Shown here: positions 1 through 53,106 of the stretch, one piece after another
Layout: every line of letters starts with the position of its first letter
Numbering within the stretch: the first letter of the stretch is position 1
Source of the DNA: an uncultured Lachnospiraceae bacterium
Lineage (GTDB): Bacteria; Bacillota; Clostridia; Eubacteriales; Anaerofustaceae
Assembly: GCA_964644555.1 (NCBI GenBank)
Contig: CAZXWI010000001.1
Span: 1 to 53,106 of the forward strand
DNA: 53,106 nucleotides
Reading direction: 5' to 3'
Notes under the pieces: model-generated
What the model was told of the DNA's origin: nothing
Database searches by the model: none
The model's input: the letters and a program-made list of their open reading frames with translations, nothing else
Made by a program: the position numbers and the translations under genes

Positions 1-56
1 ATATTATTCGCTTTACTTACATATCTTCAAATCTATATAACGAAAGAATACCTAAA

Positions 57-1196
57 ATGATAAACAAAACCAAGCACGATATTATATGGAGGCTGCTTCG
101 CCCTATAGTTTGCATAATATGCAAACTAAAATTTAATTACACCTATGAAAAATATGAGTCGGACAAACCTATGATTGTGGTATCAAATCATGTAACTAAT
201 TGGGACCCACTGTGGGTAGCATGCAGCTTTCCTAAAAACACACTGTTTTTTGTTGCCAGTGAGCATATATTCCGCTGGGGAATATTATCAAAAATAATCG
301 TATGGCTTCTATCCCCCATTCCGAGGCGAAAAGGCTCAAATGCCATAGACACTGTTATGAACTGCGTTCGCCGAATCAAAAAGGGAAATAGCATATGTAT
401 TTTCGGTGAAGGTGAAGCCACTTGGAACGGAATTTCCAACAAAGTCATTCCGGCAACCGGCAAACTCGCAAAACTCAGCGGTGCGATTTTGGTAACATAT
501 AAAATCGAGGGTGCGTACTTTTCCATGCCACGCTGGGGCAAACATAAAAACCGAGGCAAGATACACGGGAAAATTGTAAATACATACCCTCCCGAAGTTC
601 TCAAAAGCATGACTCCCGAAGAAATAGAAGATATAATCAATTCCGATATTTACGAAAATGCATGGGAAACGCAAAAGATAAAGCAAATTACATACAAAGG
701 TTCAAAGAAAGCAGAGGGGCTTAACACCGCACTTTTCATTTGCCCTGAATGTAAAAAAACAGATACACTATCGGCAAACAAAAATACCATTCAATGCACA
801 TGCGGCTTTGAAACCGAGCTTATGCCCACAGGATTTTTCAAAGAAAATCCTTACTTTGAAACCATAGCCCAGTGGGATAATTGGCAGCTTGAAAAGCTAA
901 AAGACGAAAACTATTTTAGTGATAATGCAATATGCTTTTATAGCGAAAACATAACTCTGAGTGAAATCCAAGTTTCCTCCCATGAACAAAATCTTATCAA
1001 AACAGGAACTCTCACTCAATATAAAGACAGAATATGCCTTGAAGATACTACATTCATGCTTTCGGATATAACGGAAATGTCGATAGTTCGGGTTCATATT
1101 TTACTATTTACCTATAACGACAAATACTACGAACTTCGTTCCGACACCGACACCTGCATGAGAAAATACCTTGCAATGTGGCAAAACAGAAAATAA
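57..1196 (+). CDS. PlsC-family lysophospholipid/glycerol-3-phosphate acyltransferase with Cys-rich C-terminal extension
   Basis: HX4D acyltransferase motif (SNHVTNWDP) and FGEGE block in the N-terminal half. CPECKK...CTCG zinc-ribbon-like Cys pairs in the C-terminal half. The ORF fills the interval. Confidence 0.8.
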   Translation: MINKTKHDIIWRLLRPIVCIICKLKFNYTYEKYESDKPMIVVSNHVTNWDPLWVACSFPKNTLFFVASEHIFRWGILSKIIVWLLSPIPRRKGSNAIDTVMNCVRRIKKGNSICIFGEGEATWNGISNKVIPATGKLAKLSGAILVTYKIEGAYFSMPRWGKHKNRGKIHGKIVNTYPPEVLKSMTPEEIEDIINSDIYENAWETQKIKQITYKGSKKAEGLNTALFICPECKKTDTLSANKNTIQCTCGFETELMPTGFFKENPYFETIAQWDNWQLEKLKDENYFSDNAICFYSENITLSEIQVSSHEQNLIKTGTLTQYKDRICLEDTTFMLSDITEMSIVRVHILLFTYNDKYYELRSDTDTCMRKYLAMWQNRK

Positions 1197-1202
1197 ATAT
1201 TA

Positions 1203-1250
1203 ATAAAAATGCGGAAAGCAACTTCAAAGCCTTCCGCATAAATTTTATTT
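1203..1250. terminator. Bidirectional intrinsic terminator between convergent genes
   Basis: 8-bp stem ATGCGGAA/TTCCGCAT (1209-1239), with an A-run upstream and a T-rich tract downstream. Confidence 0.6.
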
Positions 1251-1253
1251 GAT

Positions 1254-2108
1254 TTACTCTACGCTTAAAATCATATATTCACCACCTGCTTTAACCGTTA
1301 TGATGCTAAAATAAGCACTTATGCCATTTTCAAATGTTACATAAGCATCATAAGCTTCGGCAGCTTCCCATTCTTTTTCGGGAGAGAGAATATCCATCAT
1401 TTCATCAATTTCCGATTGTGTGGCACTTAACATATATTCATATTTGATATCCTTGATATCCATTCCGGCATATCCTGCATAGAATCCGTAATCATACTCT
1501 TGCAAATACGCACTTACGTCGTTATCGAAAAAAGGTAAGAGTATTCCCAAATACGAAGGTTCCATTAATTCCGCAACACCATCGATATCATTTTTGCTTA
1601 AGCATTTAAAATATGCATTCATTACATCTTCCGATGTTTTGTAGGATTTACCGCCAATAAGTGAAATTCCGACTCCTACAGCACCCAAAATCATAACTGC
1701 AACAAGAACTATTGCTACAATTTTACCTACTCCGAATTTTTTTGTGGGAACAACGAATCTTTCCTCAGAAGCTGCATTATTTTGAAGTGTTTCATGAGAG
1801 TGTGAAAGATTATCATTTTTATCATAAACAACCTCAAAATCAGCTTTCGGCTCGTTTTCATCACTTCCAAGCGATTGTGAACTTGCAAAAACATCTTTTT
1901 CTTTTACATCTTCATGTATTCCATTAACCACTTCTTCGGGCAGTTCCAAAACGGGAGAAGCCTCTGCTTTTTCGGATTCTGCAAGTATTTCGTCCACATT
2001 GGTCAATACATTGTCTTTTACCTCGTCATTTTGTTTTTGTGCACTTCCGCAGTTTTCGCAGAATTTGCAATCATCGCCTATTTCGGCACCGCATTTTATA
2101 CAAATCAT
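1254..2108 (-). CDS. Zinc-ribbon, single-pass membrane-anchored protein of unknown function
   Basis: N-terminal CxxC-x11-CxxC (MICIKCGAEIGDDCKFCENCG), an acidic linker, one hydrophobic helix (IVAIVLVAVMILGAVGVGISLI) and a C-terminal globular domain. Confidence 0.7.
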   Translation of the reverse strand: MICIKCGAEIGDDCKFCENCGSAQKQNDEVKDNVLTNVDEILAESEKAEASPVLELPEEVVNGIHEDVKEKDVFASSQSLGSDENEPKADFEVVYDKNDNLSHSHETLQNNAASEERFVVPTKKFGVGKIVAIVLVAVMILGAVGVGISLIGGKSYKTSEDVMNAYFKCLSKNDIDGVAELMEPSYLGILLPFFDNDVSAYLQEYDYGFYAGYAGMDIKDIKYEYMLSATQSEIDEMMDILSPEKEWEAAEAYDAYVTFENGISAYFSIITVKAGGEYMILSVE

Positions 2109-2254
2109 ATTATCCTCCTTAAAATAATACTTAAATACCTTGTGTCAATTATGATTATCTATATTAATTATAGCATATAATTCATAAAAACGACCGCGCA
2201 AAACTCGTTTTTTGCCAAAATAAGGTGTATAATCCGCTATAGGAGAATAACCAA

Positions 2255-3241
2255 ATGAAATATATAAACACAGATTTCGATATACCGTATTACAATTTTG
2301 CTCTTGAAAACTATTTGATTACCAACCCGAAATTTACCGATGATTACTTTTTCTTTTATATTCACAAACCCAGTGTCATAATTGGCAAGCATCAAAATGC
2401 TTACGAAGAAGTAAATACAGAATTTATTAAAAACAACAACATCTATGTGGCAAGGCGGCTTTCGGGAGGAGGGTGTGTCTATCACGATGAAGGCAATTTA
2501 AATTTCAGCTTTATTACCAATAAAGAAAAAAATCAAACCATCGACTTTAAAAGATATACGAAATACATTATTTCAGCCCTCAAAGACTACGGCATAGATG
2601 CGCTTTTGCAAGGAAGAAACGATTTGTGCGTAAACGAAAGGAAATTCGGAGGCAATGCCCAATATATCCAAGGAAACAAAGTGCTGCACCATGGCACAAT
2701 AATGGTTGATGTAAACATAGAAAATATGCTTAATGCACTTAATGTAAGCAATATGAAAATAGAATCCAAAGCCATAAAAAGCGTAAGAAGCAGAGTTATC
2801 AACCTATCGGAATGTGCAGGATATAAAATCGATATTAATACTCTCAAGGAAAACATTCTAAAAGAAATATTTAAAGAAAAAGATGTCGATACTTATGCCT
2901 TAAACGAATATGACATAGCAAAAATCACTCACAATGCCGAAACCGAATTTGCCCCAAAAGAATACAATTGGGGAACAAACTACCCATTCGGCATTATCAA
3001 AAAAAAGAAATACCCTTGCGGCATTATTCAGGCAAATATAAATGTAAAAAACAATTTAATAACGGATTTTACTCTCAGCGGTGATTTTTTCACTAATAAG
3101 GATTTGGCAAAAATCAAAGATTCTTTATTAAATACTCCTTTTGAGCAAGAAAGCGTTACAAATGAGCTTAAAAAAATAGACTTCGATGGCTACATTAATA
3201 ATTTCACCATCGAAGAAATGATTGATTTATTGTTTTATTGA
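2255..3241 (+). CDS. lplA: Lipoate-protein ligase A
   Basis: LplA/LipB-family motifs RRLSGGGCVYHDEGNLNFSF and ERKFGGNAQ. Length 328 aa includes the C-terminal accessory domain. RBS-like AGGAGAA lies upstream. Confidence 0.85.
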   Translation: MKYINTDFDIPYYNFALENYLITNPKFTDDYFFFYIHKPSVIIGKHQNAYEEVNTEFIKNNNIYVARRLSGGGCVYHDEGNLNFSFITNKEKNQTIDFKRYTKYIISALKDYGIDALLQGRNDLCVNERKFGGNAQYIQGNKVLHHGTIMVDVNIENMLNALNVSNMKIESKAIKSVRSRVINLSECAGYKIDINTLKENILKEIFKEKDVDTYALNEYDIAKITHNAETEFAPKEYNWGTNYPFGIIKKKKYPCGIIQANINVKNNLITDFTLSGDFFTNKDLAKIKDSLLNTPFEQESVTNELKKIDFDGYINNFTIEEMIDLLFY

Positions 3242-4140
3242 TTTATTGATTTCGGGCGATAAACACGAATCGCCTTTTCAAACATTTTAATATCGACTGT
3301 GGCGAAATCTTTGATATATTCACCGTCCACAGTCCAAGGAATTGGTCTGTCTATTTCAATTCTCATATTTCCTGTTTTGTAAAGCTTCATAAATTCGCTG
3401 TTATAATCCCTATATGCAAAACTTGCCATAAGATTTCCGAACTCCGTGGCATTGTTCGGTTTTTTTATCAAAAGGACCTCAAACAGCCCATCATCGACTT
3501 CCACTATATTTTTATCAAGCTTTATAATTCCCCCTATGGATACCACATTGGATACAGCACCGAGAATGAAATCATCCTCTATAACTTTATCGTCCAGAGT
3601 TATTTTCATATGATAGGGATCCAATGCATTAAGGCTCTTAACCGCACCCAAAACGTATGCTCCGTAACCGAATATATTTTTAAGCTGCTGAGGTGTATTA
3701 TATGTTGCATCAGTAAAACAGCCGAAAGATATGGTAGTGGCAAAATATATATCATCTATCATGCCCACATCCATACTAAGTGCTTCGGTTTCCAAAGCTG
3801 TTTTAGCAGCCTCTGCCATATTTTGCGGTATATCGAGTGCTTCGGCAAGCAAATTCGATGTACCTGCGGGAATACATATTAATGCAGGTCGTTTTTCTTC
3901 GCTTATTTGCATAAGCCCTGCCAAAACTTCGTTTATAGTGCCGTCACCGCCGCTTGCCATGACAATATCATAATATTCGCCGCGCTGTTTTGCGGTTCGT
4001 GTGGCATCACCTTTTGCCTTAGTGCGATACACATCCACATCATATTTTTGGCTGAGTATCTTTTCTACTTCACGCTCTTTTCTGTGATGAAATATAAGCC
4101 CGGAAACAGGGTTTTCAATTGCAAGTATCCTTTCAGTCAT
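3235..4140 (-). CDS. Diacylglycerol kinase-family lipid kinase (YegS/BmrU type)
   Basis: Catalytic motif ASGGDGTINEV and the PAGTSN block. Length about 300 aa is typical of the family. Confidence 0.85.
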   Translation of the reverse strand: MTERILAIENPVSGLIFHHRKEREVEKILSQKYDVDVYRTKAKGDATRTAKQRGEYYDIVMASGGDGTINEVLAGLMQISEEKRPALICIPAGTSNLLAEALDIPQNMAEAAKTALETEALSMDVGMIDDIYFATTISFGCFTDATYNTPQQLKNIFGYGAYVLGAVKSLNALDPYHMKITLDDKVIEDDFILGAVSNVVSIGGIIKLDKNIVEVDDGLFEVLLIKKPNNATEFGNLMASFAYRDYNSEFMKLYKTGNMRIEIDRPIPWTVDGEYIKDFATVDIKMFEKAIRVYRPKSINQ

Positions 4141-4158
4141 CTTTCCTCTCCTTTGACT

Positions 4159-6348
4159 TTACTTATCTGAAAAAACAATGTCGTAATAATCATTTTCCAA
4201 TATATATTTAGATATCAAAACTTTGTTCCTGACAAGCTTCGATATGTTTTGAATATAATCTTCATCTATTTTCGCATCTTCATTTGCAGGATAAAACACA
4301 CCGCTATCCGCTTCGTATCTTCCTTTATCGGTTATCCACGAATAATCCTGAAAAATAACAAGCTTTTGCGAATCCGACAAAATATCACTGCCCATTAAAA
4401 AGCGTGAATCATATTCAACCCCGAAAAGATTCAGAAGTGTCGGTAAAACATCTATTCCACAGCAATAATCATCCACGATAACATTTTCCTGCATAGCACT
4501 GTTATATATAATAAGCTTGTTGTGATACCTTTCAAAATCAGGATCCAAATCTTTGCCTGCTAGTTCGTTATACGCTTCGTCCGACAAGCCGTAGGGGTAG
4601 TGGTCAGCTGAAAGCACTATTACGGTATCATCCAATACTCCTGCTTCTTCAAGCTGACTCAGTAGGCTTGAGAGAGCGTATTCCAATTCCATATTGCACG
4701 CTTTTATGGCTCTCACCGGCTCACTTGATGAAGTATCACTTATATTATCTTCGTTTTTATATGCCATATTATTTCCGTAGAAATTATATTCTGTGTGTCC
4801 GCTGACAGTAAGATAATATACATGAAACGGAACAAGCGAATCAACAAACAAATCCACCGTAGACTCCATCATTTCAAGATCCGATTCAGGCCATTGGTTG
4901 GTAACATATTCTTCCATTCCGTTACCCATGCCCATGTATACATCGTAGCCTAAGTTCGGGTGTGTAAGCTGTCTGTTATAGTATTCATAATTATGATTAT
5001 GATAAGCGTATGTGGCATATCCCTCCCTTTTTAAGCTATTCGCCAAAGAGTAGTACCAATTATTTTCATCTCCGGCATACATACTTTGCGAACCGTATTT
5101 CGGTATAAGGCTGTTAAAGAGCGTGTATTCACCATCGGATGTGCTTACCATCCACGACGGCTGGTAATAATTCGTAAATACAAAACCGTTATTAGCAAGC
5201 TCATAAAGAGTCGGGGTATCGGTTTCATCGATAATATATGGGGTGAATGCTTCGGCGCATATAAAAATCAAATTTTTGCCCTTGAAATAACCCGTATATT
5301 CGTTTTTCTCACTCGGCATTTGCGATGAAACAAAATCGGTTATTACCTTTACGGTTCCGTCGGGATATTCTTCTTTCAATCTTTCAAAATCTATATCGGC
5401 AACATTCGAGCGATCCATCATATCGTTAAAAGATACAAATGCGGGAATAAATGTTTCGCCACCGACACTCGGCGTTCCGATAAGCGCATATGTGCTGTCA
5501 AGGCAAAATGAGCCGACAAGCCCGAATCTGGTGGTGCTTTTATTTATATCAAAGTGGGTGGTGAAATACTCTTTATCTGTAACCATGCCGCTTGAAATAC
5601 AAAATATCATCATCAAGGCAACTACCATACACAAAGAGCCGCAAGCAAGCCATGCTACTTTATTTTTACCGCTTGAAAATATTTTTTCGCCCCATAATAA
5701 AACGATAACCGCCGGCAATAAATACAATACAATAACAGGGATTCCGTGAATAAGCGTACTGACGATTATATCGGAATAACTGCCCACAACATTTTGTGCG
5801 CTCATCAAGATTACGGCAATGCTCATGTAGTTGCCATACACCTGCTTTAAAAAATACTCTGTCAAAAACATAACCGCAAGAAGAGAAAGTAACACGAATG
5901 CAGTAATTTTTCGAGTTTTTGCTTTTTTGCCGATATTACAAAGTGCATTCATAACACTCGCAAAAAATACCGAAAATAATGCCGTATACAAAAGCCCCAT
6001 ATTAAAAAGGCCGCCTATTTTGCCGTTTATATCCATTTTAATACGCAAAAATATCTCCATTAGGAAAATTACGATACATAAAAAAACAAACGAACAAGAC
6101 GGTTTGATTTTGTCTGAAAAGGAATTTCTCTTTTTACTTATTTCATGCCTATCAGACAAATTTTCATCTGCTCTTTCATTTAGTTCCGAAGACTCATCAA
6201 AACCTTTGTATGCGATTTCACTGAGTGCATCATCGCCTTTTTTCAAAGCATTGGTAATTGCCTCTTTTGCCGATAATACATCGGCGACAACTTCGGATTT
6301 ATTATTTTCGGAATTACTTTTTTCGCTAGGCATTATGTTCTTTTGCAT
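4159..6348 (-). CDS. LTA synthase-family (sulfatase/alkaline-phosphatase superfamily) polytopic membrane protein
   Basis: Cytoplasmic Ser/Glu-rich N-terminus, about 5 TM helices, then a large extracytoplasmic sulfatase-like domain (FICAEAF..., SADHYPYG). Confidence 0.75.
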   Translation of the reverse strand: MQKNIMPSEKSNSENNKSEVVADVLSAKEAITNALKKGDDALSEIAYKGFDESSELNERADENLSDRHEISKKRNSFSDKIKPSCSFVFLCIVIFLMEIFLRIKMDINGKIGGLFNMGLLYTALFSVFFASVMNALCNIGKKAKTRKITAFVLLSLLAVMFLTEYFLKQVYGNYMSIAVILMSAQNVVGSYSDIIVSTLIHGIPVIVLYLLPAVIVLLWGEKIFSSGKNKVAWLACGSLCMVVALMMIFCISSGMVTDKEYFTTHFDINKSTTRFGLVGSFCLDSTYALIGTPSVGGETFIPAFVSFNDMMDRSNVADIDFERLKEEYPDGTVKVITDFVSSQMPSEKNEYTGYFKGKNLIFICAEAFTPYIIDETDTPTLYELANNGFVFTNYYQPSWMVSTSDGEYTLFNSLIPKYGSQSMYAGDENNWYYSLANSLKREGYATYAYHNHNYEYYNRQLTHPNLGYDVYMGMGNGMEEYVTNQWPESDLEMMESTVDLFVDSLVPFHVYYLTVSGHTEYNFYGNNMAYKNEDNISDTSSSEPVRAIKACNMELEYALSSLLSQLEEAGVLDDTVIVLSADHYPYGLSDEAYNELAGKDLDPDFERYHNKLIIYNSAMQENVIVDDYCCGIDVLPTLLNLFGVEYDSRFLMGSDILSDSQKLVIFQDYSWITDKGRYEADSGVFYPANEDAKIDEDYIQNISKLVRNKVLISKYILENDYYDIVFSDK

Positions 6349-6574
6349 TTCGATATCCTCTGATATATTTTATCATATTTGTTATCTTTTGGTAAAAAAA
6401 AGATAAACAGTCTTACTATTTAAGAGAATTTTAATATTTCAAACAATAAAGCCCACCCACTGTATGTTATAATATTCATATTGGCTGAAAAGAAATACAA
6501 GATCAGTCCACTATCATATAACAATGATATTTTAAGCGTATTATAAAAAGCATATTGTAATTAAAGAGGAAAGT

Positions 6575-7717
6575 ATGAGTACAAACTTATGGCAGATAGT
6601 GCCGTTTAAAAAATTCAAAACAAAGTGTGAATCATCTTTCGGAGAAAACTTCCCCGAGCGAATTTTTTTGTATTCACTCATGGCAATGATACTCATCTAT
6701 GCCATGATGTGTTCATCATTTAATTCCTCGGGAAATATTTTTGATATCATCGACAAACTGCGATATGTTGCCGCATTTATGATGCTTATAAAAATATATT
6801 TTCTTTCAGACTATAACATAAAGCAGTTAAGCCTTTTGAGTCTATTATATATTTTTACATTCTTTAACTCCATAAAAGCTTATGACCCTACATTATTCTT
6901 CAGTGCAATAATGATTTTCGGCTCAAAAGATGTGGAATATAAAAAGATATGCAAGTATGTATTTTTTACAATGCTTTTATCGGCATGTTCAATATTTACA
7001 CTGCACATATTCGGTGTTTTGAACGATTTTTTAGTACCAAGGGGAGATACTTTCCGACACTCTTTCGGCTTTTCACACCCCAACACAACAGGGCTGTGGA
7101 TACTGTGCATAATTGCATCGTGCCAACAAGCTTTTTGTGAAAAATTAAAGCTCTGCCACTACGCTTTGTTTGCAATTATAGCACTTATCATGAATATAAG
7201 TGTAAATTCCAGAGCTGCACTCGTTTCGATATTACTAATCAGCATAATAATGCCAATATTAACTAAAGTAAAATTCTCCGAAAAAAAATGCAAATATATC
7301 GCAGTGGGAATCGTTGTTCTCATATACATTGCCGTAATAGTATTTACCCTTTACTACAATGAAAACAATTCGTTTATGCTGATGCTCGATAAACTGTTTT
7401 CATATAGAATCAGCCTATCTCATTTGGCATACGAATATTACAATGTTACTTTATTCGGCAGTTCTCTTCCCGTAACCGATGCGAAATTCGTCCTCGATTG
7501 CATGATTGTAAGAATTCTTCTTACTTATGGAGTGCTAACGCTTATTTTATCGGGAATTTGCCTTTGCAAAATTCAAGTACGAGCCATTAACAACAAATGC
7601 ATATACATTGCCGCTATGAGCTTGATACTTTTGATTTACTCTATTATGGAAACTTTCCCCTATAATGCGGTGTTTAATGTTACATTGCTTATGGTTTGTG
7701 CAAAGCTTGGGGAGTGA
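6575..7717 (+). CDS. Polytopic membrane protein, O-antigen ligase/polymerase-like
   Basis: About 10 predicted hydrophobic helices with one larger loop (RGDTFRHSFGFSHPNTTG), resembling the Wzy_C/O-antigen ligase loop. No stronger motif seen. Confidence 0.55.
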   Translation: MSTNLWQIVPFKKFKTKCESSFGENFPERIFLYSLMAMILIYAMMCSSFNSSGNIFDIIDKLRYVAAFMMLIKIYFLSDYNIKQLSLLSLLYIFTFFNSIKAYDPTLFFSAIMIFGSKDVEYKKICKYVFFTMLLSACSIFTLHIFGVLNDFLVPRGDTFRHSFGFSHPNTTGLWILCIIASCQQAFCEKLKLCHYALFAIIALIMNISVNSRAALVSILLISIIMPILTKVKFSEKKCKYIAVGIVVLIYIAVIVFTLYYNENNSFMLMLDKLFSYRISLSHLAYEYYNVTLFGSSLPVTDAKFVLDCMIVRILLTYGVLTLILSGICLCKIQVRAINNKCIYIAAMSLILLIYSIMETFPYNAVFNVTLLMVCAKLGE

Positions 7718-7739
7718 TAATATGTTTTGTATGATAAAA

Positions 7740-7781
7740 GGGCTGTCGCTTTAGCGAATAAAATTCGTAAAGCAACAGCCC
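7740..7781. terminator. Bidirectional terminator between convergent genes
   Basis: Long imperfect hairpin GGGCTGTCGCTTTAGCGAAT-AAA-ATTCGTAAAGCAACAGCCC, flanked by an A-rich tract on the 5' side and a T-rich tract on the 3' side. Confidence 0.6.
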
Positions 7782-7804
7782 CTAATTTCATTTACATAAA
7801 ATCC

Positions 7805-8566
7805 CTACTCTCCTACCAAATCCTCCATATCATATAGTCCGCTCGGCTTTCCTACGATAAACTTAGCGGCTCTCACAGCACCCGAAGCAAATACTCTTTT
7901 GGACATGGCACTATGATGAACAGTAATTATTTCATCGTCTGAAATATACATTACTTCATGTTCGCCTGCTATTGCACCGCCCCTTATGGCATGAACTCCT
8001 ATTTCATTTGAGCATCTTTTGCATTGACCGTTTCGGCCGTATACCAAATCATAATCGGTTTGGGTGTTTTTTTGTATGGTATCAAGCAGCATCTTCGCCG
8101 TACCACTGGGAGCATCTGCTTTTTTATTGTGATGAGCTTCAATTACTTCAATGTCGAAATCTTCATATAAAAGCCTTGTTGCCAATGCGATGATTTTTTT
8201 CATTACATTGACTCCGTAAGAAAAGTTCGCACTTCTGAAAACGGCTATCTCTTTTGACGCTTCTTTAATAAGATTTTCGCATTCTTCGCTTATTCCAGTT
8301 ACGGCACTAACAAGTGGCTTTTTATTTTTCATACACCACTTTGTAATTTCATCGGTAAGTGAAAAATGTGAAAAATCTATTACAATATCCACATCTTCTT
8401 TTATGTTTTCAAGGCTTTTATATATAGGAAAAGGCTCTGTTTGTTCACTTACCAAAGGCTCAAAACCGCAACTTATCGAAAAAGAATCACTTTCGTTTAT
8501 AAGCGAAGTCACAACCTTCCCCATAGCACCTAAAGCACCACATAATAAAACTTTTATCTCACTCAT
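7805..8566 (-). CDS. dapB: 4-hydroxy-tetrahydrodipicolinate reductase
   Basis: N-terminal Rossmann GALGAMG and the DapB signature EAHHNKKADAPSGTA. Confidence 0.92.
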   Translation of the reverse strand: MSEIKVLLCGALGAMGKVVTSLINESDSFSISCGFEPLVSEQTEPFPIYKSLENIKEDVDIVIDFSHFSLTDEITKWCMKNKKPLVSAVTGISEECENLIKEASKEIAVFRSANFSYGVNVMKKIIALATRLLYEDFDIEVIEAHHNKKADAPSGTAKMLLDTIQKNTQTDYDLVYGRNGQCKRCSNEIGVHAIRGGAIAGEHEVMYISDDEIITVHHSAMSKRVFASGAVRAAKFIVGKPSGLYDMEDLVGE

Positions 8567-8574
8567 AATTTCAC

Positions 8575-9459
8575 CTACATATGAATGTCAAATTCTTCCA
8601 ATACCTTTGCAACTTTCTTTTTCTTCTCTTCGTCAAGCTCCACCAAAGGAAGTCGCATCTTACCAACTCCGAAACCTGCCATATTCATAGCTGTTTTAAC
8701 AGGAATCGGGTTACAATCACAAAACATTGCATCAAACAATTTCAAAAGTTCAAATTGCTTTCTTTTAGCTGTTTCAAAGTCATTTGCAAAGTATGCATCG
8801 GTAATATCAAGGCACATTTTCGGTGCAATATTTGAACATGTGCATATAACACCGCTGCCACCGATAGCCATAACGGGAAGTATCATGTCATCAGAACCTG
8901 AATATACCAAGATATCTTCGGGCTTGCCGGCACATAGCTTAACTATTTGAGATATATCTCCACTTGCTTCTTTAAAGCCCTTAACATTTTCGATTTCGCA
9001 AAGTCTTATCATCAATTCGGCTGACAAGTTTTTTCCGGTTCTTCCCGGCACATTATATACGATTATCGGTTTGTCAACGGCATCACTTATTGCTTTATAA
9101 TGTGCATATATACCGTTATCGCTTGATTTGTTGTAGTATGGGTTATTTATCAAAAATCCGTCCACACCTGCTTTTTGTGCATTTTCGCAAAGTCTTATAC
9201 TTAACGCAGTATCATTTGAGCCGCACCCTGCAATAACAGGAACCCTGCCCTCTGCCGCCTGCACACCGAGCCTTAATATTTCCGATTTTTCTTCCACGCT
9301 TATCGTCGGAGCTTCCCCCGTTGTTCCCAAAAGAACTATTGCGTTTATGCCCTTTTCAATCTGCCAATTGATAAGCTCGCAAAGTTTATCGTAATTTATC
9401 TTATCCTCGCTCATTGGGGTTACCAAAGCCGTAGCCACACCTTTAAACAACATAATCAT
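8575..9459 (-). CDS. dapA: 4-hydroxy-tetrahydrodipicolinate synthase
   Basis: DapA motifs TALVTPM, GTTGE and YNVPGRTG. Lies 8 nt upstream of dapB on the same strand. Confidence 0.92.
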   Translation of the reverse strand: MIMLFKGVATALVTPMSEDKINYDKLCELINWQIEKGINAIVLLGTTGEAPTISVEEKSEILRLGVQAAEGRVPVIAGCGSNDTALSIRLCENAQKAGVDGFLINNPYYNKSSDNGIYAHYKAISDAVDKPIIVYNVPGRTGKNLSAELMIRLCEIENVKGFKEASGDISQIVKLCAGKPEDILVYSGSDDMILPVMAIGGSGVICTCSNIAPKMCLDITDAYFANDFETAKRKQFELLKLFDAMFCDCNPIPVKTAMNMAGFGVGKMRLPLVELDEEKKKKVAKVLEEFDIHM

Positions 9460-9644
9460 TTCTCCCGATACATATTATTGTTATAAACTCGGCAATTTCA
9501 AATTACCTTTATAAAATTATAAATAAATGATGATAATTATGCAAGAGGTTGAAGTGTTATTATGCTTTAAATTTTATCTTTATAATTATTAAAAAGCCTT
9601 GTTTACAAAGCGATTTTAATATATGCTTATGTGTAGTTTAAAAT

Positions 9645-11153
9645 ATGAAAAATATAATTCGAGGGATAAATATGAATACTAATGCTTATCATAAAGTAAG
9701 CAAATATATCGAACTTTTGCAAAACGAAGGAATCGTTAAGGAAATAAGCCCAAATGCACAAAATTTACTTTTCAACAATTTGTGCTACAATTCCAATGAA
9801 ATCACAAAGGACACCCTTTTTATTTGCAAAGGGGCTCGCTTTAAAGAAGAATACATTCTTGGCAAAGAAAACGATGGACTTATTTGCTACATATCGGAAA
9901 AGAAATACAACCTAAAAAGCGAATATATAATCGTTACAGATGAAAAAAAGGCTCTTGCCATCGCAGCTCAGGAATATTTTAACTATGACAGCCAAGCTCC
10001 CGAAATATGCGCACTGGTTGGCACTAAGGGCAAAACGACCACAGTATATTTTCTCAAATCCATATTAAATGCATCCCAGAGAAAATATGCATATTCAACC
10101 ACAGTTGAAATGAACGACGGTGAAAAAACAAAAGCTTCGAATTTAACAACTCCGGAAAGCTTTGATTTGCATGAGCTTATATCAAGAGCAAAAGCTAATA
10201 ATTGCAAAAATATGATTATGGAAGTTTCTTCCATGGCATACAAAATGAAGCGTACCTATAATATGACATTCGCATTCACGGCATTTACCAATATTTCACC
10301 GGATCACATAAGCGCCAACGAACACCCCGATTTTGACGATTACCTCTCATGCAAAATAGGTATTCTGAATCAAGGCAAAACAGCCATAATCAATATTGAC
10401 GATGAACATTCCTCCGAAATATTAAAAAGGATACAGCCAACTACAAAGGTAATAACATATTCGCTGAAAAACACTTCTGCCGATATATACATGAAAGCCT
10501 TAACCCAAACGGAAAACGGCAAGCTCATTACCATCCATACCAATGAAGAAACATTCGATATACTAATGCATCTTCCCGGAGATTACAACATTCTTAACGC
10601 ACTTTGCGCCGTAAGCTGTGCATACGCAATGGGAATCGATATTGCATCAATTCAAAAGGGTTTTGAAGAAGTAAATGTGCCGGGCAGAATGGAAAAGATA
10701 AGCAAAAACGGCTACATAGCCATATGCGACTACGCACACAACAAAGTCAGTATGAATCTTGCAATGGAAGCCCTCAGCAGTGCATACCCGCAAAAGAAGA
10801 TAAAATGCATTTTCGGCTGTTCCTACAAAGTAAAACAAAGAAGAGAAGATATGGCATATGAATCTTCTCGAAAATGCGATTATGTATACATTACAAGCGA
10901 TAACCCCGGATTTGAGAACGCTCAAACAATAGCAGAAGAAATACAAAGCTTTTTAACCGAATACGGTTGCAAAAGCGAAATTGTTTTGGATAGAAAAGAA
11001 GCTATCCGTAAAGCAATAAATGAAATGCAAAAGGACGATATCGTATTTATTGCAGGTAAAGGCCATGAAGCATACCAAATAATAAACGGAGTCTATACCG
11101 AATACGAAGGCGATGCAAAGATAGCAAGAGAAGCAATGGAAATGTATAAATAA
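9645..11153 (+). CDS. murE: Mur ligase, MurE-type UDP-MurNAc-L-Ala-D-Glu:diamino-acid ligase
   Basis: Mur ligase P-loop GTKGKTTT and a three-domain length of about 500 aa. The C-terminal specificity motif reads DNPG (10899-10910). The start could instead be the internal ATG at 9672. Confidence 0.85.
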   Translation: MKNIIRGINMNTNAYHKVSKYIELLQNEGIVKEISPNAQNLLFNNLCYNSNEITKDTLFICKGARFKEEYILGKENDGLICYISEKKYNLKSEYIIVTDEKKALAIAAQEYFNYDSQAPEICALVGTKGKTTTVYFLKSILNASQRKYAYSTTVEMNDGEKTKASNLTTPESFDLHELISRAKANNCKNMIMEVSSMAYKMKRTYNMTFAFTAFTNISPDHISANEHPDFDDYLSCKIGILNQGKTAIINIDDEHSSEILKRIQPTTKVITYSLKNTSADIYMKALTQTENGKLITIHTNEETFDILMHLPGDYNILNALCAVSCAYAMGIDIASIQKGFEEVNVPGRMEKISKNGYIAICDYAHNKVSMNLAMEALSSAYPQKKIKCIFGCSYKVKQRREDMAYESSRKCDYVYITSDNPGFENAQTIAEEIQSFLTEYGCKSEIVLDRKEAIRKAINEMQKDDIVFIAGKGHEAYQIINGVYTEYEGDAKIAREAMEMYK

Positions 11154-11157
11154 CAAA

Positions 11158-11195
11158 CGACCGACCGTGTCATAAGCGGTCGGTTCTTTGTTTTG
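11158..11195 (+). terminator. Intrinsic terminator of murE
   Basis: Stem ACCGACCG/CGGTCGGT (11160-11184) followed by TCTTTGTTTT. Confidence 0.7.
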
Positions 11196-11340
11196 CGAAA
11201 TTACCCAAGAGGAAAATATGTTATAATTAACATAGGTCTATAATAACATAGTATTAATTTATTTCATAGTCATTTAATAAAAAACTTGATAAAATTTGAC
11301 TCTTTTGTTTGAATCCTACGGAAACCGAAAACTTCCTCAC

Positions 11341-11378
11341 TGAAAAATCAGGCGTGTCTTAATAAGACACACCTGATT
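11341..11378 (-). terminator. Intrinsic terminator ending the 11.4-16.3 kb importer operon
   Basis: 14-bp stem ATCAGGCGTGTCTT/AAGACACACCTGAT. On the minus strand it is followed by TTTTTCA, 13 nt after the methyltransferase stop. Confidence 0.7.
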
Positions 11379-11390
11379 TGATTTAACATA

Positions 11391-12275
11391 TTATCTTGTT
11401 CTGAACCATGTTACATCCGAACTTGTAGGAAGAAGGAAATAATAGCCTCCGTCCTTCTCTGTAAGGAATGAGTTAACATTTTTTCTGAACTGCTCTTGAT
11501 TTACCAATTCGGGATAGTCCGTGGCATTAATAAGATCTTCGTAAGCAGCTTCCTTTGTGGGATACCATTTATCCCAGCCTTCATCTACTTTTGTGATATG
11601 CACCTCAATACCCTGTTCTTCCAAAACTTTTTTAAGGCTCGGACCATGCATGGGCAGCTTGTCGCTCATATCTATAGGACCACGACCTCCGAAAAGCTCT
11701 GTTTTTTCACCGGGTTTGGGTTCTGGTCTTTTTCTTTCTCGATCAAAAGGTCTTAAATCGGGGTGAGCCTGCATTGCCTCTTCGGAGTAACAATCTGTGA
11801 AGAGTTTACCTCTCGATTCGGGCAAACAAGGAGCGCCGTCCGACCACATAACGCTTACGGCAAATTGTCTTGCAGCCTTTTGAAGCATTTTAAGCGAGCT
11901 TGGGCCTCCGCCACCTCTTGACTGAATTACAACATCAACTTCCGGTATGGTAGTTCCGATTTCCGTTTCCTGCCAATCGGCATAAACAAATTCAACATTG
12001 GTTATACCTGCGGCTTCGCAGTTTTTTCTGCATTCTTCAAGCATACCCTCGGAGTTATCAAGGCAAATAACTTTTTTTACTCTCTTTGCAGCCTGTATTG
12101 CCACTCGTCCAGGGCCACAGCCGCAGTCCAAAACTACCATGTCTTCCGTAAGAGGCATTGCATCTAATTGCAAATTCGTTCCGTTTACTTCCATCAAAGT
12201 CATAAAGCTGTAGCCTCTTGCAGCTTTATCCCACATACTGGGTTTGACAGGAGTAGCTATTATGGTTTCTGTCAT
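11391..12275 (-). CDS. Class I SAM-dependent methyltransferase with uncharacterised C-terminal domain
   Basis: SAM motif I VLDCGCGPGRVA and post-I acidic residue (CLDNSEGM). The start was moved to the MTETII ATG (12275) because the longer ORF overlaps the upstream gene by 23 nt. Confidence 0.75.
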   Translation of the reverse strand: MTETIIATPVKPSMWDKAARGYSFMTLMEVNGTNLQLDAMPLTEDMVVLDCGCGPGRVAIQAAKRVKKVICLDNSEGMLEECRKNCEAAGITNVEFVYADWQETEIGTTIPEVDVVIQSRGGGGPSSLKMLQKAARQFAVSVMWSDGAPCLPESRGKLFTDCYSEEAMQAHPDLRPFDRERKRPEPKPGEKTELFGGRGPIDMSDKLPMHGPSLKKVLEEQGIEVHITKVDEGWDKWYPTKEAAYEDLINATDYPELVNQEQFRKNVNSFLTEKDGGYYFLLPTSSDVTWFRTR

Positions 12276-12291
12276 TTTTATTTTTCCGTTT

Positions 12292-13116
12292 CTATAATAG
12301 ATTCCAATTACCAACCGATTTTCTCACATCAGTAAATCCGTACTTCACAAAATCGGTATTTAAAAATTCCTTTAAAAATTCTTCGGCAGCTTCCTTATTC
12401 TGTGCATTATCGGGTATTACCGCCGCATGAAATATAGTTGTGCCGAATATTTCGTTTCCGCCGTCAACAACAAAAGACACCTTGTTATACTCTTCTTCGA
12501 AATTTTCATCCCCCAAATTCATAACTTTCGGCAAAAGAGCATAATTAAAATTGTTACCTACTGCGGAACTTCGATAGGATATCTGATATACATTATCTTC
12601 GCACATTGGGGCAAATGCCTTATGCTCAGGCTTTTTATTATCGGGCTTTCTGTTTCTTTCGTACTGCTTTCTGTCTAAGCCCTTATAATTTGGGTTTGAA
12701 AATATTCTTTCGCTCAAACCATCTTCAACCCTATCCGCAAGCTTGATTGCCATAACGGCTCTGTATCCGCTCGGGTCGTCGTAAGGGTTCATATGTTTTA
12801 ATGTTGCCTCATCTGAGGTAAGCTTTTCAGCCCAATTATCATCATTTACATCATTTCCCACAACAACCATCTCATTTCCGCCCCAAATGTAGTATCCGCT
12901 ACAATATTCGGGCATCATCAATTGCTTGATGTTGCTGTCATCGGCAAGGAGCATCAAATCGAATTTTTCGCCTGATAAAAGCTTGTTGATACCGCCTGTA
13001 GAGCCGCCCATAATAAGCTCGCACTCCATATCGGGGTTTTCTTTTTTATAACGCTCTAATGTTTCTTTGGCAATTTTTCCACATACACCTGCGCTGAATA
13101 TTCTAAGCATTTTCAC
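12292..13116 (-). CDS. ModA/WtpA-like periplasmic-binding-protein-fold protein lacking a signal peptide (predicted cytoplasmic)
   Basis: Type-II PBP-like blocks (IMGGSTGGINKLLSGEKFDLMLLADD, DPSGYRA) resemble oxyanion-binding proteins. There is no hydrophobic N-terminus or lipobox. Confidence 0.6.
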   Translation of the reverse strand: MKMLRIFSAGVCGKIAKETLERYKKENPDMECELIMGGSTGGINKLLSGEKFDLMLLADDSNIKQLMMPEYCSGYYIWGGNEMVVVGNDVNDDNWAEKLTSDEATLKHMNPYDDPSGYRAVMAIKLADRVEDGLSERIFSNPNYKGLDRKQYERNRKPDNKKPEHKAFAPMCEDNVYQISYRSSAVGNNFNYALLPKVMNLGDENFEEEYNKVSFVVDGGNEIFGTTIFHAAVIPDNAQNKEAAEEFLKEFLNTDFVKYGFTDVRKSVGNWNLL

Positions 13117-13126
13117 CTCCGTATAA

Positions 13127-13897
13127 CTAACAGACTATGCAAACATTTCGTTTGGCATCTTCGTCATATACAGTTTTAATATCGAGATTATATAATGACG
13201 AAAGCATTTCCTTATTTAGGGTATCAGCCGCATGCCCCACACCCAATACACCGTTTTTGTCAAGTATTGCAACTTTGCCGTCAAGTATAATTGCGTGATC
13301 CGGATTATGTGTAGTCATAATTACGGCATACCCCTCTTTCGCAAGTTCTTTTACCATTTGCACAACACGATATTGATTGCCGTAATCAAGATGTGCCGTT
13401 GGTTCATCAAGCAAAATAAGCTTGGGCTGTTGTGTTAAAGCTCTTGCTATGGTAACTTGCTGACGCTCTCCCCCCGATATTTCGGTATAAGCTTTGTCCT
13501 TAAGATGAAGTATATTCATTCTCTCCAGGGATTCTTCGGCTATCATATAATCCTCTTTTGACGGTTTTGAGAATGTTCCGATATAGGGTGTTCTGCCCAT
13601 AACGGTAAATTCCAATACGGTATATGCATAAGCAGGAGTATGTATCTGCGGCACATATCCTATTATTCTGGCAACATCGTTCATGCTCATTGAACTTGAA
13701 TCTTTACCGTTTAAATATATATGTCCGCTTGCGGGTTTAAACAGATTCGCAATGCAGTTCAGCAAAGTGGACTTGCCAGCACCGTTTGTTCCCAAAATGG
13801 ACAGAACCTCGCCCTCATCAAGCTGAAAACAAACATCATGAAATATAGTTCGGCTGTTATAATATTTGTAGCTTAAATCTTGTACATCAAGTATCAT
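13127..13897 (-). CDS. ABC transporter ATP-binding protein, FepC/BtuD (type II importer) family
   Basis: Walker A GTNGAGKST, signature ISGGERQ, Walker B LILLDEPT. 4-nt overlap with the permease gene. Confidence 0.9.
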   Translation of the reverse strand: MILDVQDLSYKYYNSRTIFHDVCFQLDEGEVLSILGTNGAGKSTLLNCIANLFKPASGHIYLNGKDSSSMSMNDVARIIGYVPQIHTPAYAYTVLEFTVMGRTPYIGTFSKPSKEDYMIAEESLERMNILHLKDKAYTEISGGERQQVTIARALTQQPKLILLDEPTAHLDYGNQYRVVQMVKELAKEGYAVIMTTHNPDHAIILDGKVAILDKNGVLGVGHAADTLNKEMLSSLYNLDIKTVYDEDAKRNVCIVC

Positions 13898-14940
13898 GTC
13901 AAAGTCCTGTTCTGTTTAATTAAAATGAAAATAAAGAAAGGTGCGCCGATTATACCCGTCAATACGCCCAATTTGAGTTCAGCCGTAGATAATGTTCTGC
14001 AAAGCATATCTATTATAAGCATAAAGATTGAACCCAAAAGCATTGCCATAGGAAGCATTTTTTTATTGTCAGAGCCGATAAGCATTCGGGATGTGTGAGG
14101 TATTATCAAACCTACCCAGCCGATACTGCCCGAAACACTTACGCAACTTGCGGTTATCAATGTTGAAAAGAAAATAAACATTCCTCTGGTTTTTTGAAGA
14201 TTGATTCCCAGTGAACGTGCTTCGTTATCTCCCAAAGACAAAACATTGAGTCGATAACGCATTAATATAATCAAAAAGCACGGTATCAACACCATCGGCA
14301 ATATCGACAAAAGTTCCGACATGGTTATTGTGGCAAACGACCCCATTGTCCAATAAGTGATTTCCGCCAATTGAGTATCGGTATCAGCCAAAGCTTTTAT
14401 TACACTCATTACCGATGACATAAGGCTGCTTACCACGACACCGGATAAGATAAGTATCGTAGTGGATTGACTTTTAATCAATTTCGGAATGAGCGTTGTA
14501 ATAAATACCGCCGCAATTCCTCCAATGAATGCCAAAAGCTGAATAAAGAGGCTGTTGAAATTCAATAAAATAGCAACTGCCGCCCCTATGCACGCACCGG
14601 ATGAAACCCCAAGTAAATCGGGGGATGCCATCGGGTTTTTGAATATGCTTTGATAACAAGCACCCGATAAAGCAAGCCCTGCCCCTACGACTACCGATGT
14701 CAATGTTCGGGGTAAACGCAGATTAATTACCACAGCTTCCTCGATATTCGACCATGTTTTTTTAATGCCGAAAATTTTTGATGCCAAAATTTTAATTACA
14801 TCACCCAAATTAATGCTGTATCGCCCAAGTGCAAGTGATGCGGCTACCGTCAGTAACAGAGCCGCAAACACTATGCCGACAACAACCCGATATTTTTTAT
14901 CGGAAAAATTTGTGGATTTATTGTCAATTGATTTTTTCAT
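13894..14940 (-). CDS. FecCD/BtuC-family ABC importer permease
   Basis: About 10 TM helices and conserved FecCD blocks (RLPRTL, GAGLALSG, NPMASPDLLGVSSGA, TGIIGAPFFI). Confidence 0.9.
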   Translation of the reverse strand: MKKSIDNKSTNFSDKKYRVVVGIVFAALLLTVAASLALGRYSINLGDVIKILASKIFGIKKTWSNIEEAVVINLRLPRTLTSVVVGAGLALSGACYQSIFKNPMASPDLLGVSSGACIGAAVAILLNFNSLFIQLLAFIGGIAAVFITTLIPKLIKSQSTTILILSGVVVSSLMSSVMSVIKALADTDTQLAEITYWTMGSFATITMSELLSILPMVLIPCFLIILMRYRLNVLSLGDNEARSLGINLQKTRGMFIFFSTLITASCVSVSGSIGWVGLIIPHTSRMLIGSDNKKMLPMAMLLGSIFMLIIDMLCRTLSTAELKLGVLTGIIGAPFFIFILIKQNRTLT

Positions 14941-14961
14941 TGTTAAGAATTAAAAGTAAAA

Positions 14962-16077
14962 TTAGTTAAGTTCCTGTGTTCCATCAGGAAGCAAACCGTT
15001 TAACATATTGTTAGCCTGATCTTTTGTAAGCTCAGTGCCGTTCATTGTTTTGTAAAAGCTAATGATCTGCTCTGCCATGTAATCTTTTGTTATGCCGTTA
15101 GCTTCTGCGATTTCAGGCTGGATGCACAATAAAGCGTAATCTACCTGCAAGTAGCTTTCAAGTCCGAATCTATCCCAGTTAAAGCATGCATAGGGGTTGT
15201 TGTAAACTCTGCCGTTCTGAACTGCTTTGAGGTCTTTCCAACCGTCTGATGTTGCAATCTGTTCAAGAAGCTTATGCTGATATACGCCACCAACGATGAT
15301 AACATCAGGGTTTGCAGCAAAGATTTCTTCAACTGTGATTTCGTTGCCGGCAAGATTGATAACTGCAGGTAAGTATTTACCTCCGTTTGCTTCAACCCAG
15401 TTCTGAATAATTGTATTCTGACCCATTGTAGCTGTAAGGCTGTCGCTCTGACCGGAAATGTACATAACTACAGGTTTGTCTTCATCTGCCACATTTGCAA
15501 CGAGGTTTTTGTTGTTTTCAATCTTTGTACCGACTTCTGTACACCACCAGGTGAGTTTTTCTTTGTATTCACCGCCCAAGATTTCAGCGAGCATTGTGTA
15601 TGCCTGAATCATTGTATCGTAGTTACTGAAGTTGATGTTGATTGCGGGAATACCAGCATCTCTGATCTGCTGAGCGTATCCGTCTTTAGCTGATGAAGGA
15701 TGCACGATTACCAGGTCCGGTTCGAGTTTAACGAGTTCTTCAACTGCGGGAGTTGTTCCGCCGAGGCCCTGAATTTCAGTACAACCTTCGTAGAAGAATT
15801 TTGTCCAACCGTTCATTGTTGCAGGTGTGTTCATTGCAAGACCGCTTACGAGGTCTCCTGCACCCATGACAAAGAATGAAGATGTACCTGCAGGCCAAAG
15901 GTTAACGATTGTTTTTACTTCGCCCTCGATAGTTACTTCATCACCGCTCATGTCGGTTACTGTGATTGTTCTGTTTGTAAGATCTTCTTCATTGTTTTTG
16001 GAGCTTGTGCAGCCTGCAAAAACGCTTAAAGCAATAAGAACAACTAATAAAACAGAAACTATTTTTTTCGTTTTCAT
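14962..16077 (-). CDS. Lipoprotein substrate-binding protein of BtuF/FhuD (class III PBP) type
   Basis: Signal peptide with lipobox FAGC. Two-lobe PBP blocks (LEPDLVIV, ANPDVIIVGG). Strong RBS AAGGAGAA. Confidence 0.85.
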   Translation of the reverse strand: MKTKKIVSVLLVVLIALSVFAGCTSSKNNEEDLTNRTITVTDMSGDEVTIEGEVKTIVNLWPAGTSSFFVMGAGDLVSGLAMNTPATMNGWTKFFYEGCTEIQGLGGTTPAVEELVKLEPDLVIVHPSSAKDGYAQQIRDAGIPAININFSNYDTMIQAYTMLAEILGGEYKEKLTWWCTEVGTKIENNKNLVANVADEDKPVVMYISGQSDSLTATMGQNTIIQNWVEANGGKYLPAVINLAGNEITVEEIFAANPDVIIVGGVYQHKLLEQIATSDGWKDLKAVQNGRVYNNPYACFNWDRFGLESYLQVDYALLCIQPEIAEANGITKDYMAEQIISFYKTMNGTELTKDQANNMLNGLLPDGTQELN

Positions 16078-16309
16078 ATTGTTTTCTCCTTAGGTTTTAT
16101 ATTTAAATATCATATCGATATTTAGGCAAAATAAAATGGGTTCCCGTAGTATATAAAATTTTACATACTAAAAAGGAACCCACAGTGTGCGTAAATCAAT
16201 AATATTTCACTTGCAGTATTCCTTTCCAAATACGGGAGGCAAACAAATTTCTTAGTTTACCCATCGGTTATTTTCCTTGGTCAAAGCTTTAGGAATAATA
16301 ACTCGGAAT
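16078..16309 (-). promoter_or_regulatory. Long 5' leader with internal intrinsic terminator (candidate riboswitch or attenuator, class unresolved)
   Basis: On the minus strand, GGGTTCC-TTTT-TAGTAT...ATACTA-CG-GGAACCC is followed by ATTTTATTTT, ending about 50 nt before the start codon. Upstream AAAGGAA can pair with the TTCCTTT of the terminator 5' arm. Confidence 0.45.
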
Positions 16310-16315
16310 AATTTC

Positions 16316-16344
16316 ATTATACTTAATATTCCAAAATGTTGCAA
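16316..16344 (-). promoter_or_regulatory. Sigma-70-type promoter of the importer operon
   Basis: TTGCAA (16339-16344), 17-nt spacer, TATAAT (16316-16321) on the minus strand. Confidence 0.55.
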
Positions 16345-16453
16345 TTATCATATGTTAAATTTAACATATTTTTTCATACTAAATTTACATTTTTCGACAA
16401 GAGAAGGCTTGCAAATGCAAACCTTTTTGTATAAGAGAAATAAAATCTTGTTT

Positions 16454-18745
16454 TTAATTTAAGAACATACCAACATAATCGTCGTCATCAAGTTCTTGTT
16501 CTTCTTCACAAACAGACTCTTCTTCTTTTTCGATAGATTCGGTATCTATGTTTTCTTCCTTCTGACAAGGCTGTTCTGTATTCGTTTCTTCTGTGTCGGA
16601 AAGAGCTTGATTATATTCTGCAACAAGCGAATCGTAATCGTTTTCGTAGACTGTTAATTCAGGATTTTCTTTAACAGATTCTTCAACATAATCTTCATTT
16701 ACCAAATCGGATTTTATTTCGTCAATAACTTCATCACTTTCAACTCTCTCCAAAATGCTGTCAAGCAAATCGGGAGTGTCCTCAATGGATATATTTTCTT
16801 CGGATTCTTCGATTTCCGAAACTGCTTTTACATTATCCGCTTCTTCGATATCTTCGCTTTCCACATCCTCTGCACATTCCTGCTTGGCAGCTGAATATTC
16901 TTCAATTAACGAATCATAGTCATTTTCGTAGCTTGTAATAACAGTGTCCCCTTCGGTGATGATTATTTCCTCATTACTATCGTTTTCTGCCGAATCGCCA
17001 TTTTCTTCATCACTAATTGCAGATGTTTCATAATCCAAAGAATCGTAATCACTTTCGTATGAAGTATCTTCATTCGTTTCTTCTACGCACTCTGTAGTAT
17101 CTTTATCACATTCTTCTTTATATACCGAACTTTCGGGCAGAGCATTATCGCAAATTTCTTCGGATTCATTCCTATTTAAAATACCATCAAGTGTATTGAG
17201 TGTTTTATCATATGTTTTTTCAGCCGCTTCACATACTCCCGTCAATACACCGTCTGTTGCATTTACAATATCGGATTTTTCGCCAAATTCCTTATTTACC
17301 GATAAGCCGGCTTGTTCCCTCTCGACTTCTTCGCTGTAGCTTGTCGGGTCTTTGGCATACTTTGATACATTGGTTATTACACTGTTACCCATTTCGGATT
17401 TAATCGTTTTTTCGTAATCAAAATATACATCATCAATACCGTCTATTACGCTCTTATCCGCACGCTTATAATACTGACCGGTATATTTAAGAGTCATTTC
17501 CTCGGTAACACCGTGATTTTTAATCAAATCTTCGTAAAACTCACCACTGTTTTTAACTGTGCGCTTCTGAGTTTCGTAATCAACCTTAACGAGTCCGAAT
17601 CTTGCACTTTCGCCCTCGAGCCATTCGAAATTATCCGTAAAGCTCCAATGATAATAACGCATATAAGGAAGATCAGACTCACTCATTGCCTTTAAATGCT
17701 CATATATAAACTTTATTCTGAAATCATCCGTATTGTCGCATGTTCCGTTTTCCGTAACATATATCGGCATGGGTGCAATATCGTATAATTTTTTTGCACA
17801 AATATTGATTCCTTCCGGGTATATTTCCCAACCCAAGTCATTAACGGGAGCAAATTCTTTTACACCGTCCTCAAAGCCGGTTAAAGTGGATCTGCTGTAA
17901 TAATTGAGTGCAATAAAATCAGCATACAACCCTTTGGGCAAATCGAGTTTTTTTATGGGACGCTCGCATTCTCCGAGAGTCATTGCCTTCACTACGGCAG
18001 TTTGGAAATATTGCTCCGTTTTTCTTACCGCAAATCTTTGGTATGCGCTTTTTTCATCTTTGGGTTCAAACACTCTCATATGGATACTGTAGCTGACCTT
18101 GGTGTTGGTGTAACCCATTTGGTTTCTGATTTCGTGAATGAGATTATATGCTTTAATATGGCACTTTGCCATATTGGTAAGAACCTTGCCCATCAATTTT
18201 AATTTTTGTTTCCCCGGAGGCCAAGAGCCGAAGAAAAATCCGTTTATGGCATATACATTCGGTTCATTTATTGTAATATATTCGCTTACAATATCCCCGA
18301 TGGATTCAATCATCTTTTTAACATAGTGCAAAAATATTTCCACACATTCGTCATTTTCGAATCCACCCATATTTTCAAACCACATCGGGTTGGAAAAATG
18401 ATGCAATGTTACAAGAGGTGTTATGCCTGATGAAATCAAATACGATATAACATCTCGATAATGCTTGATTTCTCCGTTGTTAAATACTCCCTTGGTAGGT
18501 TCTATTCTGCTCCATTCGATGCTCAAACGGTAATGGGTAATACCCATTTTTGCCATAAGGTCGATATCTTCTTTATATAAATGATAATGATCATTGGCTC
18601 TCAGCGGAGATGATGAGTCTTTGATATAACCTTTTTTGTACCAATCATACCAACTGTTTCTTTTGTCCGAGCCTTCAACCTGTGTTGCACTGCTTGCCAC
18701 ACCAAGTTCTAAATCATCTTTCAATCGTAATTCTTCCATAACCAA
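16454..18745 (-). CDS. Glycoside hydrolase family 1 (beta-glucosidase type) fused to an acidic repeat-containing C-terminal tail of about 320 aa
   Basis: GH1 acid/base motif ITINEPN and nucleophile motif YVTENG within aa 1 to about 445. No signal peptide. The remainder is D/E/S-rich. Confidence 0.85.
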   Translation of the reverse strand: MVMEELRLKDDLELGVASSATQVEGSDKRNSWYDWYKKGYIKDSSSPLRANDHYHLYKEDIDLMAKMGITHYRLSIEWSRIEPTKGVFNNGEIKHYRDVISYLISSGITPLVTLHHFSNPMWFENMGGFENDECVEIFLHYVKKMIESIGDIVSEYITINEPNVYAINGFFFGSWPPGKQKLKLMGKVLTNMAKCHIKAYNLIHEIRNQMGYTNTKVSYSIHMRVFEPKDEKSAYQRFAVRKTEQYFQTAVVKAMTLGECERPIKKLDLPKGLYADFIALNYYSRSTLTGFEDGVKEFAPVNDLGWEIYPEGINICAKKLYDIAPMPIYVTENGTCDNTDDFRIKFIYEHLKAMSESDLPYMRYYHWSFTDNFEWLEGESARFGLVKVDYETQKRTVKNSGEFYEDLIKNHGVTEEMTLKYTGQYYKRADKSVIDGIDDVYFDYEKTIKSEMGNSVITNVSKYAKDPTSYSEEVEREQAGLSVNKEFGEKSDIVNATDGVLTGVCEAAEKTYDKTLNTLDGILNRNESEEICDNALPESSVYKEECDKDTTECVEETNEDTSYESDYDSLDYETSAISDEENGDSAENDSNEEIIITEGDTVITSYENDYDSLIEEYSAAKQECAEDVESEDIEEADNVKAVSEIEESEENISIEDTPDLLDSILERVESDEVIDEIKSDLVNEDYVEESVKENPELTVYENDYDSLVAEYNQALSDTEETNTEQPCQKEENIDTESIEKEEESVCEEEQELDDDDYVGMFLN
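16625..17059 (-). repeat. Three in-frame coding repeats (YE[N/S]DYDSL) inside the GH1 tail
   Basis: 24-nt cores at 16625-16648, 16907-16930 and 17036-17059 encode VYENDYDSLVAEY, SYENDYDSLIEEY and SYESDYDSLDYE. Confidence 0.8.
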
Positions 18746-18924
18746 ACCTCTTAATGAGAATATCTTGCTGAATATATATTATACATTAAAAAATACAAAA
18801 CTTAATATACATTTCGGTAATTTAATGGAAGAATTTTTATTTTTCACTTTTAGGTATATTTATATACCCCATTTTAAACAAAATGATATATAATTATTAT
18901 ATTAGCTAGTAAAAGAGGTGCATT

Positions 18925-19233
18925 ATGCAAAGAAATGATGAAGTGATAAACGAAAGCTATGCAAGGCTGTTGGAAATAATCAAATTTTCGAAATTACAAA
19001 TGGAAAAACTCGGTAACTACGAAATATTCAACCGCCATGTAATACAAATACTCCCCGAAATGGCACTTCTCATAGAAAAACTCTGCAATGCGGGAGCAGA
19101 TGAAAATGACTTAAAAGGCATAGTCGAAAAATACAGCGAATATGTATATGGTTCAAAGGACGAAGAGGCTCTCGCAACCTATGAACAGCTTAAAGAAAAA
19201 TATCCCGTATTTGACTCTCTTGCCAAATATTAA
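18925..19233 (+). CDS. Small hypothetical protein (102 aa, predicted helical)
   Basis: RBS AAGAGGTG 6 nt before the ATG and a terminator immediately downstream. No recognisable motif. Confidence 0.55.
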   Translation: MQRNDEVINESYARLLEIIKFSKLQMEKLGNYEIFNRHVIQILPEMALLIEKLCNAGADENDLKGIVEKYSEYVYGSKDEEALATYEQLKEKYPVFDSLAKY

Positions 19234-19250
19234 AATTTTACCCATATAAA

Positions 19251-19281
19251 ATACACTGCCAATAGGCAGTGTATTTTGTTT
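19251..19281. terminator. Bidirectional terminator between convergent genes
   Basis: Perfect 10-bp stem ATACACTGCC/GGCAGTGTAT, loop AATA, followed by TTTGTTT. Confidence 0.75.
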
Positions 19282-19288
19282 AAAGGAA

Positions 19289-20779
19289 TTATTTTTGTTG
19301 ATATGTTTGCAGGAAATCTCCCAAATTATCCATGGATTCTTTCAATATTTCTATTCTCGGCAAATAAACTATTCTGAAATGGTCAGGTTCCGGCCAGTTA
19401 AAGCCGCTGCCTTGAACAACCAAAACTTTCTTTTCTTTCAAGAAATCGAGAGCAAATTTAACATCGTCTGTTATGTTGAACTTTTTAACATCGATTCTTG
19501 GGAAAGCATAGAATGCGGCTTTAGGCTTGACAACGCTTATTCCGGGAATGCTGTTGAGAGCTTCGTATATAAATTCTCTTTGTTCGTAGATTCTTCCGCC
19601 CGGTTTTATATATTCATTTACGCTTTGATAACCTCCGAGTGCTGTCTGAACTATGGACTGAGCGGGAACATTGGAGCATAAACGCATATTGGAAAGCATA
19701 TTAATTCCGCTTATGTAATCTTTGGCAATCTTTTTATTTCCGCTTAAAACCATCCAGCCGATTCTGAAACCTGCTATCATGTGTGATTTAGACAATCCAC
19801 TGAATGTAACGCAGAACAAATCCGGTGCAAGAGATGCTATCGAAACATGCTCTTCGTCGTCCATAACGAGTCTGTCGTATATTTCATCGGAGAATATTAT
19901 CAACTGATTCTGCCTTGCAACCTCTACTATCTGCTCTAATACCTCTTTCGGATATACCGCACCTGTCGGGTTATTGGGGTTAATAATAACAATGGCTTTG
20001 GTTCTTGAATTGACTTTCTTTTTAATATCTTCAATATCAGGATACCAATCCGATTTTTCATCACATAAATAATGCACTACCTTTCCCCCTGAAAGCGTTG
20101 CGGTTGCAGTCCAGAGCGGATAATCCGGAGCCGGAATAAGAATCTCGTCACCTTCGTCCAAAAGAGCCTGCATACACAAGTTGATAAGCTCGCTGACACC
20201 GTTTCCCGTATAGATATCCGAAACATCTACATTTGGTATATTTCTAAGCTGAGCGTATTGCATGATTGCCTTTCTTGCGGCAAACAGACCTTTCGAATCG
20301 GAATATCCCTCGCAGTCGGTAAGCTGACGTTTCATATCGAAGATTACTTCTTCGGGAGTGCGGAATCCAAACGGCGCAGGATTACCGATATTGAGCTTTA
20401 ATATATTCATACCCATTTCTTCCATGCGATTCGCTTCATCAACAACAGGACCTCGCACATCGTAAAGAACATTATTAAGTTTTGTCGATTTTGTAAATTC
20501 TCTCATACCGAATTCCCCTTCTGCCGTACTCGGCTCATTATTTTCATTTTGAATTGTTTCACCTTTAAGCCATGCTAAATCCACCGATAAGGCTTCCGAC
20601 AGCATTCGCATAATTTCGCCTCTGGGAACATTCTTTCCGCTTAGGTATTGACTCAGCTGGCTTTTACTGAGCTTTGTTTCGCTTGTAGGTTCAAGTGCAT
20701 TTACCATTTCTATTACTTCGGATTGTTTGAGTCCTTTTTGGTTCAAAACCATATTCAATCTATCTGAAAATGTGTCCAT
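19289..20779 (-). CDS. XRE-type HTH domain fused to an AlaA-like class I PLP aminotransferase
   Basis: N-terminal approx. 70 aa HTH (LKQSEVIEMVNAL...SKSQLSQYLSGKNVP). The body carries NIGNPAPFGF, INPNNPTGAVY and SGLSKSHMIAGFRIGW (PLP lysine), and closely resembles enterobacterial AlaA as recalled from memory. Start set at the MDTFS ATG (20779), preceded by GGAGG. Confidence 0.85.
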   Translation of the reverse strand: MDTFSDRLNMVLNQKGLKQSEVIEMVNALEPTSETKLSKSQLSQYLSGKNVPRGEIMRMLSEALSVDLAWLKGETIQNENNEPSTAEGEFGMREFTKSTKLNNVLYDVRGPVVDEANRMEEMGMNILKLNIGNPAPFGFRTPEEVIFDMKRQLTDCEGYSDSKGLFAARKAIMQYAQLRNIPNVDVSDIYTGNGVSELINLCMQALLDEGDEILIPAPDYPLWTATATLSGGKVVHYLCDEKSDWYPDIEDIKKKVNSRTKAIVIINPNNPTGAVYPKEVLEQIVEVARQNQLIIFSDEIYDRLVMDDEEHVSIASLAPDLFCVTFSGLSKSHMIAGFRIGWMVLSGNKKIAKDYISGINMLSNMRLCSNVPAQSIVQTALGGYQSVNEYIKPGGRIYEQREFIYEALNSIPGISVVKPKAAFYAFPRIDVKKFNITDDVKFALDFLKEKKVLVVQGSGFNWPEPDHFRIVYLPRIEILKESMDNLGDFLQTYQQK

Positions 20780-20808
20780 ATTGCCTCCGGTATCATTTAT
20801 TTTCACAG

Positions 20809-20837
20809 ATTATATCACGATAAAAAACAAAGCGCAA
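20809..20837 (-). promoter_or_regulatory. Sigma-70-type promoter of the HTH-aminotransferase gene
   Basis: TTGCGC (20832-20837), 17 nt, TATAAT (20809-20814) on the minus strand. Confidence 0.5.
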
Positions 20838-20842
20838 GACTA

Positions 20843-20890
20843 AATTGAACTTATTTTAAATTTAATTGAACTTTGCTGTCTTGAAGTTCA
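20843..20890. repeat. AATTGAACTT direct repeat (x2) plus inverted AAGTTCA; candidate operator and/or terminator hairpin
   Basis: AATTGAACTT occurs at 20843-20852 and 20864-20873. The second copy pairs with AAGTTCA (20884-20890) as a 7-bp stem, 3 nt after the C11 peptidase stop and just upstream of the -35 box. Confidence 0.5.
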
Positions 20891-20892
20891 GT

Positions 20893-22284
20893 TTACGGCA
20901 AAACAAGTTCAATTTTATCATAACTGAAATATTTTTGTTCTGTTTGATAAATAGAATCTTCCTCTTTTAAAATAACCGAATCTACTTTTACCTCCTCTGT
21001 GATATAATTTTTCTTTATTCTATAGCAAACGCTGTAGCCATTATAAGAACCGATACAAACGCTGTAATATTCATTTAAAAGAGCCTTAGAACAACACGCA
21101 CATTCATACACATTTCCATCTACATTAAGATGTGCCGAACTTTGTTTCACTTTGCTCTTATCATTGGTTGATTCGACTAACACCTCTACATACTTTTCAC
21201 AAAAAGCATTTCGGCTGTATAAGTTAAGCTTATTTTCCTCTTTAACATAATAAGGATAGTACACACTTATTCCACATGAACCGAAATTTCCCACGCCGTT
21301 TTTACAATACACCACCGCATTATTAACGCTGTCTATAAGTTCCTGCACTTCTTCGCTTGATTGGTTTTCAAAAATGCTGAGCAAATCCGCCATATCCGAA
21401 TACCCTTCTTCTTTGGATTTACCGCCGAACAAAATGATATGCTCAGTCCCTATTTTCGCATTTTCTACGGCATTATCAAATTTTACGAAAACATCCTTTG
21501 CTTTATTGCAATCAATTACTGAAATACTCAAATAATCAAAGGAATATTCATCGTGGGTGCTCTTAAAATAGAGTTTAGCCAAAAGTTTTGCTTCGTCATG
21601 GGAATTCAAAGCATACCTTTCATTTTTGAAAAAACTTTTGTAATCAAATCCGCAAGCAGGCATACTCTCTTCACTGGCAACGATGTAATCGGCATAATTT
21701 CCCACTGCATAGATAGTTTCCAAATTTGCCATAAGGCATGCATCAAAGGCAATAAAACCGAAACAAATACCGTTTTTATCGTATATCTTCTTAAATGCGA
21801 GCTCAAGTTCATTCGTAATTAAACTGTCGGAAGAATGATTTTCATCTTTTCCGGATCCGCTTAATGCATTGCCGCCATGGTTCCAAAGGATAATGTTATA
21901 TTGGCTCTCCCCCTCTAAGGTATAAACATAATCGACAAAATCAGATAATGTATCAGCTTTGTCCATATTGGCGCTATCAAAACTCTTTATCTTTTTAAGT
22001 GAATTTTCTTTAACTTCAAAGACCTCGTTGTATTTAGGGTTAATACATTCAGTGTGCCACTTTTCGCTGCCACCGGTATAAACATATATTTTAAAATCTT
22101 CTCCCGTTTTGGCAGATACGATTTCTTTTATGTCAATGCTGGCAGATGCAAAATCGCTTTCCAAATCAGAACCGTTCATATATATTAAATACACACGTTT
22201 GCATTTGTTTTCCTTCGTTTGCGAAAAAATAAATATGAAAGAAATTACCGTAAGAAAAATAAAAACAAACACTCTTTTTTTCAT
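20893..22284 (-). CDS. Secreted clostripain-family (C11) cysteine peptidase
   Basis: N-terminal signal/anchor (VFVFIFLTVISFIFIF). Catalytic His block ILWNHGGN and Cys block FDACLMAN, typical of C11. Confidence 0.8.
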   Translation of the reverse strand: MKKRVFVFIFLTVISFIFIFSQTKENKCKRVYLIYMNGSDLESDFASASIDIKEIVSAKTGEDFKIYVYTGGSEKWHTECINPKYNEVFEVKENSLKKIKSFDSANMDKADTLSDFVDYVYTLEGESQYNIILWNHGGNALSGSGKDENHSSDSLITNELELAFKKIYDKNGICFGFIAFDACLMANLETIYAVGNYADYIVASEESMPACGFDYKSFFKNERYALNSHDEAKLLAKLYFKSTHDEYSFDYLSISVIDCNKAKDVFVKFDNAVENAKIGTEHIILFGGKSKEEGYSDMADLLSIFENQSSEEVQELIDSVNNAVVYCKNGVGNFGSCGISVYYPYYVKEENKLNLYSRNAFCEKYVEVLVESTNDKSKVKQSSAHLNVDGNVYECACCSKALLNEYYSVCIGSYNGYSVCYRIKKNYITEEVKVDSVILKEEDSIYQTEQKYFSYDKIELVLP

Positions 22285-22441
22285 ATTATTATTTTGTGCA
22301 AAATGAAAAAGTATTATTTAAGATTCGTAAAAATACATAGCGAATTTAATTTTGAAATTCCTCGTTTATTAAAGATGACAACTTCGCTTATTCTTTTGAT
22401 TTCGCCTTTAAAATCGGTACTTTATGTGATATTATTTCACT

Positions 22442-23128
22442 ATGGATTATTTTGACTGGTTATTTTTGACTTTGGAACTTACAGGAACTATCGCATTTGC
22501 AATATCGGGAGCAATGCTGGCAATAGAAAAGAAATTGGATATCTTCGGAGCTGTGGTATTAGGCACGGTATGCGCAGTGGGTGGAGGACTTCTACGCGAC
22601 TTAATATTAGGCAACACACCTCCTGCAATGTTTCAAAACCCGATATACGCTTTTAGTGCAATAATTACTTGCATAATAACATTTTCTTTGGAATACGCAA
22701 TAAATAAGCACTACAAATTTTCGGAAAAAATAAAGAAAAACTGGTATGACACTAAATTCATGAACCTGTGCGACTCCATTGGGCTTGGTATATTCGTAAT
22801 AGTGGGAATGAATGCCGCAATTAATTCCGGATATTTCGACAATGCGTTTTTATGCATTTTCGTTGCAGTAATAACGGGTATAGGTGGAGGAATGATAGGT
22901 GAAACGCTTGTGGCGATAATCCCGAAAGTATTGAGAAAGCGCATATATGCGGTAGCCGGTATCATTGCGGCAATAGTGTACTACATATTCGAAAAGATTT
23001 CGCTTTATAAGCCAATAGGCATATTTATCGTCATCGCATTGACTGTGTCAATCAGATTTTTGGCAATACATTATAATTGGAACCTGCCTTATATAGATAA
23101 AACAGAAGAAGGGAATAAAACAGAATGA
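22442..23128 (+). CDS. TRIC/UPF0126-family membrane channel protein
   Basis: Two UPF0126 repeats with glycine-rich helices (GTVCAVGGGLLRDLILG, ITGIGGGMIGE) and 7 hydrophobic helices. Confidence 0.8.
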   Translation: MDYFDWLFLTLELTGTIAFAISGAMLAIEKKLDIFGAVVLGTVCAVGGGLLRDLILGNTPPAMFQNPIYAFSAIITCIITFSLEYAINKHYKFSEKIKKNWYDTKFMNLCDSIGLGIFVIVGMNAAINSGYFDNAFLCIFVAVITGIGGGMIGETLVAIIPKVLRKRIYAVAGIIAAIVYYIFEKISLYKPIGIFIVIALTVSIRFLAIHYNWNLPYIDKTEEGNKTE

Positions 23129-23316
23129 TTTCGGTATTTGATATTTACGAACTGCTGCCCCATACCGACTGTGGCAAATGCACAGCGGGAAGCTGCATGA
23201 ATATGGCAAAGAAACTATCACAAAACACAGCCAATATGAACGAATGTAGCGTTATAGCAGCAAACCCGGAAGAATACGGCGAACTGGAAAGTCTTATAAA
23301 AAGTGAAGAACAATAA
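23125..23316 (+). CDS. Small Fe-S-binding domain protein (RnfB N-terminal-like 'putative Fe-S cluster' domain)
   Basis: LPHTDCGKCTAGSCMNMAKKL plus a fourth Cys (NEC). ATGA start/stop overlap with the upstream TRIC gene. Confidence 0.6.
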   Translation: MISVFDIYELLPHTDCGKCTAGSCMNMAKKLSQNTANMNECSVIAANPEEYGELESLIKSEEQ

Positions 23317-23800
23317 AATGAAAACAAATAAATTAACTCTTTATGCGCTTATTATTTCTGTGGCAATGATACTCAGCTATGTGGAATCATTAATTCCCGC
23401 ATTTGTGCCTATACCCGGCATAAAACTGGGGCTTGCCAATATAGCCACAGTATTTGCGCTGTATAAACTTGATACAAAGGCTGCTGTAATAATATCGGTA
23501 ATCAGAATTACATTATCCTCCCTTTTGTTTTCCGGACTCTTCAGCATAATCTACAGCATATCGGGAGCTTTTCTCAGCCTTTTCGCCATGCATATACTTA
23601 TAAAAAGCAAGAAATTCTCCCCCGTAGGAGTGAGTGTAAGCGGTGCTGTCTGCCATAATTTGGGGCAGGTGATAACAGCCGCATTAATTATGCAAACATC
23701 CAAACTTATGTATTACTTTGCAGCACTGCTTTTAAGCGGAATCATCTCGGGAACGGTTATCGGAATCGCCGCAGGACTTATCATTCAAAGAATAAAATAG
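23303..23800 (+). CDS. Gx transporter family (heptaprenyl diphosphate synthase component I-like) membrane protein
   Basis: 165 aa with 5 TM helices and an LGLANIA-type motif. Overlaps the preceding gene by 14 nt. Confidence 0.7.
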   Translation: MKNNKMKTNKLTLYALIISVAMILSYVESLIPAFVPIPGIKLGLANIATVFALYKLDTKAAVIISVIRITLSSLLFSGLFSIIYSISGAFLSLFAMHILIKSKKFSPVGVSVSGAVCHNLGQVITAALIMQTSKLMYYFAALLLSGIISGTVIGIAAGLIIQRIK

Positions 23801-23902
23801 TGGGTAAATTGTATTTTAATAATATATCCCATACATAATTTGTAAATTTATGTTAAACTATGCGTAACATAATTGTAACATATATTTTAATCGGAGAAAA
23901 TT

Positions 23903-25723
23903 ATGCCATTCGGTTTAAAACAAAAGCTCAACGAAACGGAAAAGTTTCAAAAGAAGCTAGATAAATCATTAAAAAGAACAGCGCATAAACAAATGGTTTT
24001 GGACACCCTCCAAACCAAGCGTGCATTAAAAGAAGAAAACAAAAAACTAAAATTATATAAGCAAATTAAGCCGCCGGCTCAAACGCAGGAAGCCCCAAAG
24101 GAAGAACAAAATATCATCTCGGATACGGCCGAAACGATAAATGAGCAGACCTCGACGAAGCAGGGCGAAGTAAATCAAAATAAAATAAATGATTTTTTCG
24201 CAAAAGCACTTATCAACATGGAATATTTCTTTTCCAATTTAAGTCAAAAGATGAGCCGAAACAGAAAAATCATTACACTTACATTGTGTGTTTTGGCAAT
24301 AACGGCAATTTCGATTTCAGCATACAACTACTTCGTGTGCTACGAAATAAACTTGGACGGAAATGATATCGGCATCGTGGCAAGCCATAATAAACTCAAC
24401 AGCGCACTCGACAAACTGCAATCAGACTTGCAAAATGAGTACGAACTGCCCTCACTGTATTTTGAAAGGTCGGTTACATCTAAAAAGGTCATCGTTTTTG
24501 ACAGAGAAAATATCCTTTCTGCAGACGAAATATACGAAAAAGCCAAGAAAGCAAATCTTCCGCTGTTTTGCATCGGAGGAGTTATCAATATAAACGGTGT
24601 GGATACCGTAAAACTTTCATCTAAAGCAAAGGCTCAGGAAGCTCTTGATACTTTTTATGATTATTTCAAGGAATCCCCTGCCGATTGGGTAAAAGTTTTG
24701 AACATCCCCGATATCAAAACCGATGAAAACATCAAAATAGCGGAAAAAGTCATTTCCATAGGCTCCGACTGTACCGTTGACGAAGCTGTGGATTACCTAT
24801 TGGGGCTTAGTGCAAACGCAATTACCTCAAACGATAATGACGGAAGAGTCGTAATTGCAAGCTTACCCCAACAAAGTGCATTGCAAACGGCTCAAACAAC
24901 CATAACTTCCGCATCAGCAAATGAGAAATCCGACGAAATCAGGGACTTTGACGAAAACGAAACCATGATATCGCAAATGTCATACACGATTCCGCAAACG
25001 GCACTCGCATTCAGAGCGGATTTATCATCAAAAGAGGAAGTCGATACATCCCTTAATCTTAATGTCAGAATGACCTCGCAGGTAGAATATTACAGAGATA
25101 TCCCCTATGAAACCGTAGAATACGAAAACTCATCTCTTTATAAGGGTGAGAGAATCGTAACCACAAGCGGTGTTAACGGTAAATCGTATGTTAAGGCAAA
25201 TATAGTCAGCGAAAACGGAATTCTGGTATCGGAGGAGATACTCCATGAAGAAGTCTACGAAGAAGCTGTCAATGAAGCAATTGCCGTAGGCACAAGGCCA
25301 CTTCCCGTGCTTAACGGCGAAAGCCCCTACATAATGCCGACAACAGGCTTGGTATCTTCCACCAATAGGGAGGGTTCTCATTCGGGCTTCAGAGCAGTTG
25401 ACATAGCCAACAGAGAGGGTACCGGCATATATGCCGCAAGAGCCGGATATGTAATATTTGCTACGCAGGATAATTCGGGATATGGTAAATATATAAAAGT
25501 AGACCACGGCGACGGATATGTAACCTGGTATGCACATTTAAGCGAATTTAAGGTTAGTGTAGGAGATTATGTCAATCAAGGCGAACTGATAGGACTTATG
25601 GGAAACACCGGTCGTTCCACAGGCCCACATTTGCACCTCGAAGTGCGATACAATAATGCACGTATGTATATTCCCGCATTCTTTAATATAGAATACGGCG
25701 ATTATGTTTACGCATTCGAATAA
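23903..25723 (+). CDS. Membrane-anchored M23 (LytM) metallopeptidase with G5-like domain
   Basis: One TM helix (ITLTLCVLAITAISISAY), a G5-like segment (TTSGVNGKSYVKANIV...AVGT), and C-terminal M23 motifs HSGFRAVDIA and GPHLHLEV. Confidence 0.85.
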   Translation: MPFGLKQKLNETEKFQKKLDKSLKRTAHKQMVLDTLQTKRALKEENKKLKLYKQIKPPAQTQEAPKEEQNIISDTAETINEQTSTKQGEVNQNKINDFFAKALINMEYFFSNLSQKMSRNRKIITLTLCVLAITAISISAYNYFVCYEINLDGNDIGIVASHNKLNSALDKLQSDLQNEYELPSLYFERSVTSKKVIVFDRENILSADEIYEKAKKANLPLFCIGGVININGVDTVKLSSKAKAQEALDTFYDYFKESPADWVKVLNIPDIKTDENIKIAEKVISIGSDCTVDEAVDYLLGLSANAITSNDNDGRVVIASLPQQSALQTAQTTITSASANEKSDEIRDFDENETMISQMSYTIPQTALAFRADLSSKEEVDTSLNLNVRMTSQVEYYRDIPYETVEYENSSLYKGERIVTTSGVNGKSYVKANIVSENGILVSEEILHEEVYEEAVNEAIAVGTRPLPVLNGESPYIMPTTGLVSSTNREGSHSGFRAVDIANREGTGIYAARAGYVIFATQDNSGYGKYIKVDHGDGYVTWYAHLSEFKVSVGDYVNQGELIGLMGNTGRSTGPHLHLEVRYNNARMYIPAFFNIEYGDYVYAFE

Positions 25724-25745
25724 AAGTTAATATAATTCTTATATG

Positions 25746-25776
25746 CCGACTGTCAGAATGATGGTCGGTTTTTTGT
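25746..25776 (+). terminator. Intrinsic terminator of the M23 peptidase gene
   Basis: Imperfect stem CCGACTGTCA/TGATGGTCGG followed by TTTTTTG. Confidence 0.7.
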
Positions 25777-25980
25777 GGGAAAAGCCTCACATATACATTC
25801 CAAACGAAGTTTCACACAAGAACCAATAAACGGCACTCTCGTGCCGCTTGTCAGAGAAAAGGCAAAAATGAAATTCAAGATTTCACCTCTCGACTCTAAT
25901 CGCAAAGCCGAGGACTAAAACTTCATTGTCAAATCACGAGTATACCATTGATAAGAGATTGTTGCCAGCTCTGCTTTCTG

Positions 25981-26454
25981 CTATAACAACCATTGCCGGG
26001 ATATCATCGTCTTTTTGTAATATTCGCTCGATTGTTGTATGCCCTGTGTTACACTTGCGAATGTAGCGGTAATATTTTCTATATTTACCGTAACCGAATA
26101 TTCCGCAGAAGCCCCTGCCTTATCGGTTGCCTTAAAAGTAAGGTTTATCGGCCCATAATACCATGTTTGGGTATATACGCTGCCTTCCAACTCAGCATAT
26201 GAGGAAGTTCCGGACTTAACCGCAGATGTAAGAGTGTCACCTTCGTCCGAATCCGAGAATCTGCTCGCTAAATAAAACGAATGAGGGCTGTAATAATACG
26301 CTGTATATGTTGTGAATGAGACCTCTACAACCACAGGAGCGTGGGTTTCTCCCTCATCTGCAAATGCAAATGACGTAAGCATAACAAACGCAATCAATAC
26401 AACCAACAGCAAAGCAATCAGCTTTTGTTTTTGGAATTTCGATTTTTTCATCAA
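25981..26454 (-). CDS. Secreted hypothetical protein (157 aa)
   Basis: Signal peptide (LIALLLVVLIAFVMLTSFAFA) and a beta-rich mature part. Starts 2 nt after the upstream trmH-family stop. Confidence 0.55.
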   Translation of the reverse strand: MMKKSKFQKQKLIALLLVVLIAFVMLTSFAFADEGETHAPVVVEVSFTTYTAYYYSPHSFYLASRFSDSDEGDTLTSAVKSGTSSYAELEGSVYTQTWYYGPINLTFKATDKAGASAEYSVTVNIENITATFASVTQGIQQSSEYYKKTMISRQWLL

Positions 26455-26456
26455 AT

Positions 26457-27266
26457 TTATTTATCTATTCCGAATTGGTAAAATGCCACAGCACTTGCCG
26501 CTGCCACATTGAGCGAATCCACACCGTTACTCATGGGAATCTTTACGGTGTAGTCGCATTTGTTAATGGTATCCTCCTCTAAGCCGTACCCCTCCGAACC
26601 TAAAACGACAGCGATTTTATCCGCCTTTATTGAATCTGCATCTCTTAAGCTTATCGAATTATCATTAAGAGCCATGGCTATCAATGTGTACCCCTTATCA
26701 TGCAAAAGCACTGTCCAATCCCCTTCGGGCAAATATGCCCACGGAATTTGAAACACAGTTGCCATACTAACACGAATTGCTCTTCTATACAACGGATCAC
26801 TGCCTTTATCCGTTAAAAGAACAGCCTCCATTCCCAAAGCCGCCGCAGAACGAAAGATTGCGCCTATATTGGTCGGATTCATTACATTTTCCAGTACCGC
26901 TATCTTTTTGTATTTTGACAGCATATCTTCGGCATCGGCAGGTTTCGGGCGTTTCATTGCACAAAGCATACCCCTTGTGAGATAAAATCCTGTAAGAGAA
27001 CAGAGTACATCCGCTTCGGAAACATATATCGGAATATCACCGCACCTACGAAGTAGCAAATCAGCCTTGTCGATATGACGTTTTTCCATAAGCACCGAAA
27101 CAGCCTCGCACCCTGCATCAAGCGCTCGCTCTATGACCATTGGGCTTTCTGCAATAAACAGCCCGTCATCGAATTCTGTGCAACTTATTAATTGCTTTTC
27201 GTTGAGTCTTGCATACACATCTAAATTTTTGTCGTTAAAGTTTTGTATCTCAATTATATTTTTCAT
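26457..27266 (-). CDS. TrmH/SpoU-family RNA 2'-O-methyltransferase
   Basis: SpoU motifs NPTNIGAIFRSAAA, VLGSEGYGL and IPMSNGVDSLNVAAASAV. Confidence 0.85.
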   Translation of the reverse strand: MKNIIEIQNFNDKNLDVYARLNEKQLISCTEFDDGLFIAESPMVIERALDAGCEAVSVLMEKRHIDKADLLLRRCGDIPIYVSEADVLCSLTGFYLTRGMLCAMKRPKPADAEDMLSKYKKIAVLENVMNPTNIGAIFRSAAALGMEAVLLTDKGSDPLYRRAIRVSMATVFQIPWAYLPEGDWTVLLHDKGYTLIAMALNDNSISLRDADSIKADKIAVVLGSEGYGLEEDTINKCDYTVKIPMSNGVDSLNVAAASAVAFYQFGIDK

Positions 27267-27365
27267 CTTGTTTTCCTTTGGATATATGATAAATTATACC
27301 TGCACCCCCCCCAATTTCAACAAAAATAAAATATATGCGAAAGATTTATAACATATAAGTATAAC

Positions 27366-27392
27366 AATAACCACAGATTTTCTGTGGTTATT
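27366..27392 (-). terminator. Possible terminator hairpin after the MATE gene
   Basis: 11-bp stem AATAACCACAG/CTGTGGTTATT, 6 nt past the stop. The T-tract on the minus strand is weak. Confidence 0.35.
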
Positions 27393-27397
27393 ATTGT

Positions 27398-28804
27398 CTA
27401 CATTAGATTTTTCGTATATATGCTTTTCCATTTGCCCGAATTGTATCTTAAAAAGAACAGCCCAAGCCCTACAAGTATTTCCACGGCACACAAAATTATA
27501 ACAGCCTTAAGCTCAAAGCCCAAAACTCTTACAAAAATGACCGAGCCCAAAACACGGAAAGTCCAATTTGTGAATGTGTTGACATAAAAACCGAATCTCG
27601 TATCGCCTGCGCCCCTTAATGCACCGGAGAATACCCACGATATCACTTGAGGCACTTGAATCAGCGCAAATACTCTAAGGCACTCTGCGGCAAGAGCCAC
27701 CACCTGTGTATCGGGTGAGAATATGCCTATAATACCTTCGGCAAAAACGAAAAGACCGCAGCCTGTAAAGAACATGGTTACAGAGCCAATCAATATGGTT
27801 TTACTTACAAATTTTTCCGCAAGAGGTATATTTCCAGCTCCCAGCGCTTGCCCAACCAATGTGGTAACGGCAGTCTGAAATGCAAAAGCCGGCATATACG
27901 AAAGAGATTCCGCCGTATCCACAAGCGATTTTGCGGCAATGCTGACCGTACCCAAATACGCTACGGTACTCGTTATTATTACACTTGCCGTCGAAACCGT
28001 TAAGCGCTCAAAGCAGGCAGGCAAGCTAATGGTAAATATCTGTTTTAACACTCTTTTATTGGGCTTCATATTGTCATGAATCGACACAGCATACTTATTT
28101 GATTTTGAGAATGTAGTCCTAATAGCCAAAACTCCCGCCACCAGCATTCCCAGCGAAGTAGCCACAGCCGCCCCTTTAATACCCATATCGGCACCATACA
28201 CATGGAATGAATATCCGAATAAACTGATTTCTCTTGATGGATATATCAAGAAAAAGTTAAATATCAAATTCACAATATTCATCACTGTGTTGTTTACAAG
28301 GGGTGTTTTGGTATCTCCATAACCTCGAAATACGGAATTGAGTATCAGCGAAGTTATAAGAAAGATTCTTCCCAAAGCGGTTATCAAATTATATTGTGCC
28401 GCATAATAGATTATATCGTTCCCCGCACCCATCCAAAGGGGTATCTTTTCGTATAAAACAATGCATATGATATAGGCAGGTAACCCCACAGCCACAATCA
28501 AAAACAACGCATGGCGCATAAGGTCCTTTACTTTATCATGTTCCCCTGCACCCACCGATTGAGCTACCAATGCGGTGATTCCCACGCACAAAGCAGATAT
28601 GCTTGAATTTATCATATATATAAACGGCGAATTTATCCCTACAGCCGCCGTTGCCCATGCGCCCAAAGAGCCTACCATTGCAGTGTCGGCATAACCAATC
28701 AAAGTCGTTAATATCTGCTCCAGCAAAACAGGCCATGCCAACATCAAAACGGTTTTAGCCGGGCTTTGCGATGAATCGGTCAGATTTATCGTTTTATTTT
28801 TCAT
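27398..28804 (-). CDS. MATE-family efflux transporter
   Basis: 468 aa, 12 TM helices, typical NorM-like N-terminus (VLMLAWPVLLEQILTTLIGYADTAMVG). Confidence 0.9.
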   Translation of the reverse strand: MKNKTINLTDSSQSPAKTVLMLAWPVLLEQILTTLIGYADTAMVGSLGAWATAAVGINSPFIYMINSSISALCVGITALVAQSVGAGEHDKVKDLMRHALFLIVAVGLPAYIICIVLYEKIPLWMGAGNDIIYYAAQYNLITALGRIFLITSLILNSVFRGYGDTKTPLVNNTVMNIVNLIFNFFLIYPSREISLFGYSFHVYGADMGIKGAAVATSLGMLVAGVLAIRTTFSKSNKYAVSIHDNMKPNKRVLKQIFTISLPACFERLTVSTASVIITSTVAYLGTVSIAAKSLVDTAESLSYMPAFAFQTAVTTLVGQALGAGNIPLAEKFVSKTILIGSVTMFFTGCGLFVFAEGIIGIFSPDTQVVALAAECLRVFALIQVPQVISWVFSGALRGAGDTRFGFYVNTFTNWTFRVLGSVIFVRVLGFELKAVIILCAVEILVGLGLFFLRYNSGKWKSIYTKNLM

Positions 28805-28861
28805 TCAGTCCCTCATATATCCTCAAATTTGCAATATAGATTGCATTATACATCTTTTAGG

Positions 28862-30271
28862 CTATGTATTCAATGTTAAAATTTCTTTTAATATTTCGAC
28901 AACCTCTTTTATTTCATTTTCCGAAAGAGAGCCGTACCCTAAAACGAGCGTAGGCTTTCTGTTTTCATTTCGGCATAAGCGTTCATATGACCCGATCCCC
29001 TTTAGCCTAAGCCCTCTTTTTTCAGCCTCGGAGCAAATAAATTCTTCCGATAGTCTACTGTTAAACGAAGCAATAAGGTGTATTCCCGTATGTTCTCCCG
29101 AAATTTGCACATTGTCTTTGCCAAATTTTTCATATAACTCACCAACTAATAAGTCCCGCCTTTTTCGGTATATTACCCTTATTCTGAAAAGGTGTCTGGC
29201 AAAATGCCCACCCTCTATGAACTTCGCAAGCGTGTGCTGTTCCATTCGTGATACAGTTACGGCATACGAAGAAAACATCTTTTTAAACCCAGCCACCATC
29301 GACTCGGGCAAAACCATATAAGCAATTCTTATAGACGGAGCCAAGCACCTTGAAAATGTTCCGAAATATATCACCTTATCGTTGCAATCAAGCCCCTGCA
29401 ATGCGTTTATAGGCTTACGGTCAAAACGAAATTCGCTGTCGTAATCATCTTCTATTATATAATGTTCATCACTCTCTTTTGCCCAGGATAGCAATCTATA
29501 ACGGTTTGCTACAGGCATACTTGCCCCTGTAGGGTATTGGTGAGCAGGGGTTACATATACTATATCGGCAGAGCTTTGTTTTATATCCTCTATCCTAATT
29601 GATGATTCGTCTACACCGGCTAAAGCCACCTCGCACCCATTATTTGAAATAATCTCATATGCTTTTTTATATCCGGGCTCTTCCATAACAAACTTTTTGC
29701 CTCTGAAATAACAAGCTAAAAGCCCCAACAGATATTCCGAACCCGCCCCCACAAATATCTGAGTGGGTGAAGATTTTACCCCACGGTATTCATGCAAATA
29801 ATCGTTTATAGCATTTCTTAGGACATTATCCCCAAAGCCTTCGCCGTAGCCCAGTAAGCTGTCCCCATAACTTAAAACCTCTCTTTGCAGCCGACCCCAT
29901 ATTTTATACGGAAAAAGATTCGCATCGGTGCTGCCGGTTGTGGCATCATATAAATACGCTGTAACTTCGGCCTTTTCTGCATATGACTTTCGGGTGGGCA
30001 TATCTTTATTTCCTAAATATAGATCCTCATCACATACATAAAATCCGCTTTGCGGCTTAGATGAAATATACCCCTCCGATGCCAGCATTTGATATGCACA
30101 GTCCACGGTATTTACGCTCACATCCAAATTTTGCGCAAGCTTTCGCTTTGACGGAAGCTTTTGATTTTTCACAAGGTTTCCGTTTTTTATTTCATCTACG
30201 ATAAAATCGTATATTTGCATATACAGCGGCACTTTAGAGCCATAGTCCAAATCTATTGCCAAATTATACAT
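28862..30271 (-). CDS. MocR/PdxR-type regulator (GntR winged HTH fused to an aminotransferase-like domain)
   Basis: GntR HTH (LPSKRKLAQNLDVSVNTVDCAYQMLASEGYI) followed by a class I aminotransferase fold. Start set at the MYNLAIDL ATG (30271), preceded by GGAGGG. The longer ORF has no RBS. Confidence 0.85.
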   Translation of the reverse strand: MYNLAIDLDYGSKVPLYMQIYDFIVDEIKNGNLVKNQKLPSKRKLAQNLDVSVNTVDCAYQMLASEGYISSKPQSGFYVCDEDLYLGNKDMPTRKSYAEKAEVTAYLYDATTGSTDANLFPYKIWGRLQREVLSYGDSLLGYGEGFGDNVLRNAINDYLHEYRGVKSSPTQIFVGAGSEYLLGLLACYFRGKKFVMEEPGYKKAYEIISNNGCEVALAGVDESSIRIEDIKQSSADIVYVTPAHQYPTGASMPVANRYRLLSWAKESDEHYIIEDDYDSEFRFDRKPINALQGLDCNDKVIYFGTFSRCLAPSIRIAYMVLPESMVAGFKKMFSSYAVTVSRMEQHTLAKFIEGGHFARHLFRIRVIYRKRRDLLVGELYEKFGKDNVQISGEHTGIHLIASFNSRLSEEFICSEAEKRGLRLKGIGSYERLCRNENRKPTLVLGYGSLSENEIKEVVEILKEILTLNT

Positions 30272-30365
30272 ACGCCCTCCAAACTGATACCTAAATAATA
30301 TCATAAACTGAGCATTTAAAGAATACCACTTTTCTGTTATCTTATATAAATCAAAGGAGAATGAT

Positions 30366-30917
30366 ATGAAAAGCACCTCTATTAGAAAAGTAACCATGAT
30401 AGGGCTTATGTCGGCATTGGTTTTTGTGGGGACTCACATAAGAATAAAAATCCCGGTAGGGCTTGACGGAACAATGCTTCATCTGGGCAATGTTTTCTGT
30501 CTTTTATCGGGGATAATTTTCGGGCCTGTTTCAGGGGGGCTTGGTGCAGGACTTGGCAGTGCCATATTTGATTTAAGCAGCGAGTATGCCTCGGAAGTAT
30601 GGATAACATTTATCAATAAATTCGCAATGGGCTTTGTTTCGGGGTTTTTGTCAAAGCATTTACCGAAAAATCTAAACTTTACCCTATCCAAAACCATATC
30701 GGCATTGTGCGGTTCATTGACATATATTATTCTTTATATAGGAAAAACCTACATATATAACCGCTGTATATATTCTCTGCCCATTGAGGGTGTAATGGCT
30801 GTAGTCGGAGTAAAAGCCGCAGTAACTTCGGTAAATTGCTTGATTGCTGTAGTAATAAGTGTGCTATTTGCAAGGGCATTAAAAGAGCCGCTTTCAAAAT
30901 CGGGAATACATTATTAG
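30366..30917 (+). CDS. ECF transporter S (substrate-capture) component
   Basis: 183 aa with 6 hydrophobic helices and a typical S-component N-terminus (KVTMIGLMSALVFVGTHIRIKIP). RBS AAAGGAGAA. Confidence 0.75.
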   Translation: MKSTSIRKVTMIGLMSALVFVGTHIRIKIPVGLDGTMLHLGNVFCLLSGIIFGPVSGGLGAGLGSAIFDLSSEYASEVWITFINKFAMGFVSGFLSKHLPKNLNFTLSKTISALCGSLTYIILYIGKTYIYNRCIYSLPIEGVMAVVGVKAAVTSVNCLIAVVISVLFARALKEPLSKSGIHY

Positions 30918-30920
30918 ATA

Positions 30921-30962
30921 AAAAGACCTTCGTATATTAAATTACAAAGGTCTTATTTTTAT
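30921..30962. terminator. Bidirectional terminator (ECF S gene / hydF-containing operon)
   Basis: Stem AAGACCTT/AAGGTCTT (30923-30954) with a T-run 3' on the plus strand and an A-run 5'. Confidence 0.7.
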
Positions 30963-31042
30963 TTACAAACTTAGCTTTTAAATATAATATAATATTTCCG
31001 ATATTTCGTGCATTATTTTTCCGCTACAGAGAAATCATAACT

Positions 31043-32257
31043 TTACTTATTTTTCTCTTTCAAATAATCTTCGTACAAATCGGGAAGAACTTTGACTCCT
31101 CTTTCCAATATGCCATTCATATACGCAATAGCCAAGCCATAATTCGTCATCGGCACATTTTGGTCAAAAGCACATTTTGTGCGGTATACAAGCTCTCTTG
31201 TGTTGAGCATACAGCCTCCGCAGTGCAAAATAAGCGAATATTTGCTTAAGTCATCCGGAAATCCCGTGCCGCTTGAAAGCTCTATATCAAAATTTGCATT
31301 TGTTCTTTCTTTAAGCCAATGCGGTATCTTGACGCTACCGATGTCATCGCATTGCCTGTGATGAGTGCAGCCCTCCGCTATAAGCACGGTGTCGCCGTCT
31401 TTAAGCCTGTCGATTGCCGTAACCCCCATAACGGCTTCTCTTAAAAAGCCCTTGTGCCTTGCAAGCAATATCGAAAATGATGTAAGAGGAACATCATCGG
31501 GAGTAAGCTTTGAAACAAGCCCAAACACCTGAGAGTCCGTAATTACCATTTTGGGCTTTTTCGATAAAGATTCCAAAGTTTTACTAAGTTCTGTTTCTTT
31601 ACACATAGCAACGATTGCATTCGCATCTAACACATCACGCATCATCATTTGCTGGGGTAGTATCATTCTGCCTTTAGGTGCCGAAGAATCTATGGGAGTA
31701 ACCAAAACCACAATATCCCCATCAGACAACAAATCTTTTACCAAGGGAATCTCTTCATCGTTCGGTTTAAGATAAGCAAGCTTTTCTTTTAATTCGTAAA
31801 TTCCTATATTTTTTTCGGCACTGACATATATTTCATTTTCGCTTGGCTCAGAGTGGTTCGGTTTCATCTCGCATTTGTTATAAGCAATAATATAATTTAT
31901 TTTTTTATCCTCAAACAGCGAAACAAGCTCCCTATCAAGAGAAGTGATTCCCTTTTGTATATCCACCACCAAAACTGCGATATCCGTTTTATTCAGAACC
32001 TGTTTTGTCTTTTTCACTCTCAAAAGACCGAGTTCGCCCTCGTCATCATACCCCGGAGTGTCGATTATCATAACAGGCCCTAACGGCAAAAGCTCCATGG
32101 ATTTGCTCACAGGGTCGGTGGTCGTGCCTTTAGTGTCGGAAACAACCGCCAAATCCTGATTGGTAACCGCATTCACAAGGCTTGATTTTCCTGCGTTTCG
32201 AAGCCCGAAAAAACCTATATGAACCCTCTCTGCCGAGGGTGTATCGTTAAGCCCCAT
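31043..32257 (-). CDS. hydF: HydF-type GTPase ([FeFe]-hydrogenase H-cluster maturation scaffold family)
   Basis: GTPase G1 GLRNAGKSS, G3 DTPG, G4 NKCE. The C-terminal cluster motif EGCTHH...HCGGC matches the HydF CxH...HCxxC signature. Confidence 0.85.
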   Translation of the reverse strand: MGLNDTPSAERVHIGFFGLRNAGKSSLVNAVTNQDLAVVSDTKGTTTDPVSKSMELLPLGPVMIIDTPGYDDEGELGLLRVKKTKQVLNKTDIAVLVVDIQKGITSLDRELVSLFEDKKINYIIAYNKCEMKPNHSEPSENEIYVSAEKNIGIYELKEKLAYLKPNDEEIPLVKDLLSDGDIVVLVTPIDSSAPKGRMILPQQMMMRDVLDANAIVAMCKETELSKTLESLSKKPKMVITDSQVFGLVSKLTPDDVPLTSFSILLARHKGFLREAVMGVTAIDRLKDGDTVLIAEGCTHHRQCDDIGSVKIPHWLKERTNANFDIELSSGTGFPDDLSKYSLILHCGGCMLNTRELVYRTKCAFDQNVPMTNYGLAIAYMNGILERGVKVLPDLYEDYLKEKNK

Positions 32258-32286
32258 AGTATACCTCCCGATATAGTTATTTTAGT

Positions 32287-33390
32287 TTATTTGAATGCAG
32301 CAGCATCTTTGCCCGGTGAGAATATCTTTTGAGCCTGCTCATCGGTAAGGGTAATATCGAATACCGCTTCGTAATAATCTTTTGTTTCCTGAGTTATATC
32401 AATATCGCTGAAAATTTCGGGATAAACGGTTTTTGCAAGCCACATGAGCGTAACAGGAGTATCTACTCCGCAAGTATAACTTCTGTACATACCAAGGGGC
32501 ATTTTGCTTACCTTATTGTTTTCAACTGCGGCAATTCCGCTCCAATCAAAGCTGCCTATAGTATTGTTGTATAAATCATACGGCAATGCCTGGTTAAAGT
32601 TGGTAATAAGTATTCTGTCGGGATTCCATGTGTATACCTGTTCAAGGTTTACCTGAGTTGAATAAGCTGTTTCCATTTCTTCGCCGACATTTTTTGCGCC
32701 AATGGCATCAGCCCACCATTGTCCAAAGAATTTTTTGCCCGATGTGGTTATCATTGTGTCGTTATATTGGAAAAGGAAAAATACTTTTTCTCTCTCTTCG
32801 TTCGAAAGTGATGCCACTCTTTGCTGAACGAAATCATACTTTTCTTCGCTGTATTGTTTAACAAGATCGGCTCTGTCGTTTTCGGGGAATAATTCCGACA
32901 AAAGAGCTATCCAGTTGTTAAGAGTTTCTATTGCATCATAATCCCATTTGCCTGCCGAAATTCCTATAGCCGCAAAGCCCGCATCTTTAAGCTGAGTACC
33001 TATCTGTTCGGATTCGGCACTGTAGAATACAACATCGGGATCAAGTTTGATTATTTCTTCGATATTGATATTAGTTCCGTCAATAAATGCTGTCTGTGCA
33101 TTTAAAATTTCAGGATATAATTCCGATAAGAGGCTGTTCTGTGCGGCACTCATGCTCGGCTGAGCAATACCCACCAATTTTTCCGCAGAATCAAAGAATA
33201 CAGCCAAAACCGACGGAAGCGGATAAATATCGCATACGACTATACGCTCGATATTTTTCGGCACTTCCACCTCATTGTCAGCATGATCGATAATGGTTAT
33301 GGTGTCGGAAGAATTATTTCCGTTCGTTGTGCAACCGAATAACCCAATTACGGTTACTGCTACCAAAAGTAAAGCAACTAATTTTTTCAT
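32287..33390 (-). CDS. Lipoprotein substrate-binding protein of BtuF/FhuD type (paralogue of 14962-16077)
   Basis: Signal peptide plus lipobox FGC. Blocks LDPDVVFY and WNPDRILITN. ATGA overlap with the upstream K-like gene. Confidence 0.85.
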   Translation of the reverse strand: MKKLVALLLVAVTVIGLFGCTTNGNNSSDTITIIDHADNEVEVPKNIERIVVCDIYPLPSVLAVFFDSAEKLVGIAQPSMSAAQNSLLSELYPEILNAQTAFIDGTNINIEEIIKLDPDVVFYSAESEQIGTQLKDAGFAAIGISAGKWDYDAIETLNNWIALLSELFPENDRADLVKQYSEEKYDFVQQRVASLSNEEREKVFFLFQYNDTMITTSGKKFFGQWWADAIGAKNVGEEMETAYSTQVNLEQVYTWNPDRILITNFNQALPYDLYNNTIGSFDWSGIAAVENNKVSKMPLGMYRSYTCGVDTPVTLMWLAKTVYPEIFSDIDITQETKDYYEAVFDITLTDEQAQKIFSPGKDAAAFK

Positions 33391-34529
33391 TCTAAATTTC
33401 TCCTTACAAATTCATTAAAATTTTCTACCAAATTAGGTATTTCTTTTCTGTAAATTCTGCCCGAAAAAGCTTCGTGCGGCAAATTTACGAATTTCGCACC
33501 CGTTGGACAAATGGGTTTATACATCTTATCCGCAATGATGATTTTTGCCTTTTCCAAGTGCGGTATTATTTCATCTTCATCGATAGCCGAAATGCATCCG
33601 TCTCCGATAAAAATGTCATCAATGTCAGTGGCGCAAATTACATTTGCACCGTATCCCGAATGATAATAAAGTGCATTGGCTAACGAAAGCGAAGTAACAC
33701 CTTCTCCGATTATTACCACATCGTCATTCACAAATGTTTTCGGAAGATAGTTTTCTTTAGTTTCAGCCGATAATTTTATCTTATCTATAATATTATCGCT
33801 GAACTCATCACCGTATAAAGCACCTACAACATACGGGATATTAAACCTTTTCTCTAATACTTTTGCGGCTCTCATTGCACAGGACGAAACTACCAAATTT
33901 ACCTTTGCATGTTTTGCTTTAATCATATTCTCGTATGTGTCATTCATTGCCCATACAGAATTGACTTTGATATTGTTTTTCTCAAGTTTTTTTCTTAAAG
34001 ATATATCAGAACCGTTTATCGAAAAATCAAGGGGAGTAACGCCCAAAATGTTTACGCTGAGTTCATCAGATGCCACTTCGTCATCACTGCAAATTCTCTC
34101 GGCAAATTGCTCAAATGCAAGATCTGCTCCTCTGACATACGAATGCATTCCATCGGTTGGAATACCGAATGAAATTATTCCGGTATCTTCTTGTATTTCA
34201 CGGGCTATTGCAGGAATATCCACTCCCGTCATCATCGGTATGGGAGTGCCTGCTATGGCAATGAATTTCGGCTTAAGCACCTCGGCAGCCTTTTTTATAT
34301 CAGATATCAATTTGTCATCATCGCCCAATATTGCTTCGGTTTCGGTTATTGCCGAAATATATACCATGCTGTCCATGTCGTACCATCTCGGTTCGTCATG
34401 GGTGCCGTATGTGGAATTGCACCCTGATGCATCATGCATTATGCACATACCGCCCAATTCGTATAAAGCAGAACATACACCCGATGTATCCGAAGCATAT
34501 GTGGATATTATTTTAGCTGTTTGTTTCAT
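33387..34529 (-). CDS. Nitrogenase component-1-type oxidoreductase subunit, NifK/NifN/BchB-like (380 aa)
   Basis: MHDASGC block resembles the H-G-x-x-G-C motif of the nitrogenase component-1 family. Start set at the ATG forming an ATGA overlap with the upstream stop, with GGAGGG 7 nt upstream. Confidence 0.8.
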   Translation of the reverse strand: MKQTAKIISTYASDTSGVCSALYELGGMCIMHDASGCNSTYGTHDEPRWYDMDSMVYISAITETEAILGDDDKLISDIKKAAEVLKPKFIAIAGTPIPMMTGVDIPAIAREIQEDTGIISFGIPTDGMHSYVRGADLAFEQFAERICSDDEVASDELSVNILGVTPLDFSINGSDISLRKKLEKNNIKVNSVWAMNDTYENMIKAKHAKVNLVVSSCAMRAAKVLEKRFNIPYVVGALYGDEFSDNIIDKIKLSAETKENYLPKTFVNDDVVIIGEGVTSLSLANALYYHSGYGANVICATDIDDIFIGDGCISAIDEDEIIPHLEKAKIIIADKMYKPICPTGAKFVNLPHEAFSGRIYRKEIPNLVENFNEFVRRNLE

Positions 34530-35848
34530 ACACACCCTCCGCAGCCTAAACCCTTTTCGGAAATGAAAGTTTTAACATCTTTTGCATTTTCGTAAGCATC
34601 ACAAAGCATTTCGGCAAATTTGATTATTCCGTCAAAGGCATACAACCCGCCGTCCTCCACGATATTCACAAAATACTCTGTCGATGTAAAATATGCCGCC
34701 TTTTGCCCAATCGCCAAAACTTTTTCTTTTAAGTTGCGGTTTATTCTTCGCATTGATGTATGTATGCTCGGAGCTAAAATCATTTCCGGGGAAATGTTTT
34801 TTAGAATCTCAAAGTCCCTCTTTTCATCTGCAGTAACAGAATCCAGATACACCTTTTTTACATTAAAACCCTTTTTAATTAAAAGTTTAGCTAAACTGAG
34901 TGGTCTAGAAAACGCCGTGTAATCAATAACTATAGGTGTATCGCCTATCAAATCAAGCGCTTTTGCCAAAATTTGGTCGCACTTTGTTATTTCAGGAGAG
35001 TAATCTGGCATACTTACATTAAGAGCATTTGTAAGAACACTTAAATTATCAATAATTTCGTCATAATCAAAGCTAAAGGGCAAATACAAATGGGTCTGTC
35101 CGAATCTTTCGTTTAGGTACTCACCTGCTGTTTTGGCAGCCGGGAATGTGCTTATACATATTGAGCATTCTGCCATTTCAAGGTAATCTTCAAAATTTTT
35201 ATAATCCTGAATCTGCATAAGCTTATATCCGTTGTCGGTTACAAGCTTTGCAAGTTCGCTGTTGTTACTGACGGCAAAATCGCCTCCGACTATGCTAACA
35301 GCTTTTTTATTTATATCTCTTTCTTCGAGCAAGCTATATAGCCGCCTTCTCATAAGTTGATCGGGGGTGAGTCCGCTCTTTCTCATAATGGGGTTCATAT
35401 AGCAGTCGGTAAAACGAACAGTGGGAAACAATCTTCGAAGTTCGGAAAGCACGATATCCAAATCCGTCCCCATAAAATGATGCACACAGCTTGTAAACAA
35501 AAGTACTGCGGGAGGAAGTGTATTAAGCTTATTTAGTATGTCGGTAACACCATCTATTATCAAGCTTTCCATATCACCGTCAAGCACATTTTGTTCTCTT
35601 ACGGCAATGGTGGAAAACCTGTCTGACAGCCCCATTTCAGCCGCAGTTAAAACGACTCCTCTTAGACACCCCTGAGCACACACGAATATTTGGTGAGCCT
35701 CAGGCACAAGCATACCCGTATGCACAATATTCCATGTACCTCTGGCAGGAGCGGAATATTCCAATCCTGTGTCAAATAATTTCGGCAAGCTCGCATCTTT
35801 TATTTTAATATTCGGTTCGTCAATAATTTCGCCGATTTTTTTTAACAT
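34526..35848 (-). CDS. Nitrogenase component-1-type oxidoreductase subunit, NifD/NifE/BchN-like (440 aa)
   Basis: FVCAQGC block aligns by eye with the HGPxGC motif. Further Cys motifs FTSCVHHF, TDCYMNP and ECSICIS; C-terminus ends CGGCV. Start set at the ATG one nt after the NifH-like stop, with GGAG upstream. Confidence 0.8.
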   Translation of the reverse strand: MLKKIGEIIDEPNIKIKDASLPKLFDTGLEYSAPARGTWNIVHTGMLVPEAHQIFVCAQGCLRGVVLTAAEMGLSDRFSTIAVREQNVLDGDMESLIIDGVTDILNKLNTLPPAVLLFTSCVHHFMGTDLDIVLSELRRLFPTVRFTDCYMNPIMRKSGLTPDQLMRRRLYSLLEERDINKKAVSIVGGDFAVSNNSELAKLVTDNGYKLMQIQDYKNFEDYLEMAECSICISTFPAAKTAGEYLNERFGQTHLYLPFSFDYDEIIDNLSVLTNALNVSMPDYSPEITKCDQILAKALDLIGDTPIVIDYTAFSRPLSLAKLLIKKGFNVKKVYLDSVTADEKRDFEILKNISPEMILAPSIHTSMRRINRNLKEKVLAIGQKAAYFTSTEYFVNIVEDGGLYAFDGIIKFAEMLCDAYENAKDVKTFISEKGLGCGGCV

Positions 35849-35849
35849 A

Positions 35850-36605
35850 TCATTCTCCGCATACACTTATTATTTCATTTGCCAAAATTTCATATTGCTT
35901 TGCCATTTCACTTTCGGGGAAGGCTTCTATGACGGTCTTGCCAAGAGATTCGGCTTCCAAAACAATATCACTTCTATCAAGCGAACCTATTATTCTCGAA
36001 TTTATATCCGAAGCAAGCTCTTCGACCTTTTCGGTTTCGTTTTTCACATTTCTTCTGTTTAAAATAAGCCCACCGAAAGAGGAATACCCTCTTTTTTTGA
36101 ACCCTTCTACGGCAACGGCAATGTTAGCCGCCGCATGAAGCGACATATTTTCTCCCGATGTAACCACAAACACATGCTGAGCGTATCCCGGACGCATGGG
36201 CATTGTAAATCCACCGCATACTACATCACCAAGAACATCGTACAATACTATATCCGGCTTATATACTTCGTAAACGCCTTTTTCTTTAAGCTTTTCCAAT
36301 GCAGCGATTATCCCTCGCCCTGCGCAGCCGGTTCCCGGAGTAGGACCTCCTGCTTCCACGCAAATGACACCACCGAAACCAAGCCTTAACATATCATCAA
36401 GCTCAAAATCATTGCCATTTTCTCTTACCAAATCCAGTACCGTAGGTATTTTATTCTCCGAACGAAGAAGTACAGTGGAATCTGCTTTCGGGTCGCAGCC
36501 TATTTGCATTACTTTATATCCTTTTTTAGAAAGTGCAGCCGCCACATTCGAAACCGTAGTGGATTTGCCTATTCCGCCTTTTCCGTAAACAGCGATTCTA
36601 ATCAT
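35850..36605 (-). CDS. NifH/BchL/CfbC-family ATPase (nitrogenase iron-protein-like)
   Basis: P-loop [10 protein letters not shown], switch I CDPKADST, both 4Fe-4S Cys contexts ([13 protein letters not shown]). Confidence 0.9.
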
Positions 36606-37665
36606 TGACTTCTCCTTTTATGTAATCTTTATGATCTCCTCGGTCGCACACTACCTCGTAGCCTATCTGTGCCATTTGCTCTTTTAATATATTTATTCCC
36701 AATTCGGCAGTCAGATCCGTGCCGACCTTGTTATCGTAGAGCATATATTTTTTTCTGACATCACTCGGTGATATGTTCGGCATAACAACATTACATCCAC
36801 ACAACACTCCCAATTTTCGACCGTCGGCATTTGCAGTGCCGAGTGCCGTAGTAGCAGGCAAAAGCACATCGGGCAGCATAATTCGAGTTAAGCTCATTAA
36901 AAATAATGTAAGGCTCACATCTCCGCAAGGTTCTGAGCCAAAGGGGGTATCTTTATGAGAAATGAACGGTCCAATACCCACCATAGCAGGAGAAAATTCC
37001 CCTATAAAGAGCATATCCTTTGCCAAATTCTCAATGCTTTGGTATTTAACCCCCACCATAAATCCACAGCCCACCTGATAGCCTATTTCTTTTAAGTCAT
37101 TTAAGCATCTCATTCTGTTTTCATATTTTTGGTAGGCAGGGTGTATTTTTTCGTATAAATCTTTATCTGCCGCTTCGTGCCTTAAAAGATATCTGTCGGC
37201 ACCCACATTAAAAAGTTTTTCATATGAATTACGGCTGAGTTCACCCACCGACAGAGTAATGGCACAGTCGGGGTATTTCTTTTTTATATCGGATACAATA
37301 TCGCAAAGAATCTCATCTTTGTAATATGTATCCTCACCGCCTTGCAATACGAATGTGCGAAATCCATATTCGTAACCGATATCACAGCACGATAAAATAT
37401 CGTCCTTAGTAAGTCTGTAGCGATTGGCATTTTTATTGGAATGACGAATACCGCAATAGTAGCAATCGTTTTTGCAATAATTGGTAAATTCTATAATGCC
37501 TCGAAAATATATTTTCTTTCCGAATCTATCCACCGATATCTTTTGAGCAAGCTCGGAAGCATAATCAAAGTCCTGCTTGTCGTATGACGATAACAGGTGA
37601 GTCCATTCTTCAAAGCTCAAGCATTTTTCTTCATTCAATTTGTTGATAAGTTGTTTATTATTCAT
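36598..37665 (-). CDS. hydE: Radical SAM enzyme of the HydE/BioB/PylB clade (HydE-like)
   Basis: [13 protein letters not shown]3CX2C motif at about residue 65, GGE block (LQGGED), GCGFMVG block; about 355 aa. Start set at the MNNKQL ATG (37665), which overlaps the ATPase stop. Confidence 0.7.
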
Positions 37666-38749
37666 CGACACCGCACCTTTTTTGAGCAAATGTTGTTTTT
37701 ATGCTCAAATTTCCCAATATACTTAGTCTGTGAGTTAGCACCTCGGCTTCGCTCTTGGGAGAATCCAAGGTAAAGTTAATGATGTACACTCCTGCTTCCC
37801 TATATGGGATACCCATTCTGCCGATAACATATTGGTTATAAGCATGAATTTCCTTGTTGATTTTATCAGCTAATTCATAGTCGCTGAAAATTACGGCAAC
37901 AACGGCTATGACATTTTCCGAGTCATCTATTTGCTTATCTGCCTTTTTATCATCGGAAATTTGTAAAGGCATTATGTTTTTATATATATTTTCTTCCGTT
38001 TCCACTTCTCCGATAACAGCCTTAACTCCGAATACCGATTCGATATTTTCTTCCGTAACTATTTTTGCGGTTTCTCCGAAAACAGCTTCACCGTTTTTCG
38101 GTAGGAGCAATGATTTATCGGCTCGGGAAAGTGCATGAGTCGGATAATGCGTATTGAAAATGCATCCTATATTTTCACTATGAGCTAATTCCGACATGGT
38201 ATTTAACACGATAAGCTGATTTCTGAAATCCAAATTAGATTCGGGCTCGTCCAAAATCAATAGCTTGGGTTCGTTTATCAATGCTCTGGCTATCAACACC
38301 ATTTGAAGCTCGCCGCCGCTTATTTCGTTGCATTTTTTACCCGTTAAATAGGATATGTTGAGCCTTTGCATTAATCTATCGACTTTCTCATAATCTGCCT
38401 TTTTCGGCTGAGAGAACACTCCTATTTTATCGGCAAGACCCAAAAGGATCATATCTTCCGCTTTCATTGACGATGAAGTGCCCTTTGCTTGCGGCACATA
38501 AGAAACATTTTGCCAAAATTTCTTTTGGTTCATTTTGGAAATGTCCTCGCCGTCAAGAGTGCTTAACCCTTTGCTCCATTTCAAAAATCCCATTATGCAC
38601 TTGAGCAATGTAGTTTTACCTGCTCCATTAGGGCCTAAAACTGCAACCAGTTCCCCCGAATTTAGTGTAAAATTTAAATTTTTGATTATATATTTTTCGC
38701 TTTTATATCCGAAAGAAGCGTTTTCTACACATAGCTTCATAATTGCCAC
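37658..38749 (-). CDS. ABC importer ATPase (FepC/BtuD type) with C-terminal TM1266-like domain
   Basis: Walker A GPNGAGKTT, signature ISGGELQ, Walker B LLILDEPE. The last approx. 90 aa (VIAVVAVIF...VIGRMGIPYR...) are homologous to the 87-aa protein at 39743-40006. Confidence 0.85.
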   Translation of the reverse strand: MAIMKLCVENASFGYKSEKYIIKNLNFTLNSGELVAVLGPNGAGKTTLLKCIMGFLKWSKGLSTLDGEDISKMNQKKFWQNVSYVPQAKGTSSSMKAEDMILLGLADKIGVFSQPKKADYEKVDRLMQRLNISYLTGKKCNEISGGELQMVLIARALINEPKLLILDEPESNLDFRNQLIVLNTMSELAHSENIGCIFNTHYPTHALSRADKSLLLPKNGEAVFGETAKIVTEENIESVFGVKAVIGEVETEENIYKNIMPLQISDDKKADKQIDDSENVIAVVAVIFSDYELADKINKEIHAYNQYVIGRMGIPYREAGVYIINFTLDSPKSEAEVLTHRLSILGNLSIKTTFAQKRCGVDE

Positions 38750-39753
38750 CCCTCGGAACGCCTCATTAATGTGATAAAGAATGGAGCTCCGATAATTGCC
38801 GTCAACACCGATATGGGTATTTCCGCAGCCGAAACGCTCCTTGCCAAAGTGTCAACTATAACCAGAAAAGTCCCTCCTAAAATGACCGATGACGGCATTA
38901 ATAACAAGTGGTTATTGCCAAAGAGCATTCTACACATATGCGGTATCAAAAGCCCTACCCAACCGACCTGACCGCACATGGAAACGCATGAAGCGGTAAT
39001 GCCGGTGGAGCACAGAACGCAAACTACCCTGAGTAAATTGATATTAACTCCCGTGGCACGAGCCTCTTCTTCGGAAAGAGGCAAAATATTAAGCCGCCAG
39101 CGCATTAACAAAAGAATAGTTATTCCGATTATTATTATGGGCGAACCCAACAATAGCGATTTATAATTGGCAGCCGATAAATTACCCATAAGCCAATATG
39201 TTATTTCGGGTAGTTCACTTTCCACATCGGCGGTAAATTTCACCAAAGATATCAATGCCGAAAATAGAGAACCTATCATTATTCCTGCCAAAACCACATT
39301 GCTCAAGGCACTTTTTGACTTACTTTTGCCCGAAAGCACGGTAAGCACTACAGCAAGAATGCCGAAAAACAACGATACAAATTGAACTCCAATGAGTTCG
39401 AATCCCAAAAGCAGACCTAAAGCCGCCCCAAATGAAGCCCCCGATGCCACACCCAATGTATCGGGGGTTGCCAAAGGGTTATTAAATAGGCTCTGAAAAG
39501 TGCATCCTGCAGCAGAAAGCCCGGCTCCTGCCAAAAATGCGAGCAATATTCTCGGAAAGCGAATACTCCATAAAACCCGCTCCGTTTGATTTGATAACAC
39601 TTCTCCTCCGAATATGTGAACCTTAATCGATAAAATAACATCCCCTACCGATACATTCATTCGCCCTATGCATAAACAGCACAGTATAGTGAAAACAGGC
39701 AAAATTATCAAAATAATCTTTGATAATAAAGACATTTTGTTACTACTTTTCAT
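38737..39753 (-). CDS. FecCD/BtuC-family ABC importer permease
   Basis: FecCD blocks RFPRIL, GAGLSAAG, NNPLATPDTLGVASGA, TAIIGAPFFI. Start uncertain: 39789, 39753 or 39735. 39753 gives an 11-nt overlap with the upstream gene. Confidence 0.85.
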   Translation of the reverse strand: MKSSNKMSLLSKIILIILPVFTILCCLCIGRMNVSVGDVILSIKVHIFGGEVLSNQTERVLWSIRFPRILLAFLAGAGLSAAGCTFQSLFNNPLATPDTLGVASGASFGAALGLLLGFELIGVQFVSLFFGILAVVLTVLSGKSKSKSALSNVVLAGIMIGSLFSALISLVKFTADVESELPEITYWLMGNLSAANYKSLLLGSPIIIIGITILLLMRWRLNILPLSEEEARATGVNINLLRVVCVLCSTGITASCVSMCGQVGWVGLLIPHMCRMLFGNNHLLLMPSSVILGGTFLVIVDTLARSVSAAEIPISVLTAIIGAPFFITLMRRSEGWQL

Positions 39754-40006
39754 CTTTGTAAACAACTCCCGAATATGCCGTTTTGGCACTTATTCCGTTA
39801 AGGCGACCTATTTTACCGGATATGGCGCTTATTATATCCTGTGGTGCATCAACCGCAACACTCAAAATATTGATTCCTCTCTTTCGATACGGAAGTCCCA
39901 TTCTGCCTATTATATATTCGCCGTATTCGTGAAGTATCCCATTGAGAGATTCCACCGAATCCGTATTTTCTACTATAATTCCTATGACGGCAATTCTTGT
40001 TTCCAT
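39743..40006 (-). CDS. TM1266-family small protein ('iron-only hydrogenase system regulator' family, ACT/NikR-C-like fold)
   Basis: 87 aa, RIAVIGIIVEN...IIGRMGLPYRKRGINILSVAVDAP pattern. RBS AAGGAG 7 nt before the ATG. Confidence 0.7.
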   Translation of the reverse strand: METRIAVIGIIVENTDSVESLNGILHEYGEYIIGRMGLPYRKRGINILSVAVDAPQDIISAISGKIGRLNGISAKTAYSGVVYKDEK

Positions 40007-40145
40007 ATTCGCTCCTTAAAAAATAAACTGCACCCTTAAAGATGCAGTTATCCCTTAGCATTGCTACAACGTTGTAACTCAAAAGAAAAATTATTTCTGC
40101 ATCTTCCATCTCAAAACGAATTTTCAATGTTAGAATACTTATTTA
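40007..40145 (-). promoter_or_regulatory. 5' leader with mutually exclusive terminator and antiterminator hairpins
   Basis: Minus-strand RNA has AACTGCA-tctttaaggg-TGCAGTT followed by TATTTTTT directly before the RBS. Upstream AAGATGCAG (40097-40105) is perfectly complementary to CTGCATCTT (40039-40047). The palindrome TACAACGTTGTA lies between them. Confidence 0.5.
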
Positions 40146-40152
40146 CATATTT

Positions 40153-40182
40153 ATTATACTATGATTTTCACCTTGCCTGCAA
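40153..40182 (-). promoter_or_regulatory. Sigma-70-type promoter of the nitrogenase-like operon
   Basis: TTGCAG (40177-40182), 18 nt, TATAAT (40153-40158) on the minus strand. Confidence 0.5.
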
Positions 40183-40246
40183 TTAATTTTTTTCAACGAG
40201 ATTAATTTAACGCTCAAAAGCATTTACAATTTCCGATAAAATAAAT

Positions 40247-40269
40247 AAAAGGCAGTAAAACTGCCTTTT
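40247..40269. terminator. Terminator ending the sugar ABC operon
   Basis: AAAAGGCAG-TAAAA-CTGCCTTTT, symmetric A/T flanks, about 35 nt past the stop at 40303. Confidence 0.75.
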
Positions 40270-40302
40270 ATTTTAATATATTTAAAATCAGCAAAATGTT
40301 TT

Positions 40303-41361
40303 CTAATTTTCGGATTTGTTATCTGCACTCAAACTTTGCTTAACGAGCTTTTTCTCCGCCATAACCGTGCTGATATGGTTGTATGCCATAACAAGAATAA
40401 GAACAGCACCCCAAATAAGATCACGATAGAAGTTACTGATTTTCGGGAACATATTAAAGCCCGATGAGAGCATTTGCAAAATAAATACAGAAAGCACGAT
40501 TCCCGATACTTTACCTTTCCCGCCGTTGGGGTTAGTGCCACCCATAACGCAAATAATAAGCGCCTGAGTTACATACGAAGTACCGAAATTAGCTCTTACG
40601 GAACTTGATTTACCGCACATCAAAAGACCCGATACTGCGGCAAGCATACCGCTTGTAATATAACTTTTCATGATTACAGATGAATTTTTGATTCCCGCAA
40701 ATTTAGATGCTGTTTGGTTTGAGCCCATCATTTGCAAACGGAAACCGAATACCGTTTTGACAAGCAAAAAGCTTACTGCCAATGCACAAATTATGAACAC
40801 AATCAATGTAACCGGAATAGCACCGAAAATGTTATAGTTTACTATGGAAGTCAATATTTTGGGTATGCCTGTGATAGAACTGCCCTTTGTAATAGCAATT
40901 GCAAGCCCCATGATAAGATCCGAACTTCCCAATGTAGCAAGCATAGCGGGGATCCCCAGTCGACCGATAAGAAAACCGTTGACAACACCGCAAAGAGCAC
41001 CTATCAAAAGAGCTAAAACCACTGCCGCCAAAAGCACACATATCGAAACTGAGGTAGATGCATTCTCCGGCATAACTGCAATCATGAACATACAGCTGAG
41101 TATGCCCGATAAGTTTGCCGTAGCAACAATGCTCAAATCGATTCCACCGCTTATCATGGCAATCATCATGCCAAATGCCAACACACCGTATTCGGGGCAA
41201 AGGTACAACATTGATTTGATATAGCTACCGGTAAGAAAGATAGTCGGTTTTAAAAGGGACATTGTAGCGAATACGATAACAAAAAGAACCATAAGTCTTG
41301 TAATATTCGTATCACTTCTTAATAACTTCATTATATCGAATTTCTTTTGTTTATTTTCCAT
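40303..41361 (-). CDS. CUT2-family (ribose/AraH-type) sugar ABC permease
   Basis: About 10 TM helices with RbsC/AraH-like blocks (GGIDLS, GRLGIPAMLATLG). Start set at the MENKQKK ATG after GGGGGG. Confidence 0.85.
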   Translation of the reverse strand: MENKQKKFDIMKLLRSDTNITRLMVLFVIVFATMSLLKPTIFLTGSYIKSMLYLCPEYGVLAFGMMIAMISGGIDLSIVATANLSGILSCMFMIAVMPENASTSVSICVLLAAVVLALLIGALCGVVNGFLIGRLGIPAMLATLGSSDLIMGLAIAITKGSSITGIPKILTSIVNYNIFGAIPVTLIVFIICALAVSFLLVKTVFGFRLQMMGSNQTASKFAGIKNSSVIMKSYITSGMLAAVSGLLMCGKSSSVRANFGTSYVTQALIICVMGGTNPNGGKGKVSGIVLSVFILQMLSSGFNMFPKISNFYRDLIWGAVLILVMAYNHISTVMAEKKLVKQSLSADNKSEN

Positions 41362-42385
41362 TGCCATCCCCCCCTTCGGGTACATCCAAAATGGACGAAC
41401 TCAATTTATCTTGAGATTTCAATGCCTGATATGCGGAAATACTGATTCCCGCAATGATGAGAATACCTGTTACAAATTTTGACCAATATGTGGGAATACC
41501 GAGAAGAATAAGGTTGTTACTTACCATTACCATAAGAAGAACACCCAACAATGTGCCTTTTACAGTACCTACACCGCCCGAAAGACGAGTGCCGCCCAAA
41601 ACAGCCGCCGCAATACAGGTCATTTCGTACCCGATCATGTTTGTTGGCTGCAAAGTTCCCGTAAGAACTACTTTCGTAATTCCTGCAACGCCCGAAAGCG
41701 CTCCCATAAAGGCAAATACGAATATTTGAGTAAATACTACATTAAAGCCGGCTCTGCTGCTGGATACTCTATCACCACCGAATGCATATATACCTCTGCC
41801 GAGCATGGTGTATCTAAGCATAAATGTAACCAAGACTACAACTCCGACAAGTATGAGAAATACCGACGGAAGAGGGCTTGTCATACCCGTTTGCGGGTTT
41901 GTTGCCACGGCTAAGTAGCTCTTTGACAAATCAGCAACGGGCTGAGCCAAAATGGAATAAACTCTGCATTTTAAAACAGCTTGCAAAATTCCCAAATATA
42001 TGCTTGATGTGCCGAGTGTAATAATAAGGGTAGGCAGTTTAAGCCATGCCGCTAAAATGCCGTTTATAGCACCAAGCACTATACCAATGGCGATTGCAAT
42101 AACATACAGCCAGAATATAGAACCATCATATCCTTTTTCGGTAGCCGTGCTTATAACTACATACGAAATAAGCATTGTCATCGAAGGGAACGATACATCA
42201 ACGCTTCCGGCAATGAGCTGTATCATAATACCCAAAGAAAGTATCCCCGGCAGTATGCAGGCACGCAGTAAGTCGAAACAGTTTGTTATGGTAAAAAACT
42301 GTCCGCTTTTTGCCTGAACGAGCATACTGAGAATGATTATAAGAACCGATACATAAAATTCGTTTCGTTTTAATAACTTTTTCAT
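41351..42385 (-). CDS. CUT2-family sugar ABC permease
   Basis: Paralogue of the downstream permease (GSVDVSFPS, WLKLPTLIITLG). Confidence 0.85.
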   Translation of the reverse strand: MKKLLKRNEFYVSVLIIILSMLVQAKSGQFFTITNCFDLLRACILPGILSLGIMIQLIAGSVDVSFPSMTMLISYVVISTATEKGYDGSIFWLYVIAIAIGIVLGAINGILAAWLKLPTLIITLGTSSIYLGILQAVLKCRVYSILAQPVADLSKSYLAVATNPQTGMTSPLPSVFLILVGVVVLVTFMLRYTMLGRGIYAFGGDRVSSSRAGFNVVFTQIFVFAFMGALSGVAGITKVVLTGTLQPTNMIGYEMTCIAAAVLGGTRLSGGVGTVKGTLLGVLLMVMVSNNLILLGIPTYWSKFVTGILIIAGISISAYQALKSQDKLSSSILDVPEGGDGNGK

Positions 42386-42394
42386 ATGTCCTCC

Positions 42395-43894
42395 TTAAGC
42401 CTGCTCCGTAACAAGATTCAGCAGTTTAGTTGGAGTGTAGTCTGTATTGACTACTTCATCGCATATTCTGCCGCGCTTCATTATCAAAATGCGGTTGCAG
42501 TTTTGCAAAACTTCTTCGATATCATCGGAAATGATGATTACCGCCATATCGCCGTCTTTGACAATATTTCTGATATATTCGTGCAAATCATACTTTGCGC
42601 CTATATCTACACCAACAGTAGGTCCGTTTAAGATAAGTACATCGGGGTTGGTTTCAAGCCATTTTGCCAAAACCACTTTCTGCTGGTTACCACCGGAAAG
42701 AGTCTGAATTTCATCTTCGGCACTTCCCATAACCACGGAAAGTTCTTCTCTCCATTTTTTCATATCCTCATCAATCAATTCGCTGTCGATGGTTTTATTG
42801 GATTTGAGCATATTCTTGATATTGGAAATTACAAGGTTTTTCTTGGTCGGCTGTAAAAGGAATAAGCCTTCGGTAAGTCTGTCTTCGGGAACATATGCAA
42901 TTTTGTTTTTTATTGCGTCCTGAGCCGAACGAACAGAAATTTCTTTGCCTTTTATATATATATGCCCGTCCGTTGCAGGGTAAAGACCGAACAACGACTT
43001 GGCAAGCTCGGTTCTACCCGAACCCAAAAGCCCTGTGATACCCAATACTTCGCCTTTTCTTACTTCAAACGAAACATTCTCAAAGCCGTTTTTTAAAGAT
43101 AAGTTTTCCACCTTAAACAAAGGCTCTGAATCTTTATCCACAGTGGGTGTAAAGTAATCGACATCAAATTTTCGGCCCGTCATGTAGTAAACGAGTTTTT
43201 CGTGGTCTACATTTTTCGTATCGTCCGTAATAACTTTTTTGCCGTTACGCAAAACGGTAAATTTGCTGGCTATTTCGAATACTTCATCAAGCTTATGGCT
43301 TACAAATAAAACGGCAACACCTTTTGCTTGCAAATTTCTGATGATTTCGAAAAGCTTATTTATCTCTTTTCGAGTTAATGCCGTTGTCGGTTCGTCCATA
43401 ATAATAAGCTTAGCATCATAAAGAATAGCTCTGGCAATGGCAATTAGCTGTTTGTCGGCAACGGAAAGATTTTCGACCAATTCATTAAGAGGCAGATTTA
43501 CCCCGATTTTTTCCATAGCCGTTGTGGCAAGAGCCTTTATTTGCTTCCAGTTTACCAATTTTTTATTATTCGACAAATTGTAGTTAATGGCAATATTTTC
43601 GGCTACAGTCAAATTTGGGAAGATTGACATATCCTGGTAAATTACCTGAATACCAGCGTTGATAGATATGATGGTGTTGAGTTTTGCATACTCTTTGCCA
43701 TCTATCTCAACTACTCCCGAATCAGGCTTATAAAATCCGGAAATGATTTTTATAAGAGTTGACTTTCCCGAACCGTTTCCGCCTACCAAACAATGTATCT
43801 CGCCTTTTTCTATGCAAAGATCCACATTATCCAAAGCGTAGGTTCCGCCGAATGTTTTTGTTATGCCCGTAACCTTTAAAATAGGATTTGACAT
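42395..43894 (-). CDS. Sugar ABC transporter ATP-binding protein with duplicated ABC domains (RbsA/MglA type)
   Basis: Two Walker A motifs (GGNGSGKST, GLLGSGRTE), two signature motifs (LSVADKQ, LSGGNQQ) and two Walker B motifs. Confidence 0.9.
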   Translation of the reverse strand: MSNPILKVTGITKTFGGTYALDNVDLCIEKGEIHCLVGGNGSGKSTLIKIISGFYKPDSGVVEIDGKEYAKLNTIISINAGIQVIYQDMSIFPNLTVAENIAINYNLSNNKKLVNWKQIKALATTAMEKIGVNLPLNELVENLSVADKQLIAIARAILYDAKLIIMDEPTTALTRKEINKLFEIIRNLQAKGVAVLFVSHKLDEVFEIASKFTVLRNGKKVITDDTKNVDHEKLVYYMTGRKFDVDYFTPTVDKDSEPLFKVENLSLKNGFENVSFEVRKGEVLGITGLLGSGRTELAKSLFGLYPATDGHIYIKGKEISVRSAQDAIKNKIAYVPEDRLTEGLFLLQPTKKNLVISNIKNMLKSNKTIDSELIDEDMKKWREELSVVMGSAEDEIQTLSGGNQQKVVLAKWLETNPDVLILNGPTVGVDIGAKYDLHEYIRNIVKDGDMAVIIISDDIEEVLQNCNRILIMKRGRICDEVVNTDYTPTKLLNLVTEQA

Positions 43895-44002
43895 ATCGTT
43901 ATTCCTGCTTTCATTAGTATGAATATATATGTTATATCGAAAAATCGATTTGTATTCGTGCTTAATAGTTTTAAATAAAAATTAACCCACAAAATGTTTT
44001 TT

Positions 44003-44031
44003 TACTCAGGCTGATATTATCAGCCTGAGTA
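44003..44031 (-). promoter_or_regulatory. Intercistronic 14-bp perfect stem-loop between the SBP and ATPase genes
   Basis: TACTCAGGCTGATA-T-TATCAGCCTGAGTA. On the coding (minus) strand it is followed by an A-run, so it is not a canonical terminator. Likely an mRNA-stabilising or processing hairpin. Confidence 0.5.
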
Positions 44032-44041
44032 TGTATAAAAT

Positions 44042-45046
44042 TTAGAATTGATATTCTGACATATTGTCTTTTGTAATAACGATCCAGCCCTGACCGTTGA
44101 TCTGGTTGCCGTCAACTGTGAGGTTATCGAATCCTTCGATACCGAGATCAAGACCTGTAACGATTTCAGCTTCTTTGCCTTCGAGAATCATCTGTGCAAG
44201 AACATTCATTGCGTATCCAGCATCTGCCGGATCCCAGCATGTAACTGCTGCGCATGAACCATCTGTGAGCTGAGCTTCAGCACATGATGTAACTGATGTT
44301 CCTACTGCAAAGCTCTTGCCGATAAGACCGAGTTCTGCGATTGCTTTACCAGCACCCGGAGCGTCAAAGCTTGATGTGCCGAGGAAGCCTTTGAGGTTAG
44401 GATATTTTTTGAAAAGTTCTTTTGCTCGTTCGTAAGCAACTTCCATATTATCTTCTGTTTCAACTCTGTCTTCTTCGATAAGAGTCATGTTCGGATACAT
44501 TTCTTTCTGTCTTGCGATAGCTGCATCTGCCCATTCGTTGTGTGAAGCATTTGTGAGGTAGCTTACCATGCAAACATATTCGCCTTCTTCGCCCATTGCT
44601 TTTGCAAGTTCGTCCATCATGTAAGCGCCATAACCGATGTTATCGAATGCTTCGATGTTGTAATCGGTGTTTACTGTTGTTGATCCTTCGTGAGTAATAA
44701 CAATGATACCTTTATCTCTTGCTTCCTGAAGAACCTCTTCACAAGCACCCGGATCAATGGGAACTACGCACAATGCATCAATGTCTTGAGCAATGAGTTC
44801 TTTGAGCAACTGTACCTGTAAAGCAGCGTCGCATGATGCAGGACCTTTCTGGAATGCTTCGATTCCCGTATCGTCCGCAAATTTATTTACGCCTTCTTCC
44901 ATTCTGATGAACCATGGGTCTGAGCTGTCTTTAACAACTGTAGCGATTTTCCATGTTTCTTCTTGATTTCCGCCGCCGTTATTAGCGCAAGCAGCGAAAG
45001 AAACTACGAGTGCAAGTACCAAAAGTACTGCTAAAACTTTTTTCAT
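44042..45046 (-). CDS. Lipoprotein sugar-binding protein (class I PBP, RbsB/LsrB-like)
   Basis: Signal peptide plus lipobox FAAC. Periplasmic-binding-protein type 1 blocks (IATVVKDSSDPWF, DALCVVPID). Confidence 0.85.
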   Translation of the reverse strand: MKKVLAVLLVLALVVSFAACANNGGGNQEETWKIATVVKDSSDPWFIRMEEGVNKFADDTGIEAFQKGPASCDAALQVQLLKELIAQDIDALCVVPIDPGACEEVLQEARDKGIIVITHEGSTTVNTDYNIEAFDNIGYGAYMMDELAKAMGEEGEYVCMVSYLTNASHNEWADAAIARQKEMYPNMTLIEEDRVETEDNMEVAYERAKELFKKYPNLKGFLGTSSFDAPGAGKAIAELGLIGKSFAVGTSVTSCAEAQLTDGSCAAVTCWDPADAGYAMNVLAQMILEGKEAEIVTGLDLGIEGFDNLTVDGNQINGQGWIVITKDNMSEYQF

Positions 45047-45077
45047 TAAAGTTTCCTCCTCAAAATTTTTATCTTCA

Positions 45078-46748
45078 TCAGGAATTTTCCTGCTGAATTC
45101 TGTTAAGTTCGTGCATTATTTCCGACTGTGTGCCAAAATAATCATGCACCTTGCAATATATTTCGTATAATTTGTCATACAAAACCACATTTTCTTCAAT
45201 CGGTTTGTATTTAATTATATTACCTCTTACCAAAGCCTTTTGAGCATCTTCAAAGCTGTCGAAACCACCGTTTTCACTCCCCAAAGCCACTGCCGCACAT
45301 ACGCAAGCACCGAGGGATGCGGAATTTTCTATTTGAGGAACGATTATTTCCTTATTTAGGATATCGGCATACACCTGCATTATGAAACTGCTTTTTAAAG
45401 GCAGCCCCCCGGCTCCGTAGACTTCGGATATATGTACTCCCGCATTTTCATGAGAATCGAATATTCTTCGTGCGTTAAAAGCCGTAGCCTCCACAAATGC
45501 TCGATAGACTTCTTCGCACTTGGTTTGTAAATTCATTCCCACAACCATTCCGCTTAAATCATAATCCATAAGCACACTTCGATTGCCGTTTAACCAATCG
45601 AGAGCAACAAGACCGCTTTGCCCTACTTTGAGTTTTTGCGCCTTGTCATTTAACAGGCTGAGCAGACTGATATTCTTCTCTTCAGCTTCTTTTTTATATT
45701 CGTATGAAGCCAAATTTTCGGCAAACCATGCAAACACATCGCCCACTGCCGGCTGACCCGTTTCATAAGCATAAAATCCGGGGATCATTCCGTCTTTAAC
45801 AACGGCACAAAGTCCGTCAAACACTTTTTTTTCATGGTAGAGCATTTGATAGCATGTGGAAGTACCCATTGCCATTATCATACTGCCCGATTTATGTACT
45901 CCCAGTCCACAAGAGGCAACTTCGGAGTCACCATGACCTACGCTGACAACTGTGTCGGAAGATAATCCCAAATAATGCGCCATGTCCTGAGTAAGATGCC
46001 CTGCTGCTGTTCCAACGGATTTTATCTCTCCTCTGAGCTTACCCCTAAGAGCCGTACCGAATCCGGGGCAAAGTTTATTAAAGAATTCTTCACTCGGGAA
46101 GCCTCTTTCTTCGCTGTAGAAAGCATTAACTCCCAATATGGCGGAAGAACGCACGATATTGCCCGTTAAAGCATACACCATGTAATCGGTGGCATCCATA
46201 TACACATCGGTTGCTGAAAAAATTTCTTCATCTTCGCAGTACACCTGCATAAGTTTAGGGAAAAACCATTCGGAAGAAACATTTCTGCCGTATTCCAAAA
46301 ACCACTCCACATTCTCACGAAGCATATATTCTTCAATAAGAGAAGCGTATTTCTGAGCGGCATGATGTTTCCACAGTTTCACCCAACTATGCGGATTACT
46401 GCGGTATTTCTCGTTTTCAGACATAGGGCTACCCGATTTATCAACGGCAACCACCGTGCAATTGGTAAAGTCTATCCCAAGAGCTAAAATATCCTTTGAG
46501 GTAATATCGGTTGATGAAAACATATCTTCAATAAGTTTACGGCACACGAACAGATAGTCGCTTGCATCTTGCAAAAACCAATTATCGGACATGAGCTTTT
46601 TACCGCATGGCAACTCACCGCTTATTACACCCGACGGATAATCGCATGATTTTGTATATGCTACATTTCCGCTTATCAAATCTGCGGCAATGATACGGCA
46701 CGAGAGTGTACCGTAATCGAATCCGAGGACGTACTTGCTTTTACTCAT
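45078..46748 (-). CDS. FGGY-family carbohydrate kinase, ribulokinase (AraB)-like
   Basis: GFDYGTLSCR N-terminus, SSEWFFPKLMQV and ALDWLNGNRS blocks that resemble E. coli AraB as recalled from memory. Start set at the MSKSKY ATG (46748). Confidence 0.8.
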   Translation of the reverse strand: MSKSKYVLGFDYGTLSCRIIAADLISGNVAYTKSCDYPSGVISGELPCGKKLMSDNWFLQDASDYLFVCRKLIEDMFSSTDITSKDILALGIDFTNCTVVAVDKSGSPMSENEKYRSNPHSWVKLWKHHAAQKYASLIEEYMLRENVEWFLEYGRNVSSEWFFPKLMQVYCEDEEIFSATDVYMDATDYMVYALTGNIVRSSAILGVNAFYSEERGFPSEEFFNKLCPGFGTALRGKLRGEIKSVGTAAGHLTQDMAHYLGLSSDTVVSVGHGDSEVASCGLGVHKSGSMIMAMGTSTCYQMLYHEKKVFDGLCAVVKDGMIPGFYAYETGQPAVGDVFAWFAENLASYEYKKEAEEKNISLLSLLNDKAQKLKVGQSGLVALDWLNGNRSVLMDYDLSGMVVGMNLQTKCEEVYRAFVEATAFNARRIFDSHENAGVHISEVYGAGGLPLKSSFIMQVYADILNKEIIVPQIENSASLGACVCAAVALGSENGGFDSFEDAQKALVRGNIIKYKPIEENVVLYDKLYEIYCKVHDYFGTQSEIMHELNRIQQENS

Positions 46749-46770
46749 ATATATTAGTTCGCTTTGTATT

Positions 46771-47583
46771 TTACAGTTTTTCTCTGAAGTTTTTAACAAC
46801 ATCCATAAATTCAACTACTCTGTCTTTGTCTACAGGGTTTTCGAATATACCGTCTTTTTTGAATGTTGTTCCTACAACAGCACCGTCTGCCGTTGATAAT
46901 TGTTTTTCGATATTGTTGAGTCTGCAACCTGTATTTGCAAATACAACGGTTGACGGAACAATCTCTTTTACCTGCTGAAGAATCTGTGTATCTGCTTCAA
47001 CACCCGCAGTAAGACCTGACACACAGAGAGCATCTGCTTTGCAGTTGAATACTGTTGATTTTGCGATATCTTTGATGTCGCGGTCTGCCAAATATCTTGC
47101 AGCTTCGGGAACAATGTTAAACAAAAGTTTTACATCGTGAGCACCGACAGCTTCTTTATGACGAGCTACTTCGCCGAAGTTTGTATTCCACAAACCGAAG
47201 TCCGATGCGTAAACGCCTGTGAATATTTCACGAACGAATTTTGCTCCTGTGGCAACAGCCAAATCTATTGAAGCGGCACCGTCCCAAAGGCAGTTAACAC
47301 CGAATGGTATTTTGATTTCGCTCATCAATTCACCGATGATACGAGCCATAGCGGCAACGGTTTCTTTTCTTACATCTGTAAGATACGGAAGACTGAATTC
47401 ATTTGAAAACATTACTGCATCAACGCCGCCTTCCTGAAGAGCCATGAAGTCCTTTGCAGCCATATCGACTACATAATTCATTCCTTTGTTTTTATCGTAT
47501 TGCGGATCTCCCGGAAGAGGCTGCAAATGGCACATTGCAACGATTGCTTTTTCAGTGCCGATAACTTCTTTTAACCAAGTCAT
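46771..47583 (-). CDS. BtpA/SgcQ-family TIM-barrel protein
   Basis: N-terminus MTWLKEVIG...AMCHLQPLPGDP is typical of the BtpA/SgcQ family. Start set at the ATG (47583), preceded by AAGGAG. Confidence 0.7.
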   Translation of the reverse strand: MTWLKEVIGTEKAIVAMCHLQPLPGDPQYDKNKGMNYVVDMAAKDFMALQEGGVDAVMFSNEFSLPYLTDVRKETVAAMARIIGELMSEIKIPFGVNCLWDGAASIDLAVATGAKFVREIFTGVYASDFGLWNTNFGEVARHKEAVGAHDVKLLFNIVPEAARYLADRDIKDIAKSTVFNCKADALCVSGLTAGVEADTQILQQVKEIVPSTVVFANTGCRLNNIEKQLSTADGAVVGTTFKKDGIFENPVDKDRVVEFMDVVKNFREKL

Positions 47584-47740
47584 TTTAATTCTCCTTGAAA
47601 ATTTATTATTAATCATTTATTAAGCATATTTTAACATTATTTTACACTCAATTCAATAATGTGAACGAGGAATAACGCAAAGAAAGACAAATAATACAAA
47701 ATTTAATTACATCCGTGTATATATCGGTTTACTGCCCAAC

Positions 47741-47759
47741 AATGCCTTTCCAAGGCATT
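47741..47759. promoter_or_regulatory. Inverted repeat upstream of the sugar operon (possible operator)
   Basis: AATGCCTT-TCC-AAGGCATT, about 160 nt upstream of the BtpA/SgcQ start codon. Confidence 0.3.
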
Positions 47760-47826
47760 ATGCGACATTTAACGCATTGACAATGTATTGTGCTTTCGGC
47801 AGATAAAATGTTTTAAATACCAACTA

Positions 47827-47874
47827 AAATAAAAAAATCTTCGTATATTCGAAATAGCCATTATATACGAAGAT
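47827..47874 (-). terminator. Intrinsic terminator
   Basis: 12-bp stem ATCTTCGTATAT/ATATACGAAGAT. On the minus strand it is followed by TTTTTTTATTTT. Confidence 0.8.
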
Positions 47875-47956
47875 GCTATATTTATGAATTGATATTCGGA
47901 AGTTTCATTTCAACTTCATCATCAAAATTAACGGGAAAAGTTACCGTAATTCGGGT

Positions 47957-48710
47957 TTACAATTTAATCTGCTCGCCGTCTATTGGTTTTATCCAATCAT
48001 TTTCATTTAAAATACCTGCAATGCCGTAAAATATCTCTTTTATATCGCTTGCATAAACAATAAATCGTGCATCACCCTCGGGGTAATAATCACCTATTCT
48101 CAGTTCGGTATCTATTTGAATATTCGTCGTATGCGGCAGTTCATCGCAGAAGGCTTCATAAATCGGCTGTCCGTCGATAATACCGTTTAATCTGTAATAT
48201 ACTCCGTTACATAATCCTCCCCTGCATAAATTTCGGCTTCTTTTATATCAAACAGCTCCTTACCCTCCGAAAAGAAAAGATATTCCACAACTCTTTCAAT
48301 TCTGCTGTCTGTGATTACTCTTTCGGTATAAGCACCGTTTTCCGGAATATATAAACACACTCCGATTTCCTCGATTTTAAGATAATACGGCTCTTTTATT
48401 TCTTTGTAAGATTTGCCGTCTACATCTTTGCTGTAGTTAAGATAAATGTTTTCGAATTTTGTGATTTTATTTACTTTATCCGTTTTTATATCAAGGGTTG
48501 CCAAGAGATATAATTTTCCTCATATGCAAGCAGCGAATAGGCATCTCCCACAAACCGTGAGAAACTCAATCTGACACTGCACTGCACATTTTCAGCTTCG
48601 TTAAACTCCTCACTTATCCATGTTTTTACCGCTTTTTTAGCCTGCATTGATTCCCATATGGTAACGACATCTTTATGGCAAATACCGATAAGACAAATAA
48701 TTATAAACAC
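47957..48710 (-). pseudogene. Hypothetical gene split over three reading frames (two -1/+2 shifts)
   Basis: Three consecutive minus-strand ORFs: 48486-48710 (GTG start), 48187-48504 (TTG start), and an ATG-less open frame 47957-48184 (GIIDGQPIYEAF...GEQIKL*). They abut or overlap and use the three frames in succession. Confidence 0.5.
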
Positions 48711-48768
48711 AACTCCGATTCTAATAGGAAATTAATATTGCTTGGATAGATTGCCGGTAAAAACCTCC

Positions 48769-48806
48769 AAATAAAAACGGCCTACCACCGCTTACACGAT
48801 GATAGG
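48769..48806 (-). terminator. Intrinsic terminator after the KH-domain gene
   Basis: Minus strand: CCTATCATCG-TGTAAG-CGGTGGTAGG (two G-U pairs) followed by CCGTTTTTATTT. Confidence 0.65.
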
Positions 48807-48817
48807 TCATCAAATTA

Positions 48818-49051
48818 CTAATCGCTTACGATATCCAAAACCACATGAATATCATTTTTAATTGCATAAGCTTTCAACACATTTCTGATAGCTTTTGCTA
48901 TTCTGCCCTGTTTGCCGATAACTTTACCCATGTCACTCGGAGCAACATGAAGCGCCAATACGGTGAGTTTGTCTTTTTTATGTTCCGTAACGGTTACTTC
49001 TTCGGGGTGGTCTACCAATGCCTGGGCAATCCCTTTAATTAGTTCTTTCAT
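48818..49051 (-). CDS. KH-domain RNA-binding protein (YlqC/UPF0109 family)
   Basis: 77 aa with the GKVIGKQGRIAKAIR GXXG KH motif. Conserved position after rpsP. Confidence 0.85.
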   Translation of the reverse strand: MKELIKGIAQALVDHPEEVTVTEHKKDKLTVLALHVAPSDMGKVIGKQGRIAKAIRNVLKAYAIKNDIHVVLDIVSD

Positions 49052-49066
49052 AGGATATCTCCTAAA

Positions 49067-49306
49067 TTACATAATTCCGTTCTTTTTGAATAATGCCTTT
49101 ACTGTATCTGTGGGCTGTGCACCGTAACCAAGCCATTTTTTAGCGAGTTCTGCATCGATTTTCACTTCTTTTTCGCCCATAGGATTGTATGAACCGATTT
49201 CTTCGATTGCGATACCATCACGCTTTGTGTTATCGTCTGCTACAACGATTCTGTAATAAGGTTTCTTTTTAGCACCCATTCTTTTGAGTCTGATTTTTAC
49301 TGCCAT
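49067..49306 (-). CDS. rpsP: 30S ribosomal protein S16
   Basis: [23 protein letters not shown]-terminus. Start moved to this ATG (49306). Confidence 0.93.
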
Positions 49307-49370
49307 TGTAAATATCCTTTCCGATTGTGATTTAATAATATGTTTTATAGCAAATGTCAATTACATTGCA

Positions 49371-50690
49371 TTACATAAAAGGAAAATTCATTTTCGAATA
49401 TTTCCTCTTATTACCTGTTGTGAAACGCTTCATCATTTTCTTTGCTTGATTAAAGCCGTTTAAGAGTTTGTTGACTTCCGTAACCGATGTGCCACTGCCC
49501 GAAGCAATTCTCTTTCTACGGGAAGCATTGATGATTTGCGGATTTTTTCTTTCCTTTACTGTCATCGACTGAATTATCGCCTTGGTATGCAAAAGCTGTT
49601 TTTCGTCAACATTTATTTTACCTAACTTATTGCCTCCGGGAAGAGCTGACATAAGCTCGTTTATGCCGCCCATTTGCTGCATTTGCTCCAGCTGAGTAAG
49701 ATAATCTTCCAAAGTAAGCTCGTTTTTGGTGATTTTTTTAGCAAGCTTTTGCTGTTCTTCCAAATCAGCAAGTTGTTCTGTTTTCTCAATGAGAGAGAGC
49801 ATATCACCCATTCCAAGAATACGCCCTGCCATTCTGTCGGGATGAAATACTTCGAATGCACCTACTTTTTCACCCGTACCTGCAAATTTGATTGGTTTCT
49901 GGGTGATATAGCTTACTGAAAGTGCCGCACCGCCTCTTGCATCGGAATCTGCTTTTGACAAGATAAATCCGGTTATGGAGAGCCTCTCATCAAATGCACT
50001 GGCCGCATCTACTGCGACTTGACCCATCATACAGTCGACCACGAACAATACTTCGCAGGGGTTAACGGCTTCATTTATTGATGTTATTTCGTCCATCAAT
50101 TCATCGTTGACATGCTGACGACCTGCCGTATCGACAATGAGTATTTCATATCCACCCTGTTTGGCTTCTTGTAAAGCCTCTTTTGCCACATCTACGGCAT
50201 TGCCGCTTGATGTAAACACATTAACTCCTATTTCTTCACCCAATATTTTGAGCTGAGAAACAGCCGCTGCCCTTTGCATATCGCAAGCGGCAAGCAAAAC
50301 TTTTTTACCTTTGCCCTTTAAAAAGTTGGCAAGTTTTGCAGCTGAGGTCGTTTTACCGGAACCTTGCACACCTGCAAGAAGAATTACCGCAGGCATTTTG
50401 CCGTCGATTCTCAGATCGACTGTTTTGCCTCCCAAGAGTTTACATAATTGCCTGTTTACTATTTTGATAACCTGCTGAGCCGGGGTCAAGCTTTTGAGTA
50501 CATCTTCTTCCAAAGCCTGCTGTTTAACATCGGCAAGAAATCTTTTTACTACTTTAAAGTTGACATCGCCCTCCAAAAGAGCCATGCGGATCTCTCTTAG
50601 TGCTTCGTCTATATCTTTTTCACTGAGTTTGCCCTTAGAACCCAATTTCTTAAAGGTTGCCTGCAGGCGATCTCCCAAAGAATCAAACAT
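49371..50690 (-). CDS. ffh: Signal recognition particle protein Ffh
   Basis: N domain, SRP54 GTPase (GVQGSGKTT, DTAGR) and a Met-rich M domain. Confidence 0.95.
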   Translation of the reverse strand: MFDSLGDRLQATFKKLGSKGKLSEKDIDEALREIRMALLEGDVNFKVVKRFLADVKQQALEEDVLKSLTPAQQVIKIVNRQLCKLLGGKTVDLRIDGKMPAVILLAGVQGSGKTTSAAKLANFLKGKGKKVLLAACDMQRAAAVSQLKILGEEIGVNVFTSSGNAVDVAKEALQEAKQGGYEILIVDTAGRQHVNDELMDEITSINEAVNPCEVLFVVDCMMGQVAVDAASAFDERLSITGFILSKADSDARGGAALSVSYITQKPIKFAGTGEKVGAFEVFHPDRMAGRILGMGDMLSLIEKTEQLADLEEQQKLAKKITKNELTLEDYLTQLEQMQQMGGINELMSALPGGNKLGKINVDEKQLLHTKAIIQSMTVKERKNPQIINASRRKRIASGSGTSVTEVNKLLNGFNQAKKMMKRFTTGNKRKYSKMNFPFM

Positions 50691-50702
50691 GGATATCTCC
50701 CA

Positions 50703-51020
50703 TTATATATTTTCTGTAAGTTTATCTACGAGCTGTTGTATACGCAAATTGCCTTCCGACAGCACTTTTATTTCTTCAAGCATTCTTTTGTTTTCGAGAT
50801 ATCGATCAAACAGGTTAAGCTTTTCATCATAATTCAAAAGCAAATTTTCGCTGCGTTTTACCAAGTCAAAAGCAGCCTGTCGGGATATATCTTCAACCTT
50901 TGCTATCTCGCTAAACGACATATCTTCGTTTAGGTACATATTAAGGATATCCTGCTGTTTTTGGGTGAGCAATCCACCGTATATATCAGCCAAATATGTT
51001 AATTTAAATCGCTTGTCCAT
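50703..51020 (-). CDS. ylxM: YlxM/UPF0122 putative DNA-binding protein
   Basis: 105 aa with a sigma-70 region-4-like HTH (MSFSEIAKVEDISRQAAFDLVKR). Conserved position upstream of ffh. Confidence 0.85.
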   Translation of the reverse strand: MDKRFKLTYLADIYGGLLTQKQQDILNMYLNEDMSFSEIAKVEDISRQAAFDLVKRSENLLLNYDEKLNLFDRYLENKRMLEEIKVLSEGNLRIQQLVDKLTENI

Positions 51021-51080
51021 ACAGCTTCTCCGTTATAGCTTGTGTATTTTATCATACTTACAAGGCATTGTCAAGTAATT

Positions 51081-52106
51081 TTACTTAACAATACCGAATA
51101 TTTTTGCCAGAACATTTGCATATGAGCTGCACTCGTTAAAGCATATATTTTTTATTTGATTTTCCTTTAAAAATGCGGCTTTTGCGTAGAATGTTCTGCA
51201 GTCCTCAAAGAGCAAACTATGCACAAAATTATCCTTGGTATAACGCATCCAACAAAGCTGCGAATCATCATCAAAATTTATTTTGTCTATATTATACGCA
51301 TCCGTAATTTTCTTGACATCTGCCATATTTAAATACGATATCTCGTTAGTCGCCTTATTTATATCCACAAACCGAGGGGTATAGAATACCCCCAACCTAT
51401 CGTTACCCATTAGCCAAATCAAATCCGAAACCTTTTGAACAAAACTGTCAAAATCTATGATATTCTTTTCCGTCATATAATAAACCAAATCAAAACCACT
51501 TAAATAATCACAATTTTTCATTAGGTTATATTCCATTGCCGCAAACACACCGAATCCATCGTCTTTAAGCACATTTTTGAGTTTTTTCGCTGACTCTAGT
51601 TCATCTTTTTTCTTAACGATAATAAGTACATTTTTGTACTCCTTAAACGATAAATCATTAAGAAGCATATTGATTATAAAGTCGCTTTCGTACTTTACAA
51701 TGTCGCACAGAACGAATGACGGCACTATGTTATTTACACTACACGCATTTATCGATGGATAATCATACGGTAGATTCAGTTCGTTTCTCTCATTATCCAC
51801 ATCATATCCGTCGATAAATACCTGTTTACAATCCCTTGCCCAATTATCGATAGGCACAAATGACTCATTAAGCGACTCCACCTTATTTATCATCGATAGA
51901 TTAAGCCCCTCAAATTCGAAGTAGGGACAAAGCTCGATTTCTTTCGTGATTTCGTTAAAACCGACAACTCCGCCCGAATCCACCCAAAGAGATGCATTTT
52001 CGCAAAAGGAATTGTCGACATTGTAATTCAGAATTTTCTCTATGCTCACATCATATATAAGGGAAATATCCTCAATTGTTTCGTTCTCTCTTATTATATG
52101 TATCAA
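51081..52106 (-). CDS. Hypothetical protein with LysM-like N-terminus; possible degenerate GH18-like body
   Basis: N-terminal IIRENETIEDISLIYDVSIEKILNYN resembles LysM. DGYDVDNE matches the GH18 DxxDxDxE pattern but sits unusually early, so the assignment is weak. Confidence 0.4.
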   Translation of the reverse strand: MIHIIRENETIEDISLIYDVSIEKILNYNVDNSFCENASLWVDSGGVVGFNEITKEIELCPYFEFEGLNLSMINKVESLNESFVPIDNWARDCKQVFIDGYDVDNERNELNLPYDYPSINACSVNNIVPSFVLCDIVKYESDFIINMLLNDLSFKEYKNVLIIVKKKDELESAKKLKNVLKDDGFGVFAAMEYNLMKNCDYLSGFDLVYYMTEKNIIDFDSFVQKVSDLIWLMGNDRLGVFYTPRFVDINKATNEISYLNMADVKKITDAYNIDKINFDDDSQLCWMRYTKDNFVHSLLFEDCRTFYAKAAFLKENQIKNICFNECSSYANVLAKIFGIVK

Positions 52107-52211
52107 TCTTGCTACCGCCTTTCAAAACATCTGATACAATAATATATGCAAAAAAATTTTATTTAGAAAAGTATTCTTTTTTTTGCCGATACATAGTATA
52201 ATAACAGTGTT

Positions 52212-52298
52212 GCGAATATGGCGGAATAGGCAGACGCGCATGGTTCAGGTCCATGTGGAGGCGACTCCATGCAGGTTCAACTCCTGTTATTCGCACCA
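52212..52298 (+). tRNA. tRNA-Leu (anticodon CAG), type II with long variable arm, CCA encoded
   Basis: Acceptor GCGAATA/TATTCGC, anticodon stem CATGG/CCATG with loop TTCAGGT, variable arm GGAG-GCGA-CTCC, T-loop TTCAACT, 3' ACCA. Confidence 0.9.
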
Positions 52299-52547
52299 TT
52301 TTCATTTTGGATATCTTAATTAGGAAAGCTTCTTATCAAGCTTTTCTTTTTTTAACCGTTGAACCTGCGGTTCTTCGCAGAAACTTCGTTTCCGCTCATC
52401 GGATTTATAATTGCGACTTCGCCGCATACATTATTGTGAAACTCCTGTTATTCGCACCATTTTCATTTTGGATATCTTAATTAGGAAAGCTTCTTATCAA
52501 GCTTTTCTTTTTTTAACCGTTGAACCTGCGGTTCTTCGCAGAAACTT
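52279..52547 (+). repeat. 108-bp perfect tandem direct repeat (52279-52386 and 52440-52547) covering the last 20 nt of tRNA-Leu plus its terminator
   Basis: Both copies read AACTCCTGTTATTCGCACCATTTTCATTTTGGATATCTTAATTAGGAAAGCTTCTTATCAAGCTTTTCTTTTTTTAACCGTTGAACCTGCGGTTCTTCGCAGAAACTT. They are separated by 53 unique nt. Confidence 0.9.
52324..52353 (+). terminator. Intrinsic terminator after tRNA-Leu (duplicated at 52485-52514)
   Basis: AAAGCTT-CTTATC-AAGCTTT followed by TCTTTTTTT. Confidence 0.7.
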
Positions 52548-52715
52548 TTACACTAATTCTTTACAATGGCTTTACTTTTATAATGTATAGACAAGTATTT
52601 TGTTAAGACTTCTTTCAAATCGGCAATATATTTAACACATATGTAATATTTTGATTAAATAAATGGATTTCTTATCTTCACTGTGGTATAATACACTTAA
52701 CAAAAGGAGAACATT

Positions 52716-52940
52716 ATGAAAGTACTTAAAACTGCACTGAAAACCCCCAAAGGATTTATGGGTTCATTATTAATGATAGTAGGGCTTATCTTAACATTTA
52801 TCTTGCCGAGATTCATCACATCAACCAATGTGGCAACTACGGTTGGGATTTTTACCGGACTTACATCTGTTTTGGGAGGTCATGAACTGACTCAGGCGAT
52901 AGCCATTGCCAACTACGAATGTGAAAACGATAACGAATAA
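52716..52940 (+). CDS. Small two-TM membrane protein (74 aa), function unknown
   Basis: RBS AAAGGAGAA 5 nt upstream. Two hydrophobic helices. Terminator downstream. Confidence 0.55.
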   Translation: MKVLKTALKTPKGFMGSLLMIVGLILTFILPRFITSTNVATTVGIFTGLTSVLGGHELTQAIAIANYECENDNE

Positions 52941-53007
52941 CATTATAATTTTAAGCTTTATATTGATTTATTATAATTACAATACAGCCTATATTAATAT
53001 TATGCAT

Positions 53008-53040
53008 AAAAAAACAGGTCTTGCGACCTGTTTTTGTTTT
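53008..53040. terminator. Bidirectional terminator
   Basis: AACAGGTC-TTGC-GACCTGTT flanked by AAAAA and TTTTTGTTTT. Confidence 0.75.
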
Positions 53041-53051
53041 ACGAAAGTATA

Positions 53052-53106
53052 TTACTTAACGAGTTCCTTAGCCTTAACTCCTGCTGCACCTGCATCAAGT
53101 GCGTAG
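53052..53106 (-). CDS. 3' end of an unidentified gene running off the window
   Basis: Open minus-strand frame ...YALDAGAAGVKAKELVK* with stop at 53052-53054, followed by the terminator. Too short to name. Confidence 0.4.
   Translation of the reverse strand, partial: YALDAGAAGVKAKELVK

Follow-up and report, generated by a model that had tools for sequence, protein, structure and literature searches.

A conserved clostridial operon combines a predicted nitrogenase-like reductase, a type II ABC importer and HydE/HydF-type maturases behind an attenuator-type leader RNA

Background

Three of the six known reactions of the nitrogenase family reduce tetrapyrroles, and all characterised Group IV systems (Nfa, Mar and Isr) have a radical-SAM 'B' partner; one of them, Group IV-A Nfa, is a non-canonical clade able to fix N2. 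Importers of the FecCD/Peripla_BP_2 type typically carry siderophores, haem or B12, and iron uptake is normally under the control of Fur and not of a riboswitch. A defined system that reconstitutes maturation of the H-cluster of [FeFe]-hydrogenase is described without a nitrogenase-like enzyme (PMC12501116).

Here we describe an operon that lies in a stretch of 53,106 nucleotides (the window) from an uncultured Lachnospiraceae bacterium (contig CAZXWI010000001.1). No characterised orthologue or cluster of the same composition was found in full-text searches of the searchable literature or in a review on nitrogenase-like systems dated July 2026, in agreement with the original prediction for this DNA.

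Results

Nine minus-strand genes, here called T, P, A, E, H, D, K, S and F, were re-derived from the sequence together with their domains and all start/stop junctions (Table 1), and all of these agree with the nine-gene coupled operon of the original prediction. Orthologue alignments favour the short starts of D (ATG 35848) and K (ATG 34529). The hairpin terminator placed downstream was found again by a terminator scan, whereas the promoter stood in part: its -10 hexamer is perfect, but the -35 hexamer matches at three of six positions and the site is for this reason not called by a consensus scan. Promoter-like matches in the region do not exceed those in shuffled sequences (35 versus 30.3). 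Some 15 nt separate the site from the conserved leader motif downstream of it, a spacing in keeping with transcription starting near 40146. Translational coupling across all nine genes, one attenuator-bearing leader and conserved synteny argue for one co-regulated unit, as had been proposed, and its control by the attenuator is well supported. Genes for hydA, hydG, nifB/E/N/V and bch, reported missing before, were not found among the window's open reading frames of at least 90 amino acids.

Table 1. Features of the operon and its boundaries
Feature	Coordinates	Strand	Assignment or sequence
Promoter-like site	40153..40182	(-)	TTGCAG, 18-nt spacer, TATAAT; read directly
Conserved leader RNA motif	40095..40137	(-)	covariance model R1, 50.5 bits, E 7e-10
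Leader terminator (attenuator)	40018..40049	(-)	scan: 10 pairs and U-run
T	39743..40006	(-)	stand-alone TM1266-family protein, 87 aa; TIGR03959 112.8 bits (cut-off 60.8)
T/P junction			T stop 39743, P ATG 39753
P	38737..39753	(-)	FecCD-family permease, type II ABC importer; PF01032 278 bits
P/A junction			13-nt overlap if GTG 38749; ATGA if ATG 38740
A	37658..38749	(-)	ABC ATPase with C-terminal TM1266-like domain; ABC_tran 118 bits, PF21699 55.6 bits
TM1266-like domain of A	about 37694-37909		residues 281-352
A/E junction	37658-37665		ATGAATAA
E	36598..37665	(-)	HydE-type radical SAM enzyme; TIGR03956 534 bits (cut-off 255)
E/H junction	36598-36605		ATGATTAG
H	35850..36605	(-)	NifH-like Fe protein; PF00142 (Fer4_NifH) 294 bits
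H/D junction			TGAtATG
D	34526..35848	(-)	divergent nitrogenase component-1 subunit; PF00148 (Oxidored_nitro) 45 bits
D/K junction	34526-34529		ATGA
K	33387..34529	(-)	second divergent component-1 subunit; PF00148 107 bits
K/S junction	33387-33390		ATGA
S	32287..33390	(-)	lipoprotein substrate-binding protein (Peripla_BP_2); PF01497; lipobox LFGC
S/F junction			29-nt gap with GGGAGG
F	31043..32257	(-)	HydF-type GTPase scaffold; TIGR03918 547 bits (cut-off 326)
Operon terminator	30923..30954	(-)	12-pair hairpin and U-run; terminator scan

The neighbourhood, proposed as a check, is conserved: in most of 80 loci examined the genes are arranged T-P-A-(E)-H-D-K-S-(F), and this arrangement, as it recurs in dozens of species, goes beyond chance. 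At least 581 species genomes encode a relative of D (more than 4100 matching proteins; 432 clusters at 50% identity with E<=1e-30). That hundreds of Clostridia from gut and rumen carry the operon, and that it is widespread in anaerobic Bacillota, is well supported. In 45 of 62 loci HydE is found between A and H, being missing from the cluster in about 27%; in 36 of 57 HydF comes after S, being missing in about 37%; and some loci are without both. The constant core is made up of TM1266, the ABC importer and H/D/K, with HydE and HydF as facultative members. Neither HydG nor HydA was found within 10 kb at any examined locus. Acetogenic Clostridium carry an orthologous HDK that adjoins hypFCDE, with feoB about 6 kb away. 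The hyp association is limited to one Clostridium lineage, and a linked importer, the T gene and the leader motif are all absent from these acetogen loci.

H scores below both relevant NCBIfam cut-offs (nifH, 325 bits against 394; CfbC, 316 bits against 402) and has MarH as its best PDB match (9fmg_D, 251 bits). Across 83 orthologues H keeps its P-loop, Cys94, Cys130 and Arg97, and from its sequence it is predicted to be an ATP-dependent electron donor. D has no NCBIfam match; its AlphaFold model (pLDDT 85) is alike in Foldseek to NifK, VnfK, NifN, NifE, ChlN and MarD (TM about 0.6, 11-15% identity). Four cysteines of D are invariant among orthologues (C63, C67, C127 and C442), C127 aligning with Cys124 of NifE, and the flexible C-terminal tail (pLDDT 31) carries an invariant GCGxC. 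K resembles NifD/NifE by sequence (closest NCBIfam model NifE, 73 bits; family profile 81 bits to C. pasteurianum NifD), and its model (pLDDT 82) matches NifE and BchB at TM 0.58-0.71. It has conserved cysteines C21 and C39, a proline at the site of the P-cluster ligand Cys154 of NifD and a serine at that of the FeMo-co ligand Cys275 (A. vinelandii numbering). Neither D nor K reaches any NCBIfam cut-off and both are equally distant (11-18% identity) from all solved nitrogenase-family proteins, which supports their predicted position outside canonical NifDK and NifEN. We consider it well supported that H/D/K is a deep-branching nitrogenase-like two-component reductase with D and K as the predicted catalytic subunits. 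H retains the docking arginine, the P-loop and the two cysteines that bind its cluster, and D and K have cysteines at inter-subunit cluster ligand positions of NifE/NifD and NifK, which argues that this reductase is active.

The assignment of S, P and A to an importer of the BtuCDF/FecCD type is likewise well supported. The best NCBIfam matches of P are BtuC, FecCD and FhuB, all under cut-off. The TM1266-like domain of A reaches 59 bits when scored alone, and its fusion to the ATPase is kept in most orthologous loci. S matches PDB 4ovk best (158 bits), followed by MolA/HI_1472 (77 bits) and then by iron, nickel and B12 binders; MolA, its best characterised relative, binds molybdate/tungstate and not a siderophore or haem. 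Many Trp, Tyr and Phe residues but no His, Cys or Met are invariant in 66 orthologues of S. The gene for S overlaps K and stands apart from P and A, and in Loigolactobacillus binensis six copies of S and two DK pairs are amplified together, behind a single H. Also encoded in the window are a WtpA-like protein and, under a Moco/tungsten riboswitch, a paralogous importer (permease 42% and binding protein 25% identical to those of the operon).

Besides its TIGR03959 match, T matches PF21699 and, with E 1e-10, PDB 2nzc, the TM1266 protein of T. maritima. The operon thus encodes one free and one ATPase-fused TM1266-type domain, whose prediction as ligand sensors is well supported. Elsewhere, TM1266-family genes head T-HydG, T-HydG-HydE-HydF or T-TonB receptor-EamA operons, one TonB-receptor operon of this kind adjoining feoAB.

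E and F share conserved cluster motifs with the crystallised HydE of Thermotoga and HydF of Thermosipho: E has the CX3CX2C motif and matches T. maritima HydE (PDB 5few) at 292 bits, and F matches T. melanesiensis HydF (PDB 5kh0) at 349 bits, the EGCTH...HCGGC cluster motif being part of the match. Both also lie far above their equivalog cut-offs. The paralogue status once assigned to them is therefore not evident; judged by sequence they are canonical [FeFe]-hydrogenase maturases, and probably the ordinary maturases of the cell.

The 5' leader of the operon contains a conserved RNA motif and an attenuator hairpin, both overlooked in the first description. The motif forms a hairpin in which P0 (C-G, U-A) and tandem G.A/A.G are followed by P1 of 4 bp, by an internal loop that is rich in purines and asymmetric (5' G, 3' GA) and by an A-U stem. 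Across 36 loci 88.9% of the cells are paired as compared to 79.8% in shuffles (none of 500 as high; slid controls 24-50%), with 31 double changes against 8.9 in shuffles, and this covariation supports the structure. The 3' tail of the motif, AAGAUGCAG (40105-40097), acts as antiterminator strand. It is complementary to the 5' arm, CUGCAUCUU (40047-40039), of the terminator, whose hairpin itself spans 40049-40026 and is followed by a U-run; over 44 loci the duplex energy of tail and arm beats that of shuffled tails (mean z -1.9, Wilcoxon p 1e-10). In the minimum-free-energy fold motif hairpin and terminator coexist (z = -3.05). The motif matches no Rfam family, and all 53 matches of the model lie solely upstream of this operon. 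Covariation, this restricted occurrence and the complementarity of tail and terminator arm speak for the leader as an RNA switch without earlier description, whose polarity would, from folding only, be that of a switch turned off by hairpin stabilisation. A circularly permuted version followed by a terminator precedes those TM1266-family genes of other phyla that stand at the head of hydG/hydE/hydF or TonB-receptor operons.

Discussion

But what would a nitrogenase-like enzyme do next to an importer and two hydrogenase maturases? That DK acts on the imported compound as its substrate, an idea already contained in the original prediction, gains support from the position of S beside K and from the co-amplification of S and DK in Loigolactobacillus binensis. 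The same prediction saw a single pathway. The leader RNA and TM1266 gene module is common to hydGEF operons in other phyla and points to a link with [FeFe]-hydrogenase maturation more than to a pathway standing by itself.

We tentatively favour, at somewhat less than even likelihood, the view that reduction of an imported metal chelate by H/DK is an accessory function within the [FeFe]-hydrogenase maturation regulon, under feedback from TM1266 and the leader RNA. The lipoprotein S would catch an external metal-containing chelate, which P2A2 would bring into the cell. Powered by ATP hydrolysis, H would pass electrons of low potential to the imported compound by way of an Fe-S cluster that cysteines hold where D and K meet, and the product, either released iron or a processed iron/ligand precursor, would feed the HydE/HydF steps of [2Fe]H-subcluster assembly. 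On build-up of product or ligand the ATPase-fused TM1266 domain would trans-inhibit uptake, and the leader hairpin would be stabilised, whether by T or by the ligand itself, and sequester the antiterminator strand, which would allow the terminator in the leader to form and shut the operon off. The link to hydrogenase maturation is suggested by the canonical HydE and HydF and their positions, by the TM1266-headed HydG operons and the permuted leader RNA upstream of TM1266-family genes elsewhere, and by the acetogen HDK beside hypFCDE. Against the model stand MolA as the best characterised relative of S, the lack of HydG and HydA within 10 kb of the loci, acetogen HDK loci that lack importer, T and leader, the confinement of the hyp association to one lineage, and the usual control of iron uptake by Fur; E and F may also have a role unrelated to hydrogenase.

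A possible but rather doubtful alternative is that H/DK reduces an imported tetrapyrrole (haem, a chlorophyll derivative or a corrinoid) or a ferric siderophore of very low potential, the metal being released or remodelled for general use, with hydE and hydF as housekeeping genes and TM1266 and the leader as sensors of metal or ligand. The tetrapyrrole reductions of the family, the usual cargo of such importers, the aromatic-rich invariant residues of S, the nearly equal CfbC and NifH scores of H, multiple S copies reminiscent of multi-siderophore or multi-corrinoid uptake, and the TM1266-headed TonB-receptor operons (one beside feoAB) would all agree with this. Yet it leaves unexplained why 73% of the loci have hydE inserted after the ATPase gene and before H, as well as the RNA/T module shared with hydGEF elsewhere and the hypFCDE neighbourhood; moreover, His, Cys and Met are all missing from the invariant residues of S, which leaves Tyr as a possible axial ligand.

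Somewhat less probable still is a self-contained system, in which DK is a NifEN-like scaffold or catalytic protein with an active-site cofactor, an organometallic or otherwise unusual Fe-S unit, that HydE would assemble in the role of NifB and HydF would deliver; metal would come through the importer, and the holoenzyme would reduce some substrate. The radical-SAM partner of all characterised Group IV systems would then correspond to HydE, the sole radical-SAM gene here in a window without nifB; HypFCDE beside the acetogen HDK builds Fe(CN)2CO, and the flexible GCGxC tail of D and the NifE-likeness of K fit as well. However, E and F are missing from many loci and have not diverged from hydrogenase maturases, the co-amplification of S and DK favours a substrate over a metal supply, and K has Pro and Ser at two NifD cluster or cofactor cysteine positions.

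Uptake of molybdate, tungstate or a related oxyanion as in MolBC-A, with H/DK inserting the heterometal into an Fe-S precursor like NifH/NifEN, seems very unlikely. MolA as the best functionally characterised PDB relative of S, the riboswitch-controlled paralogous importer and WtpA-like protein in the window, and the NifE-like K speak for it, but that paralogue is less MolA-like (26 bits), nifB, nifV and homocitrate genes are absent from the window, the operon's own leader is no Moco riboswitch, and Mo/W has no known link to HydE, HydF or TM1266. Cryptic nitrogen fixation by an unusual nitrogenase, suggested by a NifH-like gene followed by two component-1-like genes and by the precedent of Nfa, is hardly credible with D and K under every nitrogenase model, Ser and Pro in K in place of the FeMo-co and P-cluster cysteines, no nifB/E/N genes in the window and clostridial 'pseudo-nifH' genomes that are not diazotrophs (PMC8597730).

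As H-cluster maturation proceeds in a defined system described without a nitrogenase-like enzyme (PMC12501116), any role of the operon in that process would be an accessory one, and we tentatively suggest that it may be the reduction of an imported metal chelate, the product of which would feed the [FeFe]-hydrogenase maturases of these anaerobes.

Operon structure and conservation

Nine genes on the minus strand, T (stand-alone TM1266-family protein), P (FecCD permease), A (ABC ATPase with a fused TM1266-like domain), E (HydE-type radical SAM protein), H (NifH-like Fe protein), D and K (divergent nitrogenase component-1 subunits), S (Peripla_BP_2 lipoprotein) and F (HydF-type GTPase), constitute a real, conserved and co-regulated operon. 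The gene junctions of the original prediction were each re-derived and every one was correct, with orthologue alignments favoring the short starts of D (ATG 35848) and K (ATG 34529), and a scan also calls a terminator where one had been placed at the end of the operon. The promoter holds up in part: its -10 hexamer TATAAT is perfect, but the -35 hexamer matches at only three of six positions and the site is not called by the scan. Promoter-like matches around the operon were not above those in shuffled sequence when the region was scanned.

The genes next to the operon are unrelated to it. Upstream lies a sugar ABC/FGGY/BtpA operon with a terminator of its own at its end, and downstream a convergent ECF S-component gene together with a MocR-type regulator gene. 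The latter two are divergent from one another, overlap by 32 nt at their 5' ends and may be a vitamin-uptake regulator/transporter pair. As predicted, hydA, hydG, nifB/E/N/V and bch genes are all absent from the window ORFs of at least 90 aa.

Database relatives of the D-like protein number more than 4100; at 50% clustering, 432 representative clusters have E<=1e-30. When one genome per GTDB species was scanned, at least 581 relatives were confirmed. Among the relatives listed most belong to gut or rumen Lachnospiraceae, Oscillospiraceae and Ruminococcus, the others listed to Blautia, Intestinibacter, Mogibacterium, Erysipelotrichia, a Flexilinea MAG, Loigolactobacillus and acetogenic Clostridium. 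Four family representatives (P0336, P0368, P0390 and P0416) are 850-1010 aa long, about twice the normal length, and two of the four show two stretches matching the D profile; these double-length proteins may be D-K fusions.

The predicted neighborhood is conserved in that the order T-P-A-E-H-D-K-S-F recurs in the best 80 loci. In 45 of 62 loci HydE is encoded between A and H, in 36 of 57 HydF comes after S, and in 47 of 54 the importer is located upstream. The invariant core therefore consists of T (free or fused), the ABC importer and H/D/K; HydE and HydF are frequent members of the operon which can move elsewhere. All-against-all clustering of the flanking ORFs of the 80 loci revealed no further conserved gene, its top clusters being rejected as antisense artefacts of high-GC genomes. 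Neither HydA, sought by its L1-L3 signatures, nor HydG, sought by BLAST for HydG-like radical-SAM genes, was found within 10 kb in the best 80 loci.

Coordinates of the features in the window and in related loci (L0xx)
Feature	Sequence	Position	Strand	Remarks
Nine operon ORFs	window	31043-40006	(-)	Pfam and NCBIfam assignments
Operon terminator	window	30954-30923	(-)	called by scan
Leader motif, 43 nt	window	40137-40095	(-)	recurs upstream of the operon in relatives
Leader motif 3' tail	window	40105-40097	(-)	AAGAUGCAG, complementary to terminator 5' arm
Leader terminator 5' arm	window	40047-40039	(-)	CUGCAUCUU; U-run after hairpin, just before ribosome-binding site
Leader motifs	L034	5554-5594 and 5929-5971		one each side of T gene
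Leader motif	L028	6000-6041		between T and permease gene
Permuted motif	L082	7900-8000		upstream of T
Permuted motif	L083	7895-8000		upstream of T
Permuted motif	L084	7885-7945		upstream of T
Permuted motif	L085	7905-8000		upstream of T
Permuted motif	L087	7890-8000		upstream of T
Permuted motif	L088	7905-8000		upstream of T
MocR-type regulator gene	window	28862-30397	(-)	GntR HTH and aminotransferase domain
ECF S-component gene	window	30366-30917	(+)	riboflavin-type
Moco/tungsten riboswitch	window	16203-16320	(-)	74 bits; precedes second type II importer
Second type II importer operon	window	11391-16077	(-)	paralogous to the operon's importer
tRNA gene	window	52212-52295	(+)	Rfam, 51.9 bits; at window edge, adjoins ffh/rpsP region
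Loigolactobacillus binensis cluster	L081	86-16508		
H/D/K and hyp locus	C. carboxidivorans P7, L055	1501-12474		also L042, L073, L075, L080

A leader RNA and TM1266 proteins at the head of the operon

The original prediction had overlooked a leader RNA between the promoter and T. Its motif is found upstream of the operon in 43 of the 55 loci with enough upstream sequence and forms a hairpin made up, in this order, of a two-pair P0, tandem G.A/A.G pairs, a 4-bp P1, an asymmetric purine-rich internal loop and an A-U stem. Across 36 sequences 88.9% of cells pair as compared to 79.8% after shuffling (none of 500 shuffles was as high), and double-sided changes number 31 against 8.9 in shuffles; slid controls pair at 24-50%. 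P1 occurs in the variants CAUC/GAUG, CGUC/GACG, CACC/GGUG, CGCC/GGCG and UAUC/GAUA. A covariance model finds 53 matches in 1.34 Mb, exactly one of them in the window, and every one lies on the operon strand, directly upstream of T or, where T is absent, of P or E. One locus (L034) carries two leader motifs, and the position of the motif in another (L028) recalls a hutP-type layout.

The motif hairpin and the terminator that follows it coexist in the minimum-free-energy fold. The duplex of motif tail and terminator arm is more stable than with shuffled tails (mean z -1.9 over 44 loci), a significant result whose p-value overstates independence as the loci are related, and the longest contiguous tail pairing, G-U allowed, is no better than in shuffles (7.45 versus 7.25). 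The architecture suggests that the leader is an anti-antiterminator OFF switch, a polarity which we infer. PyrR binding-loop attenuators, HutP-type attenuators and small riboswitches are alike in that a hairpin sequesters the antiterminator strand upstream of an intrinsic terminator; from all of these, however, the leader differs in sequence and internal loops. No Rfam 15 family reaches its gathering score in the window leader or in six related leaders. Permissive thresholds yielded nothing beyond weak matches to the PyrR-binding-site model (17.8 bits at window 40017-40122 (-) and 20.5 bits at L087 7886-8000, gathering score 54), which probably reflect the common anti-antiterminator and terminator architecture.

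The T protein scores 112.8 bits on TIGR03959 (cut-off 60.8) and is homologous to PDB 2nzc (E 1e-10); a similarity scan of the TM1266 protein against NikR_C and ACT gave no match. A second TM1266-like copy is fused to the C-terminus of A (residues 281-352). Within the 80 loci a free T gene is present wherever the ATPase is unfused and upstream sequence is available, and two loci without one have the ATPase fusion. In MetNI-type trans-inhibition importers the ATPase likewise carries an additional regulatory domain at its C-terminus, which in our case however is TM1266-like. To our knowledge a TM1266-like domain on an ABC ATPase has no earlier description.

Relatives of Thermotoga maritima TM1266 in other phyla are also encoded by the first genes of their operons. 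They precede HydG in Cloacimonas and another MAG, HydG-x-HydE-HydF in Coprothermobacter, HydG-HydE-HydF-lyase in Marinitoga, a TonB-dependent receptor and EamA on two metagenome contigs (on one the T protein bears the NCBI name 'Bacteroidetes bacterium', on the other the operon adjoins feoAB) and EamA in an Ignavibacteria genome. In six of these seven loci the motif CCUGnGAUGArGGA...UCUGACAUCAAGGG and then a terminator, an evident hairpin with U-run in five of the six, are located upstream of T; the exception is the Ignavibacteria locus (L086). This motif is a circular permutation of the window motif, with the two strands in swapped order, and its 3' tail is again complementary to the 5' arm of the terminator. 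T proteins of Clostridia share only 25-33% identity with these relatives, along with the invariant residues His26, Arg35, Gly37, Pro39, Gly64 and Gly67. Leader RNA and T gene recur at operon heads and therefore form a module, which, depending on the lineage, would control hydG/E/F, outer-membrane uptake systems or the importer-HydE-HDK-S-HydF set. The HydE/HydF/HydG operons of Thermotoga, Marinitoga and Coprothermobacter share with the window operon HydE, HydF and a leading TM1266 gene that is preceded by a related leader motif and terminator. They differ in that the place of HydG is here taken by the ABC importer and H/D/K and in that the RNA motif is permuted.

The nitrogenase-like proteins belong to none of the tested families

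The Fe protein H (294 bits on PF00142, the NifH/BchL/CfbC superfamily) looks functional: at least 97% of 83 orthologues retain its GKGGIGKS P-loop, Cys94 and Cys130, and the docking arginine is kept. Its best solved relative is MarH (251 bits). Assignment as NifH (325 bits, TIGR01287 equivalog cut-off 394), as CfbC (316 bits, NF033200 cut-off 402) and as BchL or BchX (under both cut-offs) was rejected.

D has no NCBIfam match at all, and on the Pfam family Oxidored_nitro D and K score 45 and 107 bits, respectively. K falls short of CfbD (42 bits, TIGR03282 cut-off 268) and of NifD/NifK/VnfD/AnfD (at most 60 bits, cut-offs 486-823), for both of which D gives no match, and also of NifE/NifN (65-73 bits against 505 for TIGR01283 and 23 against 327 for TIGR01285) and of DPOR/COR (BchN/B/Y/Z; 51 bits, cut-off 490). 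Nor can the pair be classed as MarDK, the reference being the R. rubrum proteins (E 0.24 for the D profile against 9fmg_A/9d9u_A, 45 bits for the K profile). With every NCBIfam cut-off missed, D and K are outside canonical NifDK and NifEN, as the original prediction required. AlphaFold models show the component-1 fold in both (pLDDT 85 for D, 82 for K) at equal distance (TM about 0.55-0.7, identity 11-18%) from NifD/K, VnfD/K, AnfD/K, NifE/N, BchN/B and MarD/K.

The labels D and K are arbitrary. D is structurally like beta-type subunits, yet its Cys127 aligns with NifE Cys124, whereas K is like NifD/NifE in sequence, yet has Pro at the site equivalent to NifD Cys154 (A. vinelandii numbering). 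The conserved cysteines (C63, C67, C127, C155 and C442 of D, C21 and C39 of K) would fit one inter-subunit Fe-S cluster; D also ends in an invariant, disordered GCGxC tail.

Among characterized systems the methylthio-alkane reductase MarBHDK (Group IV-C) and the isethionate reductase IsrBHDK (Group IV-F) are alike in combining an Fe protein, a heteromeric DK and a radical-SAM partner gene, and in having a small-molecule substrate and co-regulation with ABC importers. However, the identity of D and K to MarD and MarK amounts to only 12-16%, HydE stands in for a NifB homologue as radical-SAM partner, the importer is of the FecCD and not the sulfonate type, and neither Mar nor Isr has an equivalent of HydF, the TM1266 domains or the leader RNA. 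NifH/NifEN is also similar, as the best NCBIfam match of K is NifE and NifEN is among the top structural matches, but there are no nifB, nifX or nifDK clients here and K lacks the corresponding Cys. Group VI (Nfl) differs in its gene context, with many B12/HemN radical-SAM genes in Elusimicrobia. Judged from sequence and models, the operon would work like the nitrogenase-like reductase class and yet fails every family membership tested.

A July 2026 review (PMC13474568) distinguishes the groups Nfa, Cfb, Mar, Isr and DPOR/COR, gives a proposed function for Group VI, names further clades without an assigned function, which bore the labels IV-D to IV-F in 2020 before IV-F was assigned to Isr, and nowhere mentions HydE or HydF. 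Full-text searches of the openly accessible literature found no paper linking HydE/HydF with a nitrogenase-like enzyme and, in line with the original prediction, no characterized system of this composition. PMC10338468 concerns Anf3 and NimB and is irrelevant. Clostridial 'pseudo-nifH' genes have been recognized, with no function given (PMC8597730). Nor has the association of such a reductase with hydrogenase maturases, with a type II importer under TM1266 regulation and with a new RNA element been described.

Maturases and importer

HydE and HydF had been taken for paralogues of the maturases. By sequence, however, both are ordinary maturases and not divergent ones. E scores 534 bits on TIGR03956 (equivalog cut-off 254.6), carries the CX3CX2C radical-SAM motif as CKNDCYYC and matches T. 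maritima HydE (PDB 5few) with 292 bits over residues 12-324 (313 aligned). F scores 547 bits on TIGR03918 (cut-off 325.6), matches PF01926, PF18128 and PF18133 (GTPase, dimerization and tetramerization domains) and aligns with T. melanesiensis HydF (PDB 5kh0; 349 bits), whose CxH...HCxxC cluster motif appears as EGCTH...HCGGC.

The importer belongs by domain criteria to the type II ABC class (BtuCDF/FecBCDE), with FecCD at 278, Peripla_BP_2 at 52 and ABC ATPase at 118 bits, all above gathering scores, while none of its proteins reaches a specific NCBIfam equivalog. It resembles BtuCD-F, MolBC-A and FecBCDE in its FecCD permease and Peripla_BP_2 lipoprotein, but differs from type II importers in that the S gene is split from the P and A genes and coupled to the reductase genes. 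S is highly conserved, with many invariant aromatic residues; invariant His, Cys and Met are absent among its orthologues.

The cluster of Loigolactobacillus binensis, P-A(t)-E-H-D-K-S-S-S-S-D2-K2-S-S-F, contains six S paralogues, which share 46-71% identity among themselves, and two DK pairs (67-70%), with a single H ahead of them. This co-amplification of S and DK, together with the overlap of the K and S genes, argues that DK acts on what S binds. Loigolactobacillus, a genus of the Lactobacillaceae, thus has the full cluster, L. rennini being represented by locus L071.

Proposed function

What, then, does the operon do? We tentatively propose that S, P and A would import a metal-containing chelate, that H and DK would reduce it with ATP, that the product would support HydE/HydF-dependent [2Fe]H assembly and that the TM1266 domains and the leader would provide feedback; this appears quite possible. 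PMC12501116 reportedly describes a defined system that reconstitutes H-cluster assembly without a nitrogenase-like component. This counts against an essential role in maturation.

A salvage reductase for tetrapyrroles or siderophores, independent of hydrogenase, is a somewhat unlikely alternative. DPOR (BchLNB), COR and CfbCD likewise rely on an ATP-driven Fe protein, which supplies a [4Fe-4S]-type cluster between the subunits, and K is structurally similar to BchB (TM 0.66-0.71, identity 13-17%). Different from these systems, however, the operon has no tetrapyrrole biosynthesis genes nearby and its substrate would be imported rather than made by the cell.

That DK itself carries a cofactor built by HydE and HydF we consider unlikely. 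H, D and K also occur in a second genomic context. The acetogens Clostridium carboxidivorans, C. drakei, C. ragsdalei and C. muellerianum have orthologous H, D and K (71%, 53% and 51% identity) in the arrangement H'D'K'-HypF-HypC-HypD-HypE-HDK, with both H/D/K sets and hypF-hypC-hypD-hypE in the same direction and feoB about 6 kb downstream. In these four species no importer, T gene or leader motif accompanies HDK, and hypA/hypB and a hydrogenase structural gene are absent within 10 kb. In [NiFe]-hydrogenases the Fe(CN)2CO unit is the product of the Hyp proteins. Since it is limited to one lineage, the association of HDK with Hyp is only suggestive.

A Mo/W oxyanion route is suggested by the similarity of S to the molybdate/tungstate binder MolA, its closest solved relative after the unnamed binding protein 4ovk, and by the presence in the window of a paralogous importer that follows a Moco riboswitch, but seems very improbable. 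In that second operon the genes for a binding protein (Peripla_BP_2), a permease (FecCD, sharing 42% identity with P) and an ATPase come first, and those for a WtpA-like tungstate-binding protein and a SAM methyltransferase after them; it is unusual for an importer of the FecCD type to be controlled by Moco. Cryptic N2 fixation can be dismissed almost outright; K has Ser at the FeMo-co cysteine site (equivalent to Cys275, A. vinelandii numbering).

There is also a wider proposal, which we regard as rather doubtful. A nitrogenase-like, ATP-driven reductase would take part directly in organometallic iron cofactor chemistry, either by salvaging or activating an imported iron-containing [2Fe]H precursor or by itself carrying an Fe-CO/CN-type cofactor built by HydE/HydF (or HypCDEF), and the new, circularly permutable RNA element and the TM1266 sensor would define a hydrogenase-cofactor-assembly regulon across several phyla.

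As a module, leader RNA and TM1266 may represent a new regulatory element that acts either as a riboswitch or as an attenuator dependent on a protein; from its ligand one would learn what the 'iron-only hydrogenase system regulator' senses. Clostridium difficile may carry a version of the cluster and would then be a tractable model organism: in strain type RT078 nifH (J5O10_08590) is two locus tags from an iron ABC permease (J5O10_08600), and a TM1266-family regulator (J5O10_11210) is encoded elsewhere (PMC11633334, Table 1). Surveys of gut, rumen and sediment that rely on nifH are distorted by the 'pseudo-nifH' genes of Clostridia (PMC8597730). The operon is likely the home of many of these genes, which thereby gain a concrete context, namely a single RNA switch ahead of importer, reductase and hydrogenase maturases. 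Should the link to H-cluster assembly prove true, it would extend the chemistry of the nitrogenase superfamily and reveal an unrecognized contribution to how gut fermenters mature their main H2-producing enzymes.

Follow-up and report, generated by a model that had tools for sequence, protein, structure and literature searches.

The stretch of DNA analysed here (the window, 53,106 nucleotides from an uncultured Lachnospiraceae bacterium) carries on its minus strand a nine-gene operon in which the genes follow the order TM1266-like protein, FecCD permease, ABC ATPase fused to a TM1266-like domain, HydE, NifH-, NifD- and NifK-like proteins, binding lipoprotein and HydF. The features of the operon are:

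40018..40137, minus strand: conserved leader/attenuator with the core CTAACATTGAAA...TTGAGATGGAAGATGCAG, a variable hairpin and an intrinsic terminator at 40049..40026
39743..40006, minus strand: TM1266-like small ACT-fold protein of 87 aa that opens the operon (Pfam PF21699, 109 bits)
38737..39753, minus strand: FecCD/BtuC-type permease of a type II ABC importer (Pfam FecCD, 278 bits)
37658..38740, minus strand: ABC ATPase with a C-terminal TM1266-like domain, residues ~281-352 (Pfam ABC_tran, 118 bits; PF21699, 55.6 bits)
36598..37665, minus strand: HydE radical SAM maturase with the motif CKNDCYYC (NCBIfam TIGR03956, 533.8 bits)
35850..36605, minus strand: NifH-like ATP-dependent reductase with the P-loop GKGGIGKST (Pfam Fer4_NifH, 294 bits)
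34526..35848, minus strand: NifD/E-like subunit, deeply divergent (Pfam Oxidored_nitro, 45 bits)
33387..34529, minus strand: NifK/N-like subunit (Pfam Oxidored_nitro, 107 bits)
32287..33390, minus strand: Peripla_BP_2 substrate-binding lipoprotein of the importer with the lipobox LFGC (Pfam, 52 bits)
31043..32257, minus strand: HydF, the predicted [2Fe]-subcluster scaffold GTPase and terminal gene of the operon (motifs, Pfam, NCBIfam and alignment with 5KH0)
30923..30954, minus strand: terminator-like hairpin ending the operon, bidirectional and common to a convergent ECF S-component gene at 30366..30917

All junctions among the eight genes upstream of HydF are overlapping or 1 nt apart. The binding-protein gene stops at 32287, and the HydF gene follows after 29 nt, with GGGAGG placed 7-8 nt ahead of its ATG and no terminator-like site between the two genes. 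This agrees with the original prediction, made from the letters alone, which had described a 29-nt gap, a strong ribosome-binding site and no intervening terminator and had named HydF the last gene of a nitrogenase-like operon; the next terminator-like hairpin, at 30954..30923, lies downstream of HydF. The same prediction had placed no hydrogenase or hydG nearby, and this holds across the 53 kb, where a motif scan, Pfam searches of 38 ORFs and tblastn detected no HydA H-cluster motif, HydG, HypCDEF or AspA. The small TM1266-like gene and the TM1266-like domain of the ATPase had been overlooked in it.

The HydF reading frame extends from an ATG at 32257 to a stop at 31043 on the minus strand and encodes 404 aa. 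The complete GTPase motifs and the cluster-binding signature EGCTHH...HCGGC that had been ascribed to it are all present: G1 is GLRNAGKSS (residues 18-26), G3 is DTPG (residues 66-69), G4 is NKCE (residues 127-130), and EGC297-T-H299-H is followed after 46 residues by H-C346-GG-C349, with C297, H299, C346 and C349 matching the [4Fe-4S] signature CxHx(46-53)CxxC. Pfam divides the protein into MMR_HSR1, HydF_dimer (PF18128, 137 bits) and HydF_tetramer (PF18133, 159 bits) domains. The NCBIfam HydF equivalog TIGR03918 gives a full-length match of 547.4 bits (cut-off 325.55 bits) that spans residues 6-386 of the protein and positions 2-390 of the 392 in the profile. The solved HydF of T. melanesiensis (5KH0) aligns with residues 11-391 at 349 bits, and PDB entries 3QQ5 and 5LAD align as well. 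Judged by these matches, the gene encodes a full-length, orthodox HydF.

HydF is expected to work with HydE, HydG and HydA of one genome; HydE lies in the same operon, and the 53 kb contain neither hydG nor hydA. The original prediction had offered, as its second option, a HydF paralogue that serves as scaffold or insertase for the cofactor of the nitrogenase-like enzyme. In a neighbour-joining tree built without support values, however, the Nif-linked HydFs are interspersed with canonical and with solitary ones. The median identity is 67.0% within the window-type loci versus 66.8% between window-type and canonical loci, and the functional motifs are the same in every genomic context compared. 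The Asp-to-Glu form of G4 (NKCE) also occurs in three HydFs of canonical hydG-linked operons and appears not to be peculiar to the Nif-like context. The closest named relative, at 71% identity, comes from a canonical TM1266-hydE-hydG-hydF operon, and the best match among 185,579 GTDB species genomes is at most 69% identical. The scattered tree, the lack of an identity gap and the identical motifs rule out a separate HydF paralogue subclade; with, in addition, a score far over the equivalog cut-off and no assembly occurring twice among the 80 best HydF loci, a diverged subfamily that serves the Nif-like enzyme and coexists with a second, canonical HydF is very improbable. The term paralogue is not supported, as the sequences of Nif-linked and canonical HydFs appear indistinguishable, and the window HydF probably serves the organism as its ordinary scaffold GTPase for the [2Fe] subcluster of the H-cluster. 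The other half of that option, a functional link with the Nif-like proteins, fared better, as the recurrent linkage described below indicates.

The NifH-like protein has the cluster cysteines C94 and C130, which all 23 of the 23 sequences compared retain, and its NCBIfam scores fall below the cut-offs of both nifH (325 versus 394) and CfbC (316 versus 402). By its motifs it is a NifH-family ATP-dependent reductase, the equivalog of neither. The NifD/E-like subunit has no NCBIfam match. Three of its cysteines, C63, C67 and C127, are invariant (alignments A1 and A4). As to counterparts of the NifD cofactor ligands Cys275 and His442, the alignments show no conserved Cys in residues 128-441. A further cysteine, C442, is invariant in a 19-sequence alignment, conserved at 90% or more in a 67-sequence alignment, and forms part of a GCxxC motif in the flexible tail at the C-terminus. 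The AlphaFold model of this subunit has a pLDDT of 87 that drops below 50 in the tail, and Foldseek relates it alike to NifK, NifE/N, MarD/K and BchN/B (TM ~0.6, 12-15% identity). If the model is right, the Cys pair would sit on a disordered tail as in carrier-type maturases.

The NifK/N-like subunit comes closest to nifE in NCBIfam, with 73 bits, far short of the cut-off of 505. C39 is its only conserved cysteine in the N-terminal half, and H34, H46 and C301 are conserved as well. In the PDB, NifE is the best sequence match for the component-1 fold (E ~1e-6). Three cysteines from the D-like and one from the K-like subunit make up the [4Fe-4S] pattern of the NifEN/DPOR type rather than that of nitrogenase, and the pair falls short of the six P-cluster cysteines (three per subunit) of nitrogenase proper. 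There are no NifB/NifEN assembly genes nearby, HydE being the only radical SAM gene of the operon. A true nitrogenase was ruled out by the cysteine ligands, the family scores and the lack of nifB/EN.

The type II ABC importer is complete, consisting of the FecCD permease (start set by the called gene in locus L005), the ABC ATPase and a Peripla_BP_2 protein with an export signal. The best PDB matches of the binding protein are 4OVK (158 bits) and MolA HI_1472 (77 bits), so that its nearest solved relatives either have an uncharacterized specificity or bind molybdate/tungstate. The small TM1266-like protein matches T. maritima TM1266 itself (PDB 2NZC, E 1e-10), and the fusion of the ATPase with a TM1266-like domain is present in every window-type locus. 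HydE scores far above the TIGR03956 cut-off of 254.6 bits, and the HydEs of window-type clusters form a subclade of their own by identities and by neighbour-joining without support values.

The leader upstream of the first gene may extend up to ~40215. The 5' arm of its terminator can pair alternatively with AAGATGCAG, and this pairing is found in 78% of cells versus 32-49% in slid controls. No Rfam family matched the leader at the gathering or the E-value threshold, which speaks against a known riboswitch. A regular-expression search was too strict, returning 5 matches, and nhmmer and a covariance model (R1) were used instead. The homologous leaders found in this way lie only just upstream of TM1266/hyd genes, and they precede both Nif-like operons and canonical hydE-hydG-hydF operons. 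The leader, common to both operon types, is a candidate new regulatory RNA for hydrogenase maturation.

To see how often HydF and the Nif-like family occur together, loci were collected from both sides. Among the 80 HydF loci most similar to the query, a selection that does not yield unbiased frequencies and in which each locus comes from a different GTDB species, 22 adjoin the Nif-like family (7 with the full nine-gene cluster and 15 with another adjacency), 19 adjoin hydG, none has hydG and the Nif-like family together, and 34 are solitary. From the Nif side, all of the 23 dereplicated loci with good flanks contain Hyd- or Hyp-type maturase genes and none contains hydG, while 21 have a TM1266-like gene. 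HydG was thus found neither in the window nor in any of the 22 + 23 Nif-linked loci. The linkage of HydF with Nif-like D/K genes is recurrent; the original prediction had proposed co-occurrence statistics of the two in hydA-negative genomes.

Two architectures account for most of the Nif-side loci. One, that of the window, includes the ABC importer and is present in 13 of the 23 (TM1266 in 12, HydE in 10, HydF in 10). In the sister architecture a second NifHDK-like set is found with HypFCDE, AspA and HydE; it is present in 9 of the 23, with TM1266 in 8, and both HydE and HydF are missing within 10 kb in 7 of these 9. A cultured strain that carries a Hyp-type cluster is Megasphaera intestinihominis CLA-AA-H81 (L040). 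The remaining locus carries TM1266, HydE and HydF only. Importer and Hyp modules never share a locus among the 23. In the sister architecture we recognized HypF with all of its domains, the N-terminal MC of HypC, HypD and the C-terminal PRIC of HypE, and no other match to the Hyd, Hyp or Nif queries, a set from which HypA, HypB and the [NiFe] large subunit were left out. The nine-gene block recurs at 86% HydF identity with different flanking genes, and a minimal locus (L012) consists of TM1266 and NifHDK alone.

These data also bear on the first option of the original prediction, namely that housekeeping hydE and hydF are simply co-transcribed with an unrelated nitrogenase-like or transport system. 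Although hyd maturase genes are often scattered in Clostridia and the solitary HydF loci are numerous, this is contradicted by the co-occurrence data and is hardly credible: the association of HydF, HydE and TM1266 with the Nif-like genes takes at least three different gene orders, is found in Oscillospiraceae, Lachnospiraceae, Blautia and Megasphaera, and involves four to eight maturase-type genes. Because the linkage recurs in the census from both the HydF and the Nif side, it is no accident of co-transcription, and there is strong support for HydF and the Nif-like proteins being functionally linked.

What this link could be is suggested by the gene order. The NifHDK genes and the binding-protein gene lie exactly between HydE and HydF, where the closest canonical relative has HydG. 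An operon of HydE and HydF with a nitrogenase-like enzyme in the place of HydG, present here and in numerous Clostridia of the gut, points to an undescribed route to an iron-carbonyl-cyanide cofactor. The reading that we favor, with about even confidence, is that the operon is a HydG-less variant of the canonical hyd maturase operon, in which the NifH/D/K-like complex replaces hydG and a type II importer has been added. In this scheme the terminator/antiterminator leader, common with canonical hyd operons, would switch the operon on, and the importer would take up a compound that we suppose to be a metal-containing precursor; in the sister architecture HypFCDE and the second Nif-like set would make the precursor inside the cell instead. 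The NifH-like protein, using ATP, would drive low-potential electrons into the [4Fe-4S] cluster at the D/K-like interface, and the D/K-like complex would process or scaffold an iron unit and pass it to HydE. We infer, then, that the Nif-like complex acts upstream of HydE and HydF in place of HydG. HydE would dimerize the iron unit, and HydF would finish the CO/CN-ligated, azadithiolate-bridged 2Fe unit and deliver it to a final recipient presumed to be HydA, encoded elsewhere in the genome.

Several observations stand against the HydG-less maturase operon. For CO and CN no evident source exists in the window-type cluster, unless the imported compound or genes elsewhere supply them. The solved relatives of the binding protein fit the supply of a heterometal equally well as that of a precursor. 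Many Hyp-type clusters lack HydE and HydF nearby, as noted above, and the separate HydE subclade might indicate that the system is a second, dedicated one and not a remodelled version of the housekeeping system.

It is possible, although we consider it unlikely, that the D/K-like protein is itself the end user, which corresponds to the second option of the original prediction without the paralogue. On this view a CO/CN-ligated cofactor of the 2Fe type, the product of HydE and HydF, would be inserted into the nitrogenase-fold protein, giving a new metalloenzyme that is driven by ATP and reduced by the NifH-like protein; HypCDEF, or a hydG located elsewhere in the genome, would provide the Fe(CO)(CN) units. 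The conserved and reciprocal HydF-Nif-like linkage would be expected in this case, as would the separate HydE subclade of a dedicated pathway. The two Nif-like sets of the sister architecture recall the scaffold (NifEN) and the enzyme (NifDK) of nitrogenase, the conserved C442 of the D-like and H34, H46 and C301 of the K-like subunit exceed what one [4Fe-4S] cluster needs, and minimal loci of TM1266 and NifHDK exist. On the other hand, the HydF is like canonical HydF and no assembly has a second copy among the 80 loci, hydG would be needed for window-type clusters without Hyp genes yet is never in the cluster, the Nif-like genes occupy the position of hydG in a maturase operon that is canonical in other respects and has the same leader, and apo-hydrogenase genes are normally not found within TM1266-hydEGF operons. 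The order of the genes and the consistent lack of hydG agree with a HydG stand-in at least as well as with a Nif-like recipient.

Less probable still is a mere supply line, in which the Nif-like reductase and the importer feed an ordinary HydEFG pathway (with hydG elsewhere) with chelated or reduced iron, sulfide or a heterometal, the Nif-like complex being neither a replacement of HydG nor a cofactor recipient. The importer is of the metal-chelate/oxyanion type, the TM1266-like domain of the ATPase suggests feedback by a small ligand, and the leader is common with canonical operons, all of which would be in line with such a role. It gives no account, however, of why HypFCDE and a second Nif-like set replace the importer in the sister architecture, or of the exclusion of hydG from all 22 + 23 clusters.

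The joining of HydE, HydF and AspA, and of HypFCDE in the sister clusters, to a divergent NifHDK-like complex from which hydG is always excluded suggests either that hydrogenases have a second route to their diatomic-ligated iron units or that there is a new nitrogenase-fold metalloenzyme. In its broadest form, which we put forward tentatively and with somewhat less than even confidence, the proposal is that a deep-branching Nif-like H/D/K complex provides a HydG-independent route to CO/CN-ligated iron cofactors, fed by HypFCDE with a second Nif-like set or by an ABC importer, and operating with HydE, HydF, AspA and a TM1266-like sensor. Its product would be either that of a second H-cluster pathway or a new organometallic cofactor carried by a nitrogenase-fold protein, and the system would be common among Clostridia and Negativicutes of gut and rumen, under a previously undescribed leader RNA. 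Either outcome, if true, would alter the inference of hydrogenase capacity from gut and rumen metagenomes, offer hydrogenase engineers an alternative maturation route, and place a large orphan branch of the nitrogenase superfamily, with thousands of sequences, in a functional context for the first time.

H-cluster assembly is regarded as requiring exactly HydE, HydF and HydG, and the nitrogenase-like enzymes known to date act in nitrogen fixation, in the reduction of tetrapyrroles or in the cleavage of C-S bonds. The assembly of the [NiFe] cofactor by HypA-F is regarded as a separate matter. Among the papers searched in full text, none connects nitrogenase-like genes to HydE/HydF or to Hyp genes. 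It is established that an AspA encoded next to hydF supplies the ammonium for the dithiomethylamine ligand, and the ammonia-lyase study that examined hydF neighbourhoods leaves nitrogenase unmentioned (PMC11736057). Two described cases were considered as matches and set aside: the 'group VI' paralogues of Elusimicrobia have a different context (radical SAM/B12, no Hyd/Hyp genes), and in clostridial acetogens reported to have no recognizable HydG the hyd and hyp genes are scattered and the cluster is absent.

The nearest known system is the canonical hyd operon (TM1266, hydE, hydG, hydF and often aspA). Like it, the window operon opens with a TM1266-like gene behind a homologous leader/attenuator, has HydE and HydF that exceed the equivalog cut-offs, and belongs to clusters in which HydF is last or is followed by AspA. 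It differs in that the hydG slot is filled by the NifH/D/K-like and binding-protein genes, a permease and the ATPase::TM1266 fusion are inserted after the first gene, and HydE falls in a separate subclade. With the NifEN/NifH scaffold it has in common the component-1 fold (with NifE as the best PDB sequence match), the 3+1 cysteines of the D/K-like pair, consistent with one interface [4Fe-4S], a dedicated NifH-like ATPase and a position within a cofactor-assembly cluster; identity, however, is only 12-15% at TM ~0.6, no NifB, NifDK or other nif genes lie near the window operon, and the partners are Hyd/Hyp maturases. The HypCDEF machinery, which makes the Fe(CN)2CO unit of [NiFe] hydrogenases, is represented by complete HypF, HypC, HypD and HypE within the sister architecture, whereas the window has no Hyp genes and those of the sister clusters are joined with HydE/HydF/AspA of the other hydrogenase class. 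DPOR (BchLNB), COR and CfbCD, nitrogenase-like reductases whose interface cluster is a [4Fe-4S], and MarHDK share the three-component H/D/K layout and a comparable structural similarity, and the NifH-like protein scores almost equally on CfbC and NifH. All family models, however, score the window Nif-like proteins under their cut-offs, no tetrapyrrole or sulfur-metabolism genes lie near the operon, and its context is that of organometallic-cofactor maturases. Finally, the importer resembles type II importers such as BtuCD-F and MolBC-A, and the trans-inhibited MetNI and ModBC, in combining a FecCD permease and a Peripla_BP_2 protein with an ATPase that has an extra C-terminal domain of the ligand-binding type, but the regulatory domain in the window is TM1266-like, of a family otherwise tied to hyd maturase operons.

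The product of the hydF open reading frame (31043..32257, minus strand, 404 residues) contains three GTPase motifs, GLRNAGKSS, DTPG and NKCE. Its cluster signature reads EGC297THH...HC346GGC349, and the spacing, 46 residues, is the canonical one. Pfam matches the protein to MMR_HSR1, HydF_dimer and HydF_tetramer, the NCBIfam HydF equivalog gives it 547 bits (cut-off 326), and HydFs of known structure can be aligned to it from one end to the other (5KH0, 349 bits). The original prediction described these motifs and the signature correctly; we add that the gene is on the minus strand and that NKCE is a variant also present in HydFs of canonical maturase operons. The predicted 29-nt gap with a ribosome-binding site (GGGAGG) and the lack of any terminator-like site between hydF and the preceding gene were likewise confirmed; the first such site past hydF is at 30954..30923.

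The gene closes a nine-gene, minus-strand operon (40006 to 31043). At each of the eight upstream junctions the genes overlap or lie 1 nt apart; a longer spacer, the 29 nt ahead of hydF, occurs at the last junction only.

Genes of the operon, in order, with the basis of assignment
Gene 1, minus strand: TM1266-like ACT-fold protein (PDB 2NZC)
Gene 2, minus strand: FecCD permease (Pfam)
Gene 3, 37658-38740, minus strand: ABC ATPase with a C-terminal TM1266-like domain (Pfam)
Gene 4, 36598-37665, minus strand: HydE (534 bits versus 255)
Gene 5, minus strand: NifH-like protein (scores under both the NifH and CfbC cut-offs)
Gene 6, minus strand: NifD-like protein (no NCBIfam match)
Gene 7, minus strand: NifK/E-like protein (best NCBIfam match, nifE, far below its cut-off)
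Gene 8, minus strand: Peripla_BP_2 lipoprotein (Pfam)
Gene 9, 31043..32257, minus strand: HydF (Pfam, NCBIfam equivalog)

The operon is preceded by a sugar ABC operon, unrelated and separately terminated, and followed by a convergent ECF S-component gene. Within the 53-kb window nothing resembles HydA, HydG, HypCDEF or AspA, in agreement with the earlier statement that no hydrogenase or hydG is nearby. In H-cluster assembly the dithiomethylamine ligand requires lipoylated H-protein; a lipoate-protein ligase (LplA) gene is present at 2255-3241 (plus strand), 28 kb from the operon, and is probably unrelated to it.

The NifH-like protein retains the P-loop and both cluster cysteines. In the NifD-like (D-like) family C63, C67 and C127 are invariant, and C442, in a terminal KGxGCxxC, is invariant in a 19-sequence alignment and at least 90% conserved in a 67-sequence one. 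In the N-terminal half of the NifK-like (K-like) family C39 is the only conserved cysteine; H34, H46 and C301 are also conserved. Three D-like cysteines plus one K-like cysteine correspond to the [4Fe-4S] cluster pattern of NifEN and DPOR, not to a P-cluster. The best PDB match of the D-like profile is NifE, yet with an E-value of only ~1e-6. A confident AlphaFold model (pLDDT 87, pTM 0.87) has a component-1 fold with a disordered, cysteine-bearing tail and matches NifK, AnfK, NifE/N, MarD/K and BchN/B about equally (TM ~0.6, 12-15% identity); the D-like family is thus a deep branch of its own in the nitrogenase superfamily. Most of the 4,102 related sequence clusters returned by the homologue search come from Clostridia.

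To follow the linkage from the HydF side, the window HydF was scanned against one genome per GTDB species, a set in which the source species is absent, and the flanks were annotated by tblastn with queries confined to the Hyd, Hyp and Nif proteins named here. This gave 80 loci from 80 different assemblies (59-69% identity); here and below the sampled loci are the best query matches, so proportions are not population frequencies. The full nine-gene cluster was found at 7 loci, other arrangements adjoining the same Nif-like family at 15, an adjacent hydG at 19 (mostly TM1266-hydE-hydG-hydF) and TM1266-hydF only at 5, while hydF was solitary at 34. At none of the 80 did hydG and Nif-like genes occur together. 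The same nine genes also occur as a block elsewhere, with a HydF 86% identical to that of the window and with different flanking genes. The linkage was then examined from the Nif side by scanning metagenomes with a NifD-like profile; after dereplication at 90% identity, 23 loci had adequate flanks: 13 of importer type (window-like, with ABC importer and NifHDK-like genes; TM1266 in 12, HydE in 10, HydF in 10), 9 of Hyp type (a sister architecture with HypFCDE; TM1266 in 8, HydE in 2, HydF in 2) and 1 with TM1266, HydE and HydF only. None of the 23 contained hydG or combined the importer and Hyp modules. We estimate the chance of Nif-like genes adjoining hydF at below 1%, because they amount to at most a cluster or two per few-thousand-gene genome. 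From both censuses and this low chance, the link is real and reciprocal. In the open-access and preprint collection that was searched, no relevant paper was found.

All-against-all ORF clustering revealed further conserved genes in 14 of the 15 other Nif-linked HydF loci. Pfam identifies HypF (acylphosphatase, zinc fingers, YrdC and Kae1-like domains), HypD, HypE, which ends in PRIC, and an aspartase-type lyase; HypF and HypD are separated by a HypC gene. Where complete, the cluster reads NifH2-NifD2-NifK2-HypF-HypC-HypD-HypE-TM1266-NifH-NifD-NifK-HydF-AspA-HydE (e.g. comparison loci L027, L077, L065), and this gene set, with two NifHDK-like sets, occurs in L027 (1-12529) as well as L077, L057, L065, L078, L055 and L040. 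Variants without a separate NifH copy are those of Blautia (L078) and Megasphaera intestinihominis (L040), whose strain CLA-AA-H81 is a cultured carrier. HydG is absent from all sister clusters. AspA adjoining hydF is an established ammonium supplier for the dithiomethylamine bridge (PMC11736057). By gene content, the sister clusters join the [NiFe] cyanide/carbonyl-iron machinery, the [FeFe] 2Fe-assembly machinery and two nitrogenase-like complexes. In a Clostridium sp. (GCA_001705235.1; L012, 7554-13421) a minimal cluster of leader, TM1266 and NifH/D/K-like genes only has PDDEXK_2 transposase-like genes on both flanks, which hints at mobility of the core module.

A conserved leader of the terminator/antiterminator type precedes the first operon gene (40137..40018, minus strand, possibly to ~40215). 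It comprises the core CTGACAYCGAAA-N-TTGAGRTGRAAGAYRC, a variable hairpin and a terminator; the 5' arm of the terminator can alternatively pair with a conserved AAGAYRC segment. This second pairing survives AU/GC and UA/CG swaps (paired in 78% of cells, versus 32-49% in slid controls). There is no Rfam match. In searches of 2.1 Mb of loci by nhmmer and a covariance model, the leader turned up nowhere but directly upstream of TM1266/hyd genes, at importer-type clusters, at eleven canonical hydE-hydG-hydF operons and at some of the Hyp-type clusters. Sharing of the leader suggests that the Nif-like and canonical maturase operons respond to the same signal, and its two similar GAnAYnGAA-like boxes make it a candidate new riboswitch or TM1266-like protein binding site.

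As for the importer, structure comparison by sequence relates its binding protein to one uncharacterised structure and to MolA, a molybdate/tungstate binder. The fusion of ATPase and TM1266-like domain recalls the trans-inhibited importers MetNI and ModBC; by this arrangement, transporter and free TM1266-like protein are suggested to sense one and the same ligand. In the region 11391-16320 (minus strand) a second FecCD-type importer lies downstream of a Moco (molybdenum/tungsten cofactor) riboswitch (16203-16320).

Components of the second importer
14962-16077, minus strand: Peripla_BP_2 binding protein
13894-14940, minus strand: permease
13127-13897, minus strand: ATPase

A ModA-like SBP_bac_11 protein and a methyltransferase follow this ATPase; the binding proteins of the two importers are 25% identical.

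The most economical reading is that the window cluster is a hyd maturase operon in which a nitrogenase-like reductase/scaffold plus an importer took the place of the hydG cassette. A serious rival is that the D/K-like protein receives the HydF-built cofactor, analogous to the scaffold or insertase role that the original prediction considered for HydF. The two-set Nif-like architecture supports this, as does the separate HydE subclade: importer-type HydEs (e.g. window 36598-37665, L013, L014, L015) form their own clade in a distance-based tree without support values, and are ~62% identical among themselves and ~55% to canonical HydEs. HydF has no counterpart to this split of ~7 percentage points, which is measured relative to the identity within either HydE group. 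In a neighbour-joining tree, also without support values, Nif-linked HydFs are interspersed with canonical and solitary ones at six or more positions, and the sister of the window HydF belongs to a canonical TM1266-hydE-hydG-hydF operon. Median identity is 67.0% within the importer type versus 66.8% to canonical HydFs, and functional motifs are identical across all contexts; no assembly recurs among the 80 best-matching loci, weak evidence for a single copy. We therefore rejected a specialised HydF paralogue as unlikely: of the proposal that such a paralogue serves the Nif-like enzyme, the link stands and the paralogue does not. Mere hitch-hiking of hydE and hydF, co-transcribed with an unrelated system, is unlikely too, as the linkage recurs from both search directions.

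Under the cassette-exchange reading, sister clusters would have gained HypFCDE together with another Nif-like set in place of hydG, the Nif-like complex would act upstream of HydE and HydF, and HydF would keep its ordinary function at the final step. We favour this upstream role on four grounds: the order of the genes, the way hydG is excluded, the leader shared with canonical operons, and terminal cysteines like those of carriers. These cysteines lie in the KGxGCxxC at the extreme C-terminus of the D-like protein (34526-34550; family alignments A1 and A4), in a tail predicted to be disordered, and resemble the terminal cysteines of carrier maturases such as HypC and HypE.

Follow-up and report, generated by a model that had tools for sequence, protein, structure and literature searches.

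The analyzed window, a 53,106-nt contig stretch from an uncultured Lachnospiraceae bacterium, carries three co-directional minus-strand ORFs at 33387–36605, here called H, D, and K. Together they form a nitrogenase-like (NFL) system, a divergent homologue of nitrogenase whose family is very common among gut and rumen Clostridia. The trio is the center of a conserved nine-gene operon on the minus strand (40006 to 31043) encoding, in order, a TM1266-like protein, a FecCD permease, an ABC ATPase–TM1266 fusion, HydE, H, D, K, a binding protein, and HydF (Table 1). The first-pass annotation of this DNA had delimited the trio correctly and missed the six partners, which hold most of the clues to function. 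Adjoining genes overlap at ATGA start/stop codons, a sign of co-translation, and the upstream hairpin probably sets the operon apart from neighboring sugar-ABC genes. An Rfam search of the 240-nt operon leader matched no family, and no iron-responsive regulator or riboswitch was seen at the operon.

Table 1. Features of the nine-gene operon and its probable ends (window coordinates)
Feature	Coordinates	Strand	Support
Bidirectional terminator-like hairpin, probable operon boundary	40243..40273	.	Consensus match only
TM1266-family small ACT/NikR-C-like protein, first gene	39743..40006	-	TIGR03959 112.8 bits (cut-off 60.8)
FecCD/BtuC-type (type II) ABC importer permease	38737..39789	-	Pfam FecCD 1.3e-82
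ABC ATPase with C-terminal TM1266-like domain (residues ~281-352)	37658..38749	-	Pfam ABC_tran 7e-34, TM1266-like 5e-15
HydE, [FeFe]-hydrogenase H-cluster radical-SAM maturase	36598..37689	-	TIGR03956 533.8 bits (cut-off 254.6)
H, NifH-like ATP-dependent Fe protein	35850..36605	-	251 aa; Pfam Fer4_NifH 1.3e-87
D-like component-1 subunit	34526..35866	-	446 aa from GTG; Pfam Oxidored_nitro 9e-12, 45 bits only
K-like component-1 subunit	33387..34535	-	382/380 aa; Pfam Oxidored_nitro 1.4e-30, 107 bits
Lipoprotein substrate-binding protein, class III	32287..33390	-	Pfam Peripla_BP_2 6.4e-14
HydF, H-cluster maturation GTPase/scaffold, last gene	31043..32257	-	TIGR03918 547.4 bits (cut-off 325.55)
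Terminator-like hairpin and T-run after hydF, probable operon end	30923..30954	-	Consensus match only

The numbers of homologues (>4,000 for D, >7,700 for K), the AF2 models (pLDDT 87.6 for D and 83.4 for K), and Foldseek matches of both models to nitrogenase/DPOR component-1 chains (E ~1e-14) place the reality of the trio far beyond chance. D probably starts at the ATG at 35848 (440 aa), the same ATG used by its homologues, and K at the ATG at 34529, within an ATGA overlap with the D stop codon.

Operon partners recur across related loci. The TM1266-family protein (Pfam TM1266-like 8.9e-32; PDB 2nzc 9.7e-11), the permease, and the ATPase–TM1266 protein are each encoded in 49/52 loci with a complete upstream flank, and the ATPase fusion is also found in Loigolactobacillus binensis. 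The best NCBIfam models for the permease are BtuC/FhuB/FecC-like, all below cut-off. HydE matches its model over the full length (1–340/340) and separates the ATPase from H in 36/52 loci; HydF, with Pfam HydF_dimer and HydF_tetramer domains, is present in 33/61 and the binding protein in 58/61. In PDB searches the binding protein matches 4ovk (1.9e-45), HI_1472 (1.2e-20), and then iron, nickel, and B12 binders, with a weak match to the IsdE (heme) model (3.2e-12). We know of no ligand for 4ovk, and HI_1472 is a molybdate/tungstate binder. Among loci with complete flanks, all three transporter genes occur in 43/45 and HydE or HydF in 36/45.

H scores 325 bits against the NCBIfam nifH model, 316 against CfbC, and 199 against BchL, each below the curated cut-off, and is much closer to NifH/MarH (243–251 bits) than to BchL/ChlL (~150 bits). 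Its best PDB match is 9fmg_D (251 bits), the Fe protein of a methylthio-alkane reductase complex; in that alignment the P-loop, the switch regions, and both cluster cysteines line up, which bears out the earlier description of an intact ATP-dependent Fe protein. The accompanying label "group IV-like" suits H alone, as D and K match no characterized subgroup.

D had no NCBIfam match and no PDB match by phmmer. Its family profile finds NifE as best sequence-profile relative (1e-15), and the K profile matches NifD, NifE, BchB, and NifN. The D model gives similar Foldseek scores (TM 0.56–0.64) for NifK, NifN, NifE, MarD, and BchN; the K model is structurally closest to BchB (best TM 0.70). Among 76 orthologues, D cysteines C63, C67, C127, and C155 are 99–100% conserved and those of the C-terminal tail 86–95%; K C39, within an invariant H-D-x-S-G-C...H-D-E-P-R-W segment, is 100% conserved and C21 79%. 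C155 lies in a conserved C155-x-M-N-P motif, and the GCGxC tail of D is flexible. All motifs listed in the first-pass annotation were located, including FVCAQGC, FTSCVHHF, TDCYMNP, ECSICIS, and CGGCV in D and MHDASGC in K; ECSICIS, offered there as a further D motif, is not conserved, its cysteines occurring in only 7–17% of the orthologues.

Three of the six P-cluster cysteine positions are kept (α-88, α-154, and β-95 equivalents), with no cysteine at the α-62, β-70, or β-153 positions, the last of which is an invariant Pro98. D C67 aligns with the "GPxGC" of NifE/NifD and K C39 with the "HGSQGC" of NifN/NifK; the HGxxGC-block cysteines, previously equated with α-Cys62 and β-Cys70, thus correspond in the alignments to α-Cys88 and β-Cys95. 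Judged from alignments at ~20% identity and monomer models, we favor a single DPOR-like [4Fe-4S] cluster with 3+1 ligation over a P-cluster, which appears unlikely. Of the proposed "P-cluster- or 4Fe-4S-type relay," the simple Fe-S option is the favored one. D and K probably assemble as a heterotetramer.

A genuine minimal N2-fixing enzyme would account for the intact NifH-like protein (47% identical to Clostridium butyricum NifH) and for the retained H-D-K gene order, yet we regard it as extremely improbable. Half of the P-cluster cysteines are absent; neither FeMo-co ligand is kept (the α-275 position is Thr/Phe, α-442 Val); D and K are 70–140 residues shorter than NifD/NifK; and H, D, and K fail every nitrogenase equivalog model. 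No NifD/K/E/N/B hit was found in the window, and neither nifB/E/N (within 10 kb) nor Nif accessory genes recurred across 80 related loci. The first-pass view that the trio does not fix N2 therefore holds, including at the FeMo-co ligand positions, the check it had proposed against itself.

Comparison with characterized systems yields partial likenesses. With DPOR (BchL/ChlL + BchNB/ChlNB, Group V) the trio shares a two-component, ATP-dependent reductase architecture, the predicted asymmetric 3+1 inter-subunit [4Fe-4S] cluster, and the structural proximity of K to BchB, with K C39 at the position of BchB Asp36 and NifK Cys95. Unlike DPOR, the fourth ligand would be Cys rather than Asp; the first D ligand would be C63, four residues before C67, rather than the α-62/BchN first-Cys site; H is NifH/MarH-like rather than BchL-like; and the hosts are non-phototrophic and lack chlorophyll genes. 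NifH + NifEN, the FeMo-co maturase, offers NifE as nearest D profile relative, a component-1 fold, metallocofactor maturases as genomic partners, and, in some genomes, paired D/K sets. NifE, however, has three cluster cysteines and an α-275-equivalent Cys for the L-cluster, whereas the D α-62 and α-275 positions are not Cys and no NifB accompanies the trio to supply an L-cluster. CfbCD (Group IV-B) and Mar/Isr (Groups IV-C/IV-F) resemble the trio in their Fe proteins—CfbC scoring nearly as well as nifH, Mar being the best solved relative—and in not fixing N2. CfbD, however, is a single-gene homodimer of methanogens, and Mar/Isr retain the cysteines of the P-cluster, carry clusters of the nitrogenase type, and occur with a NifB-like partner in a sulfur-metabolism context (review PMC13474568), none of which is seen with the trio.

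By the description of Dos Santos et al. 2012 (PMC3464626), the trio resembles the Firmicutes "NifHEN-like" clade (Coprococcus catus GD/7, Dorea longicatena). Common to both are two conserved D/E-like cysteines (α-88/α-154 equivalents) and one K/N-like cysteine (β-95 equivalent), absent FeMo-co ligands, adjacent hydrogenase maturation genes and ABC transporters, and, in some genomes, two linked copies. That paper noted NifHEN-like genes adjoining hydrogenase maturation genes in C. catus and gave the association one sentence of speculation, with no operon definition. New beyond it are the synteny of the nine genes, the link to TM1266, further invariant cysteines (C63, C155, and tail), the HypFCDE supercluster statistics, and an importer-only sister family. 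The literature searched reported no function for the trio's family.

This family (family 1) also occurs after HypF-C-D-E and a paralogous H/D/K trio (12/12 loci), an arrangement without the importer, so import is not obligatory for it. In sister family 3, all six sampled loci have the order H-D-K-SBP-FecCD-ATPase; two of them adjoin a DtxR-type iron repressor and one FeoAB, and none carries Hyd genes. Family 3 has in common with family 1 the HDASGC...DEPRW signature of K and the motifs of D, and lacks the GCGxC tail, which is specific to family 1. On a Sporomusa plasmid, a more distant NFL system is flanked by TonB-dependent siderophore receptors, an AraC regulator, and an iron ABC importer. 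L. binensis encodes six binding proteins, two D/K pairs, and one each of H, permease, and ATPase, such that D/K copy number tracks that of the binding proteins.

An operon joining a metal-chelate importer to two H-cluster assembly proteins points to a step, driven by ATP, in how the cell handles iron or a metal cofactor. Our leading reading, to which we assign a probability of roughly 45%, is that of an ATP-powered reductase which acts on the iron chelate brought in by the importer and supplies the assembly of hydrogenase cofactors. H would be a homodimeric, NifH-type ATPase, its subunits bridged by a [4Fe-4S] cluster, and would pass low-potential electrons to a D/K complex with one inter-subunit [4Fe-4S] cluster (ligands D C63/C67/C127 and K C39) and neither a P-cluster nor a FeMo-co-type cofactor. 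The substrate would be the cargo of the co-encoded BtuCD/FecCD-type importer, most likely an iron tetrapyrrole (e.g., heme) or a siderophore-type complex, whose cytoplasmic reduction by D/K would release or reshape the iron. In family 1 the product may pass to HydE and HydF for H-cluster assembly, possibly via the GCGxC tail of D, and the ACT-like TM1266 modules, free-standing and ATPase-fused, may respond to a ligand in the cytoplasm and restrain import or expression. The importer link draws on the transporter gene counts, the family 3 gene order, the Sporomusa plasmid, and the L. binensis copy numbers; the maturation link draws on HydE and HydF, both far above their equivalog cut-offs, on their recurrence and that of TM1266 across loci, on the HypF-C-D-E arrangement, on the ATGA overlaps, and on the independent observation of Dos Santos et al. 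Against the leading reading stand HI_1472 as second-best solved relative of the binding protein, the lack of an iron-responsive regulator or riboswitch at the operon, and the HypF-C-D-E arrangement, which does without the importer; hydE and hydF could also be mere co-regulated neighbors. The full cluster, HydE and HydF included, is moreover present in Loigolactobacillus, to our knowledge not a genus known for hydrogenases; for HydE/HydF this favors a role within the NFL pathway over delivery to a hydrogenase.

H and D/K might instead act like NifH + NifEN, as an ATP-dependent scaffold/reductase building an Fe-CO/CN synthon, for example by using ATP to reduce CO2 to the CO ligand. HydE/HydF (HypCD where Hyp genes are the neighbors) would then receive the organometallic unit, and the importer would serve as metal supply only. 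CO2 reduction to CO is a known activity of nitrogenase Fe proteins, and we know of no established origin of the [NiFe] CO ligand under anaerobic conditions. Family 1 is constantly partnered by TM1266 and by Fe(CO)(CN)-handling proteins (HydE/HydF, or HypF-C-D-E in the 12/12 loci), the cysteine tail is confined to this family, linked D/K pairs recall nifDK + nifEN, and NifE heads the D profile matches. We nonetheless consider this unlikely: family 3, with the same active-site motifs, has the importer as its only partner, which suggests an ancestral role bound up with cargo; C155 aside, the conserved cysteines point to no cofactor-binding site; neither HydG nor a hydrogenase structural gene was found near the trio in 80 related loci; and in vitro the known HydG/HydE/HydF and HypCDEF pathways are regarded as enough on their own.

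About equally doubtful is a salvage reductase unrelated to hydrogenase, akin to DPOR, COR, and CfbCD, in which D/K reduces an imported tetrapyrrole or organic cofactor (corrinoid, heme derivative, F430-like) and hydE, hydF, and TM1266 merely share the promoter. Tetrapyrrole rings are what every characterized NFL enzyme of the [4Fe-4S] type reduces (review PMC13474568). Heme and B12 are cargo of type II importers with class III binding proteins, and the best permease model is BtuC, the second-best ATPase model a heme ATPase, and the binding protein a weak IsdE match; hydE is missing from 31% of loci, hydF from 46%, and family 3 lacks Hyd genes. However, the maturase link occurs independently in a Hyd and a Hyp form, and TM1266 in 49/52 loci, which makes a chance neighborhood hard to invoke; the reading frame of hydE overlaps those of the ATPase gene and H, between which it lies; tetrapyrrole-pathway genes are absent in 80 loci; and no cobalamin riboswitch was found at the operon.

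The trio encodes an intact NifH-type ATPase (H) and a component-1 pair (D and K) with a reduced, DPOR-like ligand set and no nitrogenase cofactor site. It lies at the center of a nine-gene operon, and across three nitrogenase-like (NFL) families the linkage of such genes to a type II importer looks obligatory; only the window trio and its orthologs (family 1) are also linked to TM1266 and to proteins for building Fe-CO/CN centers. ORF calling in the window places H, D, and K close together on the minus strand, and all motifs quoted in the first-pass annotation are found in their translations. Pfam assigns H to Fer4_NifH (1.3e-87) and both D (9e-12) and K (1.4e-30) to Oxidored_nitro. Homologs number more than 4,000 for D and more than 7,700 for K in a 90%-clustered protein collection, mostly from Clostridia MAGs and either unnamed or labeled "nitrogenase component 1" or "oxidoreductase"; at 50% clustering, D retains 846 representative relatives, 249 with E ≤ 1e-30. 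AlphaFold models are confident (pLDDT 87.6 for D, 83.4 for K), and a structure search matched them only to component-1 chains of nitrogenase, NifEN, DPOR, and Mar.

Reading frames in the operon abut or overlap—ATGA is common to the D/K and K/binding-protein junctions—and terminator-like hairpins flank it on both sides. A one-genome-per-species scan of GTDB yielded 80 loci with D identity of 50–59% and identical gene order, in Oscillospiraceae, Lachnospiraceae, Ruminococcus, Blautia, Intestinibacter, Mogibacterium, Erysipelotrichia, Clostridium thailandense, and Loigolactobacillus rennini. Where the flanks were complete, all three transporter genes were present in 43/45 loci and HydE or HydF in 36/45. 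All-against-all ORF clustering within 10 kb of 80–81 loci found no recurrent neighbor beyond the nine core genes: HydG, HydA/hydrogenase, and NifB/E/N were not among the recurrent families, and the remaining ORF clusters were shadow ORFs. Upstream of the operon, no riboswitch or leader RNA reached any family's gathering score. The leader does contain a hairpin, a 10-bp stem followed by a T-run shortly before the start codon of the TM1266-like gene, which matches no Rfam family and could be an attenuator.

Features of the window and of related loci (positions in the latter are those of each locus); gene presence is counted over family-1 loci with a complete flank only
Feature	Position	Strand	Details	Loci with gene
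Gene 1, TM1266-like	39743-40006	minus		49/52
Gene 2, FecCD permease				49/52
Gene 3, ABC ATPase with C-terminal TM1266-like domain				49/52
Gene 4, HydE			534 bits (cut-off 255)	36/52
Gene 5, H (NifH-like)	35850-36605	minus	251 aa	
Gene 6, D-like	34526-35866	minus	446 aa from GTG; 440 aa from ATG six codons later, the start used by homologs	
Gene 7, K-like	33387-34535	minus	382 aa; probable ATG start 34529	
Gene 8, class III lipoprotein binding protein				58/61
Gene 9, HydF			547 bits (cut-off 326)	33/61
D C-terminus	34526-34552	minus	last eight residues	
Leader hairpin	40026-40049	minus		
Moco riboswitch	16203-16320	minus	74 bits (gathering 36)	
Second Peripla_BP_2/FecCD/ABC ATPase operon	11391-16077	minus		
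C. thailandense PL3 cluster (L062)	827-12504			
Sporomusa termitida plasmid pSPTER cluster (L082)	631-13080			
Loigolactobacillus binensis cluster (L108)	86-16508			

The P-loop, switch I/II, and both cluster cysteines of H align with solved Fe proteins, so the intact ATP-dependent electron donor proposed earlier is borne out. H nevertheless falls below the cut-offs of the nifH equivalog (325 bits vs. 394), CfbC (316 vs. 402), BchL (199 vs. 345), and BchX (160 vs. 331) models. Among solved structures, it is far closer to the methylthio-alkane reductase Fe protein (251 bits) and Clostridium pasteurianum NifH (243 bits) than to BchL/ChlL (about 150 bits), and its first-pass description as group-IV-like therefore holds at the level of the Fe protein, but the trio appears to show no full set of the features that define group IV-A, IV-B, IV-C, IV-F, V, or VI. 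D matched no NCBIfam model, and K matched the CfbD model at 42 bits (cut-off 268). Because a single-sequence PDB search with D gave spurious matches only, a family profile was needed; it lies nearest NifE (1e-15), VnfD, the 9d9u/9fmg chains (methylthio-alkane reductase entries), and ChlN. Alignments with hhalign used local mode and a low mact, global mode having given erratic near-zero probabilities for several pairs. Structurally, D is equally distant from alpha- and beta-type subunits (TM about 0.6), and K is nearest BchB (TM 0.70).

Only three of the six P-cluster cysteines (alpha-62/88/154, beta-70/95/153) have equivalents in D and K. D FVCAQGC lines up with NifE GPIGC and BchN SRTC, making C67 the alpha-Cys88 equivalent; D TSCVHHFMGTD does so with STCIVGVIGDD, making C127 the alpha-Cys154 equivalent; and K MHDASGC does so with NifN/NifK HGSQGC, making C39, which also falls at the BchB Asp36 position, the beta-Cys95 equivalent. 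The earlier assignment of the FVCAQGC and MHDASGC cysteines to alpha-Cys62 and beta-Cys70 is thereby corrected. In the profile alignments, D has no cysteine at alpha-Cys62; the beta-Cys153 position of K is an invariant Pro98, and its beta-Cys70 position holds Ser/Asp, a family-specific Cys21 following after one helical turn. The FeMo-co ligands, which the first-pass annotation had proposed to score, are not conserved: Alignment places Thr/Phe at alpha-275 and Val at alpha-442. Across 76–77 orthologs from GTDB genomes, D C67 and K C39 are 100% conserved, D C63 99%, and K C21 79%. Among the additional cysteine motifs singled out in D, FTSCVHHF (C127) and TDCYMNP (C155) prove invariant (100%) and the tail cysteines are retained in 86–95%, whereas the ECSICIS pair near a FeMo-co ligand position (C234, C237) is conserved in only 7–17%. 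Read from sequence, the simplest arrangement would be a single [4Fe-4S] cluster at each D/K interface, coordinated by three D residues and one K residue. A P-cluster is unlikely with half its cysteines missing, and of the "P-cluster- or 4Fe-4S-type relay" suggested before, the second option is favored. The last eight residues of D (GLGCGGCV) are predicted to be disordered (pLDDT below 50); K438, G439, G441, and the two cysteines of this tail are conserved within family 1 and missing from an importer-only sister family (family 3).

With non-ligand residues at its cofactor-ligand positions and half of the P-cluster cysteines gone, a Mo/V/Fe nitrogenase is excluded for practical purposes. C. butyricum NifD/K/E/N-B gave no tblastn match in the 53-kb window, and nifB/E/N were not recurrent within 10 kb in about 80 loci; on all of these counts, the earlier judgment that the trio is not N2-fixing stands. 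A 2026 NFL review lists IV-A Nfa, IV-B Cfb, IV-C Mar, IV-F Isr, V DPOR/COR, and VI (Elusimicrobia), and HydE, HydF, and TM1266 are absent from it (PMC13474568). DPOR/COR has a BchL/BchX-type reductase, unlike H by model score, and no bch/chl genes occur in the window or in related loci. The sequence pattern of invariant cysteines, three in D and K C39 at the BchB Asp36 position, would fit the 3+1 ligation asymmetry of the DPOR NB-cluster. CfbCD combines a single homodimeric D with a methanogen F430 context, whereas here two distinct subunits occur in bacterial hosts. Mar/Isr carry P-cluster-type ligands and an L-cluster-type site, the ligands of which D/K lacks, and adjoin a NifB-like radical-SAM gene in a sulfur-assimilation context; here the neighboring radical-SAM protein is HydE, which is not NifB-like, and family-1 loci have no sulfur-metabolism neighbors. 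Group VI NflHDK shares the reduced cysteine set (at most four of six), but by description NflH branches beside Group V and its genes have many radical-SAM neighbors, whereas H is far nearer NifH/CfbC than BchL and its context differs. By clade description, the trio fits the NifHEN-like Firmicutes clade with "2+1 canonical cysteines," without FeMo-co ligands and adjoining hydrogenase maturation genes and/or ABC transporters (Dos Santos et al. 2012, PMC3464626). The family is already in the literature, as a clade in that 2012 tree with one sentence of speculation; in the literature searched, we found this remark only, and nothing that defines the operon, analyzes its ligands, or addresses its function.

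Related loci from other genomes and metagenomes show such trios in further arrangements. In Clostridium thailandense PL3, a paralogous trio (H2/D2/K2; D about 25% identical) is followed in overlapping frames by hypF, hypC, hypD, and hypE, with the family-1 trio next. A metagenome scan with the paralog recovered the order H2-D2-K2-HypF-C-D-E-TM1266-H1-D1-K1 in 12/12 loci extending far enough (L085, L093, L096, L098, L106, and L107 among them), mostly from human gut, with no hypA/hypB or hydrogenase nearby. This supercluster is probably what was seen in Coprococcus catus as "two closely linked copies" "associated with hydrogenase maturation proteins" (Dos Santos et al. 2012, PMC3464626). Family 3, from Anaerotignum, Treponema, Desulfitobacteriaceae, and Lachnospiraceae (D about 30% identical), shows one order, H-D-K-binding protein(s)-FecCD-ATPase, at all six loci sampled (L109–L114), none with Hyd genes or TM1266; a DtxR-type iron-dependent repressor adjoins it in 2/6 (L109, L111) and FeoAB in 1/6 (L111). 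Families 1–3 have in common the K signature H/C-D-A-x-G-C...(F/Y/H)-D-E-P-R-W and the D motifs C...C, S-C-x-x-x-x-x-G-T-D, and C-x-M-N-P; only family 1 has a GCGxC tail at the C-terminus of D.

On Sporomusa termitida plasmid pSPTER, more distant NFL genes are flanked by TonB-dependent siderophore receptors, an AraC regulator, an iron ABC importer, and an alpha/beta hydrolase. We rejected this cluster as an ortholog (H 62% identical, D/K only 18–23%); its sequences mark it as a different NFL family in a similar importer context. The full cluster with HydE and HydF is also carried by Lactobacillaceae (L. binensis, L108; L. rennini, L072): L. binensis has one H, one permease, one ATPase, HydE, and HydF alongside two D/K pairs and six binding-protein genes in tandem, and in L. 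rennini another FecCD/ATPase/binding-protein set occurs together with a DUF364/DUF4213 "putative heavy-metal chelation" protein.

We tentatively propose, at a probability of about 0.45, that D/K would reduce the importer's cargo with ATP-gated low-potential electrons, that this cargo would be an iron chelate, and that in family 1 the product would be passed on to HydE/HydF, perhaps via the cysteine tail of D, a candidate arm for metal or cluster hand-off. A heme-type cargo is suggested by analogy with every characterized [4Fe-4S] NFL enzyme and by weak IsdE, heme-ATPase, and BtuC similarities; the Sporomusa and DtxR/Feo contexts point to a siderophore-type cargo. C-terminal domains of other ABC ATPases can be regulatory, and by analogy the TM1266 modules may act as feedback sensors. 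Several observations argue against cargo reduction: The Hyp-linked arrangement lacks an importer, no iron regulator or riboswitch was seen at the window operon, we know of no ligand for the binding protein's best solved relative, and the second-best, HI_1472, is a molybdate/tungstate binder. Loigolactobacillus, with the complete cluster, also hints that HydE/HydF may work inside the NFL pathway itself.

The main rival, which we consider unlikely, gives H and D/K a NifH/NifEN-like assembly role in making the Fe-CO/CN unit; the Hyp-linked arrangement speaks for it and the Hyd-free family-3 loci against it. Equally improbable to us is a D/K that serves as a cofactor-salvage reductase with the Hyd genes as mere passengers; the presence of HydF in only about half of the family-1 loci with a complete flank speaks for it. 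Still more doubtful is that H1/D1K1 supplies a missing ATP-driven step in organometallic iron centers, or that D/K is itself a new enzyme with an Fe-CO/CN cofactor at its active site. In the former case, it may convert CO2 to CO on iron as the missing anaerobic CO-ligand source serving the HypCDEF and HydE/HydF lines; in the latter, Hyd/Hyp maturases taken over for this purpose may build the cofactor, and the paralogous trio may serve as a NifEN-like scaffold.

The conserved wiring of family 1 to a metal-chelate importer and to HydE/HydF and HypFCDE brings together nitrogenase-like reductases, iron acquisition by anaerobes, and the biosynthesis of hydrogenase cofactors, three fields with separate lines of study. 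Cargo reduction, if true, would give strict anaerobes a new ATP-coupled route to free iron from very stable complexes; an assembly role would touch open questions of hydrogenase maturation. Either is testable, given about 80 syntenic examples and at least one cultured host (Clostridium thailandense, Loigolactobacillus spp.). Family 1 is abundant in gut and rumen Clostridia and makes up some of the "pseudo-nifH" signal by which nitrogen fixers are overestimated in metagenomes (PMC8597730).

Molybdate/tungstate specificity of the NFL importer by kinship with a second class III importer in the window was dropped, since their binding proteins share only 25% identity and give no basis for such a transfer. 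That second operon lies directly downstream of a Moco (molybdenum/tungsten cofactor) riboswitch and goes on with a WtpA-like tungstate-binding-protein homolog and a methyltransferase, which suggests a MolABC-type class III molybdate/tungstate importer.

What the first reader, a model, noticed from the sequence alone, without database searches (positions are those of the whole stretch)
36598..37665. HydE-like radical SAM gene wedged between an ABC ATPase gene and the NifH-like gene, overlapping both by 8 nt
Seen: the protein has the CX3CX2C motif [11 protein letters not shown] and the GGE and GCGFMVG blocks of the HydE/BioB/PylB clade, at a length of about 355 aa. Its ATG overlaps the ATPase stop (ATGAATAA) and its stop overlaps the NifH-like ATG (ATGATTAG).

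Established: HydE is normally genetically linked to hydG, hydF or hydA. In nitrogenase and some nitrogenase-like clusters the gene preceding H-D-K is a radical SAM cofactor-maturation gene (NifB-type).

Inference: here a HydE-clade enzyme occupies that positional role. It may make a sulfur- or carbon-containing ligand or modify the imported substrate.
Basis: partly seen in the sequence, partly recalled or inferred. Interest (0 to 1): 0.75.

Follow-up and report, generated by a model that had tools for sequence, protein, structure and literature searches.

The report
HydE in a hydG-less, nitrogenase-like operon
The gene is an ordinary-looking HydE hydrogenase-cofactor maturase, but it sits in a widespread, apparently undescribed operon of gut and rumen Clostridia in which a nitrogenase-like enzyme and an ABC importer occupy the place normally held by the partner maturase HydG.

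Summary
By every sequence test the protein is a genuine HydE: it scores 534 bits on the HydE equivalog model (cutoff 255), and all residues named for the HydE mechanism are conserved.

Comparing about 170 related loci shows this nine-gene operon is a variant of the canonical clostridial TM1266-hydE-hydG-hydF operon. A NifH/D/K-like trio plus a binding protein fills hydG's slot. hydG was adjacent to hydE in 46 of 80 HydE-seeded loci but was found in none of 89 Nif-type loci.

Nif-linked HydE and HydF are orthologue-like, not a divergent paralogue family. A covarying 5' leader RNA with no Rfam match precedes canonical, Nif-type and Nif-only clusters alike. A second flavour swaps the importer for another Nif-like trio plus hypF/D/E.

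Best reading: the Nif-like module was recruited into H-cluster maturation; HydE was not recruited as a NifB substitute. Whether these genomes lack hydG altogether could not be tested. I found no published description of this linkage.

The parts
40093..40141 (-). Conserved structured 5' leader RNA element (kink-turn-like hairpin, consensus C-U-G/A-A-C ... G-R-A-A-G) at the start of the operon transcript. A TATAAT box lies at 40158..40153.
   Evidence: Covariance model R1 scores 47 bits, E = 4.6e-9. Covariation on alignment A2: pair 17-40 is UA13/CG11/GC5/UG5; 92% of cells are paired against 21-42% for slid controls; 0 of 500 shuffles reach the observed score. No Rfam family matches. The MFE fold reproduces the element.
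40026..40049 (-). Terminator-like hairpin plus U-tract directly before the ribosome-binding site of the first gene. Its 5' arm (CUGCAUCUU) is complementary to AAGAUGCAG at the 3' edge of the leader element, giving a candidate terminator/antiterminator switch.
   Evidence: The window has 10 contiguous complementary bases against 5.3 for shuffled sequence. Across 35 leaders the mean is 5.8 against 4.9 (Wilcoxon p = 1.8e-4).
39743..40006 (-). Standalone TM1266-like gene (87 aa; Pfam name 'putative iron-only hydrogenase system regulator'), first gene of the operon.
   Evidence: PF21699 109 bits. PDB 2nzc (T. maritima TM1266) 45 bits. Gene calls.
38737..39789 (-). FecCD/BtuC-type ABC permease. The longest ORF is given; the gene-call start at 39753 gives 338 aa.
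   Evidence: PF01032 278 bits; BtuC and FecCD models.
37658..38749 (-). ABC ATPase fused to a C-terminal TM1266-like domain (aa 281-352). The gene-call start at 38740 gives 360 aa.
   Evidence: PF00005 plus PF21699 55.6 bits. The same fusion occurs in L001, L169, L171 and many other loci.
36598..37665 (-). hydE: the radical SAM [FeFe]-hydrogenase H-cluster maturase HydE (355 aa). This is the finding.
   Evidence: TIGR03956 534 bits against a cutoff of 254.6. TmHydE structures 291 bits, 45% identity. Residues equivalent to TmHydE E58, C63/C67/C70, V105, R155, L157, R159, M224, T268/T269, R279, M291 and K309 are conserved.
35850..36605 (-). NifH-like Fe-protein (ATP-dependent reductase component, 251 aa).
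   Evidence: PF00142 294 bits. It falls below the nifH (325 vs 394) and CfbC (316 vs 402) cutoffs. Best PDB matches are the MAR Fe protein 9fmg_D and Cp NifH. [4Fe-4S] ligands C94 and C130 are conserved in 100% of 54 sequences.
34526..35866 (-). Nitrogenase component-1-like subunit 'D1' (446-aa ORF; the gene-call start at 35848 gives 440 aa).
   Evidence: Weak PF00148 match. No PDB hit by single sequence; by profile the best match is NifE, E = 1e-5. The AF2 model (pLDDT 83.7) matches NifK, VnfK, NifN/E, MarD and BchN at TM about 0.6 and 12-16% identity. C63, C67, C127 and C155 are 99-100% conserved; the C-terminal CGGC is 91-93% conserved.
33387..34535 (-). Nitrogenase component-1-like subunit 'K1' (382-aa ORF; the gene call gives 380 aa).
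   Evidence: PF00148 107 bits; NifE model 73 bits. Best PDB match is NifE/NifD. C39 is the only invariant Cys, with H34 and H46 also invariant.
32287..33390 (-). Class III (Peripla_BP_2) lipoprotein substrate-binding protein of the ABC importer.
   Evidence: PF01497. Lipobox Cys20 conserved 100%. Best PDB matches are 4ovk (158 bits), HI_1472 (77 bits) and BtuF (33 bits).
31043..32257 (-). hydF: the H-cluster scaffold GTPase HydF (404 aa), last gene of the operon.
   Evidence: TIGR03918 547 bits against a cutoff of 325.6; HydF_dimer and HydF_tetramer domains. CxH...HCxxC motif at aa 297-349.
30923..30954 (-). Terminator-like hairpin about 90 nt downstream of the hydF stop; likely end of the operon.
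   Evidence: The next gene (30366..30917, an ECF riboflavin S component) is convergent.

Best explanation
The gene encodes an orthodox HydE. This radical SAM maturase takes the Fe(CO)2(CN)(cysteinate)-type synthon and converts it into the [Fe2(mu-SH)2(CO)4(CN)2] precursor that HydF finishes and delivers to [FeFe]-hydrogenase.

It is the fourth gene of a nine-gene, translationally coupled operon: leader RNA, TM1266-like, FecCD permease, ABC ATPase::TM1266, hydE, nifH-like, nifD-like, nifK-like, binding protein, hydF. This is a variant of the canonical clostridial TM1266-hydE-hydG-hydF(-aspA) operon. The slot between hydE and hydF that normally holds hydG is filled by a nitrogenase-like two-component enzyme: an Fe-protein plus a NifEN/DPOR-like D1K1 core with a 3(+1)/1-Cys inter-subunit cluster. 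A dedicated chelate/oxyanion-type ABC importer comes with it.

Shown: the identity of HydE and HydF; the operon structure; conservation of the linkage across about 90 loci and several gene orders; exclusion of hydG from these loci; a shared leader RNA.

Inferred: the Nif-like/ABC module acts in the same pathway as HydE and HydF, which is 2Fe-subcluster biosynthesis. Most likely it imports an iron- or ligand-containing precursor and processes it by ATP-driven reduction or scaffolding, upstream of or alongside HydE. The TM1266 domain on the ATPase probably gates import, and the leader RNA sets transcription. HydE does its normal chemistry and is not a NifB surrogate.
For: HydE identity:
- TIGR03956 534 bits vs cutoff 254.6. 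PylB, BioB, ThiH, HydG and HmdB all fall far below their cutoffs.
- 45% identity to TmHydE, with every residue named for synthon and Fe(I)-intermediate handling conserved.

HydF identity:
- TIGR03918 547 bits, with the cluster motif present.

Operon structure:
- Overlaps or gaps of at most 29 nt throughout; leader plus terminators at both ends.

Canonical arrangement:
- TM1266-hydE-hydG-hydF(-aspA) in about 46 of 80 species representatives. HydG verified at 941 bits.

Nif-type arrangement:
- Found in 14 (+2 truncated) of the 80 HydE-seeded loci and throughout the NifD-seeded set.
- Of 27 NifD-seeded loci with long flanks: TM1266 in 27, HydE in 17, HydF in 15, importer in 21, hydG in 0.
- No locus among 89 Nif-type and 47 hydG-type loci has both.
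- An aspA-like ammonia-lyase, a known companion of hydF (PMC11736057), follows hydF in Nif-type loci L015, L033, L090 and L095.

Orthology:
- Nif-linked HydE and HydF interleave with canonical ones in NJ trees, have similar branch lengths and no discriminating columns.

Shared regulation:
- Covariance model R1 gives 76 hits, all on the operon strand and upstream of hyd or nif units. These include canonical operons, a copy before hydG in L025, and Nif-only clusters L004 and L151-L163.
Against: - No biochemical evidence exists for any role of the Nif-like trio or the importer.
- The trio also occurs with TM1266 but without hydE or hydF in the sequence held, up to 10 kb each side (L004, L151-L163), so its function may not strictly need them to be adjacent.
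- hydA and hydG were not found in the window, and whole genomes could not be inspected. It is therefore not shown that this HydE is the organism's only copy, or that a hydrogenase is the final client.
- The known H-cluster pathway has no step that obviously needs an ATP-dependent reductase.
- The trees are neighbour-joining without bootstrap support.
Confidence: 0.6

Rival explanations
1. HydG replacement, a stronger form of the best explanation. Genomes with this operon lack hydG altogether. The Nif-like enzyme supplies the Fe-CO/CN building block for HydE by a tyrosine-independent route. It works either with the ABC importer (window type) or with a second Nif-like trio plus HypF/HypD/HypE (Ruminococcus type).
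For: - hydG is adjacent to hydE in 46 of 80 HydE-seeded loci but in 0 of 89 Nif-type loci. This holds across at least five gene orders and several HydE clades.
- The trio physically occupies hydG's slot between hydE and hydF.
- Seven loci put bona fide hypF (730 bits), hypD (374) and hypE (421), the carbamoyl-phosphate-to-cyanide machinery, next to trio 1. No HypC signature or [NiFe] large subunit was found nearby.
- No Intestinibacter or Terrisporobacter HydG appeared among the top 120 relatives of a Peptostreptococcaceae HydG, although Intestinibacter carries the Nif-type cluster.
- HydG-less maturation is already an open question in Clostridium acetogens (PMC9431212).
Against: - Absence of hydG from whole genomes was never tested; only up to 10 kb on each side of each gene was visible.
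- hydE stands alone, with no hydG, hydF or Nif genes, in at least 10 of 80 loci. Unlinked hydG is therefore common, and the trio could have been inserted into an operon that already lacked hydG.
- The stand-alone TM1266-nifHDK cluster in a Clostridium genome (L004) suggests coexistence with normal maturases.
- HydE's synthon-binding residues are unchanged.
- No CO source is evident.
Confidence: 0.3
2. HydE, with HydF, acts like NifB/NifEN accessory proteins for the Nif-like enzyme. It builds or modifies a sulfur-, carbon- or diatomic-ligated metallocofactor whose final home is the D1K1 protein, or it modifies the imported substrate.
For: - In the window type, hydE directly precedes nifH-D-K with translational coupling, as radical SAM genes do in the MarBHDK, IsrBHDK and NfaBHDK systems (review PMC13474568).
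- D1 has four (near-)invariant Cys, four conserved His and a conserved flexible C-terminal CGGC tail that could hold an unusual metal site.
- No NifB gene lies in the cluster.
Against: - HydE cannot be told apart from canonical HydE and shows no NifB similarity.
- The position of hydE is not fixed: it lies upstream of the importer genes in L108 and L121, follows hydF-aspA in L138 and L142, and is absent in L088, L098 and L151-L163.
- hydF plus aspA, the dithiomethylamine-bridge context, travel with the cluster.
- The same leader RNA controls ordinary hydEGF operons.
- No second hydE copy from any Nif-type genome appeared in the top 80, although this is weak evidence.
Confidence: 0.15
3. Co-regulation without a shared pathway. 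The ABC importer and the Nif-like enzyme acquire or process a metal or metal chelate (Fe, Mo/W, Ni, corrinoid-like) for general use. They ride in the hyd operon only because both respond to the same signal.
For: - The binding protein's nearest solved relatives are an unknown-ligand protein, HI_1472 (which I recall, from memory, is a molybdate/tungstate binder) and BtuF.
- The permease and ATPase match BtuCD, FecCDE and heme-type models.
- Importer-plus-trio clusters exist without hydE or hydF.
Against: - The TM1266-like gene or domain, otherwise seen here heading hyd maturase operons, accompanied the trio in 27 of 27 well-flanked loci.
- The linkage to hydE and hydF persists through many rearrangements.
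- In the alternative flavour the importer is replaced by hydrogenase-cofactor genes (hypFDE), not by other metal-uptake genes.
Confidence: 0.12

Closest known systems
Canonical clostridial/Thermotoga hyd maturase operon (TM1266-like, hydE, hydG, hydF, often aspA)
   Same: Same first gene (TM1266-like), same hydE and hydF orthologues, the same aspA-like gene after hydF in some loci, and the same 5' leader RNA element.
   Different: hydG is missing from the operon. Its slot holds nifH/D/K-like genes plus a binding protein. A FecCD permease and an ABC ATPase::TM1266 fusion are inserted before hydE.
Radical SAM + NifHDK-like systems (MarBHDK methylthio-alkane reductase, IsrBHDK isethionate reductase, NfaBHDK)
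   Same: A radical SAM gene immediately precedes an H-D-K trio. The Fe-protein is most similar to the MAR complex Fe protein (9fmg_D, 251 bits).
   Different: The radical SAM enzyme is HydE, not a NifB homologue. D1 and K1 are only 12-16% identical to MarDK or NifDK. K1 has one invariant Cys, so a P-cluster is unlikely. The context is hydrogenase maturation, not sulfur metabolism.
NifEN/NifH cofactor-assembly scaffold and DPOR (BchNB/BchL)
   Same: NifE is the best sequence-level match for both D1 and K1. The ligand pattern is 3(+1) Cys from one subunit and one residue from the other. An ATP-dependent Fe-protein partner is present.
   Different: The match is very remote (profile E = 1e-5). There are no nif or bch genes nearby. 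D1 has a conserved C-terminal CGGC tail. The system comes with an ABC importer.
Type II ABC importers (BtuCD-F, FecBCDE, MolBC-A) with regulatory C-terminal domains
   Same: FecCD-family permease, class III binding protein, and an ATPase with an extra C-terminal small-molecule-binding-type domain. By analogy with MetN and ModC trans-inhibition (from my own knowledge), this domain would gate import.
   Different: The regulatory domain is TM1266-like, a fold otherwise tied to hyd operons. The substrate is unknown.
HypCDEF Fe(CN)2CO assembly machinery of [NiFe]-hydrogenases
   Same: In seven related loci, bona fide hypF, hypD and hypE sit next to trio 1 and hydE/hydF.
   Different: None is in the window. 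No HypC signature, HypA/B or [NiFe] large subunit was seen in those loci. There the hyp genes are coupled to a second Nif-like trio.

Membership tests
HydE (TIGR03956, [FeFe]-hydrogenase H-cluster radical SAM maturase) | Full-length match above the curated equivalog cutoff | tested here: met
   534 bits against a cutoff of 254.6, covering model positions 1-340 of 340.
HydE (TIGR03956, [FeFe]-hydrogenase H-cluster radical SAM maturase) | Radical SAM CX3CX2C cluster motif and SAM-binding GGE block | tested here: met
   CKNDCYYC (equivalent to Tm C63/C67/C70) and QGGED. Invariant in all 108 clostridial HydEs compared, and also present in the TmHydE reference.
HydE (TIGR03956, [FeFe]-hydrogenase H-cluster radical SAM maturase) | Residues that bind the Fe(CO)2(CN)Cys synthon and Fe(I) intermediates (Tm E58, K309, M224, M291, V105, L157) | tested here: met
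   All are conserved in the window protein and in 44 of 44 Nif-linked HydEs. Their roles are taken from PMC11826987.
HydE (TIGR03956, [FeFe]-hydrogenase H-cluster radical SAM maturase) | Genomic association with hydF, hydG and hydA | tested here: inconclusive
   hydF is in the same operon. hydG and hydA are absent from the 53-kb window, and hydG from all Nif-type loci.
HydE (TIGR03956, [FeFe]-hydrogenase H-cluster radical SAM maturase) | Optional C-terminal second-cluster Cys triad (Tm C311/C319/C322) | tested here: not met
   The window protein has no aligned Cys triad. 25 of 44 Nif-linked HydEs have no Cys there, against 8 of 47 hydG-linked ones. The triad is dispensable and variably conserved, so it does not define the family.
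HydE (TIGR03956, [FeFe]-hydrogenase H-cluster radical SAM maturase) | Enzymatic activity in H-cluster maturation | not testable with these tools
   This needs biochemistry or genetics.
PylB / BioB / ThiH / HmdB / HydG (sister radical SAM families) | Score above the family's curated cutoff | tested here: not met
   PylB 153.5 (cutoff 348), ThiH 77.5 (380), BioB 76.3 (225), HydG 73.1 (312), HmdB 53 (321). In the PDB: PylB 98 bits, HydG 70, ThiH 55, against HydE 291.
   No NifB model appears among the 18 NCBIfam hits at E <= 1e-5. The position of hydE relative to the trio varies, and hydE is absent from some clusters.
True nitrogenase (Nif/Vnf/Anf), for the adjacent trio | NifH above its equivalog cutoff, and 3+3 Cys P-cluster ligands in D and K | tested here: not met
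   NifH-like scores 325 against a cutoff of 394. D1 has no NCBIfam hit. K1 has a single invariant Cys.
Named NFL groups (IV-A to IV-F, V, VI), for the adjacent trio | Phylogenetic placement with reference NflD, CfbD, MarD or IsrD sequences | not tested
   I had no reference sequences for groups IV-D, IV-E or VI. Against solved structures, MarD, BchN, NifE/N and NifK are all about equally distant (TM about 0.6, 12-16% identity).
Canonical hydEGF maturase operon | hydG encoded with hydE and hydF | tested here: not met
   hydG is absent from the window and from 89 of 89 Nif-type loci. I therefore file this as a variant, not a member.

The most novel reading that the evidence does not exclude
A second, HydG-independent route to the diatomic-ligated iron building block of the [FeFe]-hydrogenase H-cluster. 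A deep-branching nitrogenase-like enzyme would make or process the Fe-CN/CO precursor for HydE and HydF. Its input would be either an imported compound (window type, via the ABC importer) or the product of a second Nif-like trio plus HypF/HypD/HypE (Ruminococcus type). One speculative chemistry, by analogy with the reductive C-S cleavage done by the MAR and ISR nitrogenase-like enzymes, is cleavage of an S-C≡N bond (imported thiocyanate, or HypE-thiocyanate) to put cyanide and sulfide on iron. All of this would be governed by a new leader RNA class and by TM1266-like proteins.
Probability: 0.27. Interest if true: 0.95.

Novelty: new variant of a known kind. Interest (0 to 1): 0.76.

Why it matters
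**For hydrogenase maturation.** HydE, HydF and HydG are regarded as the complete dedicated machinery. A conserved operon that keeps HydE and HydF, drops HydG and adds an ATP-dependent nitrogenase-like enzyme implies one of two things: an unrecognized accessory step, or an alternative source of the CO/CN-iron unit.

**For nitrogenase-like (NFL) enzymes.** The 2026 review states that genomic context has given little help beyond links to sulfur and tetrapyrrole metabolism. Here an orphan and sizeable NFL family (249 representative clusters at E <= 1e-30) gets a specific and testable context.

**For practical work.** The carriers are abundant H2-producing gut and rumen Clostridia (Ruminococcus, Oscillospiraceae, Intestinibacter, Faecousia). 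The pathway therefore bears on H2 turnover in those ecosystems and on engineering hydrogenase maturation.

**Side-finding.** The leader RNA found along the way is a candidate new cis-regulator that defines a hydrogenase-maturation regulon.

Tried and rejected
1. **Looking for hydG, hydA and a second hydE in the window.** None found.
2. **Testing genome-wide absence of hydG.** Not possible: the one genome-contig scan went to HydE contexts, the tools show at most 10 kb each side of a gene, and the window's organism exists only as metagenome contigs of at most 58 kb.
3. **Indirect hydG tests.** No matches, and not decisive.
4. **Paralogue hypothesis.** I looked for columns discriminating Nif-linked from hydG-linked HydE and for long branches. 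None found. Rejected.
5. **Single-sequence PDB search with D1.** Nothing found. I needed a profile and a structure prediction with Foldseek.
6. **Extra conserved genes around Nif-type clusters.** All-vs-all clustering gave only spurious antisense ORFs plus HypF.
7. **HypC and [NiFe] large-subunit signatures in all loci.** None found.
8. **Rfam on the leader.** No family matched.
9. **Literature.** Searches on HydE/HydF with nitrogenase-like, NflH, TM1266, lack of hydG and C. difficile found no description of this linkage. Betz et al. 2015 was not available.
10. **A second helix in the leader** (columns 8-10 with 47-49). Considered by eye and dropped as inconsistent.
Full report
**1. Observation**

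The ORF ends at 36598. The ATG at 37665 gives the 355-aa protein, and gene calls on four independent metagenome contigs encoding the identical protein use the same start. The motifs [18 protein letters not shown] and GCGFMVG are present. On the coding strand, the start overlaps the ABC ATPase stop in ATGAATAA and the stop overlaps the NifH-like start in ATGATTAG.

These overlaps are ordinary translational coupling. All nine genes from 40006 down to 31043 overlap or lie at most 29 nt apart.

**2. What the protein is**

- It scores 534 bits on NCBIfam's HydE equivalog model (cutoff 254.6). PylB (153), ThiH (77), BioB (76), HydG (73) and HmdB (53) are all far below their cutoffs.
- Against the PDB it matches Thermotoga maritima HydE at 291 bits, against 98 for PylB. 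Identity to TmHydE is 45%.
- I mapped TmHydE numbering onto the alignment and took residue roles from PMC11826987. E58 and K309 (salt bridge), C63/C67/C70, V105 and L157 (cavity), and M224 and M291 (Fe(I) ligands) are all conserved. R155, R159, T268/T269 and R279 are conserved too.
- The dispensable C-terminal Cys triad is absent.

So this is HydE, not merely a HydE-like protein.

**3.

- The last gene of the operon (31043..32257) is a bona fide HydF: 547 bits against a cutoff of 326, with HydF dimer and tetramer domains and the CxH...HCxxC motif.
- The ABC ATPase carries a C-terminal TM1266-like domain (PF21699, "putative iron-only hydrogenase system regulator").
- A standalone 87-aa TM1266-like gene (39743..40006) heads the operon.
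- A FecCD permease and a class III binding lipoprotein complete an importer.
- The window has no hydG and no hydA.

**4. Comparative genomics**

*HydE-seeded set.* I scanned species-representative genomes with this HydE and obtained 80 loci, 54-67% identical, all from different assemblies.
- 46 have the compact operon TM1266-hydE-hydG-hydF, sometimes followed by an aspartate ammonia-lyase. HydG was verified at 941 bits.
- 14, plus 2 truncated, have Nif-like genes instead. Eleven full-length examples show the window's exact order, and four Ruminococcus loci show TM1266-(hydF)-hydE-nifHDK.

*NifD-seeded set.* Seeding from the NifD-like protein in metagenomes gave 76 unique loci. Among the 27 with at least 5 kb upstream and 6 kb downstream:

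| Feature | Loci (of 27) |
|---|---|
| TM1266 | 27 |
| Importer | 21 |
| HydE | 17 |
| HydF | 15 |
| hydG | 0 |

Across all sets, none of 89 Nif-type loci contains hydG and none of 47 hydG-type loci contains the trio. Gene order varies: hydE can lie before the importer, hydF-aspA can lie upstream, and hydE and/or hydF can be absent. The trio's tie to TM1266 and the exclusion of hydG persist throughout.

*Who carries it.* The carriers are gut, rumen and fermenter Clostridia: Oscillospiraceae, Faecousia, Ruminococcus, Intestinibacter, Ruthenibacterium and Clostridium. The window's own organism is known only from metagenome assemblies.

**5. Orthologue or specialised paralogue?**

- In NJ trees of 109 HydE and 76 HydF sequences, Nif-linked proteins form one large cluster plus at least two further groups that branch separately, among or beside canonical ones. 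Branch lengths are comparable. The trees have no bootstrap support.
- Mean identity is 56% between Nif-linked and hydG-linked HydE, against 59% and 63% within each class.
- 24 of the 25 positions checked are invariant or nearly so (at most two substitutions) in all three context classes. Only the Tm S198 position varies.
- No column discriminates the classes at 80%/80%.
- All 41 Nif-type HydFs keep the cluster motif.
- No assembly appeared twice among the 80 HydE loci. This is only weak evidence against a second copy.

**6. The Nif-like proteins**

- *Fe-protein.* It is typical: P-loop present, and C94 and C130 invariant. Its best PDB matches are the MAR complex Fe-protein and Clostridium pasteurianum NifH. 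It falls below the nifH and CfbC cutoffs.
- *D1 (446 aa).* It is so divergent that single-sequence search finds no PDB relative. A profile weakly finds NifE and aligns the invariant TSC(I/V)HH Cys127. An AlphaFold model (pLDDT 83.7) matches NifK, VnfK, AnfK, NifN/E, MarD and BchN about equally, at TM about 0.6 and 12-16% identity.
- *Cysteine ligands.* D1 has four Cys conserved at 99-100% (C63, C67, C127, C155), conserved His residues and a disordered C-terminal CGGC tail. K1 has only C39 invariant. This resembles the 3+1 [4Fe-4S] site of NifEN or DPOR, not a P-cluster.
- *Family size.* There are 249 representative clusters at E <= 1e-30.
- *Binding protein.* Its nearest solved relatives are 4ovk (unknown ligand), HI_1472 and BtuF.

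**7. A shared leader RNA (side-finding that bears on function)**

Upstream of the first gene lie, in order: a TATAAT box; a conserved 49-nt element (40141..40093); and a terminator hairpin with a U-tract (40049..40026) directly before the ribosome-binding site.

- *Covariation.* Pair 17-40 is UA13/CG11/GC5/UG5 and pair 21-36 is AU26/GC8. 92% of cells are paired against 21-42% for slid controls, and 0 of 500 shuffles reach the observed score.
- *Distribution.* A covariance model finds 76 matches in 2.28 Mb, all on the operon strand and upstream of hyd or nif units. They occur in canonical operons, Nif-type operons, the Hyp-type, the Nif-only clusters (L004, L151-L163), and directly before hydG in L025.
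- *Novelty.* Rfam has no match.
- *Switch.* The 3' edge of the element is complementary to the terminator's 5' arm: 10 nt in the window, and modestly but significantly above shuffled sequence across 35 leaders.

The trio is therefore in the same apparent regulon as the hydrogenase maturases.

**8. A second flavour**

Seven loci that lack the importer carry, next to trio 1, a second divergent Nif-like trio plus bona fide hypF, hypD and hypE. No HypC signature or [NiFe] large subunit was found nearby.

So trio 1 travels either with an importer or with a cyanide-ligand synthesis module. That is what a salvage-versus-synthesis pair would look like, but this is inference.

**9. Interpretation**

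*Shown:* an orthodox HydE and HydF in a conserved, co-regulated operon in which a nitrogenase-like enzyme and an importer replace hydG locally.

*Inferred (confidence about 0.6):* the Nif-like/importer module works in 2Fe-subcluster biosynthesis with HydE and HydF, and HydE does its usual chemistry.

*Open:* whether hydG is absent from these genomes (about 0.3), which would mean a HydG-independent pathway.

It is not excluded.

*Least likely:* mere co-regulation with a generic metal-uptake system (about 0.12).

**10. Novelty**

- The hyd-operon neighbourhood study PMC11736057 never mentions nitrogenase.
- The 2026 NFL review never mentions HydE, and says context has helped little beyond sulfur and tetrapyrrole links.
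- Targeted literature searches found nothing on this linkage.

Within the literature I could reach, the arrangement is undescribed. The gene itself is a known kind; the operon is a new variant.

Noticed in passing
window 40026..40158 (-); also upstream of hyd/nif units in about 75 fetched loci: A conserved, covarying 5' leader RNA (kink-turn-like hairpin plus terminator/antiterminator) with no Rfam match. It is shared by canonical hydEGF operons, Nif-type operons and Nif-only clusters, so it is a candidate new riboswitch or protein-dependent attenuator for a hydrogenase-maturation regulon. A TM1266-like gene usually comes first after it and is a candidate effector.
   Followed up: yes
L027, L028, L030, L040, L133, L138, L142: A second, divergent NifHDK-like trio (H2 about 50% identical to the window's NifH-like protein, D2 about 22-25%, K2 about 27-32%) is directly coupled to bona fide hypF, hypD and hypE and sits next to trio 1 and hydE/hydF. 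In L027, hypE lies between nifH2 and nifK2 where nifD2 would be. No HypC signature or [NiFe] large subunit was found nearby.
   Followed up: partly
window 16203..16320 (-) and 11391..16077 (-): A Moco (molybdenum cofactor) riboswitch (RF01055, 74 bits) lies upstream of a second cluster on the same strand. That cluster opens with a Peripla_BP_2-type binding protein (14962..16077), followed by four further ORFs that were not scanned against family models. Its substrate may be related to Mo/W or Moco.
   Followed up: no
window 37658..38749 (-), aa 281-352; also L001, L169, L171 and many others: A TM1266-like domain is fused to the C-terminus of the ABC ATPase, in addition to a standalone TM1266-like gene in the same operon. 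By analogy with other ABC importers, this suggests ligand-gated (trans-inhibited) import.
   Followed up: partly
L080 7214..9544: hypF sits inside an otherwise canonical hydF-TM1266-hydE-hydG cluster. A link between hyp genes and [FeFe] maturase genes is therefore not confined to hydG-less loci.
   Followed up: no
window 34526..34550 (-), C-terminus of the 446-aa subunit: A conserved (91-93%), predicted-disordered C-terminal G-C-G-G-C tail on the NifD-like subunit. It resembles the swinging Cys tails that carry ligands or metals in maturation proteins such as HypE.
   Followed up: partly
HydE alignment, position equivalent to TmHydE S198 (window GCGFMVG): The residue before the invariant Met199 is Phe in 42 of 47 hydG-linked HydEs but Met, Ile or Phe (15/11/9) in Nif-linked ones. 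Nif-linked HydEs also lack the C-terminal Cys triad more often (25 of 44 have no Cys there, against 8 of 47).
   Followed up: partly
L002 15337..16089; L133 12890..13294 (-): Small Nitro_FeMo-Co (NifX/NafY-like cofactor-binding) domain proteins lie close to two Nif-type clusters.
   Followed up: no
L151, L155, L157, L159, L163 (human gut contigs up to 1.12 Mb) compared with L169: These near-identical loci look Intestinibacter-like, because their flanking genes match L169. They carry leader-FecCD-ABC::TM1266-nifHDK-SBP without hydE, whereas the related Intestinibacter sp. MAG (L169) has hydE inserted between the ATPase and nifH. This looks like recent gain or loss of hydE at this junction.
   Followed up: partly
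window 52212..52295 (+): A tRNA gene (Rfam RF00005, 52 bits).
   Followed up: no
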